The position numbers and the translations under genes were made by a program. A stretch of 64,000 nucleotides of DNA, taken from an uncultured Clostridia bacterium (GTDB lineage: Bacteria; Bacillota; Clostridia; Christensenellales; CAG-138). The stretch covers positions 6,446 through 70,445 of the forward strand of contig CAMKES010000010.1 in the NCBI GenBank assembly GCA_946411635.1. Direction: 5' to 3'. Below the pieces are notes generated by a model. The model saw only the letters and a program-made list of their open reading frames with translations. It did no database searches and had not been told where the DNA came from. Of the stretch, positions 1 to 64,000 are shown piece after piece (the stretch's first letter is position 1; each line of letters starts with the position of its first letter).

Positions 1-25
1 GTTCGCGCCGGAAAGGCAAGCCGGA

Positions 26-1672
26 ATGCATAGCGTCTATCCGCGGCCGCAGCTGAAGCGGGACCGTTATTATGATCTGAACGGCGTATGGGAGTTTTCC
101 GTAACGGACGGCGAACCGCCGCGGTCGTATCCGGACACGATCCGCGTTCCCTATCCTCCCGAATCGCCGCTGTCCGGCCTTGAACGCCGCATTCTTCCGA
201 ACGAATCGATGTGGTACCGCCGCACGTTCGACGCGCCGGAATACGGCGCGGACGAACGCGTGATCCTGCATTTCGGAGCGGTCGACCAGTTCTGCGAAGT
301 GCTTCTGAACGATACGCTCGTCACGAGACACGCAGGCGGTTATCTGCCGTTTTCAGCCGATATCACCGATCTTCTGCGTGCGGAGAACGAGCTCGTCGTC
401 AACGCGGTCGACACGCTCGATCACGCCTTTCCCTGGGGCAAGCAGAAACAGAAAAACGGCGGGATGTGGTTTACCCCGTTTTCCGGCATCTGGCAGACGG
501 TATGGCTCGAGGTCGTGCCGGACACGCACGTAACGGCGCTGTCGTTTATCCCTGGGCTCGATTCCGTCACGATCGGGATCGAAACGAACGGCGTGTTTCC
601 CGGCGCGCACGTGACGATCGAAACCGGCACGAAGCCCATCCGGATCGCGTTTTCCGATGCAAAGCAGACCGTCCCGATCCCGGATCCCGTGCTCTGGACG
701 CCGGAGCATCCGCATCTTTATCCGGTCACGATCGAATGCGGCAGCGACCGCGTGCGCTCCTATTTTGCTCTGCGGACCGTTTCAATCGGCGAAAGAAACG
801 GCGTGCCCCGTCTGCTGCTGAACAGAGAACCGTACTTTTTTCACGGACTGCTGGATCAGGGATACTGGCCGGACGGGATCTGCCTTCCGCCGGACGGCGA
901 CGGATACGAGCGCGATATCCTCGCCGCGAAAGCGCAGGGTTTCAATACGCTGCGAAAGCATATCCGCGTCGAGCCGCTGCCGTTCTACGAGGCGTGCGAC
1001 CGGCTCGGCATGCTCGTGGTCCAGGATTTCGTGAACAACGGCGAATACCGGTTCTTCCGCGATACCGTTCTGCCGACGATCGGGATCAGGCGCATGAACG
1101 ACCGGCACCGGAACCGCGACCCGCGCGTGCGGAAGATCTTTACGGATACCGCGAAGGAAACGATCCGGCATCTGTTTAACGCGCCGTGCATCGCCGGATG
1201 GACGATCTTCAACGAGGGCTGGGGGCAGTTCTGCGCAGACGACGTATACCGCGAATTGAAGCCCCTCGACCCGACGCGGTTTTTCGACGCGACGTCGGGC
1301 TGGTTCGCGCAAAAGGAAAGCGACGTGATCAGCGAACACGTTTACTTCCGAAAGTTCCGTCCGAAACCCGGAAAAAAGCCGCTCCTGCTTTCCGAATTCG
1401 GCGGATACGTGTTTACGGAACAGGCGGGAAAGAAATACGGATACCGGTTCTTTACGGATCCCGCGGCGTACCGCGACGCAGTCGAAAAGCTGTATCGGGA
1501 ACAGATCCTGCCCGCCGTCGAAAAAGGCTTGTGCGGCGCCGTCTACACGCAGATCTCGGACGTGGAACAGGAACGAAACGGCATCCTTTCGTACGACCGC
1601 AAGACGGTCAAGACGGATCCCGAACGAATGAAAGCGCTTGCCGAAGACCTGCAGGCGACGATCCGCGAATAA
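26..1672 (+). CDS. Glycoside hydrolase family 2-like enzyme (beta-galactosidase/beta-glucuronidase type)
   Basis: 548-aa ORF. The N-terminus RPQLKRD..LNGVWEF is typical of GH2 sugar-binding domains, and a WTIFNEGWGQ acid/base-region motif is present. Upstream context is cut by the window edge. Confidence 0.75.
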   Translation: MHSVYPRPQLKRDRYYDLNGVWEFSVTDGEPPRSYPDTIRVPYPPESPLSGLERRILPNESMWYRRTFDAPEYGADERVILHFGAVDQFCEVLLNDTLVTRHAGGYLPFSADITDLLRAENELVVNAVDTLDHAFPWGKQKQKNGGMWFTPFSGIWQTVWLEVVPDTHVTALSFIPGLDSVTIGIETNGVFPGAHVTIETGTKPIRIAFSDAKQTVPIPDPVLWTPEHPHLYPVTIECGSDRVRSYFALRTVSIGERNGVPRLLLNREPYFFHGLLDQGYWPDGICLPPDGDGYERDILAAKAQGFNTLRKHIRVEPLPFYEACDRLGMLVVQDFVNNGEYRFFRDTVLPTIGIRRMNDRHRNRDPRVRKIFTDTAKETIRHLFNAPCIAGWTIFNEGWGQFCADDVYRELKPLDPTRFFDATSGWFAQKESDVISEHVYFRKFRPKPGKKPLLLSEFGGYVFTEQAGKKYGYRFFTDPAAYRDAVEKLYREQILPAVEKGLCGAVYTQISDVEQERNGILSYDRKTVKTDPERMKALAEDLQATIRE

Positions 1673-1673
1673 C

Positions 1674-1700
1674 AAAAAAGGACCGCGATGCGGTCCTTTT
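1674..1700. terminator. Bidirectional rho-independent terminator between convergent GH2 and hup genes
   Basis: Stem GGACCGC (1680-1686), loop GAT, stem GCGGTCC (1690-1696). It is flanked by an A-run and a T-run. Confidence 0.7.
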
Positions 1701-1717
1701 CCGTTTATCAAAATCGA

Positions 1718-1990
1718 TTAGTTGAGCGCGTCCTTCAGAGCTTTGCCCGCTTTGAATGCAGCAGCCTTGGTCGCAGCGATCTCGATCTCCTTGCCGGTCG
1801 CCGGGTTGTGGCCCTTGCGCGCCGGACGGGTCTTCGCTTCAAAGGTGCCGAAGCCGACGATGGAAACCTTCTCGTCCGCCTTCAGCGCGTCGACGATGGT
1901 GTTGACAACTGCGTTAACCGCAATCTCTGCATCCTTCTTGGACAGTTCGCTCTTCTTCGCAACAGCCGCGATGAGTTCAGTCTTGTTCAT
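1718..1990 (-). CDS. hup: HU family nucleoid-associated DNA-binding protein
   Basis: 90 aa, [11 protein letters not shown]...GFGTFE...[14 protein letters not shown]. This is the canonical HU/IHF signature, including the beta-arm RNP-like motif. Confidence 0.93.
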
Positions 1991-2048
1991 GATTATTCCT
2001 CCATAATAGTTTTCAAAAGGTGATGGTTACTCTTTGACGAGCGTGCCT

Positions 2049-2077
2049 ATTTTACCAATCAATTCCCTGTTCGTCAA
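2049..2077 (-). promoter_or_regulatory. Sigma-A type promoter for hup
   Basis: Minus strand reads TTGACG, a 17-nt spacer, then TAAAAT, about 55 nt upstream of the hup ATG. Confidence 0.5.
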
Positions 2078-2093
2078 GACCTAATTTTCGATT

Positions 2094-3515
2094 TTACTCG
2101 GAAAACAGGCATTTTTTCGCCTTTTCCCAATACCTGTCCTGTTCGGAAAGCGACAGATCCGATAAAACGTGTCCGTCGGCCGCCGCGAGCTCTTCCATAT
2201 TGCCGAACCGGGCGATGAACTTGTCCGTCGCGTCGTGCAGGATCTGCTCGCCGTCGAGACCGAGCAGCCGGACAACGTTGACGATCGCAAACAGCAGATC
2301 CCCCGCCTCCTCGGAGACGTCGCCGCTTCCGTTCATCGCGGCCTTCAGCTCGTCGAGCTCCTCATATACCTTCGGAAGCGCTTCCGTTACGTCGTTCCAG
2401 TCGAAGCCGACCTTGCGCGCTCGCTTCTGCACTTTGGCGCTCCGCATCAGCGCAGGAAACCGCTTCGGAACGGCGCAGAGGATCTCCTTCTGCGTCTTCT
2501 GATGCTTTTCCGCCTGTTTGAGTTCATCCCAGCGCTTCAGCACGGCTTCGGTCGTTTCCGCCTTCTCCGTTCCGAACACGTGCGGATGCCGGTAGATCAT
2601 CTTATTCACGATGCCGTCGGCAACGTCGTTCTCAGTGAACCGCCCCTGCTCGGAAGCGATCGTCGAATGAAATACGACGTCCATCAGCACGTCGCCGAGC
2701 TCCTCGACGATATGCGCGTCGTCCTGCTCGTCGATCGCATCGTTGAGCTCGTAACACTCCTCGATGAGATCGGCCTTAAGGCTTTCGTGCGTTTGTTCGC
2801 GGTCCCACGGACAGCCGCCCGGCGCGCGAAGGCGCTGCATGACGGAAACGAGGTCGTAATAGCCGTAGCGCGTGCGCTCTTCAAACGAGGCGGGCATCAC
2901 GAGCAGAACGGATCCGGCGAACAGCGTGCGCTTCCGGTCCAGTTCCGTGAGCGGAAAGGTGCGGCGGGAATAGTGCCCGTCCTTCTGCATCGTGGCAAGC
3001 GTGACCGGCCATTCGTCCGGATAGATCTCGGAAAGCGCGAGCTTGACCTCGCCGGCGATGATCGGATTGTCCAGCTCCTGTACGCAGAGCGGAACGGACG
3101 GATCGACGCGCTTCGGAAGCGTTCTCGCCGTATAAATCTGCGCGTCCTGCAGCTCCGGAAACGCTGCTTTCGCATACGAAACGCCCGGGAGCACGTCCAC
3201 GCGGAAGCCGTGCTTTTTGGCGGCTTCCCGGATCGCAGAAAGCTGTGAAAAGCATCCGTCGCCCATGACGGCGTACACGCAGTCGCCGTCCGAAACGAGC
3301 CTGTCCGCGATGGCGTCGTTCAATGCGTCGTAGTCGTCGGAAGACTCGTAAAGATCGTCCATGGAAACGAACGGCAGACCTGCGTCGAGCACCGGTCCCG
3401 CGGACGGGTGTTCGGCAGTCTGCAGATACAGTTTCGAAGCGCAGAGAACGGCGTCCCACGCGGCGCGCGTAAGCGTTTGCGGCGTGGAAAGCGGCGCGAT
3501 CGTGATGGTTTTCAT
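2094..3515 (-). CDS. YabN-like fusion of a tetrapyrrole-methylase-like domain and a MazG nucleoside triphosphate pyrophosphohydrolase domain
   Basis: The ORF runs 2094..3626, but the start is set at MKTITIAPL (3515). The C-terminal half has MazG EExxE-type motifs (EELGDVLMDV, EEAGDLLFAIV). The N-terminal half is TP-methylase-like. Confidence 0.85.
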   Translation of the reverse strand: MKTITIAPLSTPQTLTRAAWDAVLCASKLYLQTAEHPSAGPVLDAGLPFVSMDDLYESSDDYDALNDAIADRLVSDGDCVYAVMGDGCFSQLSAIREAAKKHGFRVDVLPGVSYAKAAFPELQDAQIYTARTLPKRVDPSVPLCVQELDNPIIAGEVKLALSEIYPDEWPVTLATMQKDGHYSRRTFPLTELDRKRTLFAGSVLLVMPASFEERTRYGYYDLVSVMQRLRAPGGCPWDREQTHESLKADLIEECYELNDAIDEQDDAHIVEELGDVLMDVVFHSTIASEQGRFTENDVADGIVNKMIYRHPHVFGTEKAETTEAVLKRWDELKQAEKHQKTQKEILCAVPKRFPALMRSAKVQKRARKVGFDWNDVTEALPKVYEELDELKAAMNGSGDVSEEAGDLLFAIVNVVRLLGLDGEQILHDATDKFIARFGNMEELAAADGHVLSDLSLSEQDRYWEKAKKCLFSE

Positions 3516-3516
3516 A

Positions 3517-5178
3517 TTATCTCCTTGCAAAGCGGGCGAGCTTTCTTCCGCCCGGAATATACGTGAGTTCTTCCTTGGTGAACATGCCGAACAGCATCGT
3601 GAACGCCGCATAGACGGCAACGGCAATGAGGATCGCGACGATCGTCGCGGCGCGCGACATCCATCCGGTCTGGAACAGCGGGATGCGGTTCAATAGTTCC
3701 TGCACGGCCCACGCCGCCGCACCCATCAGCGCGGAAGCGAACGCAGGTTTCAGGAACGTGTCGAGCACGTTCAGTTTCGCGTGAGTAACCTTCAAAAGGG
3801 CGATCATATCAAGGATTCCGGCAATCCCGAAGCATGCGAGATTGGAGAAGACCGCACCGAGAATATTGACGTCCTTCATCGGAATAAATACGAGATTGAC
3901 GACGACCTTTGTCGCACCGCCGATCAGAAGGAACCACATCGGGAGCCGCTGACGGCCGACGCCCTGCAGCGCGCCCGTCGCAGACTGCACAAGTGAAATG
4001 AATATGACCGTAAATGCAGCAACGCGCATCAGCGGCGCCGCAACGTCGACCGCCTCGGGCGGATTCGGATACAGCATCGAAATGATCGGCCGTGCAAGCA
4101 CGCAAAGGCCGACCGCGCAGGGAATGCCGACCGCCATCGCGATCTTCAGGCTCAGGAGCGAAAGGTTTTTGACGCCTTCCCGATCCTTTCGCACGCGCGC
4201 GGTGGAGATCGCGGGAACTACGGACATCGCGACGGCGACGGTCAGCGTTGCGGGCAGATTGATAATGGAACGAACATGTGTGCAAAGCGCCGTGAAATTG
4301 AGCTGAGCAGCCTGCTCCGATAAGCCGGCACGACCGAGAAGCGGTTTGATCATCCAGGTATCCAGCATGTTCGCAAGCGGAAGGATCGATGCCCCGAGCG
4401 TGATCGGGATCGCGATCGCAAGCATCGGTCCGAGAACCTTTTCGTTCGGGTCAGGGTCGACAATCAGTGCGGTAAACTTGCCTTTCGTACGTGCAAAAAA
4501 GATCAGGATCGCTATGAGTGCAAGCGCTTCGGAGATGGTGACACCGAGCAGAAGTCCTGCCGCACCCGCCGCGTATTGGATCGGCGAACCGGCATACTTG
4601 TCCATGAGCAGTTTTGCGAGCAGCAAACCGAAGACGAACTTGAACACCTGCTCCGCGAGCTGGGAAACGCTGGTTCCCGTCATTCGCTGAAGGCCCTGCA
4701 GGTATCCGCGGAACGCGCAGATAACAGATACGAACACCAATGCAGGCGCAAGTGCGCGCAGTGCAAGGATCGCGCCTTCCCCTCCATGCAGGAGATGCAT
4801 CCCGAAAAATGGCGCTCCGAAAAACATGATCGCGGTCGTGGCTACGCCGATGATCAGCAAAAGAAGCAGCGAACGACGGAACACACGCTTTGCGCCGTCG
4901 TAATTGCCTACGCCCATCCGCTCGGCAACCATGCGGGAGATTGCGGTCGGAATGCCGGAACTGGAGATGATCAGAAGCCACGAATACGTCGGAAAAACAA
5001 GTTCATAATAGAACATGCCTTCCATTTTGATGATCTTCAGCGCGTAAACACGAATCAAAAGACCGATCACCTTACAGATCAGTCCCGCGACCGTCAGGAT
5101 CGCCGCGCCCTTGATAAACGTTGTTCTCTTCGTCGTTTCCATAAAAATCAGTATAGCAGATTCCGTACCGTATTTCAA
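3517..5178 (-). CDS. MOP-superfamily polysaccharide/lipid-linked-oligosaccharide flippase (YabM/SpoVB/MurJ-like)
   Basis: About 550-aa polytopic membrane protein located next to the yabN-like gene, as in the Bacillus yabM-yabN pair. A TTG start lies at 5178 and an alternative ATG (METTKRTT) at 5142. Neither has a strong SD. Confidence 0.75.
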   Translation of the reverse strand: MKYGTESAILIFMETTKRTTFIKGAAILTVAGLICKVIGLLIRVYALKIIKMEGMFYYELVFPTYSWLLIISSSGIPTAISRMVAERMGVGNYDGAKRVFRRSLLLLLIIGVATTAIMFFGAPFFGMHLLHGGEGAILALRALAPALVFVSVICAFRGYLQGLQRMTGTSVSQLAEQVFKFVFGLLLAKLLMDKYAGSPIQYAAGAAGLLLGVTISEALALIAILIFFARTKGKFTALIVDPDPNEKVLGPMLAIAIPITLGASILPLANMLDTWMIKPLLGRAGLSEQAAQLNFTALCTHVRSIINLPATLTVAVAMSVVPAISTARVRKDREGVKNLSLLSLKIAMAVGIPCAVGLCVLARPIISMLYPNPPEAVDVAAPLMRVAAFTVIFISLVQSATGALQGVGRQRLPMWFLLIGGATKVVVNLVFIPMKDVNILGAVFSNLACFGIAGILDMIALLKVTHAKLNVLDTFLKPAFASALMGAAAWAVQELLNRIPLFQTGWMSRAATIVAILIAVAVYAAFTMLFGMFTKEELTYIPGGRKLARFARR

Positions 5179-5181
5179 GTA

Positions 5182-6453
5182 TCAGGTGTCCCGCAGCGCT
5201 TCGACGAGGAGCGGCTCGTTTTGCGCATACAGCGTTTGCAGATCGCCGATCGGGAGCGGATTCGATCCTCTGCCCGCCTCGATCGTAAAGCCCTTCCCGC
5301 CGAGCGTTCCGATCACCCAGTCCTTGTATCCGGCAAAGCCGCTGTCATACGGGACGTCCGAAACGGCGTATCCCGATACCGCCGCAAACCGTTCAGCAAG
5401 GGCGCGCGCGCCTTTCGGCGCGTTTCCCCGGTACTCCCAATAGATCTCGCAGCCCTGCGTGTGATATGCGATCGCGCGGTCGTACCGGTCGTCGACCGTC
5501 AGTTCATACATCGCCCGGTTTTCGGGCGCTTCGAGCGGGCGCGTTCCGACGTAGTCCCGCGGTCCGGGGCGCGTATAGCCGTTTGCGAACTTGATCGCAC
5601 GCGCGTTTTCCCATCCCGCCGGGTACCCGAGATTCAGATCGATCCCGGAGACGTTCGCTTTCCACCCGTCCGGGAACGGGATCGACGGATAAAACGCCGA
5701 CAGCGCCCTTGCGCTCTCGTAATAGCTGTCGCCTTCCGGCAATGCGCCGGTCACGAGATCGACGCCGTCCGGGTTGACGAGCGGGACGAGCGTCAGCGTG
5801 GAGGTCTCAAACAGTCCTTTAGCCGGAACGCCGCCGATCTCCGTTTTGTCGGAGAGCGCGGACAGATACCGTTCCAGAAACAGCAGAACGAGCGGCGTCG
5901 TGATCCATTCGTTCGCGTGATGCGCGGCGTTCACGCCGACGCGTAGCGGTCCTGCGCCGATCCGGACGGCTTCGATCCGTTTTCCGGTAACGCTCGCGCC
6001 GATCGGAAATCTGACGAGATACGGATACCGCAGCGTCAAACCCTCCAGCACGCACGCGGTCAGAAATGCAGAGTACGGCACGTCTGTGAATACGACGTCG
6101 AATCCGAGCGGAACGACGACCTGCTCCCCCTGCGTCCAGGCGGCGGACGGGTTTGCCGTACGGATCCGCCCGGGCGTCGTGTCGAACCGGTCCGCAAGGT
6201 CGTTCACCGTTTCCCCTTCGCGAAGGATCGAAACCGCCGCGCCGGTCAGAAACGGATACAGCGCCGCCCACGTGAGGCGGCCCGCGACGCCGTCCGTGCG
6301 AAGACCGAACCGGTTCTGAAATCCGGTCAGCGCGCGCTCGGTGCGTCTGCCGAAGATGCCGTCGATACTGCCCGGCTCCTCTCCCGCGTGCAAAAGCGCG
6401 GCCTGCAGATACCGTACGTATAGCCCCTTGTCTCCGAATCGAAGCGTTTGCAT
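5182..6453 (-). CDS. Peptidoglycan-binding-domain M14 metallocarboxypeptidase (gamma-D-glutamyl-meso-diaminopimelate peptidase-like)
   Basis: A PG_binding_1-like repeat (GDKGLYVRYLQAAL..DGIFGRRT) is followed by an M14 zinc motif region (HHANEWIT). The start is set at MQTLRF (6453) because GGAGG lies 7 nt upstream. Confidence 0.8.
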   Translation of the reverse strand: MQTLRFGDKGLYVRYLQAALLHAGEEPGSIDGIFGRRTERALTGFQNRFGLRTDGVAGRLTWAALYPFLTGAAVSILREGETVNDLADRFDTTPGRIRTANPSAAWTQGEQVVVPLGFDVVFTDVPYSAFLTACVLEGLTLRYPYLVRFPIGASVTGKRIEAVRIGAGPLRVGVNAAHHANEWITTPLVLLFLERYLSALSDKTEIGGVPAKGLFETSTLTLVPLVNPDGVDLVTGALPEGDSYYESARALSAFYPSIPFPDGWKANVSGIDLNLGYPAGWENARAIKFANGYTRPGPRDYVGTRPLEAPENRAMYELTVDDRYDRAIAYHTQGCEIYWEYRGNAPKGARALAERFAAVSGYAVSDVPYDSGFAGYKDWVIGTLGGKGFTIEAGRGSNPLPIGDLQTLYAQNEPLLVEALRDT

Positions 6454-6497
6454 CGTCTGTCCTCCGCCGTTTTTTGTAAGCATATGCGTACGGACAG

Positions 6498-6526
6498 CAA
6501 AAAAGCCCGCGAATGCGGGCTTTTTA
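6498..6526 (-). terminator. Rho-independent terminator after pyrP
   Basis: Stem AGCCCGC, loop GAAT, stem GCGGGCT, with a flanking U-run on the minus strand. Confidence 0.7.
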
Positions 6527-6541
6527 CGATTCGTTCGATCC

Positions 6542-8062
6542 TTATTTGGATTCCTTTTTCTTCTTCATGCCGCCGAGGATCAGGTTCGTGAGAACGCCGA
6601 GGATCAGCGCGCACGCGACCGTGGTCAGGTTGACCGCGCCGAAGCTGACGGTCAGTCCGCCGACGCCCGCGATCAGAATAACGGAAACGACGAACAGGTT
6701 GCGGTTGTCGTTCAGGTCGACCTTCTGGATCATCTTGAGACCGGAGACCGCGATGAAGCCGTAGAGCGCCATGCAGACGCCGCCCATGACGCAGCTCGGG
6801 ATCGACGCGAGGAACGCTGCGAACGGTCCGATGAAGCTGATGAGGATCGCGAGGATCGCGGTGTACAGGATCGTGATGACGGACGCGTTGCCGGAGATCG
6901 CGACGCAGCCGATCGATTCGCCGTAGGTGGTGTTCGGGCAGCCGCCGAAGATCGCACCCGCAAAGGAGCCGACGCCATCGCCGAGCAGCGTGCGGTGCAG
7001 ACCCGGATCCTCCGTCAGGTCGACGCCGACGATCGTGGACAGGTTCTTATGGTCCGCAATGTGCTCCGCGAACACGACGAACGCAACCGGAACGTACGCG
7101 ACGAGGATCGTGAGGATGTATGCGCCGCTGATCTCGCCGAAGCCCTTGTACGCCGTCAGGAACGTGAAGTCCGGAACCGCAAAGATCTGGAGATTCTGGA
7201 ACTTGGAGAAGTCGATGATCATCAGCGCGGGATTCTTGGTGCTGATGCCGATCACGGTGAAGATCGCCGCGACCGCGTAGCCCGCGAGGATGCCGACGAT
7301 GAACGGGATCATCTTGAGCATCTTCTTGCCGTACACCGAGCAAAGCATCGTAACCGCAAGCGTAACGAGACCTACGATCAGACAAAGATACGGAGACGCG
7401 TTCTGTACGTAGACGTCTTTCTTGACCAGGACGTTATCCTTCTCTTTCAGCGAATCAAAGATATCTTTTTCCGCGATCTCGACGACAGCGGGATCAACCA
7501 CCGCGTCAGTCGTTCCGACAACGACGTTCAGCTCTTTTTTGATCAGATCATCCGCCGTGATCTCATGCATTTCTACGATCGAAACGGGCGTGGAAACGTT
7601 GCCCTTGGTGAGGTCGCCGATCGCGTTGCCCGCGAGCGAAAGACCGATGATCGCAACGATCGGTCCGATGACGATCGCAGGCATCAGCTTGTTGATCCAC
7701 TTGACGCCCGCAAGCTTGACGACGAGCGCAATGACGACGTAAACGAGACCCGCAAAGCACGCGCCGATGATCAGACCGAGATAGCCGAGGTACATCGAAA
7801 CGCCGCCCGCGAACGCTGCGGCCATCGAGCCGAGGAACGCGAACGAGCTTCCGAGGAAGACCGGGCTTCTGAACTTCGTGAAGAGCAGGTAGACGAGCGT
7901 GCCGACGCCGGCGCCGAACAGCGCGGCGGTCGAGCTCATGCCGTGACCGACGATCGCCGGGACCGCAATGGTCGCCGCCATGATCGCGAGCAGCTGCTGC
8001 AGCGCAAAGAGCAGCGTCTGACCGAATTTCGGTTTGTCCTTAATGTTGTAGACCAGATTCAT
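6542..8062 (-). CDS. pyrP: NCS2-family nucleobase permease, uracil permease by context
   Basis: 506-aa polytopic protein with xanthine/uracil permease-like sequence. It lies immediately downstream of pyrR. GGGAGG SD lies 6 nt upstream of the ATG. Confidence 0.85.
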   Translation of the reverse strand: MNLVYNIKDKPKFGQTLLFALQQLLAIMAATIAVPAIVGHGMSSTAALFGAGVGTLVYLLFTKFRSPVFLGSSFAFLGSMAAAFAGGVSMYLGYLGLIIGACFAGLVYVVIALVVKLAGVKWINKLMPAIVIGPIVAIIGLSLAGNAIGDLTKGNVSTPVSIVEMHEITADDLIKKELNVVVGTTDAVVDPAVVEIAEKDIFDSLKEKDNVLVKKDVYVQNASPYLCLIVGLVTLAVTMLCSVYGKKMLKMIPFIVGILAGYAVAAIFTVIGISTKNPALMIIDFSKFQNLQIFAVPDFTFLTAYKGFGEISGAYILTILVAYVPVAFVVFAEHIADHKNLSTIVGVDLTEDPGLHRTLLGDGVGSFAGAIFGGCPNTTYGESIGCVAISGNASVITILYTAILAILISFIGPFAAFLASIPSCVMGGVCMALYGFIAVSGLKMIQKVDLNDNRNLFVVSVILIAGVGGLTVSFGAVNLTTVACALILGVLTNLILGGMKKKKESK

Positions 8063-8127
8063 AATGTACCTCCCTGTGTCCTTTTATTATGCTGTGTCTA
8101 TGCAAAGACCGCTTTGCGATCCTTGAT

Positions 8128-8670
8128 TCAGTTCGATTCCCGGCGGCGAAGCGCGATCTCGTTTCTGCCGTCGAACGCCTCGACGCGGACGCTGACAAAT
8201 TCGTCGCGCGAGGTGGGAATATTCTTTCCGACAAAATTGGCTGCGATCGGAAGCTCGCGATGTCCGCGGTCGACCGCTACGCAAAGGCGGATCGCGGCGG
8301 GTCTGCCGAGTTCGATCAGCGCGTCCATCGCCGCGCGCGCGGTGCGGCCGGTGTACAGCACGTCGTCAACGAGAATCACGATCTTGCCGGTCACGTCGAA
8401 CGGAACGTTCGTTCCGTGCACCTGCGGCATCGGAAAGAGTTCCTTGAGATCGTCGCGGTAGAGCGTGATGTCGAGCGCGCCGAGCAGGACCTTTACGTCG
8501 GAGATGCGCTCGATGTTCGCCTTGATCCGCTCCGCAAGCGGAACGCCGCGGCGGCGGATCCCGACGAGACAGAGTTCCTTTGCCCCCTCGCTCTTTTCGA
8601 TGATCTCGTGCGAAAGACGCATCAGCATGCGATCCATCGTCTGCGCATCGACCAGAATACGTTCGTCCAT
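8128..8670 (-). CDS. pyrR: Bifunctional pyrimidine operon regulator / uracil phosphoribosyltransferase PyrR
   Basis: 180 aa. A PRTase PRPP loop (VILVDDVLYTGRT) is present. The ILVDAQTMDRMLMRLSHEI N-terminus is typical of PyrR. Confidence 0.92.
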   Translation of the reverse strand: MDERILVDAQTMDRMLMRLSHEIIEKSEGAKELCLVGIRRRGVPLAERIKANIERISDVKVLLGALDITLYRDDLKELFPMPQVHGTNVPFDVTGKIVILVDDVLYTGRTARAAMDALIELGRPAAIRLCVAVDRGHRELPIAANFVGKNIPTSRDEFVSVRVEAFDGRNEIALRRRESN

Positions 8671-8684
8671 CGCATCCTCCGCAT

Positions 8685-8711
8685 AAAAAAACTTGCCGTT
8701 TGCACGGCAAG
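8685..8711 (-). terminator. Attenuator terminator in the pyrR leader
   Basis: Minus strand reads CUUGCCG UGCAAA CGGCAAG followed by U7, about 15 nt before the pyrR SD. Confidence 0.75.
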
Positions 8712-8739
8712 ACAGACTCTACGCACTGCGTTATGACGG

Positions 8740-8769
8740 CCTTGCCGGCATCTCGTACCGGATTAAAGG
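8740..8769 (-). promoter_or_regulatory. Putative PyrR-binding (anti-antiterminator) hairpin
   Basis: Minus strand reads CCUUUAAUCCGGUACGAGAUGCCGGCAAGG. It has a lower stem CCUU/AAGG, a UAAU internal loop, an upper stem CCGG/CCGG and a GAGA-containing loop. This resembles the known PyrR binding-loop consensus (UCCAGAGAGG type). Confidence 0.55.
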
Positions 8770-8786
8770 ATCCTTTGATCGGAAGC

Positions 8787-8815
8787 ATCATACCACAGGA
8801 TATGGGCCTTGTAAA
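8787..8815 (-). promoter_or_regulatory. Sigma-A type promoter for the pyrR-pyrP operon
   Basis: Minus strand reads TTTACA, a 17-nt spacer, then TGgTATGAT (extended -10). Confidence 0.55.
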
Positions 8816-8880
8816 GGGGAATTTGGATATATTTTGTAAGATTTATGAAAAACGGCGTCCGGAATTGTTTGTTTCGGGGG

Positions 8881-8909
8881 TTGTGAAGGACGCGCATGTA
8901 TGGTAAACT
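8881..8909 (+). promoter_or_regulatory. Sigma-A type promoter for the DUF4364-pcrA-ligA block
   Basis: TTGTGA, a 17-nt spacer, then TGgTAAACT (extended -10). It is divergent from the pyrR promoter. Confidence 0.45.
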
Positions 8910-8932
8910 GTTTGAGAATACGGAGGAACGCA

Positions 8933-9466
8933 ATGCCTTACTTTACACACGGAGAAACCAAGAACAAACTGATCCTGCTTTACGTTTCGGACCGTGCCGA
9001 CGCGATCCCGACGCGCGAGCAGCTGTACCGTACCGCGATCATGAACTCGGAGATGTCCTACTTCGATTTCGAAGAGGCGCTCGCCGAGCTTCTGGAGGAC
9101 GGAATGCTCGCCGAAGTGCCGAAGCCGTTCGGTACCTGCCTCGGCGTGACAGACCTCGGCAGAGAGGCGCTTTCCATGTTCGAGAAGACTGTTCCGCAGG
9201 ACGAGCGAAACCGTCTTGACGAGTACCTTTCTCTGCACAGAGGCGTTTTTACGAGAGAAACGCAGGTGAGCAGCCGCATCGAGAAGACCGGCGACGGCTT
9301 CGTGCTGCATCTCCTTCTCAACGAGCGCGACCGCGTCGTATTCTCCGTTTCGATCGACGTTGCAAGCGAAGAACAGGCGCTTCGGATGCGAAGCCGCTGG
9401 GAGGACGTCAACGAGTCCGTTTACAATTACATCTGGGACATCCTGTCTGAAAAACAGACGCATTGA
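8933..9466 (+). CDS. Conserved hypothetical protein (DUF4364-like, tentative)
   Basis: 177 aa starting at MPYFTHGETKNKLILLYV, with GGAGG 6 nt upstream. The family name is from memory of similar clostridial proteins and has not been verified. Confidence 0.55.
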   Translation: MPYFTHGETKNKLILLYVSDRADAIPTREQLYRTAIMNSEMSYFDFEEALAELLEDGMLAEVPKPFGTCLGVTDLGREALSMFEKTVPQDERNRLDEYLSLHRGVFTRETQVSSRIEKTGDGFVLHLLLNERDRVVFSVSIDVASEEQALRMRSRWEDVNESVYNYIWDILSEKQTH

Positions 9467-9472
9467 AAAACC

Positions 9473-11692
9473 ATGGATCTTTCGAACCTGAATCCGCAGC
9501 AGCGCGAAGCCGTGACGACGACCGAAGGGCCGCTTCTGATCCTTGCCGGCGCGGGCAGCGGAAAAACGCGCGTGCTGACGCACCGAATCGCCTACCTGAT
9601 CGAAGAAAAGGGCGTTCCCCCTTACCGTATCCTTGCGCTGACGTTTACGAACAAGGCCGCGAAAGAAATGCGCGAGCGCGTCGACGCGCTCGTCGAGGCC
9701 GACGCGCGCTCCATCTGGGTCGCGACGTTTCACGGCTTCTGCGCAAGGCTGCTTTCGATGGAGATCGAGCGGCTCGGCTACGGAAAAGCGTTTATCATCT
9801 ACGACGAGCAGGACCAGCAGTCGCTGATCGGACACGTCATAAAGGACCTGAACCTGAACGACAAGGTCTATACCAAGCGCATGCTCGCCGGGATCTTTTC
9901 GGGCGCGAAGAACCACTCCCTTTCCCCGCTCGCATTCCTGCGCGAGACCGGACAGCCGGCGCCGGTCATCGACGCCTTCAAGCTCTATGAAAAGCGTTTG
10001 AAGGAAGCGAACGCGCTGGACTTTGACGATCTGCTTCTGATGACGATCCGGCTGTTCGAGGAGTTCCCTGACGTGCTTGAAAAGTACCGCGAACGCTTCC
10101 GCTACATCCTTGTCGACGAGTATCAGGATACGAACCTTGCGCAGTATCACATCGTGAATCTGCTCGCGAAGGTGCACCGGAATCTGTGCGTCGTCGGCGA
10201 CGACGACCAGAGCATTTACGCCTGGCGCGGCGCGGACATCCGCAACATCCTCGAGTTCGAAAAGGATTTCGAGGGATGCCGGGTCATCCGGCTCGAGCAG
10301 AACTACCGCTCGACCGAAACGATTCTCGACGCGGCGAACGCCGTGATCCGCAACAACAGAGACCGCAAGGAGAAAAAGCTCTGGACCGCCGAACGCGGCG
10401 GCGATCCGATCGACGTGCACGAGGCGACAGACGAGCGCGACGAAGCATATTACATCTGCTCGCGGATCGCAAACGGCGCGCGTGCGGGAGCGCGGTACGA
10501 CGATTACGCGATCCTGTACCGCACCCACGCGCAAAGCCGTGTGCTGGAAATGATGCTGAAAAGCTTCCTGATCCCCTACCGCGTTTACGGAGGCATCTCC
10601 TTCTTCTCGCGGGCCGAGGTCAAGGACATCCTTGCCTATCTCCGGCTGATCCTGAATCCCGCGGACGACGAAGCGTTCCTGCGCGTCGTCAATCTGCCCT
10701 CGCGCGGGATCGGCGCGCAAAGCATTCTCGCGCTTTCGGAAAACGCACACAGACGCGGCATTCCTCTGATGTCGGCCGTCATTTCCCCCGATGATCTTCC
10801 CGCACGGACCGCCGCGAAGTTCAGTCCGTTCCTCGATCTGTTCAAGAAGCAGTACGAGGCGTTCGGCACGATGCCGCTTGCGGACTTTACGCGCGGACTG
10901 CTCGAGGCGATCGGATACGACGCGTATCTGAAAGAAGATAAAAAGGAAAACTATGAGACGCGCGCGGAGACCGTCGAGGAGCTTTTGGGCTATATCGAAG
11001 AATTCGAAAACGGCTACAACGATCCGGACGGCGACGTGCTGCAGGCGTTTCTCACGAACGTCGCGCTGTTCTCGCAGGCCGACAACGTGGACGAAACGAA
11101 CGGCTGCGTCAATCTCATGACGCTGCATGCGGCAAAGGGACTGGAGTTCCCGAACGTGTTTCTCTGCGGACTCGAGGAAGGGCTGTTCCCCTCCGGCCAG
11201 TCCGTGTACGAGGAGGACCGTCTGGAGGAGGAACGGCGGCTGTGCTACGTCGGCATCACGCGCGCGAAAAAGCGCCTGTTCCTTTCCTATGCAAGGGAAC
11301 GCACGCTCTACGGAAGAACGGACGCCGCGCTTCCGTCGCGGTTCCTGACCGAGATGGAGGACGTGATCCGGCTTCCGGAGCGCCGCGCCGCCCGCACGTC
11401 CGAGTCGTACCGACGCGCCGCGTCCTTTGCGCCATCCGCATTCTCCGCGCCGATCCGCACGGAACCGCCGAAGCCCGCGCATGCCGATCTCGGGACGAAG
11501 CCGGAGCCCGCGAAGAAGGTGCAGGCGTTTGCCGGCAAGGTCGGAGACCGCGTGCGGCACAAGGTCTTCGGCGACGGTCTGATCCTCGGTCTTGAGGGCA
11601 GCGGCGCGTCGATGATCGTTCAGATCCGGTTTGACAACGGCGCAGTGAAAAAACTTGCGGCGGGGTTCGCTCCGCTGACGATATTGGAGTAA
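9473..11692 (+). CDS. pcrA: ATP-dependent DNA helicase PcrA (UvrD/Rep superfamily 1)
   Basis: 739 aa. Walker A AGAGSGKT is present. Motifs FTNKAAKEM, VDEYQDTN, QNYRST, MTLHAAKGLEF and VGITRAK are all present. Confidence 0.93.
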   Translation: MDLSNLNPQQREAVTTTEGPLLILAGAGSGKTRVLTHRIAYLIEEKGVPPYRILALTFTNKAAKEMRERVDALVEADARSIWVATFHGFCARLLSMEIERLGYGKAFIIYDEQDQQSLIGHVIKDLNLNDKVYTKRMLAGIFSGAKNHSLSPLAFLRETGQPAPVIDAFKLYEKRLKEANALDFDDLLLMTIRLFEEFPDVLEKYRERFRYILVDEYQDTNLAQYHIVNLLAKVHRNLCVVGDDDQSIYAWRGADIRNILEFEKDFEGCRVIRLEQNYRSTETILDAANAVIRNNRDRKEKKLWTAERGGDPIDVHEATDERDEAYYICSRIANGARAGARYDDYAILYRTHAQSRVLEMMLKSFLIPYRVYGGISFFSRAEVKDILAYLRLILNPADDEAFLRVVNLPSRGIGAQSILALSENAHRRGIPLMSAVISPDDLPARTAAKFSPFLDLFKKQYEAFGTMPLADFTRGLLEAIGYDAYLKEDKKENYETRAETVEELLGYIEEFENGYNDPDGDVLQAFLTNVALFSQADNVDETNGCVNLMTLHAAKGLEFPNVFLCGLEEGLFPSGQSVYEEDRLEEERRLCYVGITRAKKRLFLSYARERTLYGRTDAALPSRFLTEMEDVIRLPERRAARTSESYRRAASFAPSAFSAPIRTEPPKPAHADLGTKPEPAKKVQAFAGKVGDRVRHKVFGDGLILGLEGSGASMIVQIRFDNGAVKKLAAGFAPLTILE

Positions 11693-11695
11693 AGC

Positions 11696-13645
11696 ATGGA
11701 TCGACAGAAAGAACTCGTTGCAATTCTGAACCGGTATGCGGCCGCATATTACGAGCAGGACGCGCCGCTCGTTTCCGACGCGGAGTACGACAGGCTGTAC
11801 GACGAGCTGCTGAAGCTCGAATCGGAAAGCGGCGTCGTACTGCCGGACAGCCCCACGCTGCGCGTCGGCGGCGCGCCGCTCAAAAGCTTTGCGCAGCACG
11901 TGCACCTCGGCAGGCTCTGGAGTCTTGACAAGGTCCGAACGCGCGAAGGGCTTCTTGATTTCGTCCGAAAGGTCACGGACGCCTCCCCGACGCCTCCGCT
12001 CTTTGCTCTCGAATACAAGTTCGACGGTCTGACTGTGAACCTGACGTACGAGAACGGCGTGCTCGTGCAGGGCGCGACGCGCGGCAACGGCGTCGTAGGC
12101 GAAGCGATCCTGCCGCAGATCCGCACGATCCGCGGCGTGCCTCTCACGATCCCGTTCAAAGGACGAATGGAGGTACAGGGCGAGTGCATCATGCGGCTGA
12201 GCGTTCTGGACGCCTATAACCGCACCGCCTCCGAGCCGCTGAAAAACGCGCGCAACGCCGCGGCAGGCGCATTGCGCAATCTCGATCCGGCCGTGACCGC
12301 CGCGCGGAAGCTTGACGTGTTCTGTTACAACGTCGGGTATATCGAGGGAAAAGAGCTGCACGATCAGAAGGAGATGCTCGATTTCCTGAAGGAGAACGGG
12401 TTGCCCGTCTGTCCGTTCGTCCGCTGGCTCAGAACGCCCGACGAGATCATGCACGAGATCGACCTCGCCGAGCAGCGCCGCGATTCGCTCGATTTTCTGA
12501 TCGACGGCATGGTCGTGAAGGTCACGGATTTCGCGCTGCGCGAAGCGCTCGGCGCGACCGAGAAATTCCCGCGCTGGGCGATGGCGTACAAGTTCGCCGC
12601 GGAAGAGCTGACCGCGACGGTGACCGACGTTACCTGGGAGGTCGGACGGACCGGCAAGCTGACGCCGCTTGCGCACATCGAGCCGGTCGAATTCTCCGGC
12701 GTGACCGTACGCAAGGCGACGCTGAACAACTGGGACGACGTGCAGAGAAAGCGCGTCGGCATCGGTTCCCGCGTATTCATCCGCCGCAGCAACGACGTGA
12801 TCCCCGAGATCCTCGGCGCCGTGCCGGACGATACGCCGCTCCGTCCCGTCGAAAAGCCGTCCGTCTGTCCGCAGTGCGGCGCGCACGTGGAGATGCGCGG
12901 CGCGCACCTGTACTGCACGAACTCGCTGTCCTGCCGTCCCCAGATCGCGGCGCGGCTTTCGCACTACGCCTCGCGCGACGCGATGGACATCGACACGTTT
13001 GCCGGAAAAACCGCCGAACAGCTGATTGACGCGTTCGGTATCCGTACGATCCCCGAGTTGTACGCGCTCTCGCACGAGCAGTTGTCCGCGCTCGACCGGT
13101 TCGGCGATAAGAAAGCAAAGAACCTCATCGACGCGCTGGAAGCGAGCAAGCACCGTCCCCTCCCTGCGTTTCTCTATGCGCTCGGGATCCCGAACGTCGG
13201 AACAAAGACGGCGAAGGATCTCGCGCGGCACTTCGGTACGCTCGCCGCGCTGCGCGCCGCGTCCGAGGCGGAGCTGTCCGAGATCGAAGACGTCGGTCCG
13301 GTCGTTGCAAAGGACGTGTCGGACTTCTTCCGCGACGCGCGCATTGCGGCGCAGATCGACCGGCTTCTGGAACTCGGCGTACAGCCGGAGGAAACCGTTG
13401 CAGGCGACGCCGGCGATCTGCCTCTGAAGGGACTGACCGTCGTCATCACCGGAACGCTTTCCACGCTTTCCCGCCGCGATGCGGAGGCGCTGGTCGAAAC
13501 GAACGGCGGAAAAGCCGCCGGCAGCGTTTCGAAGAAAACCGCCTTTGTCGTTGTCGGCGAGAACGCCGGAAGCAAGGCGGATAAAGCGAAAGAACTCGGC
13601 ATTCCGATGCTGACCGAAGAAGAATTTTTGAAACGGATCGAATGA
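11696..13645 (+). CDS. ligA: NAD-dependent DNA ligase
   Basis: 649 aa. It has the adenylation motif EYKFDGL, a Zn-finger (CPQCGAHVE..YCTN), HhH repeats and a C-terminal BRCT (GLTVVITGTL). Confidence 0.95.
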   Translation: MDRQKELVAILNRYAAAYYEQDAPLVSDAEYDRLYDELLKLESESGVVLPDSPTLRVGGAPLKSFAQHVHLGRLWSLDKVRTREGLLDFVRKVTDASPTPPLFALEYKFDGLTVNLTYENGVLVQGATRGNGVVGEAILPQIRTIRGVPLTIPFKGRMEVQGECIMRLSVLDAYNRTASEPLKNARNAAAGALRNLDPAVTAARKLDVFCYNVGYIEGKELHDQKEMLDFLKENGLPVCPFVRWLRTPDEIMHEIDLAEQRRDSLDFLIDGMVVKVTDFALREALGATEKFPRWAMAYKFAAEELTATVTDVTWEVGRTGKLTPLAHIEPVEFSGVTVRKATLNNWDDVQRKRVGIGSRVFIRRSNDVIPEILGAVPDDTPLRPVEKPSVCPQCGAHVEMRGAHLYCTNSLSCRPQIAARLSHYASRDAMDIDTFAGKTAEQLIDAFGIRTIPELYALSHEQLSALDRFGDKKAKNLIDALEASKHRPLPAFLYALGIPNVGTKTAKDLARHFGTLAALRAASEAELSEIEDVGPVVAKDVSDFFRDARIAAQIDRLLELGVQPEETVAGDAGDLPLKGLTVVITGTLSTLSRRDAEALVETNGGKAAGSVSKKTAFVVVGENAGSKADKAKELGIPMLTEEEFLKRIE

Positions 13646-14607
13646 TGAAACCCGGAAAACTGAACAACGATACACTGGAAAAGCTCATACTGAGCCGCTT
13701 TCGGAAAACGCGGCCCGAATCGTTCGGACCGCCCCGGATCGGAATGGACTGCGCCATGCTCGATTTCGGCGATCAGCTGATCGTCACGAGCTGCGACCCG
13801 ATCACAAGCGCGGACGCGCGGCATATCGGCGCACTTTCCGTGCACGTCAACTGCAACGACGCCGCAGCAGGCGGCGCGGAGCCGGTCGCACTTCTGGTCA
13901 CGCTGCTGCTTCCGCCGCATGAAACGGAGGAGACCGTCGCGCGGGTCGCGGAGGATCTTGCGGACGCGGCGGAGCGGGCCGGCGTGGATATCATCGGCGG
14001 GCATACCGAGATCACCGACGCCGTGACGCGTGTAACGACCTGCACGACCGTTCTTGCGAAAACGCCGCGAAACGGCGTTCTTTCCGGCGTTCGTCCGGGC
14101 GATGCGATCGTCATGACCAAATGGGCGGGTCTCGAGGGCACCATGCTGATCGCAGAGGAACGCGAGGCGATGCTCCGGGACGTTCCCGGGGAAATGATCG
14201 ACCGCGCAAAACGGCTTTCCCGGCATCTTTCCGTCGTACCCGAAAGCCGGATCGCGCTCGCAAACGGTGCGCACGCCATGCACGACGCAACGGAAGGCGG
14301 CGTATTCGGCGCGGTGTGGGAACTTGCCGCGCAGAACGGCTGCGGCGCGACCGTCGACCGCGGCTCGGTCCCGATCCTTCCCGAAACGATTTCGATCTGC
14401 CGGGCGACAGGGCTCGATCCGTTCCGGTTGATGTCGAGCGGTTCCCTTCTGATCGCGTGCGAAGACGGCGCCGCAATGACGGACGCGCTGCATGCGGCCG
14501 GCATTCCCGCCGCCCCGATCGGACGGATCACGGCTTCCGGATTTGCGGAATCGGACGGCTCCCCGCTCGCGCCGCCGGGTGCGGACGAGCTGTACCGGCT
14601 CTTTTAA
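13642..14607 (+). CDS. AIR synthase-related (PurM/HypE/ThiL-fold) protein
   Basis: 321 aa. DCAMLD..SCDPIT..NDAAAGGAEP..GGHTEIT motifs are typical of the PurM-like ATP-grasp family. The start overlaps the ligA stop (ATGA). Confidence 0.7.
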   Translation: MMKPGKLNNDTLEKLILSRFRKTRPESFGPPRIGMDCAMLDFGDQLIVTSCDPITSADARHIGALSVHVNCNDAAAGGAEPVALLVTLLLPPHETEETVARVAEDLADAAERAGVDIIGGHTEITDAVTRVTTCTTVLAKTPRNGVLSGVRPGDAIVMTKWAGLEGTMLIAEEREAMLRDVPGEMIDRAKRLSRHLSVVPESRIALANGAHAMHDATEGGVFGAVWELAAQNGCGATVDRGSVPILPETISICRATGLDPFRLMSSGSLLIACEDGAAMTDALHAAGIPAAPIGRITASGFAESDGSPLAPPGADELYRLF

Positions 14608-14621
14608 CGGATAAACGTCAG

Positions 14622-14648
14622 AAAAACAAGCTTCGGGCTTGTTTTTTT
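14622..14648 (+). terminator. Rho-independent terminator after the AIR synthase-like gene
   Basis: Stem ACAAGC, loop TTCGG, stem GCTTGT, followed by T7. Confidence 0.7.
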
Positions 14649-14690
14649 GATACGGACTGTGTTATAATTCAAATTTGTGGAGGTATGTGT

Positions 14691-15566
14691 ATGAAAAGCA
14701 TGACCGGGTACGGCAAGGGCGTCGCGTCGCAGGACGGACGCGAACTCACCGTTGAACTGAAAAGCGTCAATCATCGGTTTCTCGACGTATCGATGCGTCT
14801 TCCCCGCGTGCTTTCCTGCATTGAAGATCCGCTCCGGTCCGAGATCGGAAAGCGTCTGAGCCGCGGACACGTGGACGTGTTCGTCAACTACCGCAACACG
14901 CGCAACGATGCGAAGAGCGTTCGCGTTGACGAAACGCTGCTCTCCGCGTACGTGAAAGCCGCGCGCGAAGCGAACGCTTCCCTGTCGCTTCGGGACGATC
15001 TGACGCTGGCCTGCGTGCTGCGTCTTCCCGACGTGACCGAGATTATCTCCTCCGAGGAAGACAACGACGCGCTGATCCGGCTCGCCGTCGAAGCCGCGGG
15101 ACGTGCGCTCGACGCGCTCGTCGCCATGCGGGAAGCGGAGGGCAGACGCCTTCAGACCGCGCTGGAAGCCGGCGTCGCAAATATGGACGGATTCCGCGAG
15201 CAGATCCTTGCGCGCGCGCCGTTCGTTCCCGAGGACTATCGGAAGAAGCTGAACGAGCGTATCGAATCGGTCCTGACGGACGCGGAGATCGACCGCGCGC
15301 GGCTCGCGACCGAGGTCGCTCTGTTCGCCGACCGCTGCTGCATTGACGAAGAGCTCGTCCGGCTCAAGAGTCATATCGCGCAGTTCAGAACGTATCTGTT
15401 ATCCGACGAACCCGTCGGCAGAAATATGGATTTCATCGTGCAGGAAATGAACCGCGAATGCAATACGATCGGCAGCAAAGCGAACGATTCCGTTCTGACC
15501 GCCGCCGTGCTCGCCTGCAAAGCGGAGATCGAGAAACTGCGCGAGCAGATCCAGAACGTGGAGTGA
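14691..15566 (+). CDS. yicC: YicC family stress-induced protein
   Basis: True start is at [10 protein letters not shown] (GGAGG upstream). [11 protein letters not shown] and the C-terminal [13 protein letters not shown] are YicC hallmarks. The 481-aa ORF in the track is an upstream in-frame extension. Confidence 0.88.
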
Positions 15567-15570
15567 CGGC

Positions 15571-15834
15571 ATGGCGAAGGATCAGGGTCTTGTTTCCGTA
15601 GGATTCGGAAACATCGTTTCCGCAGCGCGGATCATCGCGCTCGTCGTTCCGGAATCCGCTCCCGTCAAGCGTCTCATTCAGGACGCGCGTGAGCGCAGGC
15701 TACTGATCGATGCGAGCTGCGGCAGAAAAACGCGTTCCGTTCTCGTGATGGACAGCGGACACGTCGTTCTGTCCGCCCTGCAGTCCGAAACGATCGCGCG
15801 GCGCATGAACGCCGAATGGAATACGGAGGAATAA
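15571..15834 (+). CDS. remA: RemA/DUF370 family regulatory protein
   Basis: 87 aa. [32 protein letters not shown]-like sequence. It occupies the conserved position before gmk. Confidence 0.88.
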
Positions 15835-15844
15835 GGAGAATCGT

Positions 15845-16471
15845 ATGGCCAGGAAGAAAAAGGGACTTCTGCTCGTGGTTTCCGGTCCGGCAGGCGTCGG
15901 AAAGGGCACGGTCAACGCAGAGCTGATGCGGCGGCATCCGGAGATCAGAATGTCGGTTTCCGCCACGACGCGCGCGCCGCGTCCCGGCGAGATCGACGGC
16001 GTGCACTACTTCTTCCGCACGAAGGAAGAGTTCGACCGGATGATCGAAGAAAACGCGTTTCTGGAATACATGCACGTTTTCGGCATGAACTATTACGGAA
16101 CGCCGCGCGCGTTCGTGGATGCGGAGCGTGAAAAAGGCAATCACGTCATTCTCGAGATCGACGTGAAGGGCGCGATGCGGGTAAAGGAAACATGCCCCGA
16201 CGCGGTGCTCGTGTTCATCGCTCCCCCGTCCCTGAAGATCCTCAAGGACCGGCTCGTGGGACGCGGGACCGAAACGCAGGAATCGATCGACGTGCGGACC
16301 GCAACCGCGCTTGAAGAACTCAAACTGCTTCCGAAATACGACTACATGGTCATTAACGACGTCGTGGACGAAGCCGTTTCCGAAATGGAATGCATTCTGA
16401 CCGCGGAGCTCTGCCGAACGGACAGAAATCATGATCTGATCAACAAATTGACAGGAGGCGAAACGATATGA
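15845..16471 (+). CDS. gmk: Guanylate kinase
   Basis: 208 aa. P-loop SGPAGVGKGT is present. The TTRAPRPGE..GVHYFF motif is present. Confidence 0.95.
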   Translation: MARKKKGLLLVVSGPAGVGKGTVNAELMRRHPEIRMSVSATTRAPRPGEIDGVHYFFRTKEEFDRMIEENAFLEYMHVFGMNYYGTPRAFVDAEREKGNHVILEIDVKGAMRVKETCPDAVLVFIAPPSLKILKDRLVGRGTETQESIDVRTATALEELKLLPKYDYMVINDVVDEAVSEMECILTAELCRTDRNHDLINKLTGGETI

Positions 16472-16662
16472 TGAATTATCCGTCTTTGAACGAGCTGGTT
16501 CAGAAGGCCGGCTGCCGCTACATGCTGGTGACCGCCGTCGCGAACCGCGCGCGTCAGCTCCAGGACCATCCGGAGAAGCTGGGAATGAACAAACCCGTTT
16601 CGATGGCAGTGGACGAACTGTATCACGATAAACTGATCCTGAACGCACCGAAAGAAAACTGA
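16468..16662 (+). CDS. rpoZ: DNA-directed RNA polymerase subunit omega
   Basis: 64 aa. YMLVTAVANRARQL motif is present. It occupies the conserved gmk-rpoZ position. Confidence 0.88.
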   Translation: MMNYPSLNELVQKAGCRYMLVTAVANRARQLQDHPEKLGMNKPVSMAVDELYHDKLILNAPKEN

Positions 16663-16727
16663 ACGGTTTCTTTCCGCCCGTTGCGTTCCCGTAACGGGCT
16701 TATTTCATTCTTGAGGAGGATTATCCC

Positions 16728-18965
16728 TTGTTCGCCGAGGTGATCGTCGACATTGCGCATACCGCCGTGGATCGCAGATTCACCTATCGCGTTCCCGATG
16801 AGCTTCCCGTTGCCGCCGGGCACCGTGTTCTGGTCCCGTTCGGGCTGGGAGACCATCTGAAGGAAGGCTTTGTCGTCGCGCTCAAAGACGAATCCGATTA
16901 CCCGGACGTCAAGGAGATCCGAAAGCTGATCGAGCCCTACCCCGTCCTCCTCAAAGAACAGATCGCGCTCGCCGAATGGATGCAGGAGGCGTATCACTGT
17001 CTGTTTGTGGACGCGCTGCGTCTGATGATCCCCGCGCAGATGCGCGGCATGCGGATCCGCGAGAAAAAAGTTCGCACGGTCGTCGTCCCCGACGGGCTCG
17101 ACGTGACCGCCGCGCTGGAAACGCTTAAGAAAGCGCCTGCTCAGAAACGGGTGCTCGAGCTTGCCGCAAAAATCGGCGCCGCGGTTTCCGTTCCGGATCT
17201 GAACGCGTTTTATCCGAACAGCACGGCCGCCGTCAACGCGCTGATCGCGCGCGGATACCTCGCCGAGAACAGCGCGGTCGTTTTCCGGCATCCGAAGAAG
17301 CTGACGCTTCACGCGCCGGCATACGAACTGACCGATGCGCAGAACACGGCCGCAAACGAGATCCGATCGGCGCTGGAGCGCGGCGCAGGCGACGTCCTGC
17401 TGCTGCACGGCGTGACCGGAAGCGGCAAAACGGAGGTCTACCTCAAAGCGATCGAGGACTGTCTGTCGGCAGGCAGGCAGGCGATCGTGCTCGTTCCGGA
17501 GATCTCGCTGACGCCGCAGACGGTCGGCAGATTCACCGGCCGGTTCGGCGATCGCATCGCGGTGCTGCACAGCCGGCTTTCCGCAGGCGAACGCTTCGAC
17601 GAGTGGCGGCGAATCCGCTTCGGGATCGCGGACATCGTGATCGGCGCGCGAAGCGCCGTGTTCGCCCCGCTCGAACGGCTCGGCCTGATCATCATCGACG
17701 AAGAGCATGAATCCAGTTACCAGAGCGAATCGCAGCCGCGTTATCTTGCGGGAGAGGTCGCCGCAAAACGGGTGCGCATGCAGAACGGCGCGCTCGTGCT
17801 CGGCAGCGCGACGCCGTCCCTGATGAGCTATTCCCGGGCGCTTTCCGGGAAATACAGGCTTCTGACGCTGCCCGCGCGGATCGCCGGACGATCGCTTCCG
17901 ACGGTCGAAGTGGTCAATATGCGCGACGAGCTGCTGATGGGAAACAACGGCATCTTCTCCGACCGGTTGACGGAGCGTCTGTCCGAGTGCCTGTCGAACG
18001 GGCAGCAGGCAATGCTGTTCATCAACCGGCGCGGGTACGCGACGTTCGTCAGCTGCCGCAATTGCGGATACGTCCTCAAATGCGATAACTGCGACATTTC
18101 GATGACGTACCATAAAACGGAGTCGCGCACACGCTGTCATTACTGCGGCGCCGTGAAGCCGCTGCCGAAGGAATGTCCGAACTGCAAAAAGCCGTTCATC
18201 AAACAATTCGGCATCGGGACCGAGCAGGTCGAGGAAACGGTGCATCGGCTCTTTCCGAGCGTTCGCACGCTGCGCATGGACACGGACACGATGCGCGAAA
18301 AGGGCAGCTATGAAAACCTGCTGTCCGCATTTCACCGCGGTGAAGCGCAGGTGCTGATCGGGACGCAGATGATCGCGAAGGGACACGATTTCCCGAACGT
18401 GACGCTCGTCGGCGTCGTGGCGGCGGATACGACCCTGAATCTGCCGGACTACCGCGCGCCGGAGCGAACGTTTCAGCTGCTGACGCAGGTCGCGGGCCGT
18501 GCGGGACGCGACAATCTTCCCGGACGCGTCGTGCTGCAGACGTACGAACCGAATCATCCGATCATCCGTTTCGCAAGGGAACAGGATTACGTCGGATTTT
18601 ACCATTACGAGATCATGGAGCGCAAAAAGCTGCTCTATCCCCCCTTCTCTCTGTTCATCCGCATCGTTTTTGCCGATCGGGACGAACGCACGGCGGAACG
18701 CGCATGTCTCGACTGCGCAAAATCGCTCGAGTCGGAACTGCGCGCCGTTCTCGGCGAAGAAGGCCGTCAGGATCTTCTGCTGCTCGTTGCGGCGGAAGCG
18801 CCGATCGCGCGGATCTCGGGTTTTTCCCGATATCAGATCCTTGTGAAGCTGCTTCGCACAAAGCGGCTGCGCGACGCGATCGGAACGACGGCGGCGTTTC
18901 ACGGAAGGCATCGTGAAGACTGTGCGGAGGTACAGATGGAAATCAACCCGCAGGAGATGTTTTGA
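16728..18965 (+). CDS. priA: Primosomal replication-restart helicase PriA
   Basis: 745 aa with a TTG start 8 nt after GAGGAGG. Walker A GVTGSGKTEVY is present. A DEEH box is present. A Cys-rich Zn-binding insert is present (CRNCGY..CDNC..CHYCG..CPNC). Confidence 0.93.
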   Translation: MFAEVIVDIAHTAVDRRFTYRVPDELPVAAGHRVLVPFGLGDHLKEGFVVALKDESDYPDVKEIRKLIEPYPVLLKEQIALAEWMQEAYHCLFVDALRLMIPAQMRGMRIREKKVRTVVVPDGLDVTAALETLKKAPAQKRVLELAAKIGAAVSVPDLNAFYPNSTAAVNALIARGYLAENSAVVFRHPKKLTLHAPAYELTDAQNTAANEIRSALERGAGDVLLLHGVTGSGKTEVYLKAIEDCLSAGRQAIVLVPEISLTPQTVGRFTGRFGDRIAVLHSRLSAGERFDEWRRIRFGIADIVIGARSAVFAPLERLGLIIIDEEHESSYQSESQPRYLAGEVAAKRVRMQNGALVLGSATPSLMSYSRALSGKYRLLTLPARIAGRSLPTVEVVNMRDELLMGNNGIFSDRLTERLSECLSNGQQAMLFINRRGYATFVSCRNCGYVLKCDNCDISMTYHKTESRTRCHYCGAVKPLPKECPNCKKPFIKQFGIGTEQVEETVHRLFPSVRTLRMDTDTMREKGSYENLLSAFHRGEAQVLIGTQMIAKGHDFPNVTLVGVVAADTTLNLPDYRAPERTFQLLTQVAGRAGRDNLPGRVVLQTYEPNHPIIRFAREQDYVGFYHYEIMERKKLLYPPFSLFIRIVFADRDERTAERACLDCAKSLESELRAVLGEEGRQDLLLLVAAEAPIARISGFSRYQILVKLLRTKRLRDAIGTTAAFHGRHREDCAEVQMEINPQEMF

Positions 18966-18966
18966 T

Positions 18967-20775
18967 ATGAAAAACAATCATCGATATAAACCGTTATTCC
19001 TGCCCGCCCTGCACGGGGCGCGCAGATACTTTCTGGTCAGCGCGGTCGAGGTCATCCTCGACATCGTCGCGCTGTACTTCTCCGCGTTCGTTACGAGCTA
19101 TATCCTCGATTACGTACTGCTTGGCAAGGAGCCTTCGATCCCGAAGGCGCTCTTTGCGTTCCTGAAATCGCTCGGACCCGTCTCGGTCAGTTACTGGGCC
19201 TGCGGTCTTGCGTTTTTCGTGCTGACGGCGTTCAGCGGCCTGTTCGGTTTTCTGCGCCGCAAAAACGTTGCGAAGGGCGCAGAGCACATGGCGAAGGTCA
19301 TGCGCGACCGGCTTTACCGCAAGCTGAACGCGGTCCCCTATGATTATCATAAGCACGTATCGACCGGCGATCTCGTGCAGCGCTGCACCTCCGACGTGGA
19401 AACCATCCGGCGGTTCGTCGTCAACCAGCTGATGGAGATCGTGCGCGTCACGGTGATGTTCACGGTCGCCGCCGTCATGATGTTTTCGATCAGCTGGAAG
19501 ATGACGCTGATCTCGATGGCGGTCATGCCGATCCTGACGGTGTCGAGCTTCCTGTATTTCCGCTTCGTGCGCAAATTCTTCACGGAGGTCGACGAAGCCG
19601 AGGGCGCGATGTCCACGACGATCCAGGAGAATCTCACCGGCGTGCGCGTGGTGCGCGCGTTCGGGCAGCAGCGCGCCGAATACGACAAGTTCACGGCGCA
19701 GAACGACGATTTCTCGAAGAAGAACATCCGGCTCATCGACCTGCTCGGCCTTTATTGGGGCACGACCGACGCGATCGGATATCTGCAGATCGCGCTTTCG
19801 CTCGTGTTCGGCATCCTCTTCTACGTCAAAACGGACGGCGCTTTCTCGCTCGGCAGCATTTATCTGTTCGTCGCGCTGACCGGGAGACTGACGTGGCCCG
19901 TGCGGCAGCTCGGCCGCGTGCTTGCCGAAATGGGCAAGGCTACAGTCTCCCTGGACCGTCTCAACGAGATCATGAACGCCGAGAACGAAACCGAGCCGGG
20001 CAAAGCGCTCACGGACTGCACGATGAAGGGCGACGTGACGTTCTCCCACGTTTCGTTCGGATATGATACGCCGAACGACGTGCTTGACGATATCACGTTC
20101 ACGGCGAAAGCCGGCGAAACGATCGGCATTCTGGGAAGCACCGGAAGCGGCAAGAGCTCGCTCGTGCAGCTGCTGCAGCGGCTGTACTGCGTGACGGGCG
20201 GCGAGATCACGATCAACAGAACGCCGATCAACGACATCGACCACGCCATGCTTCGCAGAAACATCGCGATCGTTCTGCAGGAGCCGTTCCTGTATTCGAG
20301 AACGATCCGCGAAAACATCACGCTGACCTCGCCCGATGCGGACGAAGCGGAGATGTTCGAGGCCGCGCGGGAAGCGGCGGTGCACGACGTGATCGAGAAG
20401 TTCGCGGACGGGTACGATACGATCGTCGGCGAACGCGGCGTCACGCTGTCCGGCGGACAGCAGCAGCGCGTAGCCATTGCGCGCGCGCTGATGCAGAAAG
20501 CGCCGATCATGATCTTCGACGATTCCATGAGCGCGGTCGATACCGAGACCGACGCCAGGATCCGCGAAGCGCTGCGCCGTCATCACGGCGACGGCATTCT
20601 GTTCATCATCTCGCACCGCATCACGACGCTGTGCGAGGCGGACCGGATCCTCGTGCTCGACCACGGAAAGCTCGTTCAGCAGGGCACGCATGATGAACTG
20701 ATCCGCGAAAGCGGGCTGTACCGCAGGATCGCCGTCATTCAGGATTTCCCGACGGAAGGAGGTGTTTGCGCGTGA
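18967..20775 (+). CDS. ABC exporter, fused permease/ATPase subunit (heterodimer partner 1)
   Basis: It has a six-TM N-terminal domain plus an NBD. The NBD carries Walker A GSTGSGKSS, signature LSGGQQQR and Walker B IMIFDD. The start is set at MKNNHRY. Confidence 0.88.
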   Translation: MKNNHRYKPLFLPALHGARRYFLVSAVEVILDIVALYFSAFVTSYILDYVLLGKEPSIPKALFAFLKSLGPVSVSYWACGLAFFVLTAFSGLFGFLRRKNVAKGAEHMAKVMRDRLYRKLNAVPYDYHKHVSTGDLVQRCTSDVETIRRFVVNQLMEIVRVTVMFTVAAVMMFSISWKMTLISMAVMPILTVSSFLYFRFVRKFFTEVDEAEGAMSTTIQENLTGVRVVRAFGQQRAEYDKFTAQNDDFSKKNIRLIDLLGLYWGTTDAIGYLQIALSLVFGILFYVKTDGAFSLGSIYLFVALTGRLTWPVRQLGRVLAEMGKATVSLDRLNEIMNAENETEPGKALTDCTMKGDVTFSHVSFGYDTPNDVLDDITFTAKAGETIGILGSTGSGKSSLVQLLQRLYCVTGGEITINRTPINDIDHAMLRRNIAIVLQEPFLYSRTIRENITLTSPDADEAEMFEAAREAAVHDVIEKFADGYDTIVGERGVTLSGGQQQRVAIARALMQKAPIMIFDDSMSAVDTETDARIREALRRHHGDGILFIISHRITTLCEADRILVLDHGKLVQQGTHDELIRESGLYRRIAVIQDFPTEGGVCA

Positions 20776-22637
20776 GTTACGATACCGAGCTTGAATATGA
20801 CAAAACCGAAAAAATGGATTCGAAGCTCTGGAAGCGGCTGTTCCGTTACGCGGTCCGGAAACCCGGACTGTTCTGGAAGGTCGTGATCTTCATGCTGATC
20901 ACCTCTCTCATCGACGTGATCTATCCGGTCCTGACCGGAAACGCGATCACGAATTTCGTTCGTCCGGACGGCACGCCGACGACCGACGGCATCTGGCTGT
21001 TCTTCGGCGTGTATGCCGCCCTCGTGCTTCTGCAGGGCTTCTGCACGTTCCGCTTTATCAGCCGGACGGGTCGGCTCGAGACGTTCATCTCCTACACGAT
21101 CCGCCAGGAAGCCTACCTGAAACTGCAGACGCTGTCCTTCTCGTTCTACGACAAGACGTCCGTCGGCTATCTGATGGCGCGTATGGTGAGCGACGTCTCG
21201 CGTCTTTCGGAAATGATCGCGTGGAGCATCACCGACTTTCTGTGGGCGTTCTTCTACATCTTCGCAAGCACCGTTACGATGCTGTATTTCAACTGGAAGC
21301 TGACGCTGATCGTTCTGGCGGTCATTCCGCCGCTTGCGATCGTCAGCCTGTATCTGCAGAGAAAGATCCTGCGCTATCAGCGCGTGTCCAGGAAACACAA
21401 CTCGCGCATCACGAGTGCGTTCAACGAAGGCATCATGGGCGCGATGACCACCAAGACGCTCGTGCGCGAGGAGGAAAACGCGAAAGAGTTCGAGACGATC
21501 ACGACAGATATGCGCAAGGCGAGCGTAAAGGCTTCCGTGCTGTCCGCGTCCTTCTTCCCCCTCGTCGTATCGCTCGGCGCAGTCGGAACGACGATGGCTC
21601 TGATCTTCGGCGGCGCGGGCGTCGGTGCGAATCTCGTACATAAGAGCACCTTCCTCGGTGAGATCGACGCCGGTAAGCTCGTGATGTTCATCACCTACGC
21701 GGCAAGCCTGTTCGATCCGATCCAGCAGCTTGCGGGCATCTTTGCGGATATGCAGAGCGCGCAGGCAAGCGCGGAGCGCGTGCTCGGTCTGCTCGACACG
21801 GAATCCGAAGTCAGGGATACGCCCGAAGCGGAGGAAAAGTATGGCACCTCGATGGATCCCAAGCGGGAAAACTGGGAACCGATCAACGGCGATATCGTGT
21901 TCGATCACGTGGACTTCTGCTATAAGGAATCCGAACCGCTGCTGCGCGATTTCAATCTGCATATCCATGCGGGCGAGACCGTTGCGCTCGTCGGCGAGAC
22001 CGGCGCGGGAAAGAGCACGATCGTGAATCTTCTCTGCCGCTTCTACGAGCCGAAAAACGGGCGCATCCTGGTCGACGGCAAAGACTACCGCGAACGGTCG
22101 CAGCTCTGGCTGCAGTCGTCGCTCGGGTACGTTCTGCAGAGTCCGCATCTGTTCTCCGGAACGATCCGCGACAACATTCGCTTCGGCCGTCCGGACGCGG
22201 ACGAGGAAAGCGTGAAACGCGCCGCGGCGCTGGTCCATGCTGACGAGTTCATCGAACGGCAGCCGAAGGGCTACGACACCGAGGTCGGCGAGGGCGGCGT
22301 ACGGCTTTCGACCGGTCAGAAGCAGCTGATCTCGTTTGCGCGCGTCATTCTTGCCGATCCGCAGATCTTCGTGCTGGACGAAGCGACGAGCTCGATCGAT
22401 ACCGAGACCGAGCAGCTGATCCAGAACGCGATCACCGAGGTCCTCCGTCACCGCACGAGCGTCGTCGTCGCGCACCGTCTCTCGACGATCCGCAACGCCG
22501 ACCGCATCCTGGTGATCCGCGACGGCGCGATCGTCGAAGAAGGCAACCACGAAACGCTGCTGGAAAAGGGCGGCTACTATCACGACCTCTACATGCACCA
22601 ATACCAGGAGGACGCGATGCAGGAAGTGCTCAAATAA
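20772..22637 (+). CDS. ABC exporter, fused permease/ATPase subunit (heterodimer partner 2)
   Basis: It has a TMD plus an NBD. The NBD carries Walker A GETGAGKST, signature LSTGQKQL and Walker B IFVLDEAT. GTG at 20772 (9 nt after GGAGG) is preferred over TTG at 20766. Confidence 0.88.
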   Translation: MSYDTELEYDKTEKMDSKLWKRLFRYAVRKPGLFWKVVIFMLITSLIDVIYPVLTGNAITNFVRPDGTPTTDGIWLFFGVYAALVLLQGFCTFRFISRTGRLETFISYTIRQEAYLKLQTLSFSFYDKTSVGYLMARMVSDVSRLSEMIAWSITDFLWAFFYIFASTVTMLYFNWKLTLIVLAVIPPLAIVSLYLQRKILRYQRVSRKHNSRITSAFNEGIMGAMTTKTLVREEENAKEFETITTDMRKASVKASVLSASFFPLVVSLGAVGTTMALIFGGAGVGANLVHKSTFLGEIDAGKLVMFITYAASLFDPIQQLAGIFADMQSAQASAERVLGLLDTESEVRDTPEAEEKYGTSMDPKRENWEPINGDIVFDHVDFCYKESEPLLRDFNLHIHAGETVALVGETGAGKSTIVNLLCRFYEPKNGRILVDGKDYRERSQLWLQSSLGYVLQSPHLFSGTIRDNIRFGRPDADEESVKRAAALVHADEFIERQPKGYDTEVGEGGVRLSTGQKQLISFARVILADPQIFVLDEATSSIDTETEQLIQNAITEVLRHRTSVVVAHRLSTIRNADRILVIRDGAIVEEGNHETLLEKGGYYHDLYMHQYQEDAMQEVLK

Positions 22638-22646
22638 ACCGATACG

Positions 22647-22682
22647 AAAAACCGGCCGGGACATCCCGACCGGTTTCTTTTT
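22647..22682. terminator. Bidirectional terminator between the ABC exporter and the convergent XRE-family regulator
   Basis: AAACCGG-C-CGGG ACAT CCCG-A-CCGGTTT with flanking A and T runs. Confidence 0.7.
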
Positions 22683-22690
22683 GCCGTTTG

Positions 22691-23755
22691 TTATCTGTAC
22701 TTGACCTGTACGGAGCCGAAGTTGACGTCCGCGCGGATGATGATCGTCTGCGTCGCGTCCGGATCCGGATCGCCGGTGACGACAAACGCCGCAAACGACG
22801 TGTCGGAAGACTTCACGAGCCGTACGCTGCGCGGAAGCAGGATCGTGATGTTGCCGAAGCTTGCGTCGACCTTCAGCAGGCAGGAATCCGCAAAGGTGAC
22901 GACCTGCGTGAGGTCGATCGTGTAGTCGCCGAAGCTCGAATCGACGGAACCGCCCGCAAGCACGTCGCGTTCGTAATTGACCGCGCCGTTGCCGAAGCTC
23001 ATGTCGGCTTTCAGGTAGTTGTTTTCGTCCGAATACTCCATCCGGGTGCGTCCGGAGCGGTCACCGTACACGCCGTGTTTTTCCATGGCGCGGCGTCTGC
23101 GTCTGCAGAACAGCGTTCTGCCGAAGATGACGGTGAGCAGACCGACGATCGCAAAGACGAGAACGATCACGTACCACGGGACCGCGGGCAGCTTGCAGAC
23201 GTTGTAGCCGAGCAAAACGCGGCGGACGAATTCATAGCCGCCGAACGCCATCATTGCGGAGCCGAACGCGATATGCTCCGGAACGGACGAGAGGCCGAGC
23301 GTGAACACGAGGATCGGCCAGACGTAGTTCCATCCCTTGAGCGTCAGATCGGAGGTCTCAATATAGGGAAATACGTTCGCCATGCTGTGCAGGATGAAGA
23401 ACAGGCAGACGAGGATCGCGCCGATGCAGCAGGCGATCGTGGACCACTTGCCGTGGTGCTTGTTCCATTCAAAGTTGAAGCTTTCCTTCTTCTTTTCGTC
23501 CTTGGGCATTTCATCCTTATCCAGAATGATCACGTGCGGTTCGACCGGCTTGACGCCGAGAAGCTCGTCGACCGAGACGCCGAACAGATCCGCAAGCAGC
23601 GGAAGAAGCGTGATGTCCGGACAGCTGACGTCGTTTTCCCATTTACTGACCGCCTGCGCGGAGACGCCGACCTTCTCGGCGAGCTGTTCCTGGGTGAGTC
23701 CCTTTTCTTTTCTCAATGCGGCAATGCGCTTGCCGAGCGTTTCGTTTTTTTCCAT
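22691..23755 (-). CDS. Membrane-tethered XRE-family HTH regulator with a LiaF-like/DUF2154-like C-terminal beta-rich domain
   Basis: The start is at MEKNETLGKRI (GGAGG upstream). It has an N-terminal Cro/C1 HTH (LTQEQLAEKVGVSAQAVSKWE) followed by several hydrophobic helices. The C-terminus has repeated xSFGxxxI strands (ADMSFGNGAV, DSSFGDYTI, DASFGNITI, DVNFGSVQV). Confidence 0.75.
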   Translation of the reverse strand: MEKNETLGKRIAALRKEKGLTQEQLAEKVGVSAQAVSKWENDVSCPDITLLPLLADLFGVSVDELLGVKPVEPHVIILDKDEMPKDEKKKESFNFEWNKHHGKWSTIACCIGAILVCLFFILHSMANVFPYIETSDLTLKGWNYVWPILVFTLGLSSVPEHIAFGSAMMAFGGYEFVRRVLLGYNVCKLPAVPWYVIVLVFAIVGLLTVIFGRTLFCRRRRRAMEKHGVYGDRSGRTRMEYSDENNYLKADMSFGNGAVNYERDVLAGGSVDSSFGDYTIDLTQVVTFADSCLLKVDASFGNITILLPRSVRLVKSSDTSFAAFVVTGDPDPDATQTIIIRADVNFGSVQVKYR

Positions 23756-23802
23756 GAAAGTTTCCTCCTTCTTTCGATGGCTGAAGCATATCAGATTCGT
23801 TC

Positions 23803-23924
23803 CGGTTGAACCATCGACCGTCGGTTGAATTTGCAAAAATTGCTCTACCCTGTCGGTTGAGTCGCTCCTTTTCGCTCTCTACGTTCGGTTGAATTGTGTC
23901 CGTTTGCTGTCCGAAGTCGGTTGA
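23803..23924. repeat. Five direct repeats, core TCGGTTGA(A/G)T
   Basis: CGGTTGA occurs at 23803, 23822, 23854, 23886 and 23918. Spacings are 19, 32, 32 and 32 bp. The repeats lie in the divergent intergenic region between the XRE/LiaF-like gene and def. Confidence 0.85.
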
Positions 23925-23958
23925 ATCCGCTGTTTACAAGGATATTTTAGCGATTTTG

Positions 23959-23987
23959 TTTACAAAGGTCAATAAAAACTGTATAAT
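23959..23987 (+). promoter_or_regulatory. Sigma-A type promoter for the def-fmt operon
   Basis: TTTACA, a 17-nt spacer, then TATAAT, about 25 nt before the def ATG. Confidence 0.6.
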
Positions 23988-24011
23988 ATTATTTTGAAAT
24001 GGAGGGTATTT

Positions 24012-24473
24012 ATGGCTATACGCATCATTCGCACGAACGACGACCCGGTCCTGTACAAAACGTGCAAGGAAGTCCGCAAATTTGACGCGCGGCTTGCACA
24101 GCTGATCGACGATATGATCGAAACGATGAACGACGCCGACGGCGTCGGTCTTGCCGCGCCGCAGATCGGCGTGCTTCGCCGCGTTGCGGTGATCGACGTC
24201 GGCGACGGACCGGTCGAGCTCGTCAATCCCGTGATCCTTGAATCGTCCGGCGAGCAGGGCGGCATGGAAGGCTGTCTCTCCTTCCCCGGCGAGAGCGGAT
24301 ACGTCGTGCGGCCGAACCGTGTCAAGGTCGAAGCGTACGACCGGCACGGCGATCTGTACGAATACGAGGGCGAAGGTCTGTTTGCAAGAGCCGTTTTCCA
24401 CGAGACCGATCATCTGGACGGAAAGGTTTATCTGCGGCTCGTGACCGAACCGCCGAAGGATTTCAAGGAGTAA
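24012..24473 (+). CDS. def: Peptide deformylase
   Basis: The start is at MAIRIIRT (GGAGGG upstream). The three deformylase motifs are present: GVGLAAPQ, EGCLSFP and HETDHL. Confidence 0.95.
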   Translation: MAIRIIRTNDDPVLYKTCKEVRKFDARLAQLIDDMIETMNDADGVGLAAPQIGVLRRVAVIDVGDGPVELVNPVILESSGEQGGMEGCLSFPGESGYVVRPNRVKVEAYDRHGDLYEYEGEGLFARAVFHETDHLDGKVYLRLVTEPPKDFKE

Positions 24474-24476
24474 CGC

Positions 24477-25397
24477 ATGCGCATCGCTTTTCTCGGTACC
24501 CCGGAATTCGCGCTTCCCTCCCTCCGCGCGCTCATCGACCGCGGCGATACGCTTGCGGTCTTTACGCAGCCGGACCGGCCCGTCGGGCGAAAGGCGATCC
24601 TGACGCCTCCGCCGGTGAAGGTCCTTGCCGAAGCACACGGGATCCCGGTCTTTCAGTTTGATCGGATCCGCTCCGCCGAAGGCCGCGAGGCGCTCGAATC
24701 GTTTGCGCCGGATCTGATGGTCACCGCGGCGTTCGGGCAGATTCTGTCCGCAAAGAATCTTGCGATCCCGCGTCTCGGGACGATCAATGTCCACGGATCG
24801 CTGCTTCCGAAATACCGCGGCGCGTCGCCGATTCAGAGCGCGATCATTGCAGGCGAAACGGAAACGGGCGTTACGACGATGATGACGGACGTCGGCATGG
24901 ATACCGGCGATATGCTGCTGAAGGCGGCGACGCCGATCGATCCGGACGAAACGTATGAACAGCTCTCCGAGCGGCTTGCCGTGATCGGTGCGGATCTGCT
25001 TCTGAAGACGCTTGAGCAGCTGGAAAACGGCACGCTCACGAGAACGCCGCAGGATCCCGAGGCTGCAACGGTGTGCCATATGCTGACGAAAGAAGACGGG
25101 CGGATCGATCCGAACCGTCCGGCGAAGCGGATTCACGACCTCGTCCGCGGCACGAATCCGTGGCCGTGCGCGTATGCGATGCTGGACGGATCGCCGCTGA
25201 AAGTATTTGAAACGCGTTTGACGGACGCGACCTTCTCCGACGTGCCGGGAACGCTGCGCGAACGCGGCGGAAAGCTTTTCCTTTGCTGCGAAGACGGCGC
25301 GCTCGAGATCGTTTCGCTGCAGGCGAGCGGGAAAAAGCGCATGGAAGCAGGCGCGTTCCTTCGCGGCTGTACTCTCGACGGGAAGATCCTATGCTGA
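24477..25397 (+). CDS. fmt: Methionyl-tRNA formyltransferase
   Basis: 306 aa. MRIAFLGTPEFA N-terminus is present. NVHGSLLPKYRGASPIQ is present. It follows def. Confidence 0.95.
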   Translation: MRIAFLGTPEFALPSLRALIDRGDTLAVFTQPDRPVGRKAILTPPPVKVLAEAHGIPVFQFDRIRSAEGREALESFAPDLMVTAAFGQILSAKNLAIPRLGTINVHGSLLPKYRGASPIQSAIIAGETETGVTTMMTDVGMDTGDMLLKAATPIDPDETYEQLSERLAVIGADLLLKTLEQLENGTLTRTPQDPEAATVCHMLTKEDGRIDPNRPAKRIHDLVRGTNPWPCAYAMLDGSPLKVFETRLTDATFSDVPGTLRERGGKLFLCCEDGALEIVSLQASGKKRMEAGAFLRGCTLDGKILC

Positions 25398-26635
25398 ACG
25401 TTCGCCGCGCCGCGCTGGAAACGCTGATCCGAATCCTGGAGGACGGCGCATATACGAATCTCGCGCTGAAGGAAGCGGCCGCATCCATGCCCGAAAAGGA
25501 CGTGCCGTTTCTGTACGCGCTCGTGAACGAAGCGGTCCTGCGCTGTTCCTATGCCGACTACGTGCTCGCGCACTATTGCAGGCGTCAGAAGCGCGCGGTC
25601 CGCAATCTGCTTCGGATGTCGTTTGCGGAGCTGATGTTTATGAACACGCCGGCGCATGCGGTCGTCAACGAATCCGTCAAGCTTTGCCGCGAGATCGGAA
25701 AGGAAGACAGCTCGCGGCTCGTCAATGCGGTCCTGCGAAGGATCGACCGCGAACGCGGCACACTGCCTCCGCTGCCGGAGGAACCGGAAAAGCGGCTTGC
25801 GATCCGGTACGGGTTCCCGGAATTTCTCGTTTCGGAGTGGATCTCGTCGTTCGGCGCCGCGGAAGCGGAAGCGATCCTTGCCGCGCCGCCCGTCGGAACG
25901 GTCGTTCGCGCGCAGTATCCGTATACGACGGAACAGCTCCGCGCAGCGCTGCCCGTCGCTTCGGTCCCCTGCCGTCTCGATCCGAACGGGCTTCTGCTCT
26001 CCGAAGGCTTTGATTTTCAGAACGATCCGCTGTTTGCGGACGGCAGGTATACGGTGCAGAGCGAAGGCGCGATGCTGATCTGCCGCGCGCTCGGGGACGT
26101 CGGAGGCAAGTCTGTTCTGGACGCGTGCGCCGCACCCGGCGGCAAGACCGCGTACCTTGCGTCGCTTTCCGGAAATACCGCGAAGCTGACGGCATGGGAA
26201 CTGCATCCGCACCGAAAGGATCTGATGGACGCCGCATTCCGGAGACTTCACGTGAACGCGACGACCGCCTGCAGGGACGCTTCGGTTTTCGACCCCGCCT
26301 GTGCGGACGCGTTTGACGCCGTACTGATCGACGCGCCGTGCAGCGGATTCGGTCTGTTGGCCGACAAACCCGACGTGCGGCTGCATAAATCGAAAGAGAC
26401 CGTCGAAGCGCTCGCCGAAACGCAGCGCGCGATCCTCTCGGCATGCGCGCAATACGTTCGCAAGGGCGGCGTGCTCGTCTATGCGACCTGCACGATCTCA
26501 AAACGCGAAAACGAAGCGCAGATCCGCACGTTTCTGGATGTGCATCCGGACTATGCCCCGGAAGAAGAACGGCAGTTGCTGCCGAGCCGCGACGGGACGG
26601 ACGGTTTTTACTACGCAAGACTCAGGAGGCTTTGA
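25391..26635 (+). CDS. rsmB: 16S rRNA (cytosine967-C5)-methyltransferase RsmB/Sun
   Basis: The start is at MLNVRRAAL, overlapping the fmt stop. It has a NusB-like N-terminal domain. It has a SAM-MTase domain with DACAAPGGKT and the catalytic DAPCSG and TCT Cys motifs. Confidence 0.9.
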   Translation: MLNVRRAALETLIRILEDGAYTNLALKEAAASMPEKDVPFLYALVNEAVLRCSYADYVLAHYCRRQKRAVRNLLRMSFAELMFMNTPAHAVVNESVKLCREIGKEDSSRLVNAVLRRIDRERGTLPPLPEEPEKRLAIRYGFPEFLVSEWISSFGAAEAEAILAAPPVGTVVRAQYPYTTEQLRAALPVASVPCRLDPNGLLLSEGFDFQNDPLFADGRYTVQSEGAMLICRALGDVGGKSVLDACAAPGGKTAYLASLSGNTAKLTAWELHPHRKDLMDAAFRRLHVNATTACRDASVFDPACADAFDAVLIDAPCSGFGLLADKPDVRLHKSKETVEALAETQRAILSACAQYVRKGGVLVYATCTISKRENEAQIRTFLDVHPDYAPEEERQLLPSRDGTDGFYYARLRRL

Positions 26636-26638
26636 CCG

Positions 26639-27682
26639 ATGTACTGGATGGACATGACCGAACAGGAGATCGCCGATGCAGTCGGCGCGTTCGGCGTGCC
26701 GAAATTCCGCGTCGGGCAGGTCAAGGAATGGCTCAGAAAAGGCGTTCGGCCGAAGGACATGACCAATCTGCCAAAGGATCTGCGCGAGAAGCTTGAGACG
26801 ATCCCGTTCGGCGGGGCCGTGATCTATGAAAAGCGCGTATCCCCCAAGGACGGCACGGTCAAGTACCTCTTTGAGCTGGAGGACGGAAACCTTGTCGAAG
26901 GCGTTCTGATGCGGTATTCCTACGGAAACACGGTCTGCCTCTCCACGCAGGTCGGCTGCAATATGGGCTGTAAATTCTGCGCGAGCACGCTCGAAGGCTG
27001 CGTGCGTTCGCTGCGTCCGGGCGAGATGCTCTCGTTCCTCGCGGAGATCGAACGCGACGAGCCGCCCGCCGACGGAAAGCCGCGTACCGTCACGAACATC
27101 GTTCTGATGGGAAGCGGCGAGCCCCTGGACAATTACGACAACGTCGTGACGTTTCTCAACCGCGTGACGAGCGAGGACGGACCGAACATCAGTGCGCGCA
27201 ACATTTCGCTCTCGACCTGCGGGATCGTTCCGAAGATCTGCCGGCTGATCGAAGACGCGCCGCACGTGACGCTCTCGATCTCGCTGCACGCGCACGACAA
27301 CAAAGTCCGCAGCGAGCTGATGCCGATCAACAAGGTCTACCCGATCGAGCAGGTCCTTGAGGCGGCGAAGGCGTACGCGGACAGGACCGGCAGGCGCGTT
27401 GTGTTTGAATACGCGCTGATCGGCGGAACGAACGATTCCGAAGCCGACGCGAACGCGCTCGCGGATCTGCTGAAAGGTCTGCTCTGCCACGTGAACCTGA
27501 TCCCGCTGAATCCGGTCAGGGAACGCGGTCTGAACGGCGTCACGCGGCAGCACGCGCACCGGTTCCGCGAATGGCTGGAACAGCGCCGCATCTCCGCCAC
27601 GGTTCGACGCGAGATGGGAACGGATATCGAAGGCGCCTGCGGGCAATTACGAAGGAGGGTACTCGATGAGATTCACGGGTAA
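26639..27682 (+). CDS. rlmN: 23S rRNA/tRNA (adenine2503-C2)-methyltransferase, radical SAM
   Basis: 347 aa. The radical-SAM motif is GCNMGCKFC. GSGEPLDN and the C-terminal GACGQL are present. Confidence 0.93.
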   Translation: MYWMDMTEQEIADAVGAFGVPKFRVGQVKEWLRKGVRPKDMTNLPKDLREKLETIPFGGAVIYEKRVSPKDGTVKYLFELEDGNLVEGVLMRYSYGNTVCLSTQVGCNMGCKFCASTLEGCVRSLRPGEMLSFLAEIERDEPPADGKPRTVTNIVLMGSGEPLDNYDNVVTFLNRVTSEDGPNISARNISLSTCGIVPKICRLIEDAPHVTLSISLHAHDNKVRSELMPINKVYPIEQVLEAAKAYADRTGRRVVFEYALIGGTNDSEADANALADLLKGLLCHVNLIPLNPVRERGLNGVTRQHAHRFREWLEQRRISATVRREMGTDIEGACGQLRRRVLDEIHG

Positions 27683-28388
27683 AACGGAAACCGGATTACG
27701 GCCGCAAAACGAGGATACCTATATGCTTCTCCGCACGGAGGCGTTCGACGCAGTCGCCGTAGCCGACGGAATGGGCGGTCACCGCGCCGGCGAAGTCGCG
27801 AGCCGTACGGCTGTGGAAGCCGCGGAGCGCGTTCTTTCCTCCGGCGGGGACAACCGGGAATCCCTGCTGTTTGAAGCGTTCAAGGCCGCGAACGAAGCGG
27901 TCCGCGTTCTCGCGTCGTCCGACGACTCCATGTACGGCATGGGCTGTACGTTGGTCGCCGCCGCGTTCGACGAAACGACGTTTATTGCCGCCAACGTCGG
28001 CGATTCCCGCCTGTATTGCTTTGACGGAGAAACGCTGAAGCAGGTCACGCACGATCATTCGTTCGTCGCCGAGCTTGTCCGCCGCGGCGCGATCACGCCC
28101 GAGGAGGCGAAAACTCATCCGCGGCGCAATCTGATTACGCGCGCGATCGGCGCGGAAATGCGGGTCTCTGTCGACGTGTTCTCCTGTGAATGGAAAAAAG
28201 GCGATATGCTGCTGCTTTGCTCCGACGGACTCTGCGGCGTTCTCTCCGACGAGGAGATGGCGGAGCATCTGCGCGGATGCGAAGACCTTGACGCAGCATG
28301 CAGCGAACTGATCGCCCACGCGCTTACATGCGGAAGCCGCGACAACATCACCGTTGTACTGGTGAAGAACGACGGAGGCGACGCATGA
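27666..28388 (+). CDS. stp: PP2C-family Ser/Thr protein phosphatase (Stp/PrpC)
   Basis: 240 aa. PP2C motifs NEDTY, ADGMGGH, GDSRLY, LLLCSDGL and DNITVV are present. It is paired with the downstream kinase. Confidence 0.92.
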   Translation: MRFTGKTETGLRPQNEDTYMLLRTEAFDAVAVADGMGGHRAGEVASRTAVEAAERVLSSGGDNRESLLFEAFKAANEAVRVLASSDDSMYGMGCTLVAAAFDETTFIAANVGDSRLYCFDGETLKQVTHDHSFVAELVRRGAITPEEAKTHPRRNLITRAIGAEMRVSVDVFSCEWKKGDMLLLCSDGLCGVLSDEEMAEHLRGCEDLDAACSELIAHALTCGSRDNITVVLVKNDGGDA

Positions 28389-29959
28389 TCGGTACGATTC
28401 TCGATCGCAAATACCGCATTACGGAGCTGATCGGCACGGGCGGCATGGCGCAGGTCTACAAGGCGGTCAATATGAGCAACCGCCGCACCGTCGCAGTCAA
28501 GATGCTGAAGGAGGAATATAAAAACGACGCGGAATTCCTTCGCCGGTTCTCGCGCGAAGCGAACGCGATCCTGACGCTGTCGCATGAAAACATCGTGCGC
28601 GCGTTCGACGCCGGGACGCACGACGGACTGCCGTATCTCGTGATGGAATACGTCGAAGGCCGCACGCTGAAGGATCTGATCGCGGCGAACGGCTCTCTGC
28701 CCGTCCGAACCGCGATCGGCATCACCTGTCAGATCCTCGACGCGCTTTCCGCCGCTCACGCGCACGGGATCATCCACCGCGACGTCAAGCCGCAGAACGT
28801 GATCGTGACCGACAAAGGCCGCGTCAAGCTCGCCGACTTCGGCATCGCGCGGGAAGCAAAGGCTTCTACCGTAACGTTTTCCGGGCAAAAGGTGCTCGGT
28901 TCCGTACACTATATCTCCCCCGAACAGGCGAAGGGAACGCTTGCGACCGAACAGAGCGACCTGTACTCCGTGGGCGTATGTCTTTATGAAATGCTTACCG
29001 GGACCGTTCCGTTCGAAGCGGATTCCACGGTGACCGTCGCGCTGATGCATCTGCAGGACAAACCCGTCCCGCCGATCGAAAAGCGGCAGGATCTTCCCCC
29101 GTCCCTGAACGATATCGTTCTGAAGGCGCTTGAGAAAGAACCGGAGGCGCGTTATCAGACCGCGCGGTCCATGCGCTCCGATCTCGTTCGGTCGCTTTCC
29201 GATCCGAACGGAACGTTCGTGAATGAACCGGAGGACAAAAAACAGAAAACCGCAAGAAAGCGGCCTTCCGTTTACGTTCTGATCGCGACGTGCGTGTTTT
29301 TGCCGATCCTGCTTATCGGCGTCATCGTTCTGATCTACGCAAATTCCTGCCACACCTCCGTACCGGAGCCGGCAGACCCCGATGAAACGGATTACGTTCC
29401 GATCACGGCAAGCGTTCCGCCCGATGCGACCGAAGCGCCGACCGCGGTGCCGGAAGAGACGCGTCTTCTGCCCGACGTGACCGGACTTCGGATGGACGAT
29501 GCGCTGTACGTTTTATATGCGGACAACGGGTTCACCGAGCTGTCCGTGCAGTTCACCGATACCGCGTCGAGCTATACGCAGAGCAATACGGTCGTCACGG
29601 TCATCCTCGATCCGTACGGCGAAGAGGAAGAGATCCGCGGCGAAACGCTCTGCAGTTCCACGACGCCGATCCGGCTGATCGTGTACCGGAAACAGCAGGG
29701 CACGTATAAGGCGGACGTATCGTTCACGTTCACGCTTCCGGACGCGGGCGAATCGCTCGTGGAGATCGCCTGCGACGAAACGAACTACGACAACATTCCC
29801 TACCGCCTGATCCTGCATTCACGCACGCGGCTGTCGGAGAACGTTGAAATCAGCGAAACCGTGACCGTCTACGGATACAACGAAGCGACGAGAAGGCTGT
29901 ATCTGCTGGTCAACGGCGAGCAGGTCTCTTCCCCGCAGTCCGTCACCTTTACAAAATGA
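28385..29959 (+). CDS. prkC: Hanks-type Ser/Thr protein kinase, PrkC-like
   Basis: The start is at MIGTILDRKY (GGAGG upstream). Kinase motifs GTGGMAQVY, VAVK, HRDVKPQN, DFG and SPEQ are present. It has one TM helix. The extracellular region begins with one PASTA-like segment (LPDVTGLRMDDALYVL). Confidence 0.9.
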   Translation: MIGTILDRKYRITELIGTGGMAQVYKAVNMSNRRTVAVKMLKEEYKNDAEFLRRFSREANAILTLSHENIVRAFDAGTHDGLPYLVMEYVEGRTLKDLIAANGSLPVRTAIGITCQILDALSAAHAHGIIHRDVKPQNVIVTDKGRVKLADFGIAREAKASTVTFSGQKVLGSVHYISPEQAKGTLATEQSDLYSVGVCLYEMLTGTVPFEADSTVTVALMHLQDKPVPPIEKRQDLPPSLNDIVLKALEKEPEARYQTARSMRSDLVRSLSDPNGTFVNEPEDKKQKTARKRPSVYVLIATCVFLPILLIGVIVLIYANSCHTSVPEPADPDETDYVPITASVPPDATEAPTAVPEETRLLPDVTGLRMDDALYVLYADNGFTELSVQFTDTASSYTQSNTVVTVILDPYGEEEEIRGETLCSSTTPIRLIVYRKQQGTYKADVSFTFTLPDAGESLVEIACDETNYDNIPYRLILHSRTRLSENVEISETVTVYGYNEATRRLYLLVNGEQVSSPQSVTFTK

Positions 29960-30831
29960 TGGAGTACGGATTGCTGTTAAAGGGCGTCGGCAGTTTTTAC
30001 GAGGTGCTGACGGATGCGGGCGACACCGTCACCTGCAAGGCGCGCGGCGCGTTCCGGCGCGAAGGACTCGTGCCGACGGTCGGAGACCGTGTCGGGATCG
30101 AGCGGCAGGAACGCGGATACGCGCAGCTTGCGACGATCCTGCCGCGAAAGAACGTTCTGATCCGGCCGGCCGTCGCAAACGTCGACCAGCTGATGATCGT
30201 CGTATCCGCCTCCGTTCCTCCGCCGGACTGGATGCTTCTGGACCGTTTGATCATCGCCGCGGAGTATCTGGGCATCGAGCCGATCCCCGTGCTGAACAAG
30301 GTCGACACGGCGGACGCTTCGATCCGGAATGCGTTTCTGAATGATTACAAGGCGTTCGACACCCTGACGGTCAGCGCCGAAACCGGCGAAGGGATCAACC
30401 GGCTGAACGCGCGGCTTGCCGGAAAGGTGACCTGCTTTGCCGGGCAGTCCGCAGTCGGGAAATCGTCGATCCTGAACCGTCTGCTGCCCGACCTGCATCT
30501 GGAAACCGGCGGCCTTTCCCGAAAGACGGACCGCGGGCGGCATACGACGCGGCATGCGGAGCTGTGGCCGTATCTGGGCGGCGCCGTTCTCGATACGCCG
30601 GGGTTCTCCCTGTTTGAGACCGAGTGTCTCGAGCAGGAACAGCTTGACGCCTGCTATCCGGAGTTCCGGAAGGCGTCGCCGTGCCGGTTCCCCGGATGTA
30701 TGCACGTGACCGAACCGGACTGCGGTGTGAAACCGCTGATCGATACCGGCGATCTGCCCGCCGCCCGTTACGAGCGGTACGTCGAGATCGCAAAAGACTG
30801 TCAAATGAGGAGGAAACACCGTTATGATTAA
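29956..30831 (+). CDS. rsgA: Ribosome small-subunit-dependent GTPase A
   Basis: 291 aa with circularly permuted GTPase motifs (LNKVD, GQSAVGKSS). A C-terminal Zn-finger is present (CRFPGCMHVTEPDC). Confidence 0.92.
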   Translation: MMEYGLLLKGVGSFYEVLTDAGDTVTCKARGAFRREGLVPTVGDRVGIERQERGYAQLATILPRKNVLIRPAVANVDQLMIVVSASVPPPDWMLLDRLIIAAEYLGIEPIPVLNKVDTADASIRNAFLNDYKAFDTLTVSAETGEGINRLNARLAGKVTCFAGQSAVGKSSILNRLLPDLHLETGGLSRKTDRGRHTTRHAELWPYLGGAVLDTPGFSLFETECLEQEQLDACYPEFRKASPCRFPGCMHVTEPDCGVKPLIDTGDLPAARYERYVEIAKDCQMRRKHRYD

Positions 30832-31471
30832 AATTGCTCCGTCGATCCTTTCCGCCGACTTTGCCGCAATGGGAAAAGCCGTCGCAATGCTGAAAGAACA
30901 GGGCGCCGACTGGGTGCATTTTGACGTGATGGACGGCAATTTCGTGCCCAACATCACCTTCGGCCCCGGGATGTGCAAGGCGATCCGCGCATATACGGAT
31001 CTGCCGATCGACGTTCATCTGATGGTCGAGCATCCGTCCGACTGGATCGAACCGTTCAAGAACGCCGGCGCGGACGTGCTGACGATCCACGTGGAATCCT
31101 CCGAGCGTCACCTGCACCGTGCGCTGCAGGCGATCCATGCCGCGGGCATGAAGGCAGGCGTCGTTCTGAATCCCGCGACGCCGATCTGTACCTGCACGCA
31201 TCTGCTGGCCGACTGCGACCTCGTGCTTTTGATGAGCGTCAATCCCGGCTTCGGCGGACAATCGTTCATTCCGGAAACGCTCAGCAAGATCCGCGCGCTG
31301 CGCGCCGAAATCGACGCGCGCGGCTTGTCCACGCTGATCGAGATCGACGGCGGCGTCAATCCCGAGACCGCAAAGCAGTGCATCGAGGCGGGCGCGGATA
31401 TTCTTGTCGCAGGAAGCGCCGTATTCAAAGCGAACAATCCCGCAGATATGATCCGATCCCTGCGCGGATGA
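30824..31471 (+). CDS. rpe: Ribulose-phosphate 3-epimerase
   Basis: 215 aa. PSILSADF, HFDVMDG, DVHLMV and VNPGFGGQ motifs are present. Confidence 0.95.
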   Translation: MIKIAPSILSADFAAMGKAVAMLKEQGADWVHFDVMDGNFVPNITFGPGMCKAIRAYTDLPIDVHLMVEHPSDWIEPFKNAGADVLTIHVESSERHLHRALQAIHAAGMKAGVVLNPATPICTCTHLLADCDLVLLMSVNPGFGGQSFIPETLSKIRALRAEIDARGLSTLIEIDGGVNPETAKQCIEAGADILVAGSAVFKANNPADMIRSLRG

Positions 31472-31480
31472 CCGAAACCG

Positions 31481-31514
31481 AAAAAACAGACGCGTTTTGC
31501 GCGTCTGTTTTTTT
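31481..31514. terminator. Bidirectional terminator after rpe
   Basis: An 8-bp stem CAGACGCG/CGCGTCTG with a 5-nt loop, flanked by A6 and T7. Confidence 0.75.
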
Positions 31515-31520
31515 GATGTT

Positions 31521-32033
31521 TCAGGATGCCTCCGTCTCCGGGAAGCGGATGCCCCAGATCCGGTACGGATGCAGCTTCCGTTTTCTGACGTGATCGAGAA
31601 ACGCGCCGAGCGTCATGGACATCGGCGTTTTGAACTCGTTATAAAACGTATACGCGCCTGCCCGGTTGCGGATGCCGGTCACGTAATGCGCGCCGAAAAA
31701 GTGCCAGTACAGAACGATGACCGCGTCGAACAGTTCCGCGCTGTGCGCATCCCTGACGCGGATACGAGTCACGTCGAATCGTTTTCTGCGAAGGTTTTTT
31801 GCGATCGTCGAAGGACGCGTGCCCAGCAAACCGAACAGATTCGTCTTGATCGGCTTGCGCGCGGAATAGAATTCTTCAAACCGAATATCCGGATCCGCGG
31901 CCCGCTCCACGTTATAGAGGGCAATCATGCCGCATCCGTTTTTCGCGATCGTACCGAACCGTCCGAATCTTCGTTCGGAAAAGCGCGGATCGTGCTGTGT
32001 GTTCAGGATCCCGTAATCTGTCGTTTCTTTCAT
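31521..32033 (-). CDS. Hypothetical protein with a papain-like Cys/His arrangement (tentative)
   Basis: 170 aa. A candidate nucleophile lies in KNGCGMIALYN, a His in FFGAHYVTG and a later YTFYNE. The order and spacing are reminiscent of C39-like/BtrH-like cysteine peptidase or acyltransferase folds. I recognise no family with certainty. Confidence 0.35.
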   Translation of the reverse strand: MKETTDYGILNTQHDPRFSERRFGRFGTIAKNGCGMIALYNVERAADPDIRFEEFYSARKPIKTNLFGLLGTRPSTIAKNLRRKRFDVTRIRVRDAHSAELFDAVIVLYWHFFGAHYVTGIRNRAGAYTFYNEFKTPMSMTLGAFLDHVRKRKLHPYRIWGIRFPETEAS

Positions 32034-32046
32034 CGTTTCCGACCTC

Positions 32047-32631
32047 TCATCCGTTGATCTCGGCGTAACGCTCCCAATCGGGATCCGGATTCACGGTGTA
32101 GACCCCGTTGGTCCGATCCATCCATCCCATCGCGACAAATCCTCTCCGGACCGTGCAGTAATCCGTGTGGACGGCGGAGATGATCGCGTTGACTTCCTTT
32201 TCCGTATAGGTGCGCCCCGGCGTGAACCGTGCGAAGATCTCCCGGAAAACGATCACGCGCTTTTTCAGCTGCGCGGGAAGCTGTTCGCATACGCCGTTCG
32301 GCATAAATGACTTCAACACCTTGCGGCGATACTGTTCCTCACGGAGCCGTTCAACCGTTTCTCCCCCGTCGCCCGGCAGAACGATCTGTTCGAGCGAATG
32401 CGAGAAAATATCGCGTCTGAGCGAATAGATCGTGTAATACTGCTCGCGGCGCGCATCGACAAGACCCGCTTGCTGAAGCTTTTTCATATGGAACGAAACG
32501 GTCGCCGGCGTGAGCCCCAGCCGTTCGGCAAGCAGTTCCACGTACAGATCCTTCTCGAACAGCGCTCTTACGATCCTGAGCCGCGTGTCGTCCGCAAGCG
32601 TTTTCAGCAGAATCAGGGCATTATTCTCCAT
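32047..32631 (-). CDS. ArsR/SmtB-family transcriptional regulator with a C-terminal DUF2087-like domain
   Basis: 194 aa. The wHTH region is LKTLADDTRLRIVRAL..ELLAERLGLTPATVSFHMKKLQQAGLV. It carries a C-terminal extension of about 90 aa. Confidence 0.8.
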   Translation of the reverse strand: MENNALILLKTLADDTRLRIVRALFEKDLYVELLAERLGLTPATVSFHMKKLQQAGLVDARREQYYTIYSLRRDIFSHSLEQIVLPGDGGETVERLREEQYRRKVLKSFMPNGVCEQLPAQLKKRVIVFREIFARFTPGRTYTEKEVNAIISAVHTDYCTVRRGFVAMGWMDRTNGVYTVNPDPDWERYAEING

Positions 32632-32968
32632 CCCGCTCCGCCTCCGTCAGCGCGTCGAGCGCAAACTGCACCGTGATCGCCTTTTGTTCGGCACGGTCCG
32701 ATTCGTCGTAATCGCCGAGCCTGCGCTGCTTCTCCGCTTCCGAGGAAAACGATTCGATCAGCGTGATCAGCGCGTCCGGACGCATGCCGTTATGCTGGAC
32801 GCGGCCGAGCGCCTTCAGCATGTCGCCGAGCATGCTCGCCTTCATCAGATGGATCGACTGCGCTCTCGCGTCGCCGGCCTCCCGCGCGAATTCCGCGAGG
32901 GTCTTCTCGCGAAGCGCCTCCGCGTCGAGTTTGCTGTTGTATGCTTCCAAAACCGTCAAAACAGACAC
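32621..32968 (-). CDS. Hypothetical helical protein, first gene of the ArsR-family operon
   Basis: 115-aa ORF with a GTG start at 32968. An alternative TTG at 32959 lies 7 nt after GAGG. It overlaps the ArsR gene start by 11 nt. I recognise no family. Confidence 0.5.
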   Translation of the reverse strand: MSVLTVLEAYNSKLDAEALREKTLAEFAREAGDARAQSIHLMKASMLGDMLKALGRVQHNGMRPDALITLIESFSSEAEKQRRLGDYDESDRAEQKAITVQFALDALTEAERDGE

Positions 32969-32976
32969 CTCATTTC

Positions 32977-32996
32977 ATTTCGATACTTATCGAAAT
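32977..32996. promoter_or_regulatory. Perfect 9-2-9 palindromic operator candidate
   Basis: ATTTCGATA-CT-TATCGAAAT lies directly downstream of the -10 element of the operon promoter. Confidence 0.6.
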
Positions 32997-32997
32997 C

Positions 32998-33026
32998 ATT
33001 TTAGCATCTGTTTTGATAAATGTCAA
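32998..33026 (-). promoter_or_regulatory. Near-consensus sigma-A promoter of the ArsR-family operon
   Basis: Minus strand reads TTGACA, a 17-nt spacer, then TAAAAT. Confidence 0.65.
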
Positions 33027-33033
33027 TATGGAT

Positions 33034-34968
33034 TTAGTTGAAATCGACGATGACTTCGTTGAATTTCTTGTCCTTGCCGTAGTTCACCGCCCAGGGAGAA
33101 CTGTTCCAGCCGGAACCGGTCGGCGCGAACGGGACCGTGAAATTCTTGACCTTGGTGTAGTTGAACTCTTTCGCGACGAGGATCGCCAGCTCCTGGACCT
33201 GCTTGAGTTTCAGAAGATAATCCTGCGATACGGAGTTCAGAGAGTTGCTGCTGCCGTTGCGCGCTTTCTTCGCTTCCTTATCCGCTTCTTTCTTGATCTT
33301 CTCAAGCTCCTGGATCGCTTCTTTGTATTCTTCGAACAGTTCTCTCTGTTCCGGCGTATACTTCCGGACGCCGTCCTGATCGAATAGGACGGAGCACCGC
33401 GTCACGCCGCAGGCAACGGCTGCCGTCTCTCCCTCGTCCGAGGGCTCGGGCGTCGGATCCGGCGTAGGCGGCTCGGTCGGCGGCTCCGTCGGCGGTTCCG
33501 TCGGTTCCTCGGTCGGCTCCTGGGTCGGCGTTTCGGTCGGCTTTTCCGTCGGCTTCTCCGTCGGCTTATCGGTCGGCGTCGGCGGAGGCGTCGAGGGCTT
33601 TGTGCTCGGCGTTGCCGAAGGCTTCGACGTCGGCGCAGTCGGGCTGGGCGTCGGCGACGCGGTCGGACTCGGCGACGGGGTAAATTCGGGAAGCAGATCG
33701 TCTTCGTCGATCAGCTTCTGAACGTACTTCGTCAACGGATCGATCAGCTCGCGATAGTGATCATAGAGCATGTCGCACCAACGGTAGCGGCCGTATTTCA
33801 GCGTATACTGATGATACTGCTTCGTCTTGACGCCGTAGACCTTTTCGATCACGTCCACGCGGTTCTTCTGATCGGTAAAGCAGAAATTCCACTGGAAGAG
33901 CGACGTCGTGGCGCCGCTCATGGAATACATGCCGATGTTGTTCGCGTCGAGATTGTAGGCGAATACGGCAAGCGCCGCGGTCTGTGCCGGCGTGCAGTTC
34001 GTGAACAGATCGCCGTCGAACGTTTCGATGATCTCGGGGATCTTCGTGATCAGGCGATCGACCTGCATCTGACGAAACATCGCGACCAGCATCCGCTTCT
34101 GGCGGTTGACGCGGTTCGCATCGCCCGTTTCGCTGGACGGAAGACCGTTTACGCCCTTGCGGACGCGGCAGTAATCCAGGAAGCCCTGTCCGTTTACGTG
34201 CTGCAGACCCTTTTCATACGAACGGCCCTGGATCTTGAAGCTGATGTCCATGTCGTACTCCAGACCGCCGCACAGATCGACGAGATCCTTCAGGGAGGTC
34301 ATCGTGACCGCGTAGTAATAATCGACCTTGATCCCGCCGAGCATCCACTCCGCCGCGTCACAGACTTTTTCAAGGCCCTTCGGATTGAAGCTGCCGTCCT
34401 TGTTGTAAAGACCGCCGCCGCAGTTCAGGGAAGCGTTCAGTTTATAGATCCCCTTTACGTCGGGAATGCTCGCATACGTGTCGCGCGGAAGCGAGATCAG
34501 GTCGGCGCGGTTCTCGTCGAAATTGATCGCAAGGACCATCATGACGTCCGAATGCCATTCTTTTTTGCCGTGCCAGGTCTCTCGTTCCGTAGAATAGTCG
34601 ACGCCGACCAGAAGGATATTGACGATATCCTTCATCATTGCCGTGTCTGCCTGCTCGACCAGCTCCTGATACGGATCGACCGGCGGTTCGGTCGGCTGAA
34701 CCTCCGGCGTTTCCGCAGCGGGATCCGCCGACGCCGGCGCGGTTTGTCCGGGATCGTCCGTCGTGATAATGATGCCGTTCGGATCGGGCGTAACGATCGG
34801 ATCCTCGCCGGTTTGCGCATCCTGAGGCGTGCTGCCGCCGCAGGAGCCTCCGTTCCGGAACGCGGAACTCGTGCCGAGGCTTCCGATCACGATCGCGATC
34901 ACGACGCCGAGGATCACGACGCCCGCCGCAATTGATGACAGAAGAATAATCTTCTTTTTCTTATCCAT
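33034..34968 (-). CDS. LytR-CpsA-Psr (LCP) family cell-wall glycopolymer ligase with a Pro/Thr-rich linker and an extra C-terminal domain
   Basis: 644 aa with an N-terminal TM anchor. The LCP core reads NILLVGVDYS...SDVMMVLAI...ISLPRDTY. It is followed by about 80 aa of PT(E/K)-rich linker and an unassigned C-terminal domain of about 130 aa. Confidence 0.85.
   Translation of the reverse strand: MDKKKKIILLSSIAAGVVILGVVIAIVIGSLGTSSAFRNGGSCGGSTPQDAQTGEDPIVTPDPNGIIITTDDPGQTAPASADPAAETPEVQPTEPPVDPYQELVEQADTAMMKDIVNILLVGVDYSTERETWHGKKEWHSDVMMVLAINFDENRADLISLPRDTYASIPDVKGIYKLNASLNCGGGLYNKDGSFNPKGLEKVCDAAEWMLGGIKVDYYYAVTMTSLKDLVDLCGGLEYDMDISFKIQGRSYEKGLQHVNGQGFLDYCRVRKGVNGLPSSETGDANRVNRQKRMLVAMFRQMQVDRLITKIPEIIETFDGDLFTNCTPAQTAALAVFAYNLDANNIGMYSMSGATTSLFQWNFCFTDQKNRVDVIEKVYGVKTKQYHQYTLKYGRYRWCDMLYDHYRELIDPLTKYVQKLIDEDDLLPEFTPSPSPTASPTPSPTAPTSKPSATPSTKPSTPPPTPTDKPTEKPTEKPTETPTQEPTEEPTEPPTEPPTEPPTPDPTPEPSDEGETAAVACGVTRCSVLFDQDGVRKYTPEQRELFEEYKEAIQELEKIKKEADKEAKKARNGSSNSLNSVSQDYLLKLKQVQELAILVAKEFNYTKVKNFTVPFAPTGSGWNSSPWAVNYGKDKKFNEVIVDFN
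33436..33680 (-). repeat. Imperfect 12-nt tandem periodicity encoding the PTEx-type low-complexity linker
   Basis: Plus-strand units such as GGCTCGGTCGGC, GGCTCCGTCGGC, GGTTCCGTCGGT and TTTTCCGTCGGC recur. They translate to PTEKPTEKPTETPTQEPTEEPTEPPTEPPTEPP. Confidence 0.8.
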
Positions 34969-35202
34969 TACACAAAATCCTTTCAGGACTTTTTACGGTT
35001 TCATTCTACTATCATTTCCGCAAAAATTCCACGATAAAACGGAATCGTTACGAACATTTTACAAAAACAACGCATTTATCAGGTATACTTGGTACGGAAC
35101 AAAAAGGTTGCAAAACCGTTTTTCCGGCCGGAGAAAATAATCCTTTCCTTTCCGGATACAGATGTGGTATACTGTATACTAGTGAAGTATGGAGGTCAAC
35201 GC

Positions 35203-36357
35203 ATGATCGTTGTGATTCCCGCGTACGAACCGGACGAGAAACTGCTCGGCGTACTGAAGGATTTTAGCGAACAAACCGTTTTCCCGATCGTCGTTGTGAA
35301 CGACGGCAGCAGCGAAGCATGCCGTCCTGTTTTTGACGCCGCGCGTTCCTTTGAACGGGTGATGCTTTTGGAGCACGAGGTCAACAAAGGAAAAGGCGCC
35401 GCCATGAAAACGGCGTTTGCATATATTCGCGATCACTTCCCCGCCGACGAGTCCGTCATGACCGTCGACGCGGACGGACAGCACCTCGTTTCGGACGCGG
35501 TCCGCGTTGCCGAAACGCTTTCGAAAAATCCGAACGCACTCGTGATGGGATCGCGCCGGTTTACCGGAAACGTGCCGTTCAAAAGCCGCGCCGGCAATGC
35601 GATCACACGCACCGTTTTCCGATTCTGCACCGGCGTCCGCGTTTACGACACGCAGACCGGTCTGCGCGCGTTCTCCGCGGCGAGGATCCCCGAAATGCTC
35701 GTGCTCAAGGGCGATCGCTACGAATATGAGATCAATCAGCTGATCTATTGCACGAAGCACAACATTGAGATCGTCGAGGAATGGATCGACACCGTATATA
35801 TCGAAGAAAACCGGTCTTCGCATTTTCATGCTGTCAAGGACTCGTTCCGGATCTATAAGGTCCTGCTGCTCGGCACGTCGTTTATCCGGTTCGTCGCCTC
35901 GTCGTTCTTCTGTTTCCTGATCGACTATCTGCTGTTCCTGATGTTCCGCGGACTGTTCCCCGATCTGCTGTTCGGGGATGCCATCCGCAGTTCGGTCGAG
36001 ACGGCGTCCGATTCGTTCTCGTCGATCATGTCCGCGATCAGACCGTATCTGACGACGATCATCATCCTCAGTACCGTTTGCGCGCGTGCGGTCTCGTCGA
36101 CCTGCAATTATCTTCTGAACCGGCATTTCGTTTTCGGCGCGCGGAACACGTCGCTGAGCTTCGCCAAATACGTGCTTCTCGTCGTGATCATGCTGTGCCT
36201 GCAGGCCGGCCTGACCGCCGGCGCCGCCTCGATCGGATTCAACGACCGGGTGTTCTACGTGATCGTTCAGATCATTCTGTACCCCGTTTCGTTCCTGCTT
36301 CAGCGGGCGATCGTCTTTAAGCGCAAAGAGAATCCAGAATCCAACCCCGGAGAATGA
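35203..36357 (+). CDS. Glycosyltransferase family 2 fused to a GtrA-like membrane domain
   Basis: The start is at MIVVIPAYEPDE (GGAGG upstream). It has a GT-A fold with VVNDGS and TVDADGQH motifs. The C-terminal four TM helices are GtrA-like (NYLLNRHFVF). Confidence 0.82.
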   Translation: MIVVIPAYEPDEKLLGVLKDFSEQTVFPIVVVNDGSSEACRPVFDAARSFERVMLLEHEVNKGKGAAMKTAFAYIRDHFPADESVMTVDADGQHLVSDAVRVAETLSKNPNALVMGSRRFTGNVPFKSRAGNAITRTVFRFCTGVRVYDTQTGLRAFSAARIPEMLVLKGDRYEYEINQLIYCTKHNIEIVEEWIDTVYIEENRSSHFHAVKDSFRIYKVLLLGTSFIRFVASSFFCFLIDYLLFLMFRGLFPDLLFGDAIRSSVETASDSFSSIMSAIRPYLTTIIILSTVCARAVSSTCNYLLNRHFVFGARNTSLSFAKYVLLVVIMLCLQAGLTAGAASIGFNDRVFYVIVQIILYPVSFLLQRAIVFKRKENPESNPGE

Positions 36358-37808
36358 CTATGAAAGAACAATCCTCGCGTATTCCGCAAAAGCTGCAGCG
36401 CGTGCTGCATGGGATCGCATCGGTCGTGCTGAACCTTGCGATCGTTTTATCGGCAGTCTATATTCTGTATCACATACTGGATCATTTCAATCCGATGCTT
36501 TCCTTTATCGAAGGCACGGATCTGCCGATCATACCCGCCCTGTCCACGCTGATCCCGGTGCTGTTCGTGATCGCAGTGCTTCTGTACGACCTGCTGTTCC
36601 TGGACGGCGCGTTCCAAAAACGGCGCTTTTCCGCCGGACGGCTGTGGCTGACCATTCTCATCGATTTTATCCTGTTTGCCGCGATTTCGGTGATCATCGT
36701 CGTGCACAGCTGCAACATTCTCGTTCGCTGCGGTCTTGCCGAAAGCGATTGGATCGAGGAATCCCTTGCGCCCGTGCCGACCGCCGTGGAAACGGTCGTT
36801 CCCGCAAGCGAAGATCCCGTCGTCGTTGTTCCTACGGAAAACCCTTCCGCCCTGCCTGACGCGACGCCCGCCGCCGGCTCGAGCGAAACGCCGCAGGCCG
36901 CGACGACCGCGCCGGCAGATACGCCGACGCCGACGCCGTGGACCGGACTTGTCAGCGAAGCGTACGCATACAAGTTTTCGGACGAGCCCGAGGTGCAGGT
37001 GTTCGATCGCTCGAACGTTGTGGAAACGCTTCCCGACGGTACGGTCAAATCGCTGATCTATCGCTATTCCGGAAAGATGACGGCGATCGACATTTACCAC
37101 TTCAGCAAAGGCAAAGAGGAGTATCAGGTTGCCGATATCTACGTCCGCGATATCCGCTGCTTCGTTACCGCGTATGAAGCGGACTCCGGCAAGCAGACAA
37201 ACACGCCCGGATACTATGATTCGATCCACGCGCTCGTTGCCATAAACGGAGACAACTTCGCCGCCGGGAAACTGAAAGACGGTCTGATCGTTCGTAACGG
37301 GCAGAAAATGACCCGCAAGAGTCAGAACTACCATGTGTTCACCGCCGATCCCTGCTTCCTGTTCACGGACGGTACGATGAAGACCTTCGACTATAAGAAG
37401 GACAAGATCGACTCCGACGCGCTGTTAAGCGGATCCCCCGCCGTCTATCAGGCGTTCTATTTCGGACCGAGTCTGCTGAATGCGAACGGTACGAAAAAGG
37501 ATTCGTTTAATTCCACGCTCCGCTCCGCGAATCCGCGTACGGTCCTCGGCTACTATGAACCCGGGCACTATGCGTTTGTCGTCGTGCTCGGCGACCGGCA
37601 CACGTACGATTACAACGGCAAAGACTGCGGCAAACAGAGCGCCGCAGGCATGTCGCTGCCGGAGCTTTCCGCACTTTGCGAGAGTCTCGGTATGAAAGCG
37701 GCTTATAACCTGGACGGCGGCGGATCCTCGAGCATGTGCTGGAACAAGACCGTCTTCGGTCACAACGACCGTCATCACAGCGATATCCTCGCGATCATCG
37801 AACCGTAA
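36354..37808 (+). CDS. Membrane-anchored phosphodiester glycosidase family protein (DUF2233/NAGPA-like)
   Basis: 484 aa with N-terminal TM helices and a Pro/Thr/Ala linker. The C-terminal domain ends with the family-typical NLDGGGSS motif. The start overlaps the stop of the GT2 gene. Confidence 0.75.
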   Translation: MTMKEQSSRIPQKLQRVLHGIASVVLNLAIVLSAVYILYHILDHFNPMLSFIEGTDLPIIPALSTLIPVLFVIAVLLYDLLFLDGAFQKRRFSAGRLWLTILIDFILFAAISVIIVVHSCNILVRCGLAESDWIEESLAPVPTAVETVVPASEDPVVVVPTENPSALPDATPAAGSSETPQAATTAPADTPTPTPWTGLVSEAYAYKFSDEPEVQVFDRSNVVETLPDGTVKSLIYRYSGKMTAIDIYHFSKGKEEYQVADIYVRDIRCFVTAYEADSGKQTNTPGYYDSIHALVAINGDNFAAGKLKDGLIVRNGQKMTRKSQNYHVFTADPCFLFTDGTMKTFDYKKDKIDSDALLSGSPAVYQAFYFGPSLLNANGTKKDSFNSTLRSANPRTVLGYYEPGHYAFVVVLGDRHTYDYNGKDCGKQSAAGMSLPELSALCESLGMKAAYNLDGGGSSSMCWNKTVFGHNDRHHSDILAIIEP

Positions 37809-37818
37809 GGAGGCAACC

Positions 37819-38064
37819 ATGAGAAAATCCACCCGCGTTATTACCCTGATCCTCGCGCATGCCGGACTTCTTGCGGCGCTCGCGTATCTCGTCCTGCTCG
37901 TGATCTCACAGTTTCTGCCTTCCGTCGGCGAATTCGCAAGAAGCAACTTCTTCCTGTTTGACTACGGCTACCTGATCATTCCGATCCTGTGCCTGCTTTC
38001 CGGCATCTTTCTGCAGATCTCCGCATCGCAGCCGGGAAAACAGCGCTCTCATAAGCAATCATAA
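37819..38064 (+). CDS. Small hypothetical membrane protein
   Basis: 81 aa with two hydrophobic helices. GGAGG SD lies 6 nt upstream. Confidence 0.55.
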   Translation: MRKSTRVITLILAHAGLLAALAYLVLLVISQFLPSVGEFARSNFFLFDYGYLIIPILCLLSGIFLQISASQPGKQRSHKQS

Positions 38065-38078
38065 TGGAGGGTAATGAA

Positions 38079-39389
38079 ATGAATCGATCCGACCTCGATC
38101 GCACCAACGCGCTGCTTGATTTCATCGAGCGTTCCCCTGTCAGCTTCGCCGCGGTCCGCGAAGCGGAATCCATGCTGGAGCAGAACGGTTTCCGGCGTCT
38201 TTCGTTCACGGATCCGTGGACGCTTCTGCCGAACGGGAAATACTACGTCACGCGGAACGGTTCCTCGCTGATCGCGTTCACGGTGCCTGCAGACGCGCAT
38301 CCCGGATTCATGATCGCCGCGAGCCACAGCGACTCCCCCGCCTTCAAGCTCAAGACGGACTGTGAAGTCGTTGCGGTCGATCGGTACCTGAAGCTGAACA
38401 CCGAGGGCTACGGCGGAATGATCGTTTCCAGCTGGTTCGACCGTCCGCTTTCGCTGGCAGGACGCGCGATCGTGAAGAACGGCTCTGCGTTTGAAACGCG
38501 CGTCGTCACGTTTGACCGCGATCTTTGCATCATTCCGAACGTCTGCATTCACTTCAACCGGGAGATCAACAACGGATACAAATACAACAAAGCGGTCGAC
38601 ACCCTGCCGCTTCTCTGCAATTCCACCGAGAAGGGCGTTGTGAAAACGCTGGTCGCGGAAGCGCTCGGCGTGGATGCGGACGCGATCGTTTCGATGGATC
38701 TGTTCGTGATCAACCGCACGCGCGGTTCCGTGTTCGGCGCAGACGACGCGTTCTTCTGTGCGCCGCGCATCGACGATCTGCAGTGCGCGTATACGACGCT
38801 TGCCGCGCTTCTGGAATCGGAAGCGCCGAAGGCGATCCCGGTCTACGCGTTGTTCGACAACGAAGAGGTCGGAAGCGAAACGAAGCAGGGCGCCGCAAGC
38901 ACGCTGCTGTTCGACACGCTGACGCGGATCGCGGCGCATTACGGAAAGACGCTTTCCGAAATGCTTCCCGCCTCGCTGATGCTTTCCTGCGACAACGGGC
39001 ATGCGCTGCACCCGAACCATCCGGAGCTTTCCGATGCGAAGAATGCGCCGCATCTGAACGGCGGCGTCGTGATCAAGCATAACGCCAATCAGCGCTATGC
39101 GACCGACGCGCTTTCCGAAGCGCTGTTCGCGGAGATCTGCCTGCGCGCGGACGTTCCGGTCCAGCATTTTGCAAACCGCAGCGACATTGCGGGCGGCGGC
39201 ACGCTCGGCAGCATCAGCAATACGCGCGTTTCCCTGAAGACCGTCGATATCGGACTTGCGCAATTTGCGATGCACTCCGCGGTCGAGACCGGCGGCGTCA
39301 AGGATACGGACTATATGGTCCGCGCGGTCAAGGCGTTTTACGAGAGCGCGCTTGCCATCCATGAAACCGGCGCTCTTGAATTGAACTGA
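38079..39389 (+). CDS. M18-family aminopeptidase
   Basis: The start is at MNRSDL (GGAGGG upstream). SHSDSPAFKLK, DNEEVGS and the C-terminal MHS..E motifs are typical of M18/aspartyl aminopeptidases. Confidence 0.85.
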   Translation: MNRSDLDRTNALLDFIERSPVSFAAVREAESMLEQNGFRRLSFTDPWTLLPNGKYYVTRNGSSLIAFTVPADAHPGFMIAASHSDSPAFKLKTDCEVVAVDRYLKLNTEGYGGMIVSSWFDRPLSLAGRAIVKNGSAFETRVVTFDRDLCIIPNVCIHFNREINNGYKYNKAVDTLPLLCNSTEKGVVKTLVAEALGVDADAIVSMDLFVINRTRGSVFGADDAFFCAPRIDDLQCAYTTLAALLESEAPKAIPVYALFDNEEVGSETKQGAASTLLFDTLTRIAAHYGKTLSEMLPASLMLSCDNGHALHPNHPELSDAKNAPHLNGGVVIKHNANQRYATDALSEALFAEICLRADVPVQHFANRSDIAGGGTLGSISNTRVSLKTVDIGLAQFAMHSAVETGGVKDTDYMVRAVKAFYESALAIHETGALELN

Positions 39390-39400
39390 TTGAAATACCG

Positions 39401-39430
39401 AAAAAGGACTGTCGAGCGACAGTCCTTTTT
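39401..39430. terminator. Bidirectional terminator between the M18 peptidase and SDR genes
   Basis: A 9-bp stem GGACTGTCG/CGACAGTCC, flanked by A5 and T5. Confidence 0.75.
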
Positions 39431-39431
39431 A

Positions 39432-40229
39432 TTATTTTGCTTTCAGGTACGTGCGGATCGCAAACAGCTTCAGCCGCTTCGGAAGCACGCCGTACAGCCG
39501 CAGCAGCGGATTCCGGTTCAGCGAATACGAAAAGCGCGGGCGTTTATTTGCGAGGATCGCCTGGATCTTACGCGCAACGCGCTCCGGAGAGACGGCCTTT
39601 GCCTCGACGCGCTGCGTAACGCGCAGGAACTTCGCCGCGACGCCGGGATAGAGCTTCGTGCGTTCCGTAAACGACTTGATCCGGCTGACTGAATTGTCAA
39701 GCAGGCCGGTCTCTACGGCGCCCGGACGGAGCGTCGAAACGCGCATGCCGAGCATCTGCAGTTCCATGGCAAGCGAGAACGCATACCGGTCGAGCGTCGA
39801 TTTCGTGATCCCGTACAGACCCGTAAACGGCAGCGGATCGAGATCCGCCAGTTCGCTCGTGACGAGCACGACGCGCGCGTTGCGCTTCAGAAGCGGAAGA
39901 AACGCTCGGATCGTACGATATGCGCCGAAAACGTTAACGTCAAAGATCCGCTGCATACGCGCATCGTCGATCTCAACCAGCGAATCCGCATCGTAGATCC
40001 CCGCCGCGTAGACGACGGCGTCGATCGCATCGACCGAGCCTTTCGCTGCGGCAAACGCCGATTCGATCTGCTCCGGCTGCGTGAGATCGGCAAAAAGCGG
40101 CGTCACGCCTTCCGGCATTGCCGCGCCGGGGCGATCGAGCCCGAGGACGCGGTCGCCGTTGTTCAGAAACGTACGGGCGCAGGCAGAGCCCATTCCCCCG
40201 CCTGCGCCGATCAGCAATATCGTTTTCAT
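39432..40229 (-). CDS. Short-chain dehydrogenase/reductase (SDR) family oxidoreductase
   Basis: The start is at MKTILLIGAGGGMGSA (Rossmann TGxxxGxG-type). A YGITK catalytic Tyr-Lys motif is present. The start overlaps the trpS stop by 1 nt (TAATG). Confidence 0.85.
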   Translation of the reverse strand: MKTILLIGAGGGMGSACARTFLNNGDRVLGLDRPGAAMPEGVTPLFADLTQPEQIESAFAAAKGSVDAIDAVVYAAGIYDADSLVEIDDARMQRIFDVNVFGAYRTIRAFLPLLKRNARVVLVTSELADLDPLPFTGLYGITKSTLDRYAFSLAMELQMLGMRVSTLRPGAVETGLLDNSVSRIKSFTERTKLYPGVAAKFLRVTQRVEAKAVSPERVARKIQAILANKRPRFSYSLNRNPLLRLYGVLPKRLKLFAIRTYLKAK

Positions 40230-41338
40230 TACTGCTTTGCCGCTTTCAGAAGCGCTTCCCATTCTTTGACGATCGATCGATCGTCGAAGTAGTTGATCCG
40301 CATCGCGGCGCGGACGCGCGCGAGCGTTTCGTTCGTGATCTCGACCGCTTTCTTTGTGCCCGCAACGAGAATGTCGTATACGGAATCGATGTCCGCTTCC
40401 CACTTTGCGCGCGCTGCGCGGATCGGAGTGAGCTCCTCTTCAAGGACGTTGATCAGGAACTTTTTGCACGTGCCGTCGCCTAAGCCGCCGCGCATATAGT
40501 GCGCCTTCATTTCGTCGAGATTCGCGTACTCCGGCAGAAACTCCGCAAAGTGCGCGTCGGTCGAAAACGCATCGAGATACGTGAACACGACGTTGCCTTC
40601 GATGTGACCGGGATCCTCGATGCGAAGATGCTGCGGATCGGTAAACATCTTGCCGTTGACCTGCTTTTTGACGGTCTTCGAATCGTCGGACAGGTAGATG
40701 CAGTTGCCGAGCGACTTCGACATCTTGGCCTTGCCGTCGATGCCGGGAAGTCTGCGCTGCGTCTTATTCTCGGGGATCATCGCCTTCGGCAGCACGAGCG
40801 TATCGCCGTAAATCTTGTTGAACTTCTCGACGATCTCACGCGTCTGCTCGATCATCGGCAGCTGATCCTCGCCGACCGGAACGACGTTCGCGTTGAACGC
40901 GGTGATGTCCGCCGCCTGCGAAACGGGATAGCTGAAAAAGCCCGCGGGCAGGCCCTCGTCCGCAAAGCCGCGCATCTGGATCTCCGCCTTGACGGTGGGA
41001 TTCCGCGAAAGGCGCGCGGTGGTGACGAGATTCATGTAATAGAACGTCAGCGCATGCAGCGCGGGAAGCGCGGACTGCACGCAGATCGTGGACTTGTCGG
41101 GATCGATGCCGACGGAAAGATAGTCCAGCGCGACCTGGATCATATTGTCGCGGATCTTGCCCGGGTTGTCGGCGTTGTCGGTCAGCGCCTGATCGTCCGC
41201 GATCAGGATGTTGATCTGATCGAACCTGCCGGAATTCTGCAGCTCGACGCGGCGCTTCAGCGAACCGACGTAGTGTCCGAGATGCAGCCGTCCCGTGGGA
41301 CGGTCGCCGGTGAGGATGATGTTTTTTTCGTTTTCCAT
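40229..41338 (-). CDS. trpS: Tryptophan--tRNA ligase
   Basis: 369 aa. It has a class I HIGH-type motif (GRLHLGHYVG) and KMSKS. Length and sequence fit TrpRS. Confidence 0.9.
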   Translation of the reverse strand: MENEKNIILTGDRPTGRLHLGHYVGSLKRRVELQNSGRFDQINILIADDQALTDNADNPGKIRDNMIQVALDYLSVGIDPDKSTICVQSALPALHALTFYYMNLVTTARLSRNPTVKAEIQMRGFADEGLPAGFFSYPVSQAADITAFNANVVPVGEDQLPMIEQTREIVEKFNKIYGDTLVLPKAMIPENKTQRRLPGIDGKAKMSKSLGNCIYLSDDSKTVKKQVNGKMFTDPQHLRIEDPGHIEGNVVFTYLDAFSTDAHFAEFLPEYANLDEMKAHYMRGGLGDGTCKKFLINVLEEELTPIRAARAKWEADIDSVYDILVAGTKKAVEITNETLARVRAAMRINYFDDRSIVKEWEALLKAAKQ

Positions 41339-41356
41339 AAGCGTACTTGGTTTCTC

Positions 41357-42895
41357 TTATTCCAGGAAGTCCTTGAGTTTCTTGCTTCTCGAGGGATGAC
41401 GGAGTTTGCGAAGCGCCTTTGCCTCGATCTGGCGGATACGCTCACGCGTGACGTTGAACTCCTTGCCGACCTCTTCGAGCGTCCTCGCTTTGCCGTCGTC
41501 AAGACCGTAGCGGAGGCGCAGGACCTTGGCTTCACGCGGAGTCAGGGTGTTCAGCACTTCGACGAGCTGTTCCTTGAGCAGCGCGACCGCAACTGCGTCC
41601 GCGGGCGCGGGCGCATCGTCGTCGGGAATGAAGTCGCCCAGGTGCGAATCGTCCTCTTCGCCGATCGGCGTTTCGAGCGAGACCGGCTCCTGCGCGATCT
41701 TCAGGATCTCGCGGACCTTGTCCTCGGAAATGCCCATTTCCTTTGCGATCTCATCGGGACGCGGATCGCGGCCGAGCTCCTGAACGAGCTGACGGTTGAC
41801 GCGGATCAGCTTATTGATCGTTTCCACCATATGCACGGGAATGCGGATCGTGCGCGCCTGGTCCGCGATCGCGCGGGTGATGGCCTGACGGATCCACCAC
41901 GTCGCGTAGGTCGAGAACTTGTAGCCCTTGCGGTAATCGAACTTTTCGACCGCCTTGATAAGGCCGAGATTGCCCTCCTGAATGAGGTCGAGGAACAGCA
42001 TGCCGCGGCCGACGTAGCGTTTCGCAATGGATACGACGAGACGAAGGTTCGCTTCCGCAAGCTGATGCTTGGCGTCCAGATCGCCTTCCGCCATGCGCTG
42101 TGCGATCTCGATCTCCTCATTTGCGTTCAACAGCGGAACTTTGCCGATCTCCTTGAGGTACATGCGGACAGGGTCGTCGATGTTGATGCCCTCGGTCGGC
42201 GCAAGCATCGTTTCGATCTCGGCGATCTCCTCATTGATGTCTTCGGGAACCTCGACTTCCTCGACGATGTCGATGTTCAGGTCCTGAAGTTCCATGTAGA
42301 TCTTGTCCATCTGGTCCGCGTCCACACCGATCTCGTTCAGCGTGTCCATGACCTCGTTGACGGTCAGAATCCCCTTCTGCTTGCCCGCCTCCAGGAGCTC
42401 GCGGATACGCTGCTCCGCGTTCACGGGTTTCCCGACGAGATCGGGGTCCTCATCGGACGCGTCCGTGTCTTCGTCGGTCGCGGGCTGCGCATCTTCCCGC
42501 TCGTCGGCCTCGACGGGTTCCGCTTTTTTGGCTTTGCTGCGCGACGCCTTTTTCGGCTTTTCGGGTTCCGGCAGAACAGGCTCCGCCGCGATCGGTTCCT
42601 CGATCCCGGCCGTCGGTTCGGCTGCTTCTTCCGCTTCCGCCGGCTTCTGCGCGTTCTCCGTTACCGGCGCTTTTTTGCTGCGCGACGCCTTTTTCGGCTT
42701 CTCGGGCGCAGGCTCGCTCATTTCGACCGCGGGCGACGCCGGTTCTTCCGGTTTCGGTTCTTCCGGCTTAGCTTTCGGCTTCGGTGCGCGCTTGGTCTTT
42801 GCAGGCTTGTCCGCCGCTTCCGCCGTCGTTTCGATCGTTTCGACGGCTTCTTCCGTCTTGGTCTTTTTTGCCTTCTTGATCTTGGTTTCTTCCAT
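41357..42895 (-). CDS. rpoD: Primary RNA polymerase sigma factor (RpoD/SigA) with a long Lys/Glu/Pro/Ala-rich N-terminal extension
   Basis: 512 aa. The C-terminal ~330 aa are canonical region 1.2-4.2 ([54 protein letters not shown]). About 150 aa of low-complexity sequence precedes this. Confidence 0.93.
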
Positions 42896-42906
42896 GTCCC
42901 GTCTCC

Positions 42907-44664
42907 TTATTTATTTGCCCGTATGCGTGATGTGATCTCTTTCAAAACGGCGTTTCGTTCCTCCGCCGTCAAATCCGGTCGTTTCAGTTCGGCCTGCAGC
43001 CGAAGGATCTCTTCCGCGTCGTTCTCCTGCTCAAGGCGTTTGATGCAGTCCTCCGCCGCGCGGTCGGCGTTCTCAAGCGCGTCCTCCTCGTGAAGGATCG
43101 CAGACGCGGTCTCGGCTTCATTCTCGGGAAGCTCGCCGATATACTTGGAGACCGAAAACGCCGCGCCCTGTTCCCGCATCGCGCGGAACATCTCCCGATA
43201 CGTCGCGTTGCGGAACAGTTTTTCCGCCGCGTCGCCGTCGATCCTGCGGATCACAGCGCCGTCGTGCAGACAGGCCAACAGCAGCGTGCGTTCGATGATC
43301 TCTCTGGGGTCCTCGGTTTCATCGATGCGTTTGCGGAAACCGCCGCGGATCGTCGTACCCGGATCCGTCGGCATGAGCCCGCCGCTGCGCATACCCTGCG
43401 CCTGCAGCGCTTCGAGCGCATAGCCCGTCTTTTTGCCGATCAGACGATAATACCGCTCCTGTTCGATTGGCTGCAGTCCGGCGACGAACGCGCATGCGGC
43501 CTTCGCGTACTGCTCCCTTCCGTTTTCATCGGTAAGATCGTATTTCTTCGCCATCGTCTCAAGCTTGAACGCATTCAGCGAAAGCGCGTTTTCCTTGAGC
43601 CGGTCGAAGCCTTCTTTTCCGTAGATCTGGACGTATTCGTCCGGATCGAGGTCGTCCGGGAACGTGATGACGCGGACTTCCAGGCCTTCGGCTCTCAGAA
43701 TGTCGAGCCCGCGCACCATGGCGTTCTGCCCGGCTGCATCGCCGTCGTAAGCGATGTAGACCTTCTCGACGAAGCGTTTCAGAAGCCTTGCCTGCTGCTG
43801 CGTCAGAGCCGTTCCGAGACTGGCGACCGCGTTGGTCACGCCTGCCTTGTAAAGTCCGATCACGTCCATGTACCCTTCGACCATGATCAGATCGTTGAGT
43901 TTTTCATTGCGATGCAGATACAGACCGTACAGATTGTTGCGCTTGTTGTAGACCGGCGTATCGCCCGTGTTGATGTACTTCGGCTTTTCATCGCCCATCA
44001 CGCGCGCACCGAAGCCTAAAACCTGCCCGTTCACGCCGAGGATCGGGAAGATCAGCCGACCGCGGAACGCATCGTATACGGTCCCGCGTTCGCTGTTGTG
44101 CACGAGCAGTCCCGCGTCCACCAGTTCCTTTTCGGCGTATCCCTTTTCTTTGAGATGCCTGAAAAGCGAATCCCAGGTGTCCGGCGCGAAGCCGATGCCG
44201 AATCGCTTGACGATCTCGGCGTTCAGCCCGCGTTTCGCGGCGTAAAGCTGCGCGTCTTTGCCTGTTTTCGGATCCAGAAAGACGCCGCAATAGTAACGCG
44301 CCGCTTCGGTATTTGCTTCGATCAGGCGTTTCTTGTACGCGCGCTGACGCTGCAGTTCCCGATCGTTGATCTCGTTCGGAAGCTCCATGCCGACGCGGTT
44401 TGCCAGCTGCTGGACCGCTTCATAGAACGAAAGCCGTTCCACGTCCATGACAAACTGGATCACCGTGCCGCCCGCGTGACAGCCGAAGCAGTAAAACAGC
44501 TGCTTGTCCGGAGAAACGGAAAACGACGGCGTCTTTTCGCCGTGCAGCGGACAGCACGCCCAAAGCTTGCGTCCCTTCGGCTTCAGTTCCACGTATTCCG
44601 AAACGACGGAAACGATATCGTTTTTGTGCATCAGCTCGTCGAGCCATGCGCTCGGGAATGCCAT
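42907..44664 (-). CDS. dnaG: DNA primase
   Basis: 585 aa. It has a Zn-ribbon ([24 protein letters not shown]). A TOPRIM domain is present (EGYMDV, DGDAAG). Confidence 0.93.
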
Positions 44665-44697
44665 CGCGTTCCTCCTTTCCCCGTATTTGACAAAACG

Positions 44698-45705
44698 TTA
44701 ACTCCAGCTTTTCGGCACGAACAGATGCTCGTAGGTGCCGATCGCGTAGATGTCGCTCATACCGGCGATGAAGTCCGCTACCGCGCGTTCTTTGCCTTCC
44801 TGCTCGAGCGTGCTGCGATATTCATCGTCCAGAAGCTCCGGATGATCGAAATAGTACTGATACAGCGCGCGGACAACACCCTTCGCCTTTCCTTCTTCGC
44901 TTTTGGCGATCGGATTCAGGTAGACGCGATCGAACATGAACTTGCGCAGGACCTTGAACTCCTCCGCATAATCCGGGGAAAAACGGATCTCTGCACTGTT
45001 CTGACTGTTTTCGATCACGTTGATGATCAGGCTGTTGATCCGCTTTGAATGGGTCGGACCGAACAGATCGATGCAGGAGCGCGGAAGGTCCTCTTCGGTC
45101 AGAACGCCTGCGCGCATCGCGTCGTCGATGTCGTGATTGATGTACGCGATCCGGTCGGCAAGCGATACCACCTTGCCCTCGACGGTCGCGGGATGGCCGC
45201 TGCTCGTGTGATTCACGATCCCGTCGCGCACTTCCCACGTGAGGTTCAGGCCTTTGCCGTCGTATTCGAGTTTTTCCACGACGCGAAGGCTCTGCTCGTT
45301 ATGCTTGAATCCGCCGGGCAGAAGCTCGTTCAGAACCTCTTCCCCCGCGTGACCAAACGGCGTATGACCGAGGTCGTGACCCATTGCGATCGCTTCGGCA
45401 AGGTCCTCGTTCAGCCGCAGGGCGCGCGCGATCGTTCTTGCGATCTGCGTGACTTCCAGCGTATGCGTCAGACGCGTGCGGTAGTGATCGCCTTTCGGCG
45501 CCAGAAAGACCTGTGTTTTATGCTTCAGACGGCGAAAAGATTTGCTGTGCAGGATCCTGTCGCGATCGCGGACGAACTCGGTGCGGACCGGGCAAAGCGG
45601 CATCGGTTCCTCTCTCCCGCGCGTGTTGACGGAAAGCGTCGCGAACGGAGAAAGCATCTGTTTCTCCCATTCTTCCCGCATTTTCCGGACTGATCCCTCT
45701 TCCAT
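44698..45705 (-). CDS. dGTP triphosphohydrolase-like HD-domain protein
   Basis: 335 aa. RTRLTHTLEVTQIAR and GHDLGHTPFGH motifs are present. It lies upstream of dnaG. Confidence 0.88.
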   Translation of the reverse strand: MEEGSVRKMREEWEKQMLSPFATLSVNTRGREEPMPLCPVRTEFVRDRDRILHSKSFRRLKHKTQVFLAPKGDHYRTRLTHTLEVTQIARTIARALRLNEDLAEAIAMGHDLGHTPFGHAGEEVLNELLPGGFKHNEQSLRVVEKLEYDGKGLNLTWEVRDGIVNHTSSGHPATVEGKVVSLADRIAYINHDIDDAMRAGVLTEEDLPRSCIDLFGPTHSKRINSLIINVIENSQNSAEIRFSPDYAEEFKVLRKFMFDRVYLNPIAKSEEGKAKGVVRALYQYYFDHPELLDDEYRSTLEQEGKERAVADFIAGMSDIYAIGTYEHLFVPKSWS

Positions 45706-45822
45706 ATCGGCCTCCGCAAAAACATTCTATAAATATATACGACAAAACTCCAAAAAATCCTTTTTTCCTATGAAAAAAACATCCGTTCGTCCGAAACGGC
45801 TGCAAATCGTTGCAAAAGATGC

Positions 45823-45850
45823 AAAAAAGGCGGGAGATCGCTCTCCCGCC
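45823..45850 (-). terminator. Rho-independent terminator after hydA
   Basis: Minus strand reads GGCGGGAGA gcga TCTCCCGCC followed by U6. Confidence 0.75.
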
Positions 45851-45865
45851 TTTCGGATCGGTTGA

Positions 45866-47608
45866 TTATTTGTACAGACCGCGCTCGGTGTAATGCGTAT
45901 GCAGAAGCTCGTGCGCCTTGTGGCCGTTCGGCTCGCCGAGGTAGTCGCGGTAAAGCGCCTGCACTTCGGGGTTCTCGTGGCTCTTGCGGAGCGGCATATT
46001 GTCGTCCTCGCCGTAGAGGCCGGCCGCACGCTTTGCGCGGAGATCGACGAAGTTCCGGACGGAACCGGGCTGGATCGGCTGACCGCCGCCGTTGACGCAG
46101 CCGCCGGGGCACGCCATGACCTCGACGAACTCGTACTGCTTCTCGCCGTTCTTGATCATGTCAAGGAGCTTCGAGGCATTCTCGAGGCCGCTTGTGACCG
46201 CAACGCGGACCTTGACGCCGTTGAGGTCGTATTCGGCTTCCTTGATCGCCGCGGTGCCGCGGACGTCGTGGAATTCGACCTTTTCAAGCGTCTTGCCGGT
46301 GACGACTTCGTACGCGGTACGCAGCGCAGCTTCCATAACGCCGCCGGTCGCGCCGAAGATGTGACCTGCGCCGGACGCAACGCCCAGCATCGGATCGCAG
46401 ACCTCTTCGGGGAGCTCCGCGAACTTGATGCCCGCGCGGCGGATCATGCGCGCCAGTTCACGCGTGGTGAGCGACACGTCGACGTCCGGTCTGCCGTCCC
46501 GACCGAGTTCGGAACGCTGCACCTCGAACTTCTTCGCGGTGCACGGCATGATGGAAACGACGAAGATCTTCTTCGGGTCGATGCCCATCTTCTCGGCATA
46601 GTAGGACTTGACGAGTGCGCCGAACATGCCCTGCGGCGACTTGCAGCTGGACAGATTCGGAATGAATTCCGGATAGTAGTGCTCGCAGAACTTGATCCAG
46701 CCGGGGCTGCAGCTCGTGATCAGCGGGAGCTTGCCGCCGTTCTTGAGGCGGTTGATGAGCTCGGTGCCCTCTTCCATGATGGTCACGTCAGCCGCATTGT
46801 CGACGTCGAAGACCTTGTCGAAGCCGAGACGGCGGAGCGCCGCGATCATCTTGCCTTCAACGTTCGTGCCGATCGGCATATCAAATTCCTCGCCGAGCTG
46901 TACGCGGACGGACGGCGCCGGGCCGACGACCACGTGCATTTCGGGATCGGAAAGCGCTTTCCAGACCTTGTCGGTATCGTCGCGTTCGGTGAGCGCGCCG
47001 GTCGGGCAAACGCTGATGCACTGACCGCAGTTGACGCAGGACGTGGTCGCGAGCGGAAGATCGAATGCGCTTGCGATGTGGGTCTTGAAGCCGCGCTCGT
47101 TTGCGCCGATGACGTTGCAGTGCTGGTTGTATTTGCAGACAGCCACGCAGCGACGGCAAAGGATGCACTTCGAGTTGTCGCGGATCAGATGGATCGCGGA
47201 ATCGTCGATGTCCGGTTCGGTGGGTGCGCCTTCGAACTTATGCGCATCGCAGCCGTATTCCTGAGAGAGTGCCTGCAGTTCGCAGTTGCCGCTTCTTACG
47301 CAGCTCAGGCAGTCCATGCGATGGTTCGAAAGCATCAGTTCGAGCGTCATCTTGCGGGATTCGCGAAGCGCGGGCGTGTTCGTCTGCACTTCCATGCCTT
47401 CGGCGACCTGCATCAGGCACGCAACGGGGTTCGAACGCGCGCCCTTGACTTCGACAACGCACATACGGCATGCGCCGATCGCGTTGATCTGCTTCATGTA
47501 GCAAAGGGTCGGAATCCGGATGCCGGCAAGCTCCGCCGCTTCCAGAATCGTGGAACCCGCGGGAACTTCGATCTCCATTCCGTTGATTTTCATTTTGATG
47601 GTATCCAT
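45866..47608 (-). CDS. hydA: [FeFe]-hydrogenase catalytic subunit, HydA/HndD type (M3 architecture with a fused small-subunit-like tail)
   Basis: 580 aa. Accessory domains are an N-terminal 2Fe-2S domain, a His-ligated 4Fe-4S domain and 2x[4Fe-4S]. H-cluster motifs are MPCTAKKFE and EVMACPGGCVNGGGQP. The L1 motif reads TSCSPGW (see findings). Confidence 0.92.
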   Translation of the reverse strand: MDTIKMKINGMEIEVPAGSTILEAAELAGIRIPTLCYMKQINAIGACRMCVVEVKGARSNPVACLMQVAEGMEVQTNTPALRESRKMTLELMLSNHRMDCLSCVRSGNCELQALSQEYGCDAHKFEGAPTEPDIDDSAIHLIRDNSKCILCRRCVAVCKYNQHCNVIGANERGFKTHIASAFDLPLATTSCVNCGQCISVCPTGALTERDDTDKVWKALSDPEMHVVVGPAPSVRVQLGEEFDMPIGTNVEGKMIAALRRLGFDKVFDVDNAADVTIMEEGTELINRLKNGGKLPLITSCSPGWIKFCEHYYPEFIPNLSSCKSPQGMFGALVKSYYAEKMGIDPKKIFVVSIMPCTAKKFEVQRSELGRDGRPDVDVSLTTRELARMIRRAGIKFAELPEEVCDPMLGVASGAGHIFGATGGVMEAALRTAYEVVTGKTLEKVEFHDVRGTAAIKEAEYDLNGVKVRVAVTSGLENASKLLDMIKNGEKQYEFVEVMACPGGCVNGGGQPIQPGSVRNFVDLRAKRAAGLYGEDDNMPLRKSHENPEVQALYRDYLGEPNGHKAHELLHTHYTERGLYK

Positions 47609-47619
47609 GGTCGCCCTCC

Positions 47620-49413
47620 TTATTTCTTGATGATGGCCGAGAACTTACAGCCTTCCATGCAGGCGCCGCACTTGATGCACTTCGACTGATCGATGACGTG
47701 CGGTTCCTTGACCTTGCCGGTGATCGCGCCTGCCGGGCACTTGCGCGCGCAGAGCGTGCAGCCGCGGCACTTGTCGGGCTGGATCTCATAATGCATGAGA
47801 TTCTTGCAGACGCCCGCCGGGCAGCGCTTTTCGACAACGTGCGCCTCATACTCGTCGCGGAAGTACTTCAGCGTGGACAGAACCGGGTTCGGCGCCGTCT
47901 GGCCGAGCGCGCACATCGCGTTCGCCTTGATGTACTTGCAGAGTTCTTCCATCTTGTCGAGATCTTCGAGCGTGCCGTTGCCGGACGTGATCTTGTCAAG
48001 CATTTCGAGAAGGCGTCTCGTACCGATACGGCACGGCGTGCACTTGCCGCAGCTCTCGTCGACCGTGAAGTCGAGGAAGAAGCGGGCGACGTCGACCATA
48101 CAGGTGGTTTCGTCCATGACGATCATACCGCCGGAGCCCATCATCGCGCCGATCTTGGTCAGGTTGTCGTAGTCGATCGGCAGATCGAGGAATTCCGCCG
48201 GGATGCAGCCGCCGGACGGACCGCCGGTCTGAACGGCCTTGAACTTCTTGCCGTTCGGGATGCCGCCGCCGATGTCGTAGATGATCTCGCGGAGCGTCGT
48301 GCCCATCGGGATTTCGACGAGGCCGGTGTTGACGATCTTGCCGCCGAGTGCGAAGACCTTGGTGCCCTTGCTGCGCTCGGTACCCATGGAAGCGAACCAT
48401 TCCGCACCCTTCAGAATGATCTGCGGGATGTTCGCGAGGGTCTCGACGTTGTTGATGATGGTCGGCTGACCGAACAGACCCTTGTTCGCCGGGAACGGGG
48501 GCTTGTTTCTCGGCTCGCCGCGGTTGCCCTCGATGGAGGTCAGAAGCGCGGTCTCTTCGCCGCAGACGAACGCGCCTGCGCCGAGACGGACTTCGATGTC
48601 GAAATCAAAGCCGGTGCCGAAGATGTCGGTGCCGAGCAGGCCGTATTCGCGAGCCTGTCCGATCGCGATCTCAAGACGCTTGACGGCGATCGGGTACTCA
48701 GCACGGACGTAGATGTAACCCTTGTTCGCGCCGATCGCATAACCTGCGATCGCCATTGCCTCGAGCACCGCATGCGGGTCGCCTTCGAGAACGGAACGGT
48801 CCATGAACGCGCCGGGGTCGCCCTCGTCCGCGTTGCAGACGACGTACTTCTGCGGAACCTTGTTCTTCGCGGCAAACTCCCATTTCATGCCGGTCGGGAA
48901 GCCTGCGCCGCCTCTGCCTCTGAGGCCCGAATCCTTCATGACCTGGATAACCTGTTCCGGGGTCATTTCGGTGAGGACCTTGCCGAGCGCGGCATAGCCG
49001 TCCATCGCAATGTACTCTTCGATCTGTTCCGGGTTGATGACGCCGCAGTTGCGAAGCGCAACACGCATCTGCGTCTTGTAGAAGCCGGTCTCCTGCAGAG
49101 ACGGGACCTCTACCTTTTCCTCGCCTTCGCTCTCGCGATACACGAGACGGTCGACCACGCGGCCCTTGAGAAGATGCTCCGTAACGATCTCCGGAACGTC
49201 CTCAAGCTTCACGCGGCTGTAGAACGTGCCCTCAGGGTACACGATCATGACCGGACCCAATGCGCAAAGGCCGAAGCAGCCCGTGCGTACGACCTTGACT
49301 TCGTCGGCAAGGCCGTTCAACGCGATTTGTTCTTCCAGCGAATCGGCAATCTTGACGCTGCCGGAAGAGGTACACCCCGTACCGCCGCAAATCAAAACAT
49401 GCGTACGAATCAT
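47620..49413 (-). CDS. hydB: NuoF-like flavoprotein subunit of bifurcating hydrogenase (HydB/HndC)
   Basis: 597 aa. It has an N-terminal thioredoxin-like 2Fe-2S domain. The NuoF FMN/NADH module is present (GRGGAGFPTG, CGKCTPCR). It has C-terminal 2x[4Fe-4S] ferredoxin motifs. Confidence 0.92.
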   Translation of the reverse strand: MIRTHVLICGGTGCTSSGSVKIADSLEEQIALNGLADEVKVVRTGCFGLCALGPVMIVYPEGTFYSRVKLEDVPEIVTEHLLKGRVVDRLVYRESEGEEKVEVPSLQETGFYKTQMRVALRNCGVINPEQIEEYIAMDGYAALGKVLTEMTPEQVIQVMKDSGLRGRGGAGFPTGMKWEFAAKNKVPQKYVVCNADEGDPGAFMDRSVLEGDPHAVLEAMAIAGYAIGANKGYIYVRAEYPIAVKRLEIAIGQAREYGLLGTDIFGTGFDFDIEVRLGAGAFVCGEETALLTSIEGNRGEPRNKPPFPANKGLFGQPTIINNVETLANIPQIILKGAEWFASMGTERSKGTKVFALGGKIVNTGLVEIPMGTTLREIIYDIGGGIPNGKKFKAVQTGGPSGGCIPAEFLDLPIDYDNLTKIGAMMGSGGMIVMDETTCMVDVARFFLDFTVDESCGKCTPCRIGTRRLLEMLDKITSGNGTLEDLDKMEELCKYIKANAMCALGQTAPNPVLSTLKYFRDEYEAHVVEKRCPAGVCKNLMHYEIQPDKCRGCTLCARKCPAGAITGKVKEPHVIDQSKCIKCGACMEGCKFSAIIKK

Positions 49414-49428
49414 TCTGTCTTTCCTCCG

Positions 49429-49800
49429 TTATCCTTCCACCGCACCGATGGTATATTTTGTGACGGGCTTGCCGCCGATCAGATGCTCTTTAACGATCTC
49501 GGGAACCATTTCGGGCTTGACCTTGACGTAGGTCACGCGCTCCTTGTCACCCTCGAATACTTCAACGATCGGCTCAAAGCGGCACATGCCGATGCAGCCG
49601 GTTTGCGTGACGGTCACGCGATCTCCGAGGTTCTGCTCCGCAACCTGTTCCACAAGCGCGTTCAGAACGGGACGCGCGCCTGCCGCGATGCCGCAGGTCG
49701 CCATGCCGACGACGACGCGGATCTCACCGGTGCCTTCCCGAAGCGCGACCTTGTTTTTCATTCTGTCACGAATCTGTGCAAGTTCTTCCAACGTTTTCAT
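49429..49800 (-). CDS. Thioredoxin-like [2Fe-2S] ferredoxin (HndB/HydD-like)
   Basis: 123 aa. Cys motifs occur in MATCGIAAG and GCIGMCRFEP. It lies between the regulatory genes and hydB. Confidence 0.8.
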   Translation of the reverse strand: MKTLEELAQIRDRMKNKVALREGTGEIRVVVGMATCGIAAGARPVLNALVEQVAEQNLGDRVTVTQTGCIGMCRFEPIVEVFEGDKERVTYVKVKPEMVPEIVKEHLIGGKPVTKYTIGAVEG

Positions 49801-49837
49801 GTGATTGATCCTTTCGTTCTGTTATTTTTGAATATCG

Positions 49838-50392
49838 TCAAGCCTCCGCAGCATACTGCTCCGTCAGCATATCCCGGATCCATGCGAGGACCTCGTATTC
49901 GTCGAGAGGTACCTCTTCTCCCAATACCTGTCTCAGCTCGCGCGTGTCGAGTTCGACCGTGCGATCCGGCAGCGTGTGCCGGAAAACAAAATCCGTTTCC
50001 GCGCTTCCGCGGATCAGGAGCGTGATCGTGGAAACTACATCGCCGAGCGGCGTGAAATCCAGATGCGTCTTATCGAACGTCGCCGTGATCTCCGTCCCGC
50101 AGTGTTCCGGATCGACCGATCGTTCCACGGAACGGATCGAAAGCGATCCTCCGGTCTGTTCGGCCGCCAGCTTCAGAAGCGGGATCCCCATCCCGACCTT
50201 GCGCGTGGTGCGCGTCGTGGAGAACGGATCGACGACGGTCTTTAAAAATGCTTCGGACATGCCGTATCCGTTGTCGCGGATCGTGATCGTGAGCGTCGTT
50301 TCCGTTTCGTCCAGCAGGATCTCGATCAACGTCGCTTCGGCGCGGATCGAATTCTGCGTGATGTCAAGAATGTTCAGCGAAAGCTCTTTCAA
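49838..50392 (-). CDS. Stand-alone GHKL/histidine-kinase-like ATPase domain protein (no HisKA/DHp domain)
   Basis: A TTG start at 50392 (GGGAGGG upstream) overlaps the PHP gene stop (TTGA). N-box NILDITQNS, G1 DNGYGM and G2 GMGIPL are present. The ORF-track N-terminal extension to 50698 is rejected. Confidence 0.75.
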   Translation of the reverse strand: MKELSLNILDITQNSIRAEATLIEILLDETETTLTITIRDNGYGMSEAFLKTVVDPFSTTRTTRKVGMGIPLLKLAAEQTGGSLSIRSVERSVDPEHCGTEITATFDKTHLDFTPLGDVVSTITLLIRGSAETDFVFRHTLPDRTVELDTRELRQVLGEEVPLDEYEVLAWIRDMLTEQYAAEA

Positions 50393-51108
50393 AGCGTTCC
50401 CTCCCGCAGCTTCCGGAACAGTGCATGCCGCACCGCTTCGGGTTCCGTGCCTTCCACGTCCAGCGTGATGCTTCCGCCCGCATCGCCGATCTCCCAAAGC
50501 CGGTGTGCATCCGAGCTCAGAATGATCGCGCGTCCCTCCGCCAGATCGCGGTTCTTCGCCTCGCGCAGTTCCGCAATGTGAAACACGGGCTCCGGCGGAA
50601 ACGATCCGAGGACTGCCAGAAGTCCGTTCGAATCGCGGTCGATGTGCGCCGGCCAGCATACGCCGTCGTACGATGCGACGAGCTCCGCAGCGGCACACAG
50701 ATCCAGGTCCGTCGCCGCCGGCAGGAAGAACGGTTCTTCGCCGATCTTCTCGTCGCGCTCGTTCAAAATCGGCTGTTCGCCGAACACGTCGACGCGGTTT
50801 TTGATCCGCATCCGGTGCGGCCGGATCTCTTTCCCGAACGACATCGCCGCTTCAAGCGTTTCGAAGACGCACAGAAGGTGGATGTCCTCCGCCGTCGTCA
50901 GTTCCATCCCGGCCACGGGAACGATCCCGTATTCCCCGCACGCGGCAAAGAATGCCGGACAGTTGTCGACCGCGTTGTGATCGGTCAGCGCGAGAAGTCC
51001 GATCTCATTGAGATGCGCCATGCCCGCAATGTTGCAGGGCGTCATATCCATGTCCCCGCACGGGGACAGGCACGAATGCAGATGCAGATCGTACTTCAGC
51101 GTCCTCAT
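50389..51108 (-). CDS. PHP-domain metal-dependent phosphoesterase
   Basis: 239 aa. DLHLHSCLSPCGD and LTDHN motifs are typical of the PHP fold. Confidence 0.8.
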   Translation of the reverse strand: MRTLKYDLHLHSCLSPCGDMDMTPCNIAGMAHLNEIGLLALTDHNAVDNCPAFFAACGEYGIVPVAGMELTTAEDIHLLCVFETLEAAMSFGKEIRPHRMRIKNRVDVFGEQPILNERDEKIGEEPFFLPAATDLDLCAAAELVASYDGVCWPAHIDRDSNGLLAVLGSFPPEPVFHIAELREAKNRDLAEGRAIILSSDAHRLWEIGDAGGSITLDVEGTEPEAVRHALFRKLREGTL

Positions 51109-51434
51109 CCGATCAGTGCGCCGACTTCGACGCAGACGGAAAAGGTCGACTTATCCGAAAGCAGAAGGTTCAGCCCGTGGACCCTCGCCGCGTTGACCGC
51201 GGCTTCGTCCGGACGGACGCCTTCAGAAAACACGATGCAGGCGCAGTCGGTCAGCTGTCCGACCGCCGCAACGTTCACGTTCGACATGATCGTGACCCAG
51301 CAGTCGCCGCTCTCGGCGCGGCCCATGACCCAGCTCAGCAGATCCCCCGCGTATCCGCCGGTGATATCGCGATCTCCGTCGGACAGCAGTAAGGGCTCAT
51401 ATCCGGTTTTTTCGATCAGTTCGCGTACCGTCAT
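51105..51434 (-). CDS. DRTGG-domain protein (copy 2)
   Basis: 109 aa with a DITGGYAGDLLS motif. It overlaps the PHP gene start by 4 nt. Confidence 0.75.
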   Translation of the reverse strand: MTVRELIEKTGYEPLLLSDGDRDITGGYAGDLLSWVMGRAESGDCWVTIMSNVNVAAVGQLTDCACIVFSEGVRPDEAAVNAARVHGLNLLLSDKSTFSVCVEVGALIG

Positions 51435-51441
51435 ATCGTTC

Positions 51442-52725
51442 TCACTTTCCGTCGTCGCGTTCCAGCTCCCGCAGCAGTTCCCGCATGCGGATCACGCAGT
51501 CGTCAAGCTTTGATTCTCCGCGGACGACGTCCTCCGCGTGCGCGCGGCACGTCGGCGCGCCGCACGAGCCGCAGTCCATTCCGGGAAGCAGATTTCTGAT
51601 CCGCTCGATCTCGGACATCATGCGGAAAGAAAGCATCCGGTCCGCGTTCAGGATCTCGGCAGAGCTGTATTCGCCCGGTTCGACCGTCATGACTTCATGC
51701 GGGATCGGTTCGTTCTCGCCGAGAATGACGTGATTCTGCGCGACCGGCATATACCGCTGCAGCGTCCGGATGCGGACGCGCGCGATATAGGGATTCTCGA
51801 CCGCCATAACGCCGCCGACGCAGCCGCCGGGACAGGCGTTCATCTCGACGAATTTCAGATCCGGGAAATGTCCCATCTCGATATCGTCAAGCACGCGGAT
51901 GATGTTCTCGATGCCGTCCGCCGCGAGATAATGGTCGTTCATCAGCGCGCTTGCTTCGCCGCCGGACGACGACCAGCTCATGCCGATCATGCCGGACTCG
52001 GATGTGATCTCGGGGATCCTTGCCCGATCCATTTTGGACAGGAGGCGGAAGTAAATATCGCTCATCGAAACGACGTAGTCGACGTAACGTTCCTTATCCG
52101 GCGGCGTGTTCTTGACCCAGCTCACCTTCGCGGGACAGGGTGAAATGAACACGGTGCGGACGTCTTCCGGTTTCAGTTCGGGGTTTTCCTTCAGCGCGCG
52201 CTCCTTCGCGAGCTTGCCTGCAAGCTCGATCGGCGGCGCGATCGGGACCATCTTGTTTCTGAGCGTCGGGAAACGCAGCGAGATCAGACGGACGACGACC
52301 GGGCACGCGGTGCTGATGAACGGCGCGTGTGACATTCCCATGCGCTGCATGTACGTGCGCGTGTAGTCCGTGACCATTTCCGCCGCTTTCGCGACTTCGA
52401 AAACCTCGCTGAAGCCGAGGTTAATGAGACCCTGCAGCAGATAATCCGTATCGTCCAGATTGGCAAACTGGCCGAACAGCGACGGCGCGGGAAGCGCGAT
52501 CAGATACTTGTCGTGATCGATCGAATCCCATTCGTCGAAGCTCGCTTTTTTTGCCTTGTACGGACAATGCCGAATGCATTCGCCGCAGTCGATACAGAGG
52601 TTCGGATTGATACAAGCTTTGCCGTTTCGGATCCGGATCGCCTGCGTGGGGCAGCGGCGCAAGCAGGTGGTACACCCCTTGCACTTCGTCTCATCCAGGG
52701 ATACGGAATGCTTGTATACGATCAT
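51442..52725 (-). CDS. Putative sensory [FeFe]-hydrogenase-like protein (HydS-like, group D-type architecture)
   Basis: 427 aa. The N-terminus has 2x[4Fe-4S] motifs (CKGCTTCLRRCP, CIDCGECIRHCP). The degenerate H-domain motifs are STACPVV, SPCPAKV and MNACPGGCVGG. The C-terminus carries Cx2Cx4Cx16C (CGSCGAPTCRAHAEDVVRGESKLDDC). Confidence 0.8.
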   Translation of the reverse strand: MIVYKHSVSLDETKCKGCTTCLRRCPTQAIRIRNGKACINPNLCIDCGECIRHCPYKAKKASFDEWDSIDHDKYLIALPAPSLFGQFANLDDTDYLLQGLINLGFSEVFEVAKAAEMVTDYTRTYMQRMGMSHAPFISTACPVVVRLISLRFPTLRNKMVPIAPPIELAGKLAKERALKENPELKPEDVRTVFISPCPAKVSWVKNTPPDKERYVDYVVSMSDIYFRLLSKMDRARIPEITSESGMIGMSWSSSGGEASALMNDHYLAADGIENIIRVLDDIEMGHFPDLKFVEMNACPGGCVGGVMAVENPYIARVRIRTLQRYMPVAQNHVILGENEPIPHEVMTVEPGEYSSAEILNADRMLSFRMMSEIERIRNLLPGMDCGSCGAPTCRAHAEDVVRGESKLDDCVIRMRELLRELERDDGK

Positions 52726-52734
52726 GTCTCCTCC

Positions 52735-53169
52735 TTATGCGGATCTGAATTTCATTTCGATCGTCGTGCCGACACCGACAACGGAATCGATCTTGAGTTC
52801 GTCCGAATACCGTTTCATATTCGGAAGGCCCATGCCTGCTCCGAAGCCGAGCGAACGAATGTTGTCCGGTGCGGTCGAATACCCTTCCTGCATCGCAAGG
52901 TTTACGTCCTTGATGCCGGGGCCGACGTCCTTCAGAATGACCGTGACGCACTCCGGCGTCACGTAGACGTCCGCGTCTCCGCCCTTGGCGTGGATGACCA
53001 TATTGATCTCGCCTTCATACATGGCGACGGAGATCCTCCGGATTAGATCCGGATGGAATCCCATCTGCCGAAGCATGCGCTTGACCTGCACGGATGCTTC
53101 GCCGGCAGACGTGAAATTGTTTCCGTCTACGTCGTAATGGAAATGCAGTGCTCCCTGTTCCGGTGTCAT
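52735..53169 (-). CDS. RsbW/SpoIIAB-like anti-sigma-type serine kinase (HATPase_c_2) protein
   Basis: 144 aa. Motifs EGEINMVIHA, DVGPGI and GFGAGMGLPN are present. It is a single-domain GHKL kinase-like protein. Confidence 0.72.
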   Translation of the reverse strand: MTPEQGALHFHYDVDGNNFTSAGEASVQVKRMLRQMGFHPDLIRRISVAMYEGEINMVIHAKGGDADVYVTPECVTVILKDVGPGIKDVNLAMQEGYSTAPDNIRSLGFGAGMGLPNMKRYSDELKIDSVVGVGTTIEMKFRSA

Positions 53170-53504
53170 CGTCCCAAGCCGCCTTCGTATAGTTTTCCAC
53201 TGGACTCATACATGGTAAGGTCCGTTTCCAGCAACGCGATATGGTTTTCCTCGGCAAGCCGCTTGATCTCGGTCGTTGCGATCTTGCCGCGTACGATGAT
53301 GATGCAGCGCATATCCAGCATGTGCGCAGTGCGTACGATCTGCGGATTCAGCAGTCCCGTCAGAAGGACGTCGCGATTCTCCGCAAAAGCAAGCACGTCG
53401 CTCATCATGTCGCTGCCGAACGCACCGGTCAGATCCTCGTCGAGCTGTTCGGGCTCGGCATACACGGTTGCGTTCAGGCGTTCGGCCATCTCCCGGATCG
53501 TCAT
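53166..53504 (-). CDS. DRTGG-domain protein (copy 1)
   Basis: 112 aa with a DLTGAFGSDMMSDVL..LLTG motif region. It overlaps the kinase-like gene start by 4 nt. Confidence 0.75.
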   Translation of the reverse strand: MTIREMAERLNATVYAEPEQLDEDLTGAFGSDMMSDVLAFAENRDVLLTGLLNPQIVRTAHMLDMRCIIIVRGKIATTEIKRLAEENHIALLETDLTMYESSGKLYEGGLGR

Positions 53505-53520
53505 GTTCGTTTCCTTTCGA

Positions 53521-54018
53521 TTATGCGCGGAATTTGTCTACAATGCCCTTGACGTCCGCCGGAACCAGACGGCCGTACACTTCGTCGTCGATCGTCATGA
53601 CCGGAGCAAGACCGCAGCAGCCGAGGCAGCGCGTTGCTTCCAGCGTGAACTTGCCGTCGTTCGTCGTGTGACCCGCCTTGATGCCGAGCTGACGCTCCAG
53701 CTCCGCAAGAATGTCCGCGGAACCTTTGACGTAGCACGCAGTACCGAGGCAGACACGGATCAGATGCTCACCCTTCGGCTCGAGCGTGAACCACGAATAG
53801 AACGTGGAAACGCCGTACACCTGCTCGAGCGAAACACCGAGTCCTTCGGCTACCATCGTCTGCACCTCGATCGGCAGATACCCATAGATCTCCTGCGCCT
53901 TCTGGAGCACAGGCATCATCGCGCCGGACTGGCCCTTGTGCTGCGCGATGACTTCCTTCAGTTGCGCCTCCTGCTCGGGGGTTCCCCGGAACGGGATCTC
54001 AGTAATCTTGTTCGTCAT
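53521..54018 (-). CDS. hydC: NuoE-like thioredoxin-fold [2Fe-2S] subunit (HydC/HndA)
   Basis: 165 aa. NuoE Cys motifs are CLGTAC and CLGCCGLAP. It is the first gene of the hydrogenase operon. Confidence 0.9.
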   Translation of the reverse strand: MTNKITEIPFRGTPEQEAQLKEVIAQHKGQSGAMMPVLQKAQEIYGYLPIEVQTMVAEGLGVSLEQVYGVSTFYSWFTLEPKGEHLIRVCLGTACYVKGSADILAELERQLGIKAGHTTNDGKFTLEATRCLGCCGLAPVMTIDDEVYGRLVPADVKGIVDKFRA

Positions 54019-54056
54019 ACATCCTCCTTAGAAGTTCAGATAACTGACCAAAGGAT

Positions 54057-54085
54057 ATTATAGCATACTACTCCCGTGATTTCCA
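54057..54085 (-). promoter_or_regulatory. Candidate promoter of the hydrogenase operon
   Basis: Minus strand reads TGGAAA, a 17-nt spacer, then TGcTATAAT (extended -10), within an AT-rich intergenic region. The -35 element is weak. Confidence 0.4.
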
Positions 54086-54252
54086 TAGATTTTTGCAACA
54101 TCTTTTTCTATATTTTTCGTATAAAAGCCGTTTGGTCATGAAAATTCCGCAAAAAAATAGCAAAAAAATGAATTTGCATACTTTTCTTTTTCGTTCAAAT
54201 CGTGTATGATATATGTACCCATAGGAGTATTATATTAGGAAGGGGATTCTTT

Positions 54253-55152
54253 ATGGCAAAGAAAATCAGATTTAAGCCCACTCCGGCCGGAATCATGTTC
54301 CTGTCTGCCATTGCCGTACTGCTGATCGCGATCATCGTTCTGACAGTGATGGCAGTCAAGAACTGCAATACGACGAGAACGGTCGACCCGGATGCGGATG
54401 CATCCGCCGTCGCATCGATCGAACCTGTCGATTCTGCGCTGCCTTCCACCGAGCCGATCGGCTCTACGGAACCCATCGGTTCTGCAGATCCCGTCGATCC
54501 CAGCGCAACGCCCGACGATACCGACCCCGACAATACGGCGAGCGCGGATCCTTCGGCCGATCCGTCCGGCAGCGCATCCATTCCGCCCGTTGTTGTAAAT
54601 ACGCCCACCTCCGGCACCGATGCGCCCGCATCCGGTTCCGCCGAACCGACGGCAACGCCCGGACCGACGTACTACACCAAGCCGACCAGCGCGATGAAGC
54701 AAAACGCGCAGAAGGGCTACGTCAGCCACGATAAGGTCAACATGCGCAAGGAGCCGAACAAGAACTCGACGCTTGTTAAGGAAAAGATCGCAAAGAACAC
54801 CGAACTCACGCTCTACGTCGAGCAGGAGGGCTGGTGGTTCGTGAAGTGCGGAGACAAATACGGCTACATCAAGAAGGACTACGTTGCAAAGGGCTCCGCG
54901 CCTTCGACGCCTTCGAGCACGGAAGCAACCGGCAAGGTCATTGCTTCGACCATTGCGCTGCGCAAAGAACCGGACAAGGGCTCGACCTGCATCAAGCAGT
55001 ACTATAACGGCGAGAGCCTGAAGATCTTCTACTACAAGAAGGACGGCTCCGGCAGAAAATGGTACTACGTCAAGACCAGCGACGGCAAGACCGGCTTCAT
55101 GTTCTCCGAGTACATCAAGGTCACTTCCGGCAAAGTCAACGAAAAGAATTGA
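54253..55152 (+). CDS. Membrane-anchored protein with a low-complexity linker and two SH3b-like domains
   Basis: The start is at MAKKIRFKP. It has a TM anchor and a D/P/S/T-rich linker with EPIGSTEPIGSADP repeats. Two SH3_3-like modules follow (GYVSHDKVNMRKEP..GWWFVKCGDKYGYIKKDYV and KVIASTIALRKEP..KWYYVKTSDGKTGFM). Confidence 0.75.
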   Translation: MAKKIRFKPTPAGIMFLSAIAVLLIAIIVLTVMAVKNCNTTRTVDPDADASAVASIEPVDSALPSTEPIGSTEPIGSADPVDPSATPDDTDPDNTASADPSADPSGSASIPPVVVNTPTSGTDAPASGSAEPTATPGPTYYTKPTSAMKQNAQKGYVSHDKVNMRKEPNKNSTLVKEKIAKNTELTLYVEQEGWWFVKCGDKYGYIKKDYVAKGSAPSTPSSTEATGKVIASTIALRKEPDKGSTCIKQYYNGESLKIFYYKKDGSGRKWYYVKTSDGKTGFMFSEYIKVTSGKVNEKN

Positions 55153-55166
55153 CCCTTCGCTTCAAA

Positions 55167-55196
55167 CAAAAGACCCGCGATTTCGCGGGTCTTTTT
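55167..55196. terminator. Bidirectional terminator between the SH3b gene and the convergent five-gene operon
   Basis: AGACCCGCGA tt TCGCGGGTCT with flanking A and T runs. Confidence 0.75.
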
Positions 55197-55215
55197 CATT
55201 ACCGTTTTGCATTCG

Positions 55216-55800
55216 TTATTCGGGGTCGACCGCCGAAATGTTCTTTGACCGGATCTCGACCGTGACGTCCTCGTACGGCATGACGAATTCATAATACAGA
55301 TAATCGCTGTCGGGACCGTCCGTCTGCTGCGCGGCCGTACCGTTCACGAGGACCTCGGTCGACACGTCAAAGATCAGACCGAGCTTCAGAATGACGGTTT
55401 CTCCCGGATATGCCGTTCCGGGCGGATCGATCAGGCGGCCGACGTCGCCGTCATATTCGATCGGAAGCGGCTGCATGAGCATGTCGCTGCCGCCGAGCGA
55501 ATACGTCACCTCAATGTCGTGGTCGGGCATGATGAAGGTGTAAACGAGGTACGCATATCCGTCGTACTCGGGAGAAAGCCGTACGCCGTCCGCCGTTACC
55601 GTCGGCGAGGCGTCCATCACGACGTACGTTTTGAGACGCACCTCCTCCCCCGCTTCATACGCGTCCTCCGCGTCAACGAAAATGCCCTTTTTTTCACCGT
55701 AATCGACGTGATACTTCGGTGCGCTCTTCGCGCATCCGGTGAAAAGCGCGGCTGCCGCCGCAAGCGCCGCCGTGCAGCGCAGAAGCTTCCGGGATCTCAT
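55216..55800 (-). CDS. Hypothetical lipoprotein
   Basis: 194 aa with a signal peptide and lipobox (ALFTGC). I recognise no family. Confidence 0.6.
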   Translation of the reverse strand: MRSRKLLRCTAALAAAAALFTGCAKSAPKYHVDYGEKKGIFVDAEDAYEAGEEVRLKTYVVMDASPTVTADGVRLSPEYDGYAYLVYTFIMPDHDIEVTYSLGGSDMLMQPLPIEYDGDVGRLIDPPGTAYPGETVILKLGLIFDVSTEVLVNGTAAQQTDGPDSDYLYYEFVMPYEDVTVEIRSKNISAVDPE

Positions 55801-55817
55801 CTGTCACCTCCGGTCTG

Positions 55818-56267
55818 TCACAGCGACGAGAGACGATCGAGCGTCTCCGGGTTCTTTTTCGGTTCCCTGAGATGCAGGATCGCGGCGTTCGGGATCCGCC
55901 CGCGGATCTGCTTTTCCGCTTTGGACGCTCCGCCGCTGCCGGAATACAGCACGAACGTGACCCGCTTTCCGGACAGGTCCGCGTCGCGCAGGACCGTATT
56001 GACCGGACAGGAAAGCCGTCCGTTCCAGACGGGCGATCCGATCACGATCTCATCGTACGCGGATACGTCCGGATCGAAGTCCCGCAGCGGTTCGCAGTGC
56101 TTTCGCCCGGCGTTGAAGCCGCATCTGAGGATCTGCGCGAAAAACTTCTTCGGCGGCTGATTCATCGGCTCGACTTTTCGGACGTCGAAGCCCCTGTCCG
56201 CAAGATACGCGGCGACGGCGTCGCCGTTTCCGGACAGGCTGTAATAGATCAGAAGCTTTTTCATCAT
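55818..56267 (-). CDS. Flavodoxin-family protein
   Basis: 149 aa. The KLLIYYSLSGNGD FMN-phosphate loop is present. The IVIGSPVWNG motif is present. Confidence 0.78.
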   Translation of the reverse strand: MMKKLLIYYSLSGNGDAVAAYLADRGFDVRKVEPMNQPPKKFFAQILRCGFNAGRKHCEPLRDFDPDVSAYDEIVIGSPVWNGRLSCPVNTVLRDADLSGKRVTFVLYSGSGGASKAEKQIRGRIPNAAILHLREPKKNPETLDRLSSL

Positions 56268-56295
56268 TCGGACCTCCCTTCCCCGTTCTGCCGGA

Positions 56296-57360
56296 TCAGT
56301 TCAGTTTGAACCGCATCTCGACCGGGTTGTGATCGGAATAGCGGAACGCAGCGTCGATCACGTCCGCTTCGATCACGTCTACGTTGTCGGTCACCATGAA
56401 TCCGTCGACCGTCAGCTTATACTGTCCGGGGTGATACGGACCGTCCGCGTTGCGGCAGCTTGCAACGGGGTCCTTCTCGTCGATCGGCGCGATCAGACGG
56501 ACGTTGAATCCGTCAAAGGTCCCCTCGGGGATCGGCTGCGCCCAGGTGTATTCCTTGTCCGATTTGCCGAAATACTTCGAGGAATCGCCGAGCAGATCCT
56601 TGTTGAAGTCGCCGCCCGCGATGCAGTAATTGCCCGCTTCATATTCCTTCTGCATGTCGTTGAGCAGGAGCTTCAGCTGCTCCGTGGCGATCGTGCCGTC
56701 GGAGGTATAGGCGGACAGATGCAGGTTGTACAGCACCAGTTCCTTTCCGTCGGAAAGCGGAATGCGGTTCTTGCTGTAGCAGCGGTCGAGATCGAGGAAC
56801 TTCGTCAGACCGGATTCGATCGGCAGTTCCACGCGCTCCGCAGACCGGATCGCGGCGGTCGAGAACGTCAGCAGTCCCGACTTCGCGGAGCCGTGCGGCT
56901 GCGTGATCGGATAGAACAGGAACGGCGAATCGTAATTCTGCGCGAACGTGTACGACATGCCGCCGAGCGCGGGGATCAGGTACTCCCGCTCGTCGAAATG
57001 ATAGCTGCGCGTCGAGTCGATGTCGACCTCCTGCACGAGATACAGATCGGCGTTCTGTTCCGCAAGAAGCTTTGCGATGTTCTTCAGGTTCAGGTCCAGA
57101 CGTTCCTTCGACCATGCCCAGGCACGGTCGCCGCCGTCCATAAAGAACCCGAAGTCATCCTCGTACGCGCCGAAACCGATGTTGTAGGAAACGATCTTGT
57201 ATTCCGTTCCGGTCCCGATCGTGCCGGCCGCTTCGCCGCTGACGTCGATCGGCTGATCGCCGATGCGATGATAACTGATAAAGACGTACGCAAGATATCC
57301 TGCGGCGATCAGAAGGATCACGCCCAGAACGAGCGCGATGATTTTCAATGCTTTTTTCAT
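56296..57360 (-). CDS. Membrane-anchored endonuclease/exonuclease/phosphatase (EEP) family hydrolase
   Basis: The start is at MKKALKII with an N-terminal TM anchor. EEP motifs SYNIG, LVQEVD, GGDFN and SDHNPV are present. Confidence 0.82.
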   Translation of the reverse strand: MKKALKIIALVLGVILLIAAGYLAYVFISYHRIGDQPIDVSGEAAGTIGTGTEYKIVSYNIGFGAYEDDFGFFMDGGDRAWAWSKERLDLNLKNIAKLLAEQNADLYLVQEVDIDSTRSYHFDEREYLIPALGGMSYTFAQNYDSPFLFYPITQPHGSAKSGLLTFSTAAIRSAERVELPIESGLTKFLDLDRCYSKNRIPLSDGKELVLYNLHLSAYTSDGTIATEQLKLLLNDMQKEYEAGNYCIAGGDFNKDLLGDSSKYFGKSDKEYTWAQPIPEGTFDGFNVRLIAPIDEKDPVASCRNADGPYHPGQYKLTVDGFMVTDNVDVIEADVIDAAFRYSDHNPVEMRFKLN

Positions 57361-57388
57361 AACCGTTCCCCTTTCGTGATGAAACCTG

Positions 57389-58390
57389 TCAGCGATCAAA
57401 ATTTGTCCGGTAAACCCGCTCGGCAAGACGGGCGGAAGCGAAATCGACGACGATCCAGCCGTTCAGTACGTCCGTTGAGGACAGAAGCTCTGCGTTCAGT
57501 TTTTTCGCGAGCCCGTAAGGATGTCCGAACGACGACGTCCCCTTTGTGGAAAGAAAATGGATCGAAAGGAACGTCTCCCCGGTCTGCCCCGCTTTGAGGC
57601 CCGCGCGGAAAGCGTTAAGCTTGTCCTCCGCGTCGTACTCGTACCGGTCCTGAACGATCAGCGTATAGCCGCCGTTTTTGTGCGTAGCCGCGTTCAGCGA
57701 TACGTCGTCGTGTCCCTTCTGCGACTGCCAATAGCACGGGATCCCGAGCGTCGGGACCGGATCGGATTGTTTCTCATAGTGACGGAGCAGGACGATCCGG
57801 CCGCGCGCTTCGCCGACCGTCGGGATCCGGTCCGTCAGAAGCCACGCCTGCGGCGTCTTTTCGATGTAGGCGGAGAGCAGCGCCTCGAACGCTTCCGGCG
57901 TTTCGCTGCCGTACTCCTGCTTGACCGCGAACACGATCGTTTCGGTCGGATGCGCGGCAAGGAACGCATAGCAATCGTCAAGCACGTCGTCAAGCATCAG
58001 CGTGCCCGCCCACGGCCATCCGGACGTCGTGCAGTTCGTGAAGCCGTGCATCAGCTTGAGCTTCTCATTGGTTCCGGCAAGCCGGATATCCAGGTACCGG
58101 AAACCGGCTTCCAGCTGTTCGCCGATCGTAAGCGCCTGACATCTCATGACGTAAGCCAGCTGTACGTTCTTCGTCGCGCTGTCGTGCGTGCCGGGCAGAA
58201 CGACCTCGGACAGATACGTTCCGTCGTCAAGCGCCGCCATCCAGTCGGCCGAGCCGTCGACCTTCGTGCCGTCCACCGTTTCGAACGTCGGCACCACGTA
58301 CATCAGCGTCAGGAAAACCAGAACGATCAGCATCGGCACGATCCAGAGAAGGTGCAGAAGTTTCTTTGCTTTTGAATGCTTGTTTTTCAT
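57389..58390 (-). CDS. Membrane-anchored PI-PLC X-domain phosphodiesterase (phosphatidylinositol-specific phospholipase C-like)
   Basis: 333 aa with an N-terminal TM anchor. The PGTHDS catalytic His motif is present. YLDIRL and MHG motifs are present. Confidence 0.8.
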   Translation of the reverse strand: MKNKHSKAKKLLHLLWIVPMLIVLVFLTLMYVVPTFETVDGTKVDGSADWMAALDDGTYLSEVVLPGTHDSATKNVQLAYVMRCQALTIGEQLEAGFRYLDIRLAGTNEKLKLMHGFTNCTTSGWPWAGTLMLDDVLDDCYAFLAAHPTETIVFAVKQEYGSETPEAFEALLSAYIEKTPQAWLLTDRIPTVGEARGRIVLLRHYEKQSDPVPTLGIPCYWQSQKGHDDVSLNAATHKNGGYTLIVQDRYEYDAEDKLNAFRAGLKAGQTGETFLSIHFLSTKGTSSFGHPYGLAKKLNAELLSSTDVLNGWIVVDFASARLAERVYRTNFDR

Positions 58391-58402
58391 ATGCCTTTCC
58401 TT

Positions 58403-58996
58403 TTATCGGTTGTCGGAATATGCGGCCGCCTTTGCCGCTCTGTCTCGCATCATGTGCTGCAGCGTGATCAGAATCGCGACGACGATCGGCTCCGCATCCG
58501 GGCGATAGACGTCGACGCAGTATTTGTCGTGCAGCGAGATCATTTTTTGACTGATCACGGCGATGATTCCGCCGGTTTCGTCGTACAGCTCGAAATTCAG
58601 GCCGACGATGTTTCCGCGAAGCTGCCAGCCGAGCCCCTCGATGTTGGTGATATCCTTGAAGACGTGGAACAGTTCGTTGGACAGTTCGAAGCACGTTCCG
58701 TCCGCCATCGTTACGAAATGCCGTTCGTGAAGGGTAATGATCTTGCGCTCGATATGCGCAACGGGCGCATCGTTCGCGTCGTACAGATCCGTTTTGTCGT
58801 GCAGCGAGATCGCCCTCGATTCGGCGCGATACGCGACGCGCTCCCGTTCATCGACGATCTCGATCCGGTGATGCAGCGTAAAGACTTTGGTCGAGGTAAA
58901 CAGCGAACGGAACGGCTGACCGAAGCGCTCGACGTTATTGACGTTCGGGTCCTCGCCCGCCTCGCGGTATCTCAGATATCTGGAAAAAACGCCCAT
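58403..58996 (-). CDS. LURP-one-related / scramblase-like (Tubby C-terminal fold) protein
   Basis: The start is at MGVFSRYL (GGAGG 5-6 nt upstream). Repeated beta-hairpin pattern is present (ISLHDKTDLYDAN.., ITLHERHFV, ISLHDKYCVDVY). It has a C-terminal hydrophobic helix. Confidence 0.65.
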   Translation of the reverse strand: MGVFSRYLRYREAGEDPNVNNVERFGQPFRSLFTSTKVFTLHHRIEIVDERERVAYRAESRAISLHDKTDLYDANDAPVAHIERKIITLHERHFVTMADGTCFELSNELFHVFKDITNIEGLGWQLRGNIVGLNFELYDETGGIIAVISQKMISLHDKYCVDVYRPDAEPIVVAILITLQHMMRDRAAKAAAYSDNR

Positions 58997-59124
58997 GCGC
59001 CCCTCCTGTCTTCGATGATTGCTTCTCTGAAAGAATATTATATCATTCATCGTGCGGATGTGTCCATATCTTTTTCAAAAGAAAACGCCCCGCCGGATGG
59101 CGAAGCGCTTGCGCCGCATGAAAT

Positions 59125-60930
59125 TCATCGGTCGTCCGTTGTTCCCGCCGGTGAAAACACCGCGGCGAGAATCGCATCGGCGCACGCTTCCGGCGGCGTT
59201 CCGGACGTGTCCAAAGTCAGATCGTATCCGTCTTTCGGATACAGGTACGTATAGGACGCCTCCGCCGTGCCGGGGTGCCGGTCTCCGCGCGCGCGTTCAC
59301 GCCGTTCAAGCTCCGCAAGCGGGCAGGTCACGTGGACCGCAAACAGCGAACGGCCGCGGAGCGAATCCTTGAGCTGTTCAAAGATCCGCGCGCTCGTGAT
59401 CACGTGATCGACGATCACGCCGTCGAAAGTGCGCAGATCCGCCTGTATTTGCCCGCACATCTCGCCGGAAATCTCGAAAACGTCATCCTCATAGATGGGC
59501 TCGTCCGTCGTGATCCGCATGAAATCGTCGATCGAAACGATCGCATACCGCTCCCCGCGTTCCGCCGCGATCCGCTCCCGCAGGGTTTTTGCGAGCGTGG
59601 ACTTTCCGCTGCCGGACGGTCCGTTCAGCAAAATGACCTGTTTTTTCATACCGTTCCTCACTTTTTTGATAACGTGCCATACCGTCATATTCTGAAAGCC
59701 GCACGACCGGTACAGCGCAAGCGGATCGCAGGGATCGTTCCGCTTTCCGGAAACCGTACAGAACGAGGCTTTGCCCTGCATGCGCCGAAGCAGCTCGTTT
59801 ACGACGAACCGTCCGAGCCCTTTGCGGCGGCAATCGGGCGAAACCTGGATCCACTCGAGGATCCCCTCGCCGATACGCGCATCGAGTTCCGCAATGCCGG
59901 TTGCGGCGATCCGGCCGCTCGTCCTGTCGCGGACCGCGATCCACAGCGACGGATCGTACGTCGGACGCCGCGTACAGGACGCAAGTTCCTCCTCCGTGAC
60001 GCCCTCCACCGCATAGCATGCGTTGATATGCGCGGCATAGTCCGCTGCGCCGCATGCGACCGTTTCAAACTGCGGAGGCAGCGACGGCGGATCGACGTTC
60101 TTCAGGTCGTGCATCAGCTTGAAATACGGCTCATCCATGCCGTCCGGCTTCGTCTCGCGGAACGCATCGTCGCGAAGGACCGTTACGCCGTCCGGGACCG
60201 CAAACCGCTCCGTCTTCCAGAACGGAAGCGAGGAAGCGCCGCACGGATCCGCAAGATAAGTCCGCTCGTCGATCCGGGCGGGCAGCGGCTTCACATACGT
60301 GTCGAAGGATTCGCCGCCTTTGACCGAAAACAGTCCCCGCAGCTCCGTCGCGGCCCAGTCGACGTCGTCCGCTTCGAAGCAGATGCTCTCATGCCGTTTC
60401 AGCATGGTGCAGACGAGCGCGCGGGCGAACGCGGGAAACGCCGATCTGTCGTCGGAGCAGACGTAGGCGATCTCGTCGTCCTCGACATACGCCGCGCAGC
60501 TGACGCGGCCGTTCGTCGTTTCGTAAAGCGCGAGGTCCGGAAGGATCGCGAAAAACTCCGGTTCCGTCGCCGTCAGCGGGTTGACAGGCCGGTGCGTTTC
60601 GGCATAATAGCGAAACATCAGCGCCGCGCACCGTTCGTACGCGGTCGTTCCGCGTTCGGCGGTCGGAAGCGGATCGAAATCGTCCGTCATCGGCAGGATC
60701 AGATCTTCCGCGCCGGCCTCCGTTTCATAGCATCTGCGTTTCAGAACGAAGCCGGAGCGCAGCAGCAGACCGATGAGGCGCGTTTTGCCCGACGGTACCA
60801 TGACCTGCAGCGGCTTGCGGTGCGTTTCGATCAGTTCGTCGAACTGCGACGGACGGATCGCGTCCGCTTCCGCTTCCCCGATCTTCAGATACAGATGTCC
60901 GTTATGAAATGGATTGGTGTAGGATTTCAT
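59125..60930 (-). CDS. Three-module fusion of a GNAT-like domain, a GNAT acetyltransferase domain and a chloramphenicol-phosphotransferase-like P-loop kinase domain
   Basis: 601-aa uninterrupted ORF. The GNAT core reads GILEWIQVSPDCRRKGLGRFVVNELL. The C-terminal 186 aa begin MKKQVILLNGPSGSGKSTLAK and resemble CPT/AAA_33 kinases. An internal SD-like GAGGAA precedes that Met. Confidence 0.7.
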   Translation of the reverse strand: MKSYTNPFHNGHLYLKIGEAEADAIRPSQFDELIETHRKPLQVMVPSGKTRLIGLLLRSGFVLKRRCYETEAGAEDLILPMTDDFDPLPTAERGTTAYERCAALMFRYYAETHRPVNPLTATEPEFFAILPDLALYETTNGRVSCAAYVEDDEIAYVCSDDRSAFPAFARALVCTMLKRHESICFEADDVDWAATELRGLFSVKGGESFDTYVKPLPARIDERTYLADPCGASSLPFWKTERFAVPDGVTVLRDDAFRETKPDGMDEPYFKLMHDLKNVDPPSLPPQFETVACGAADYAAHINACYAVEGVTEEELASCTRRPTYDPSLWIAVRDRTSGRIAATGIAELDARIGEGILEWIQVSPDCRRKGLGRFVVNELLRRMQGKASFCTVSGKRNDPCDPLALYRSCGFQNMTVWHVIKKVRNGMKKQVILLNGPSGSGKSTLAKTLRERIAAERGERYAIVSIDDFMRITTDEPIYEDDVFEISGEMCGQIQADLRTFDGVIVDHVITSARIFEQLKDSLRGRSLFAVHVTCPLAELERRERARGDRHPGTAEASYTYLYPKDGYDLTLDTSGTPPEACADAILAAVFSPAGTTDDR

Positions 60931-60954
60931 GTCTTTCGTTTCGCACGTTCAACG

Positions 60955-62019
60955 TTATTTTTTATTCAGGAACCGATTGAAGAAGAAGGTTACGGCTCCG
61001 CTCAGGAATCTGCATCCGACGTCGAATACGAGACGGCGGATCCAGCGAACGTAAAACAGTTTCATGATCCCGCGCGTGAAGAAAAACTTCACGCCGAGAC
61101 TGCGGGCATACCGTTTGAGAATCCCCGGATTGCCCGCTGCGATCGCCTGCGCCGCTTTTTCGCCGCTGACGAGCCCGTTTCTGACGCCGGACAATGTAAA
61201 CGGATCACACGCGCCCATTGCGTCGCCGACGTAATAAATATGATCACCGATCACGGGCTTTCTGACGCCGATCGGCGTGAACGCGGAATACAGAGAGGAC
61301 ATATTCGGCTGCATGCCGAGATCTTTCAGAAACGCGGCGAACACGTCCCTGTAGTTTGCCGTCTCACGGTATTCGTCTGTTATTCCGACGTTTGTGACGC
61401 CTTTGAACGAGCTGACCCAGCAATAGCCGCGTTTCGTGATCCCGAAATGAATCTCGATGCCGTCCGGACGATCGCTCGGAAATATCAGCTGCATCGCAAG
61501 ATTCCTGCGCCTCGTATTCTGGCTGATGCTGCCGAATCCCAGCGTTCCGTCGGCAAAAACAAGATTGTCATATCCGATGGTGTGCGTTTTCCCGATGACG
61601 ACCGTTTTTGTTTCCGGATCGTGACCCGTGATCGGCATGTTTTCGGCAATCCGGACGCCTCGCGCCTTTGCCAGCCGGTAAAAGGCGTCGTCGAGTGCGA
61701 CACGATTGATTTCGCGGCTGGTCAGAAGGAAACGGTTGTCGATCCTCTGCCTGCATTTCAGCTTGAAATACAATCTGAAATCCTTGATCAGGGTATACCC
61801 GCAGTCGGCAGGATCGAGCCCGAGACGCTTGTACTCCCTGTCGGTTTTTCGGGTGATATATCCGGCGCAGCATTTATCGCGCGGAAATGCGTATTTTTCC
61901 GCCACCAGCACGTCTTCGACACCATGTTCAAGCAGCGTCAGCGCGCACGCGAGGCCGGCGGGTCCCGCGCCGATGATCACAGTATGATAGTGTTGTTTGA
62001 TCGGGTTCGATCCTTCCAT
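60955..62019 (-). CDS. FAD-dependent oxidoreductase (geranylgeranyl reductase-like family)
   Basis: 354 aa. The dinucleotide-binding motif is VIIGAGPAGLACA. It has a later GD motif (YYVGDAMG). Confidence 0.8.
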   Translation of the reverse strand: MEGSNPIKQHYHTVIIGAGPAGLACALTLLEHGVEDVLVAEKYAFPRDKCCAGYITRKTDREYKRLGLDPADCGYTLIKDFRLYFKLKCRQRIDNRFLLTSREINRVALDDAFYRLAKARGVRIAENMPITGHDPETKTVVIGKTHTIGYDNLVFADGTLGFGSISQNTRRRNLAMQLIFPSDRPDGIEIHFGITKRGYCWVSSFKGVTNVGITDEYRETANYRDVFAAFLKDLGMQPNMSSLYSAFTPIGVRKPVIGDHIYYVGDAMGACDPFTLSGVRNGLVSGEKAAQAIAAGNPGILKRYARSLGVKFFFTRGIMKLFYVRWIRRLVFDVGCRFLSGAVTFFFNRFLNKK

Positions 62020-62060
62020 TCCCTTATCGCTTTCTTTTCAGGCTTCGCGCACGGATCACT

Positions 62061-62585
62061 TTACTCGGAAAGATCGATCCAGTACCGCTCAAGATACCGG
62101 TCGCGTTCCGGCTCATAGACTTCGGATTCAAAGACACCGCCGCATTTTACGATCGTCCGTCGGCTGCCCTCGTTGCCGCGAACGCAAGTGATCAAGACCT
62201 TTTCGATCCCCAGTTCCCTGCAGATCGGAAGCACCCGCGTCAGCATCTGCGTCGCATATCCTTTGCGCCGCTCGCTCGGCGCGACCGAGTAGCCGATGTG
62301 CCCGCTGTATTTTGCAAGGACGTCGTTCAGATAATGCCGGATCTGGATCACGCCGACGATCTTATCGTCCGATTCGCGAACGTAGATGAACTGCGTCGCC
62401 GGAACGAAACCCGCGGGCACGGTTTCCGGATTGCCGCACCGCGCGACGAGATCCAGCCAGTCCTGCGTGCGGTCATAGCGGATCAGCGACCCGCCGCCGT
62501 CCATCGACATGCCGGGATGCAGAAACTCACTTCGATACGCCTGGATCTGGCGGTCGTATGCGATTGTAGGCTCGATCAGTTTCAT
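62061..62585 (-). CDS. GNAT-family N-acetyltransferase
   Basis: 174 aa. The acetyl-CoA-binding segment is SERRKGYATQML. GGAG SD is present. Confidence 0.8.
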   Translation of the reverse strand: MKLIEPTIAYDRQIQAYRSEFLHPGMSMDGGGSLIRYDRTQDWLDLVARCGNPETVPAGFVPATQFIYVRESDDKIVGVIQIRHYLNDVLAKYSGHIGYSVAPSERRKGYATQMLTRVLPICRELGIEKVLITCVRGNEGSRRTIVKCGGVFESEVYEPERDRYLERYWIDLSE

Positions 62586-62596
62586 ACCGTGCTCCG

Positions 62597-63043
62597 TTAC
62601 CGAATCGTCATTGCAAGTTCGATCTCGTCCTCGTCCTCGTTTCCGGTCGCGGCAAAGCCCTTGCTTTCATAGAGCTTCCTCGCGGCGGGATTGCCTTTGC
62701 TGCAGGTCAGCGCGATCCGGTCCGAATCGCCGAACGGCTTCGTCCGGATGTATTCGATCACGCGGTCCAAAGCGTCGCCGCCGCAGCCGCGTCCCTGTTC
62801 CGATGCGTCGATCATCATGTGCCAGATATCGTACTCGGGGACGTCATAATCGTAGATCACCATGACGTATCCGACCATCTTTCCCTCGACATAAATGCCG
62901 AACGGCTGACATTGATTCCGGTAAACGTACGCCTGTGCAAGACTGCGGATCGGGTGAGATACGAAGGATTCCTGCCCCGGTGCGAGCTTGAGACGGAATG
63001 CGTCTTTGAAGTTCTCCTCTGTGATCGGTCTGAGTTCTGTCAT
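62597..63043 (-). CDS. GNAT-family N-acetyltransferase (diamine/spermidine acetyltransferase-like)
   Basis: The start is at MTELRPITEENF (GGGGGA upstream). The QGRGCGGDAL acetyl-CoA motif is present. Confidence 0.8.
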   Translation of the reverse strand: MTELRPITEENFKDAFRLKLAPGQESFVSHPIRSLAQAYVYRNQCQPFGIYVEGKMVGYVMVIYDYDVPEYDIWHMMIDASEQGRGCGGDALDRVIEYIRTKPFGDSDRIALTCSKGNPAARKLYESKGFAATGNEDEDEIELAMTIR

Positions 63044-63075
63044 CGTTTTCCCCCATAAGTAGGACTTCTGATGAG

Positions 63076-63104
63076 AGTATACCACGTTTCCCCTGCGCCT
63101 TCAA
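63076..63104 (-). promoter_or_regulatory. Sigma-A type promoter of the GNAT/oxidoreductase/fusion-enzyme operon
   Basis: Minus strand reads TTGAAG, a 17-nt spacer, then TGgTATACT (extended -10), about 30 nt upstream of the first GNAT ATG. Confidence 0.55.
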
Positions 63105-63136
63105 TAATCAACAATTCCGACGGAGAAATTGAAAAA

Positions 63137-63271
63137 GGCTCGGTCACGGCATGAACCGCAAACGATTGGTAACGATGCGGAGGCGTTGTGAGGGCGTTTA
63201 CAACCGAACAGCCGAAGCAAGTGTGATCGTTTGCGGAAAGGAGCCGCAGCGGAACAAAGCGCCGCGGTGAC
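63137..63271. other. Large imperfect stem-loop element (unassigned)
   Basis: An 11-bp helix CCGCAAACGAT (63156-63166) / ATCGTTTGCGG (63226-63236) encloses a GTTGT..ACAAC sub-hairpin. Flanking GGCTC/GAGCC and GTCAC/GTGAC complementarities are present. Confidence 0.5.
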
Positions 63272-63280
63272 TTGTTTATG

Positions 63281-63321
63281 AAATAATAAAGTCGCCGCAA
63301 GCAGGTGAAGCTTGCGGCGAC
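63281..63321 (-). terminator. Strong rho-independent terminator (minus strand)
   Basis: A 12-bp perfect stem GTCGCCGCAAGC/GCTTGCGGCGAC with a 7-nt loop. It is followed on the minus strand by UUUAUUAUUU. Confidence 0.65.
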
Positions 63322-63322
63322 G

Positions 63323-63425
63323 TGGTGGAGGCGGGGAGAGTCGCTTCTCGCTGCGGCTCGGTCACGGCGCGGCTCTGAAGCCGCACTGCGGCTTCATTCA
63401 CCTCCGCGCCGAGTTCGACTCTCCC
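63323..63425. other. About 100-nt imperfect palindrome with a tRNA/tmRNA acceptor-like end (no canonical cloverleaf)
   Basis: The minus strand ends ...GCGACUCUCCCCGCCUCCACCA one nt before the terminator hairpin. A 5' GGAGGUG (63399-63405) can pair with CGCCUCC. The outer 10-bp pair is GGGAGAGTCG/CGACTCTCCC and the central 9-bp hairpin is at 63376-63396. The plus strand carries GAGTTCGACTCTC, a T-loop-like string. Confidence 0.35.
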
Positions 63426-63435
63426 TTCCCTTTGC

Positions 63436-63469
63436 AAAAAAAAGGGCAAGAATGCCCTGTTTTATTTTT
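63436..63469. terminator. Bidirectional terminator-like hairpin
   Basis: A8, GGGCA, AGAA, TGCCC, then TGTTTTATTTTT. Confidence 0.6.
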
Positions 63470-63492
63470 GGCTAAAGATTGCTATTTCAACA

Positions 63493-63537
63493 AGAAAACC
63501 CGCATCGTTACATTTCGTAACGCTGCGGATTTTCTTT
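63493..63537. terminator. Terminator-like hairpin downstream of the XRE-family gene
   Basis: CCGCATCGTTAC atttc GTAACGCTGCGG (one mismatch) with U-rich flanks on both strands. Confidence 0.55.
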
Positions 63538-63595
63538 TGCTTCTCAATAGTAGTAAAGAAGTGTCTTTTGACGAGATTCACCGGGCATTCCAATC

Positions 63596-63802
63596 TCAGA
63601 AGTAGAATAGCTCTTCAAACTTTCTATCCAAAGCGATGCATAGAATCAACGCAAGCTTCGCTGTCGGGCCGAACTGTCCTGTTTCTATTGAACTGATGGT
63701 GTTTCTGGAAACACCGACCATCTTTGCCAATTCCGACTGTGACAGTCCTTTCTCTTTCCTGACTTCTGCGAGATTGTTACGTAGAATCAGCTCGTCTTCC
63801 AT
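63596..63802 (-). CDS. Small XRE-family HTH transcriptional regulator (YozG-like)
   Basis: 68 aa. LSQSELAKMVGVSRNTISSIETGQ is a Cro/C1-type HTH. Its start lies 1 nt after the stop of the upstream membrane-protein gene. Confidence 0.85.
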   Translation of the reverse strand: MEDELILRNNLAEVRKEKGLSQSELAKMVGVSRNTISSIETGQFGPTAKLALILCIALDRKFEELFYF

Positions 63803-63803
63803 A

Positions 63804-64000
63804 TCAGATTACCCCGCTCAACTGAAGAATCCACATGACCAGCATCGATAATGCCAGAACACCCCAGATGATCGCAGCGACCAGTTCATGGCGCCGCCGA
63901 AGCCTGAGGTATTTAACCGTGAAAATGACGAACGGCATTGAAAACAGCGCGAAATCAGCGCCTCTGTTTACATAGTGTAGTACGAATCCGTTTACGGTAT
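63804..64000 (-). CDS. Hydrophobic membrane protein, C-terminal part only (DUF2975-like by context, tentative)
   Basis: My manual translation of the minus strand gives ...FVLHYVNRGADFALFSMPFVIFTVKYLRLRRRHELVAAIIWGVLALSMLVMWILQLSGVI*. It is truncated by the window edge. Pairing of a membrane protein with a ~70-aa XRE regulator is a common Firmicute arrangement. Confidence 0.5.
   Translation of the reverse strand, partial: TVNGFVLHYVNRGADFALFSMPFVIFTVKYLRLRRRHELVAAIIWGVLALSMLVMWILQLSGVI

What the first reader, a model, noticed from the sequence alone, without database searches (positions are those of the whole stretch)
45823..54085. Bifurcating-type HydABC [FeFe]-hydrogenase operon interrupted by a six-gene putative H2-sensing/phospho-signalling module with no recognisable output domain
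Ten co-directional minus-strand genes lie between one candidate promoter (54057-54085) and one terminator (45823-45850). All gaps are 37 nt or less, and three junctions overlap by 4 nt.

Gene order:
- NuoE-like HydC
- DRTGG protein
- RsbW-like kinase
- HydS-like sensory hydrogenase
- DRTGG protein
- PHP phosphoesterase
- GHKL ATPase
- 2Fe-2S ferredoxin
- NuoF-like HydB
- HydA

The regulatory genes sit between the structural subunit genes rather than beside the operon. This implies co-expression and possibly physical association with the enzyme. I see no response regulator, HisKA/DHp, STAS, sigma factor or DNA-binding domain anywhere in the cluster. The target of the two kinase-like ATPases and of the PHP phosphoesterase is therefore not explained by any standard two-component or partner-switching scheme.

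Sensory [FeFe]-hydrogenases have been studied as isolated proteins. To my knowledge the signalling partners encoded next to them have not been functionally resolved. Post-translational control of the HydABC complex itself is a plausible but untested reading.
Basis: partly seen in the sequence, partly recalled or inferred. Interest (0 to 1): 0.8.

Follow-up and report, generated by a model that had tools for sequence, protein, structure and literature searches.

The report
Hydrogenase operon with embedded hydrogen-sensor genes
This is a ten-gene operon for an NADH/ferredoxin-linked [FeFe]-hydrogenase that carries, between its subunit genes, a known but mechanistically unsolved set of putative hydrogen-sensing and kinase/phosphoesterase genes; the gene set is widespread in gut and rumen Clostridia, so it is a good example of an open question, not a new discovery.

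Summary
Ten co-directional minus-strand genes run from a conserved promoter (54085-54057) to a strong terminator (45850-45823). The gaps are 16, -4, 9, 7, -4, -4, 37, 15 and 11 nt. All ten domain calls are confirmed.

Refinements:
- The "HydS-like" protein is a Group D (M2e) putative sensory [FeFe]-hydrogenase of the TamHydS type, with no PAS domain.
- The GHKL gene and the "2Fe-2S ferredoxin" correspond by description and position to Acetobacterium woodii HydE and HydD. The core operon is therefore hydC-E-D-B-A, with a five-gene insert: DRTGG1, RsbW-like kinase, HydS, DRTGG2, PHP.

The same order occurs in 79 of 80 species-level genomes. The same gene set, with the module upstream of hydC, was described in 2012-2014 in Halanaerobium, Thermoanaerobacter, Caldicellulosiruptor and C. 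thermocellum.

No output domain lies in or near the cluster in any lineage I examined. A paper from April 2026 still calls the signalling partners unidentified.

New hints here:
- a natural DRTGG2::PHP fusion;
- a HydS-less DRTGG-kinase-DRTGG-PHP cassette;
- a locus where the module sits with NuoE/NuoF-type genes and a formate dehydrogenase instead of HydA.

Verdict: a new member of a known kind, with the mechanism open.

The parts
54136..54167 (-). Conserved upstream block A (TTTTTGC-n4-TTTTTGCGGAATTTTCATGA). It is a candidate operator or UP element.
   Evidence: It is conserved in L001-L018 while neighbouring sequence varies. It is the only match in the 64 kb window, against 0.02 expected.
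54079..54117 (-). Conserved upstream block B. It contains TTGCAAAAA, an inverted copy of the block A half-site, and overlaps the -35 hexamer.
   Evidence: Alignment of upstream regions.
54057..54085 (-). Sigma-70-type promoter: TGGAAA, 17 nt spacer, extended -10 TGcTATAAT.
   Evidence: It is the best match in the scan (10 of 12) and is conserved in relatives.
53521..54018 (-). hydC: NuoE-like [2Fe-2S] subunit, 165 aa. The ribosome-binding site AAGGAGG lies at 54029-54023.
   Evidence: PF01257 at 1e-53. It passes the NCBIfam NuoE NF005722 cut-off, 148.6 against 141 bits.
53166..53504 (-). DRTGG1: a 112-aa single-domain DRTGG-fold protein. Invariant motifs are SDMMSDVL, TGLxNxQ and VRGK.
   Evidence: PF07085 at 26.6 bits. 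The AlphaFold2 model has pLDDT 94.8 and matches 2ioj with TM 0.80. Conservation is shown.
52735..53169 (-). RsbW/SpoIIAB-like serine-kinase-type GHKL ATPase, 144 aa. It overlaps DRTGG1 by 4 nt.
   Evidence: HATPase_c_2 at 6e-10. The closest solved structure by sequence is SpoIIAB 1th8, at 1e-6. The N-box, G1 and G2 motifs are invariant.
51442..52725 (-). Group D (M2e) putative sensory [FeFe]-hydrogenase, 427 aa. It has 2x[4Fe-4S], an H-domain and a C-terminal Cx2Cx4Cx16C motif, and no PAS domain.
   Evidence: Pfam. The motifs are STACP (Ala at CpI C299), SPCPAK (Ser at M353), NACPGGC and C385-x2-C388-x4-C393-x16-C410. The defining criteria come from PMC8163306.
51105..51434 (-). DRTGG2: a 109-aa paralogue of DRTGG1. 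Its motifs are GDLLSxxM and TIMSNxN.
   Evidence: hhalign gives 99% probability, E 2.7e-18, against DRTGG1. BLASTP gives 1e-11.
50389..51108 (-). PHP-family metal-dependent phosphoesterase, 239 aa. It overlaps DRTGG2 by 4 nt.
   Evidence: PF02811 at 1.8e-7. The metal-binding residues D7, H9, H11, D43, H44, E69, H77, H155, D200 and H202 are conserved across 78 distant homologues. The AlphaFold2 model has pLDDT 97.5; the nearest folds are EndoQ, pAp phosphatase and RNase AM.
49838..50392 (-). HydE-type GHKL ATPase, 184 aa: a histidine-kinase catalytic (CA) domain without a DHp domain, plus a roughly 75-aa C-terminal extension. It has a TTG start and overlaps PHP by 4 nt.
   Evidence: HATPase_c at 7.7e-13. 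A profile search against the PDB finds the CA domain of KinB at 2e-11. The equivalent protein is described in A. woodii (PMC3315566).
49429..49800 (-). HydD-like thioredoxin-fold protein, 123 aa, with only three Cys.
   Evidence: PF01257 at 26 bits. Cys36, Cys69 and Cys73 are visible in the translation. A. woodii HydD is reported to have 'no cofactor binding sites'.
47620..49413 (-). hydB: NuoF-like FMN/NAD(H) subunit with an N-terminal [2Fe-2S] domain and a C-terminal 2x[4Fe-4S] domain, 597 aa.
   Evidence: Complex1_51K at 1.8e-49 and NADH_4Fe-4S at 4e-36.
45866..47608 (-). hydA: catalytic [FeFe]-hydrogenase subunit, 580 aa.
   Evidence: NCBIfam FeFe_hydrog_A6 at 899 bits, above its cut-off. 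The closest solved structure by sequence is A. woodii HydA1, 7q4v, at 3.5e-210.
45823..45850 (-). Intrinsic terminator: a 9-bp GC-rich stem, a GCGA loop and a T6 run.
   Evidence: Sequence. The fold is -23.9 kcal/mol with z = -5.1.

Best explanation
**What it is (shown).** This is one transcription unit for an A. woodii-type HydABC(D)(E) NADH/ferredoxin-linked, presumably electron-bifurcating, [FeFe]-hydrogenase. A five-gene cassette is inserted between hydC and hydE. The cassette is built around a Group D (M2e) putative H2-sensing hydrogenase.

**How it most likely works (inferred).**
1. HydS binds H2 at a slow, proton-pathway-deficient H-cluster and changes conformation.
2. This change sets the balance between two opposing enzymes: the RsbW/SpoIIAB-like serine kinase and the PHP phosphoesterase.
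3. Each of these enzymes is paired with its own small DRTGG-fold subunit. DRTGG1 is translationally coupled to the kinase. DRTGG2 is coupled to PHP and, in one case, fused to it.
4. The resulting phosphorylation state acts at the protein level, not through a DNA-binding protein encoded nearby. The likely target is the NuoE/NuoF-type electron-input module, or the HydE-type GHKL protein that always accompanies it.
5. Enzyme activity or direction would thereby be matched to H2 partial pressure.

The system works like a partner-switch (kinase against phosphatase). It lacks the STAS, PP2C and sigma-factor parts that define one.
For: - **Identity of the parts:**
- **One operon:** a single conserved promoter, a strong terminator and tight or overlapping junctions. 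The overlaps are conserved across genomes: DRTGG1>kinase in 80% of loci, DRTGG2>PHP in 88%, HydS>DRTGG2 in 64% and PHP>GHKL in 50%.
- **Synteny:** the order is kept in 79 of 80 species-level genomes, down to 53% HydS identity.
- **Sensor-type features:** the HydS motifs match the published Group D description, and TamHydS has sensor-like kinetics (PMC8163306).
- **Enzymes look active:** the kinase ATP-binding boxes and the PHP metal ligands are invariant.
- **DRTGG2-PHP partnership:** a natural DRTGG2::PHP fusion (P0305) has a 25-aa linker.
- **Kinase/phosphoesterase core is separable from the sensor:** L082 carries DRTGG1-kinase-DRTGG2-PHP without HydS.
- **Output is probably not transcriptional in cis:** no DNA-binding, receiver, STAS or sigma gene lies in the cluster, and none is conserved within 5 kb in the 80 related genomes.
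- **Target is more likely the NuoE/NuoF/GHKL part than HydA:** in L088 the whole module plus HydC-GHKL-HydD-HydB precedes a probably selenocysteine-containing formate dehydrogenase instead of HydA. GHKL stays with the module when the module lies downstream of hydA (L085-L087).
- **Precedent for DRTGG-type domains on phosphoryl-handling enzymes:** by fold, the relatives of DRTGG1 are the DRTGG domain of CBS-pyrophosphatase and the N-terminal domain of HPr kinase/phosphorylase.
Against: - No experiment links any of these proteins. No substrate of the kinase or the phosphoesterase is known, and single-chain models cannot show complexes.
- The PHP protein's nearest solved relatives act on nucleotides or nucleic acids (EndoQ, pAp phosphatase, RNase AM, polymerase PHP domains). 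No CpsB/YwqE-type protein phosphatase is among the top matches. A phosphoprotein substrate is therefore not the default expectation.
- In the related Group C system, deleting hfsB changes transcript levels of adhE and other genes (PMC5707799). This points to at least some transcriptional output.
- Conserved blocks upstream of the promoter suggest a trans-acting DNA-binding regulator.
- TamHydS is reported next to an AraC-family regulator.
- The 2026 TamHydS study found that the C-terminal cluster is not reduced by H2, which challenges earlier signalling ideas.
- The fusion (L081), the HydS-less cassette (L082) and the formate dehydrogenase locus (L088) each rest on a single contig.
Confidence: 0.45

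Rival explanations
1. Transcriptional H2 sensor with a remote output. HydS, the kinase and PHP set the phosphorylation state of a small protein, possibly a DRTGG protein. That protein then controls a DNA-binding regulator or an alternative sigma factor encoded elsewhere in the genome. The regulator acts on the hyd promoter and on fermentation genes.
For: - Conserved sequence blocks with a repeated TTTTTGC half-site lie upstream of and over the -35 hexamer.
- The Group C hfs system alters adhE and other transcript levels (PMC5707799).
- TamHydS is flanked by an AraC-family regulator (PMC8163306).
- Rex lies next to the L088 locus.
- RsbW/SpoIIAB-type kinases classically control sigma factors.
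Against: - No regulator gene is conserved in or near the cluster in the 80 genomes or in the variant architectures.
- No Rex box lies at the promoter.
- No STAS-fold protein is present: DRTGG1 matches DRTGG and HPrK N-domain folds only.
- The only sigma gene nearby is the housekeeping rpoD, in the dnaG-rpoD operon.
Confidence: 0.27
2. Assembly, maturation or repair factors instead of signalling. The GHKL ATPases act as chaperone-like ATPases. The HydS-like protein and the PHP/DRTGG proteins help to build or maintain the Fe-S clusters and H-cluster of HydABC.
For: - The authors of the A. woodii genome paper left open 'assembly or signalling' for HydE, which is absent from the purified enzyme (PMC3315566).
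- An Mrp/NUBPL Fe-S carrier ATPase lies immediately upstream of hydC in 12 loci.
- The GHKL superfamily includes Hsp90 and MutL.
Against: - The 144-aa protein is specifically SpoIIAB-like, the protein-kinase branch.
- The HydS motif changes (no proton-relay Cys; Ser at M353) are those of low-turnover, sensor-like enzymes.
- HydABC enzymes assemble in organisms that lack the cassette, such as A. woodii.
- The DRTGG-kinase-DRTGG-PHP cassette exists without any hydrogenase gene nearby (L082).
Confidence: 0.1
3. Nucleotide-based signalling. PHP hydrolyses a nucleotide or a nucleotidyl modification (pAp-like, a dinucleotide, or a de-AMPylation reaction). The DRTGG proteins are the nucleotide-binding receptors. 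The 'kinases' act as nucleotide-dependent switches, not as protein kinases.
For: - All significant structural neighbours of PHP act on nucleotides or nucleic acids.
- DRTGG domains sit in the adenine-nucleotide-regulated part of CBS-pyrophosphatase.
- The subfamily-specific invariant [SG]D[LM][LM]S motif of the DRTGG proteins lies at a strand-loop-helix N-terminus, a typical phosphate-binding geometry.
Against: - No cyclase, synthetase or nucleotidyl-transferase lies in any of the loci.
- In CBS-pyrophosphatase the nucleotides bind the CBS domains, not the DRTGG domain (my own recollection, not checked here).
- The SpoIIAB-like protein keeps all kinase motifs.
Confidence: 0.1

Closest known systems
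Group D (M2e) putative sensory [FeFe]-hydrogenase loci: TamHydS of Thermoanaerobacter mathranii; Cthe_0335, Athe_1292, Csac_1857 and Teth39_1463 (PMC8163306, PMC3561251)
   Same: The protein architecture matches: 2x[4Fe-4S], an H-domain and a Cx2Cx4Cx16C motif, with no PAS domain. The motif changes match (no C299; Ser at M353). The gene lies next to kinase-like genes and a trimeric group A hydrogenase.
   Different: In those genomes the sensor gene lies about five genes upstream of the catalytic genes, before hydC. Here the cassette lies after hydC. No AraC-type gene is adjacent here.
Halanaerobium hydrogeniformans putative operon Halsa_1871-1862 (PMC4237134)
   Same: The gene content is largely the same: an unnamed ORF, an anti-sigma-type Ser/Thr kinase, a Fe-S/hydrogenase-like sensor, PHP, NuoE, a histidine-kinase-like ATPase, a ferredoxin-like protein, NuoF and HydA.
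   Different: The module precedes NuoE. The sensor is annotated as two genes. No separate DRTGG2 gene is listed.
Acetobacterium woodii hydC-hydE-hydD-hydB-hydA1 (PMC3315566; structure 7q4v)
   Same: HydA is the closest solved relative by sequence (E 3.5e-210) and shares the TSCSPGW motif. HydE is a GHKL ATPase-only protein. HydD is a small protein without a full cluster-binding site. The core gene order is the same.
   Different: The A. woodii operon, as described, has five genes and no HydS/DRTGG/kinase/PHP cassette.
Group C sensory systems: hfsABCD of Thermoanaerobacterium saccharolyticum and HydS of Ruminococcus albus or Thermotoga maritima (PMC5707799)
   Same: A sensor-type hydrogenase is encoded with kinase and phosphatase genes (my recollection: an RsbW-like kinase; the paper read here names a 'Ser/Thr protein kinase'). 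No cognate STAS, sigma factor or transcription factor is encoded in the operon (my recollection). A regulatory phenotype is documented.
   Different: Those sensors carry a PAS domain. The phosphatase is of the PP2C type (my recollection), not PHP. There are no DRTGG proteins.
RsbW-RsbV-RsbU/P and SpoIIAB-SpoIIAA-SpoIIE partner-switching modules
   Same: Both have a small GHKL Ser-kinase. The gene for a small partner protein lies immediately upstream and overlaps the kinase gene. An opposing phosphatase is present.
   Different: The partner here has a DRTGG fold, not a STAS fold. The phosphatase is PHP, not PP2C. No sigma factor target is encoded.
[NiFe] regulatory hydrogenase system HoxBC-HoxJ-HoxA of Ralstonia eutropha
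   Same: The logic is the same: a slow, inhibitor-tolerant hydrogenase acts as an H2 sensor that controls a kinase.
   Different: The proteins are unrelated. HoxJ is a true histidine kinase and HoxA is a DNA-binding response regulator. Neither type is present here.

Membership tests
Group D (M2e) putative sensory [FeFe]-hydrogenase | [quoted passage not shown] | tested here: met
   Two Fer4 domains and Fe_hyd_lg_C at 2e-32. Cys141 (STACP), Cys197 (SPCPAK), Cys298 and Cys302 (NACPGGC) are conserved in 80 orthologues.
Group D (M2e) putative sensory [FeFe]-hydrogenase | The proton-relay Cys (CpI C299) is absent, and M353 is replaced by Ser or Thr | tested here: met
   Ala140 aligns with the C299 position and Ser195 aligns with M353. 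The criteria come from PMC8163306.
Group D (M2e) putative sensory [FeFe]-hydrogenase | A C-terminal Cx2Cx4Cx16C motif and no PAS domain | tested here: met
   C385-x2-C388-x4-C393-x16-C410. PF04060 at 2e-13. No PAS hit.
Group D (M2e) putative sensory [FeFe]-hydrogenase | Phylogenetic placement inside the Group D clade, and H2-sensing behaviour | not tested
   I built no tree with reference Group A-G sequences. Biochemistry is not possible with these tools.
Group C (M2f) HydS (TmHydS/HfsB type) | A PAS domain after the C-terminal cluster motif | tested here: not met
   The protein ends 17 residues after the last Cys of the motif. There is no PAS hit.
Trimeric NADH/ferredoxin-linked (bifurcating-type) [FeFe]-hydrogenase HydABC | A HydA with a full H-cluster domain and a NuoG-like N-terminus, a NuoF-like HydB with an FMN site, and a NuoE-like HydC, all in one operon | tested here: met
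   (FeFe_hydrog_A6, 899 bits against a 765-bit cut-off). One search gives 7q4v and 8a6t as the best solved matches.
Trimeric NADH/ferredoxin-linked (bifurcating-type) [FeFe]-hydrogenase HydABC | Electron-bifurcating activity | not testable with these tools
   This is inferred only from similarity to the A. woodii and T. kivui enzymes.
RsbW/SpoIIAB partner-switching module | A GHKL serine kinase of the HATPase_c_2 type | tested here: inconclusive
   Pfam HATPase_c_2 gives 39.7 bits against a 27.4-bit cut-off, and the closest PDB match is SpoIIAB. The NCBIfam SpoIIAB equivalog gives only 59 bits against its 135-bit cut-off. The protein is a relative, not an orthologue.
RsbW/SpoIIAB partner-switching module | A STAS-domain antagonist, a PP2C phosphatase and a target sigma factor | tested here: not met
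   There is no STAS, PP2C or sigma domain in the cluster. The DRTGG1 model matches no STAS structure. The only sigma gene nearby is the housekeeping rpoD at 42895-41357.
Two-component system | A HisKA/DHp phospho-acceptor domain and a receiver domain | tested here: not met
   The GHKL protein aligns only to the CA domain of histidine kinases. There is no receiver domain in the cluster or its flanks.
DRTGG domain (PF07085) | The DRTGG fold and sequence family | tested here: met
   DRTGG1 is just above the Pfam cut-off, and Foldseek gives TM 0.80 to AF1212 and 0.78 to the CBS-PPase DRTGG domain. DRTGG2 qualifies only through profile comparison with DRTGG1. The name-giving TGGDR motif is replaced by TGLxNPQ or TIMSNxN, and a subfamily-specific [SG]D[LM][LM]S motif appears.
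PHP phosphoesterase | A PHP barrel with conserved His/Asp/Glu metal ligands | tested here: met
PHP-type protein phosphatase (CpsB/YwqE) | Closest similarity to the protein-tyrosine-phosphatase branch of the PHP family | tested here: not met
   No CpsB/YwqE structure appears among the sequence-profile or Foldseek matches. The top matches are EndoQ, BAD_1165, TM0559, Cv1693 and RNase AM. This lowers the case for membership but does not exclude a phosphoprotein substrate.

The most novel reading that the evidence does not exclude
The four-protein core (DRTGG1, SpoIIAB-like kinase, DRTGG2, PHP phosphoesterase) is an undescribed phospho-switch that lacks STAS, PP2C and sigma-factor parts. It takes input from a Group D H2-sensing hydrogenase. 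Acting directly on the protein, through the HydE-type GHKL ATPase, it gates the NuoE/NuoF electron-bifurcating module shared by HydABC hydrogenases and NAD-linked formate dehydrogenases. This would be post-translational control of flavin-based electron bifurcation by H2 partial pressure.
Probability: 0.25. Interest if true: 0.8.

Novelty: new member of a known kind. Interest (0 to 1): 0.45.

Why it matters
Bifurcating hydrogenases set how much H2 fermenting gut and rumen Clostridia release. That H2 feeds methanogens. How these bacteria sense H2 and adjust the enzyme is unknown. The only characterised Group D sensor, TamHydS, has no identified partner as of 2026.

This locus and its relatives give a defined and strongly conserved candidate partner set. 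They also give three natural variants that suggest who talks to whom:
- a DRTGG2::PHP fusion;
- a HydS-less cassette;
- a locus where a formate dehydrogenase replaces HydA.

That makes the open question directly testable, although it was already approachable in cultured Thermoanaerobacter, Caldicellulosiruptor and C. thermocellum.

Tried and rejected
- **Rex control.** I found no Rex box (TTGTGAA-n6-TTCACAA or -n4-) near the promoter. The two matches with 2-3 mismatches elsewhere in the window are at chance level.
- **Riboswitch or leader RNA.** An Rfam E-value scan of 45000-55500 gave only two sub-threshold, terminator-like hits.
- **DRTGG as a disguised STAS antagonist.** This is rejected at the fold level. 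Foldseek finds DRTGG, HPrK N-domain and Mur-ligase N-domain structures but no STAS.
- **PHP as a CpsB-type protein phosphatase.** Neither the sequence profile nor the fold supports this.
- **A conserved neighbouring regulator.** Clustering of all ORFs within 5 kb of the operon in 80 genomes found only lineage-specific neighbours: an SH3 protein, a dGTPase-like HD protein, an Mrp/NUBPL ATPase and GyrB.
- **HydA TSCSPGW as a sequencing error.** This is rejected. The motif is in all 48 orthologues and in the solved A. woodii HydA1.
- **The two GHKL proteins as paralogues.** They show no significant pairwise similarity.
- **Zheng et al. 2014 on R. albus HydS.** The paper could not be read because it is not held.
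- **hydEFG maturase genes.** I checked one radical-SAM ORF in the window (26639-27682). It is RlmN.

Full report
**1. Observation**

The region holds ten minus-strand ORFs. Junction gaps are 16, -4, 9, 7, -4, -4, 37, 15 and 11 nt. The seventh gene starts at a TTG inside TTGA, behind a GGGAGGG ribosome-binding site.

The promoter TGGAAA-17-(TG)cTATAAT at 54085-54057 is the best sigma-70 match in 10 kb. The 17 closest genomes keep it, while the surrounding intergenic sequence diverges.

The terminator at 45850-45823 is a 9-bp GC stem with a T6 run. It folds at -23.9 kcal/mol, z = -5.1. Internal promoter-like and terminator-like matches do not exceed the shuffle expectation. The description given in the finding is accurate.

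**2. Identity of the genes**

Pfam and NCBIfam confirm the following:
- a NuoE-like HydC;
- a NuoF-like HydB;
- a HydA that passes the curated cut-off for 'NADH-dependent [FeFe] hydrogenase, group A6'. Its best solved relative is A. woodii HydA1, 7q4v, at E 3.5e-210.

The 427-aa 'HydS-like' protein has these features:
- two N-terminal [4Fe-4S] motifs;
- an H-domain with the cluster Cys residues;
- Ala in place of the proton-relay Cys;
- Ser in place of M353;
- a C-terminal Cx2Cx4Cx16C motif;
- no PAS domain.

These are the features used to define the M2e/Group D putative sensors, exemplified by TamHydS (PMC8163306). It is not the PAS-bearing Group C type.

The remaining proteins are as follows:
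- The 144-aa protein is SpoIIAB/RsbW-like.
- The 184-aa protein is a histidine-kinase CA domain without a DHp domain.
- The 239-aa protein is a PHP phosphoesterase with conserved metal ligands. It gives a confident model.
- DRTGG1 is a true DRTGG fold (pLDDT 94.8; TM 0.80 to 2ioj).
- DRTGG2 fails the Pfam cut-off but is a full-length paralogue of DRTGG1.
- The 123-aa 'ferredoxin' has only three Cys.

**3. What belongs to what**

A. woodii has hydC-hydE-hydD-hydB-hydA1. [quoted passage not shown] HydD has no cofactor site (PMC3315566).

The window therefore holds that core operon with five genes inserted between hydC and hydE. The five genes are DRTGG1, the kinase, HydS, DRTGG2 and PHP.

**4. 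Comparative evidence**

A scan of one genome per species returned 80 loci. They come from rumen and gut Clostridia: Christensenellales, Oscillospiraceae, Acutalibacteraceae and Ca. Flemingiibacterium. HydS identity ranges from 93% to 53%.
- All ten genes are in the window's order in 44 loci.
- 35 shorter contigs hold a contiguous subset in the same order.
- One locus (L055) has the cassette before hydC.
- The 4-nt overlaps are conserved. This suggests two translationally coupled blocks: DRTGG1-kinase and HydS-DRTGG2-PHP-GHKL.
- No flanking gene is conserved across lineages, and none is a regulator.

More distant PHP homologues (33-40% identity) show further architectures:

| Loci | Gene order |
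|---|---|
| L083, L084, L089 | (HydS-)DRTGG2-PHP before hydC; short contigs, HydS seen in L083/L084 only |
| L085-L087 | cassette plus GHKL, which in L085/L086 follows hydA and a thymidylate kinase gene |
| L088 | DRTGG1-kinase-HydS-DRTGG2-PHP-HydC-GHKL-HydD-HydB, then a probably selenocysteine-containing molybdopterin formate dehydrogenase, then Rex |
| L082 | DRTGG1-kinase-DRTGG2-PHP, with no HydS, GHKL or hyd genes |
| L081 | DRTGG1 followed by a DRTGG2::PHP fusion, divergent from hydC-GHKL-hydD |

L081, L082 and L088 are single contigs and should be treated as leads.

**5. Mechanism**

What is shown:
- the parts themselves;
- their co-transcriptional layout;
- their co-inheritance;
- intact ATP-binding and metal-binding residues;
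- the absence of any recognisable output domain.

What is inferred:
- HydS is the H2 input.
- The SpoIIAB-like kinase and the PHP phosphoesterase are antagonists.
- Each of the two enzymes is paired with a DRTGG subunit. This resembles the DRTGG-type domains attached to other phosphoryl-handling enzymes, namely CBS-pyrophosphatase and HPr kinase/phosphorylase.
- The output acts on proteins of the NuoE/NuoF/GHKL module.

Two observations favour a protein-level output. No regulator is present in cis in any lineage examined. The formate dehydrogenase variant keeps HydC-GHKL-HydD-HydB but not HydA.

Four observations count against certainty:
- The nearest structural relatives of PHP act on nucleotides or nucleic acids, not on proteins.
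- The related hfs system changes transcript levels.
- Conserved blocks with a repeated TTTTTGC element lie upstream of and over the -35 hexamer.
- TamHydS has an AraC-type neighbour.

I give the protein-level phospho-switch about 0.45 and a remote transcriptional output about 0.27. Assembly factors and nucleotide signalling get about 0.1 each.

**6. Comparison with what is known**

The link between M2e sensors, kinases and trimeric hydrogenases was tabulated in 2012 for Caldicellulosiruptor, C. thermocellum and Thermoanaerobacter (PMC3561251). A ten-gene operon with largely the same content was drawn for Halanaerobium in 2014 (PMC4237134).

TamHydS has been characterised as an isolated protein. 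In April 2026 the same group still listed identification of its interaction partners as the critical missing step. I found no paper that assigns substrates to the kinase-like proteins or to PHP.

The system resembles a partner-switch in logic. It fails the membership test because it has no STAS, PP2C or sigma factor. It is not a two-component system because it has no DHp or receiver domain.

**7. Verdict**

The finding is real and correctly described. It is a new member, with a lineage-specific gene order, of a known and widespread operon type whose regulatory mechanism is an acknowledged open problem. It would not surprise a specialist. Its value is as a well-conserved, compact instance, with informative natural variants, for testing how Group D sensors signal.

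Noticed in passing
window 54079-54167 (minus strand): Two sequence blocks upstream of and overlapping the -35 hexamer are conserved in 17 related genomes, while the spacer between them varies in sequence and length. They contain a direct repeat, TTTTTGC-n4-TTTTTGC, and an inverted copy, TTGCAAAAA. This is a possible operator for an unknown regulator.
   Followed up: partly
window 46696-46719 (HydA residues 297-304): The HydA P1 motif reads ITSCSPGW, with Ser where CpI has the cluster-ligand Cys300. The Ser is invariant in all 48 orthologues and is also present in the solved A. woodii HydA1 (7q4v). It is therefore a trait of this HydA clade and not an error.
   Followed up: partly
window 49429-49800: The small thioredoxin-like 'ferredoxin' has only three Cys (C36, C69, C73). 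The first CxxxxC motif is reduced to one Cys. This matches the description of A. woodii HydD as lacking a cofactor site.
   Followed up: partly
L088:6645-16505 (GCA_964474005.1): The full sensory cassette plus HydC-GHKL-HydD-HydB is followed by a NuoG-like/molybdopterin formate dehydrogenase instead of HydA, and then by a Rex repressor gene. The formate dehydrogenase has an in-frame stop at the expected selenocysteine position (ARL*HAAT) and a second in-frame stop earlier in the gene.
   Followed up: partly
L082:723-2589: A DRTGG1-kinase-DRTGG2-PHP cassette occurs without a sensory hydrogenase, GHKL or hyd genes. It lies directly after a gene fragment with a thiamine-pyrophosphate enzyme C-terminal domain and before hisS-aspS.
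   Followed up: partly
L081:1917-3434: DRTGG1 is followed by a natural DRTGG2::PHP fusion (373 aa, with a Lys/Ala-rich linker). The pair is divergently oriented from hydC-GHKL-hydD. No kinase or HydS lies on the 5.7 kb contig.
   Followed up: partly
window 51058-51084 (PHP residues 9-17): The PHP motif I reads HLHSCLSPCGD. Cys17 is invariant across 78 distant homologues. From memory, related PHP enzymes have an Asp-containing SDG motif at this position. The Cys could be an unusual metal ligand or a redox-sensitive residue.
   Followed up: no
window 41357-45705 (minus strand): Immediately downstream of the hyd terminator lies a dGTPase-like HD gene, then dnaG and the housekeeping sigma factor rpoD. 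This neighbourhood is shared only with the closest relatives.
   Followed up: partly
window 24477-30831 (plus strand): This is a housekeeping cluster: fmt, rsmB, rlmN, a Hanks-type Ser/Thr kinase (28298-29959) and rsgA. The radical-SAM gene here is RlmN, not a hydrogenase maturase.
   Followed up: partly
homologues of window 53166-53504: JGI names some DRTGG1 homologues 'predicted transcriptional regulator' or 'serine kinase of HPr protein'. Neither Pfam nor the predicted fold shows a DNA-binding domain in the window's DRTGG1, so such names are not evidence of a transcriptional output.
   Followed up: partly
L044, L050, L064, L075-L077 and others (12 loci): An Mrp/NUBPL-type Fe-S cluster carrier ATPase gene lies co-directionally about 36 nt upstream of hydC in one sub-lineage.
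   Followed up: partly
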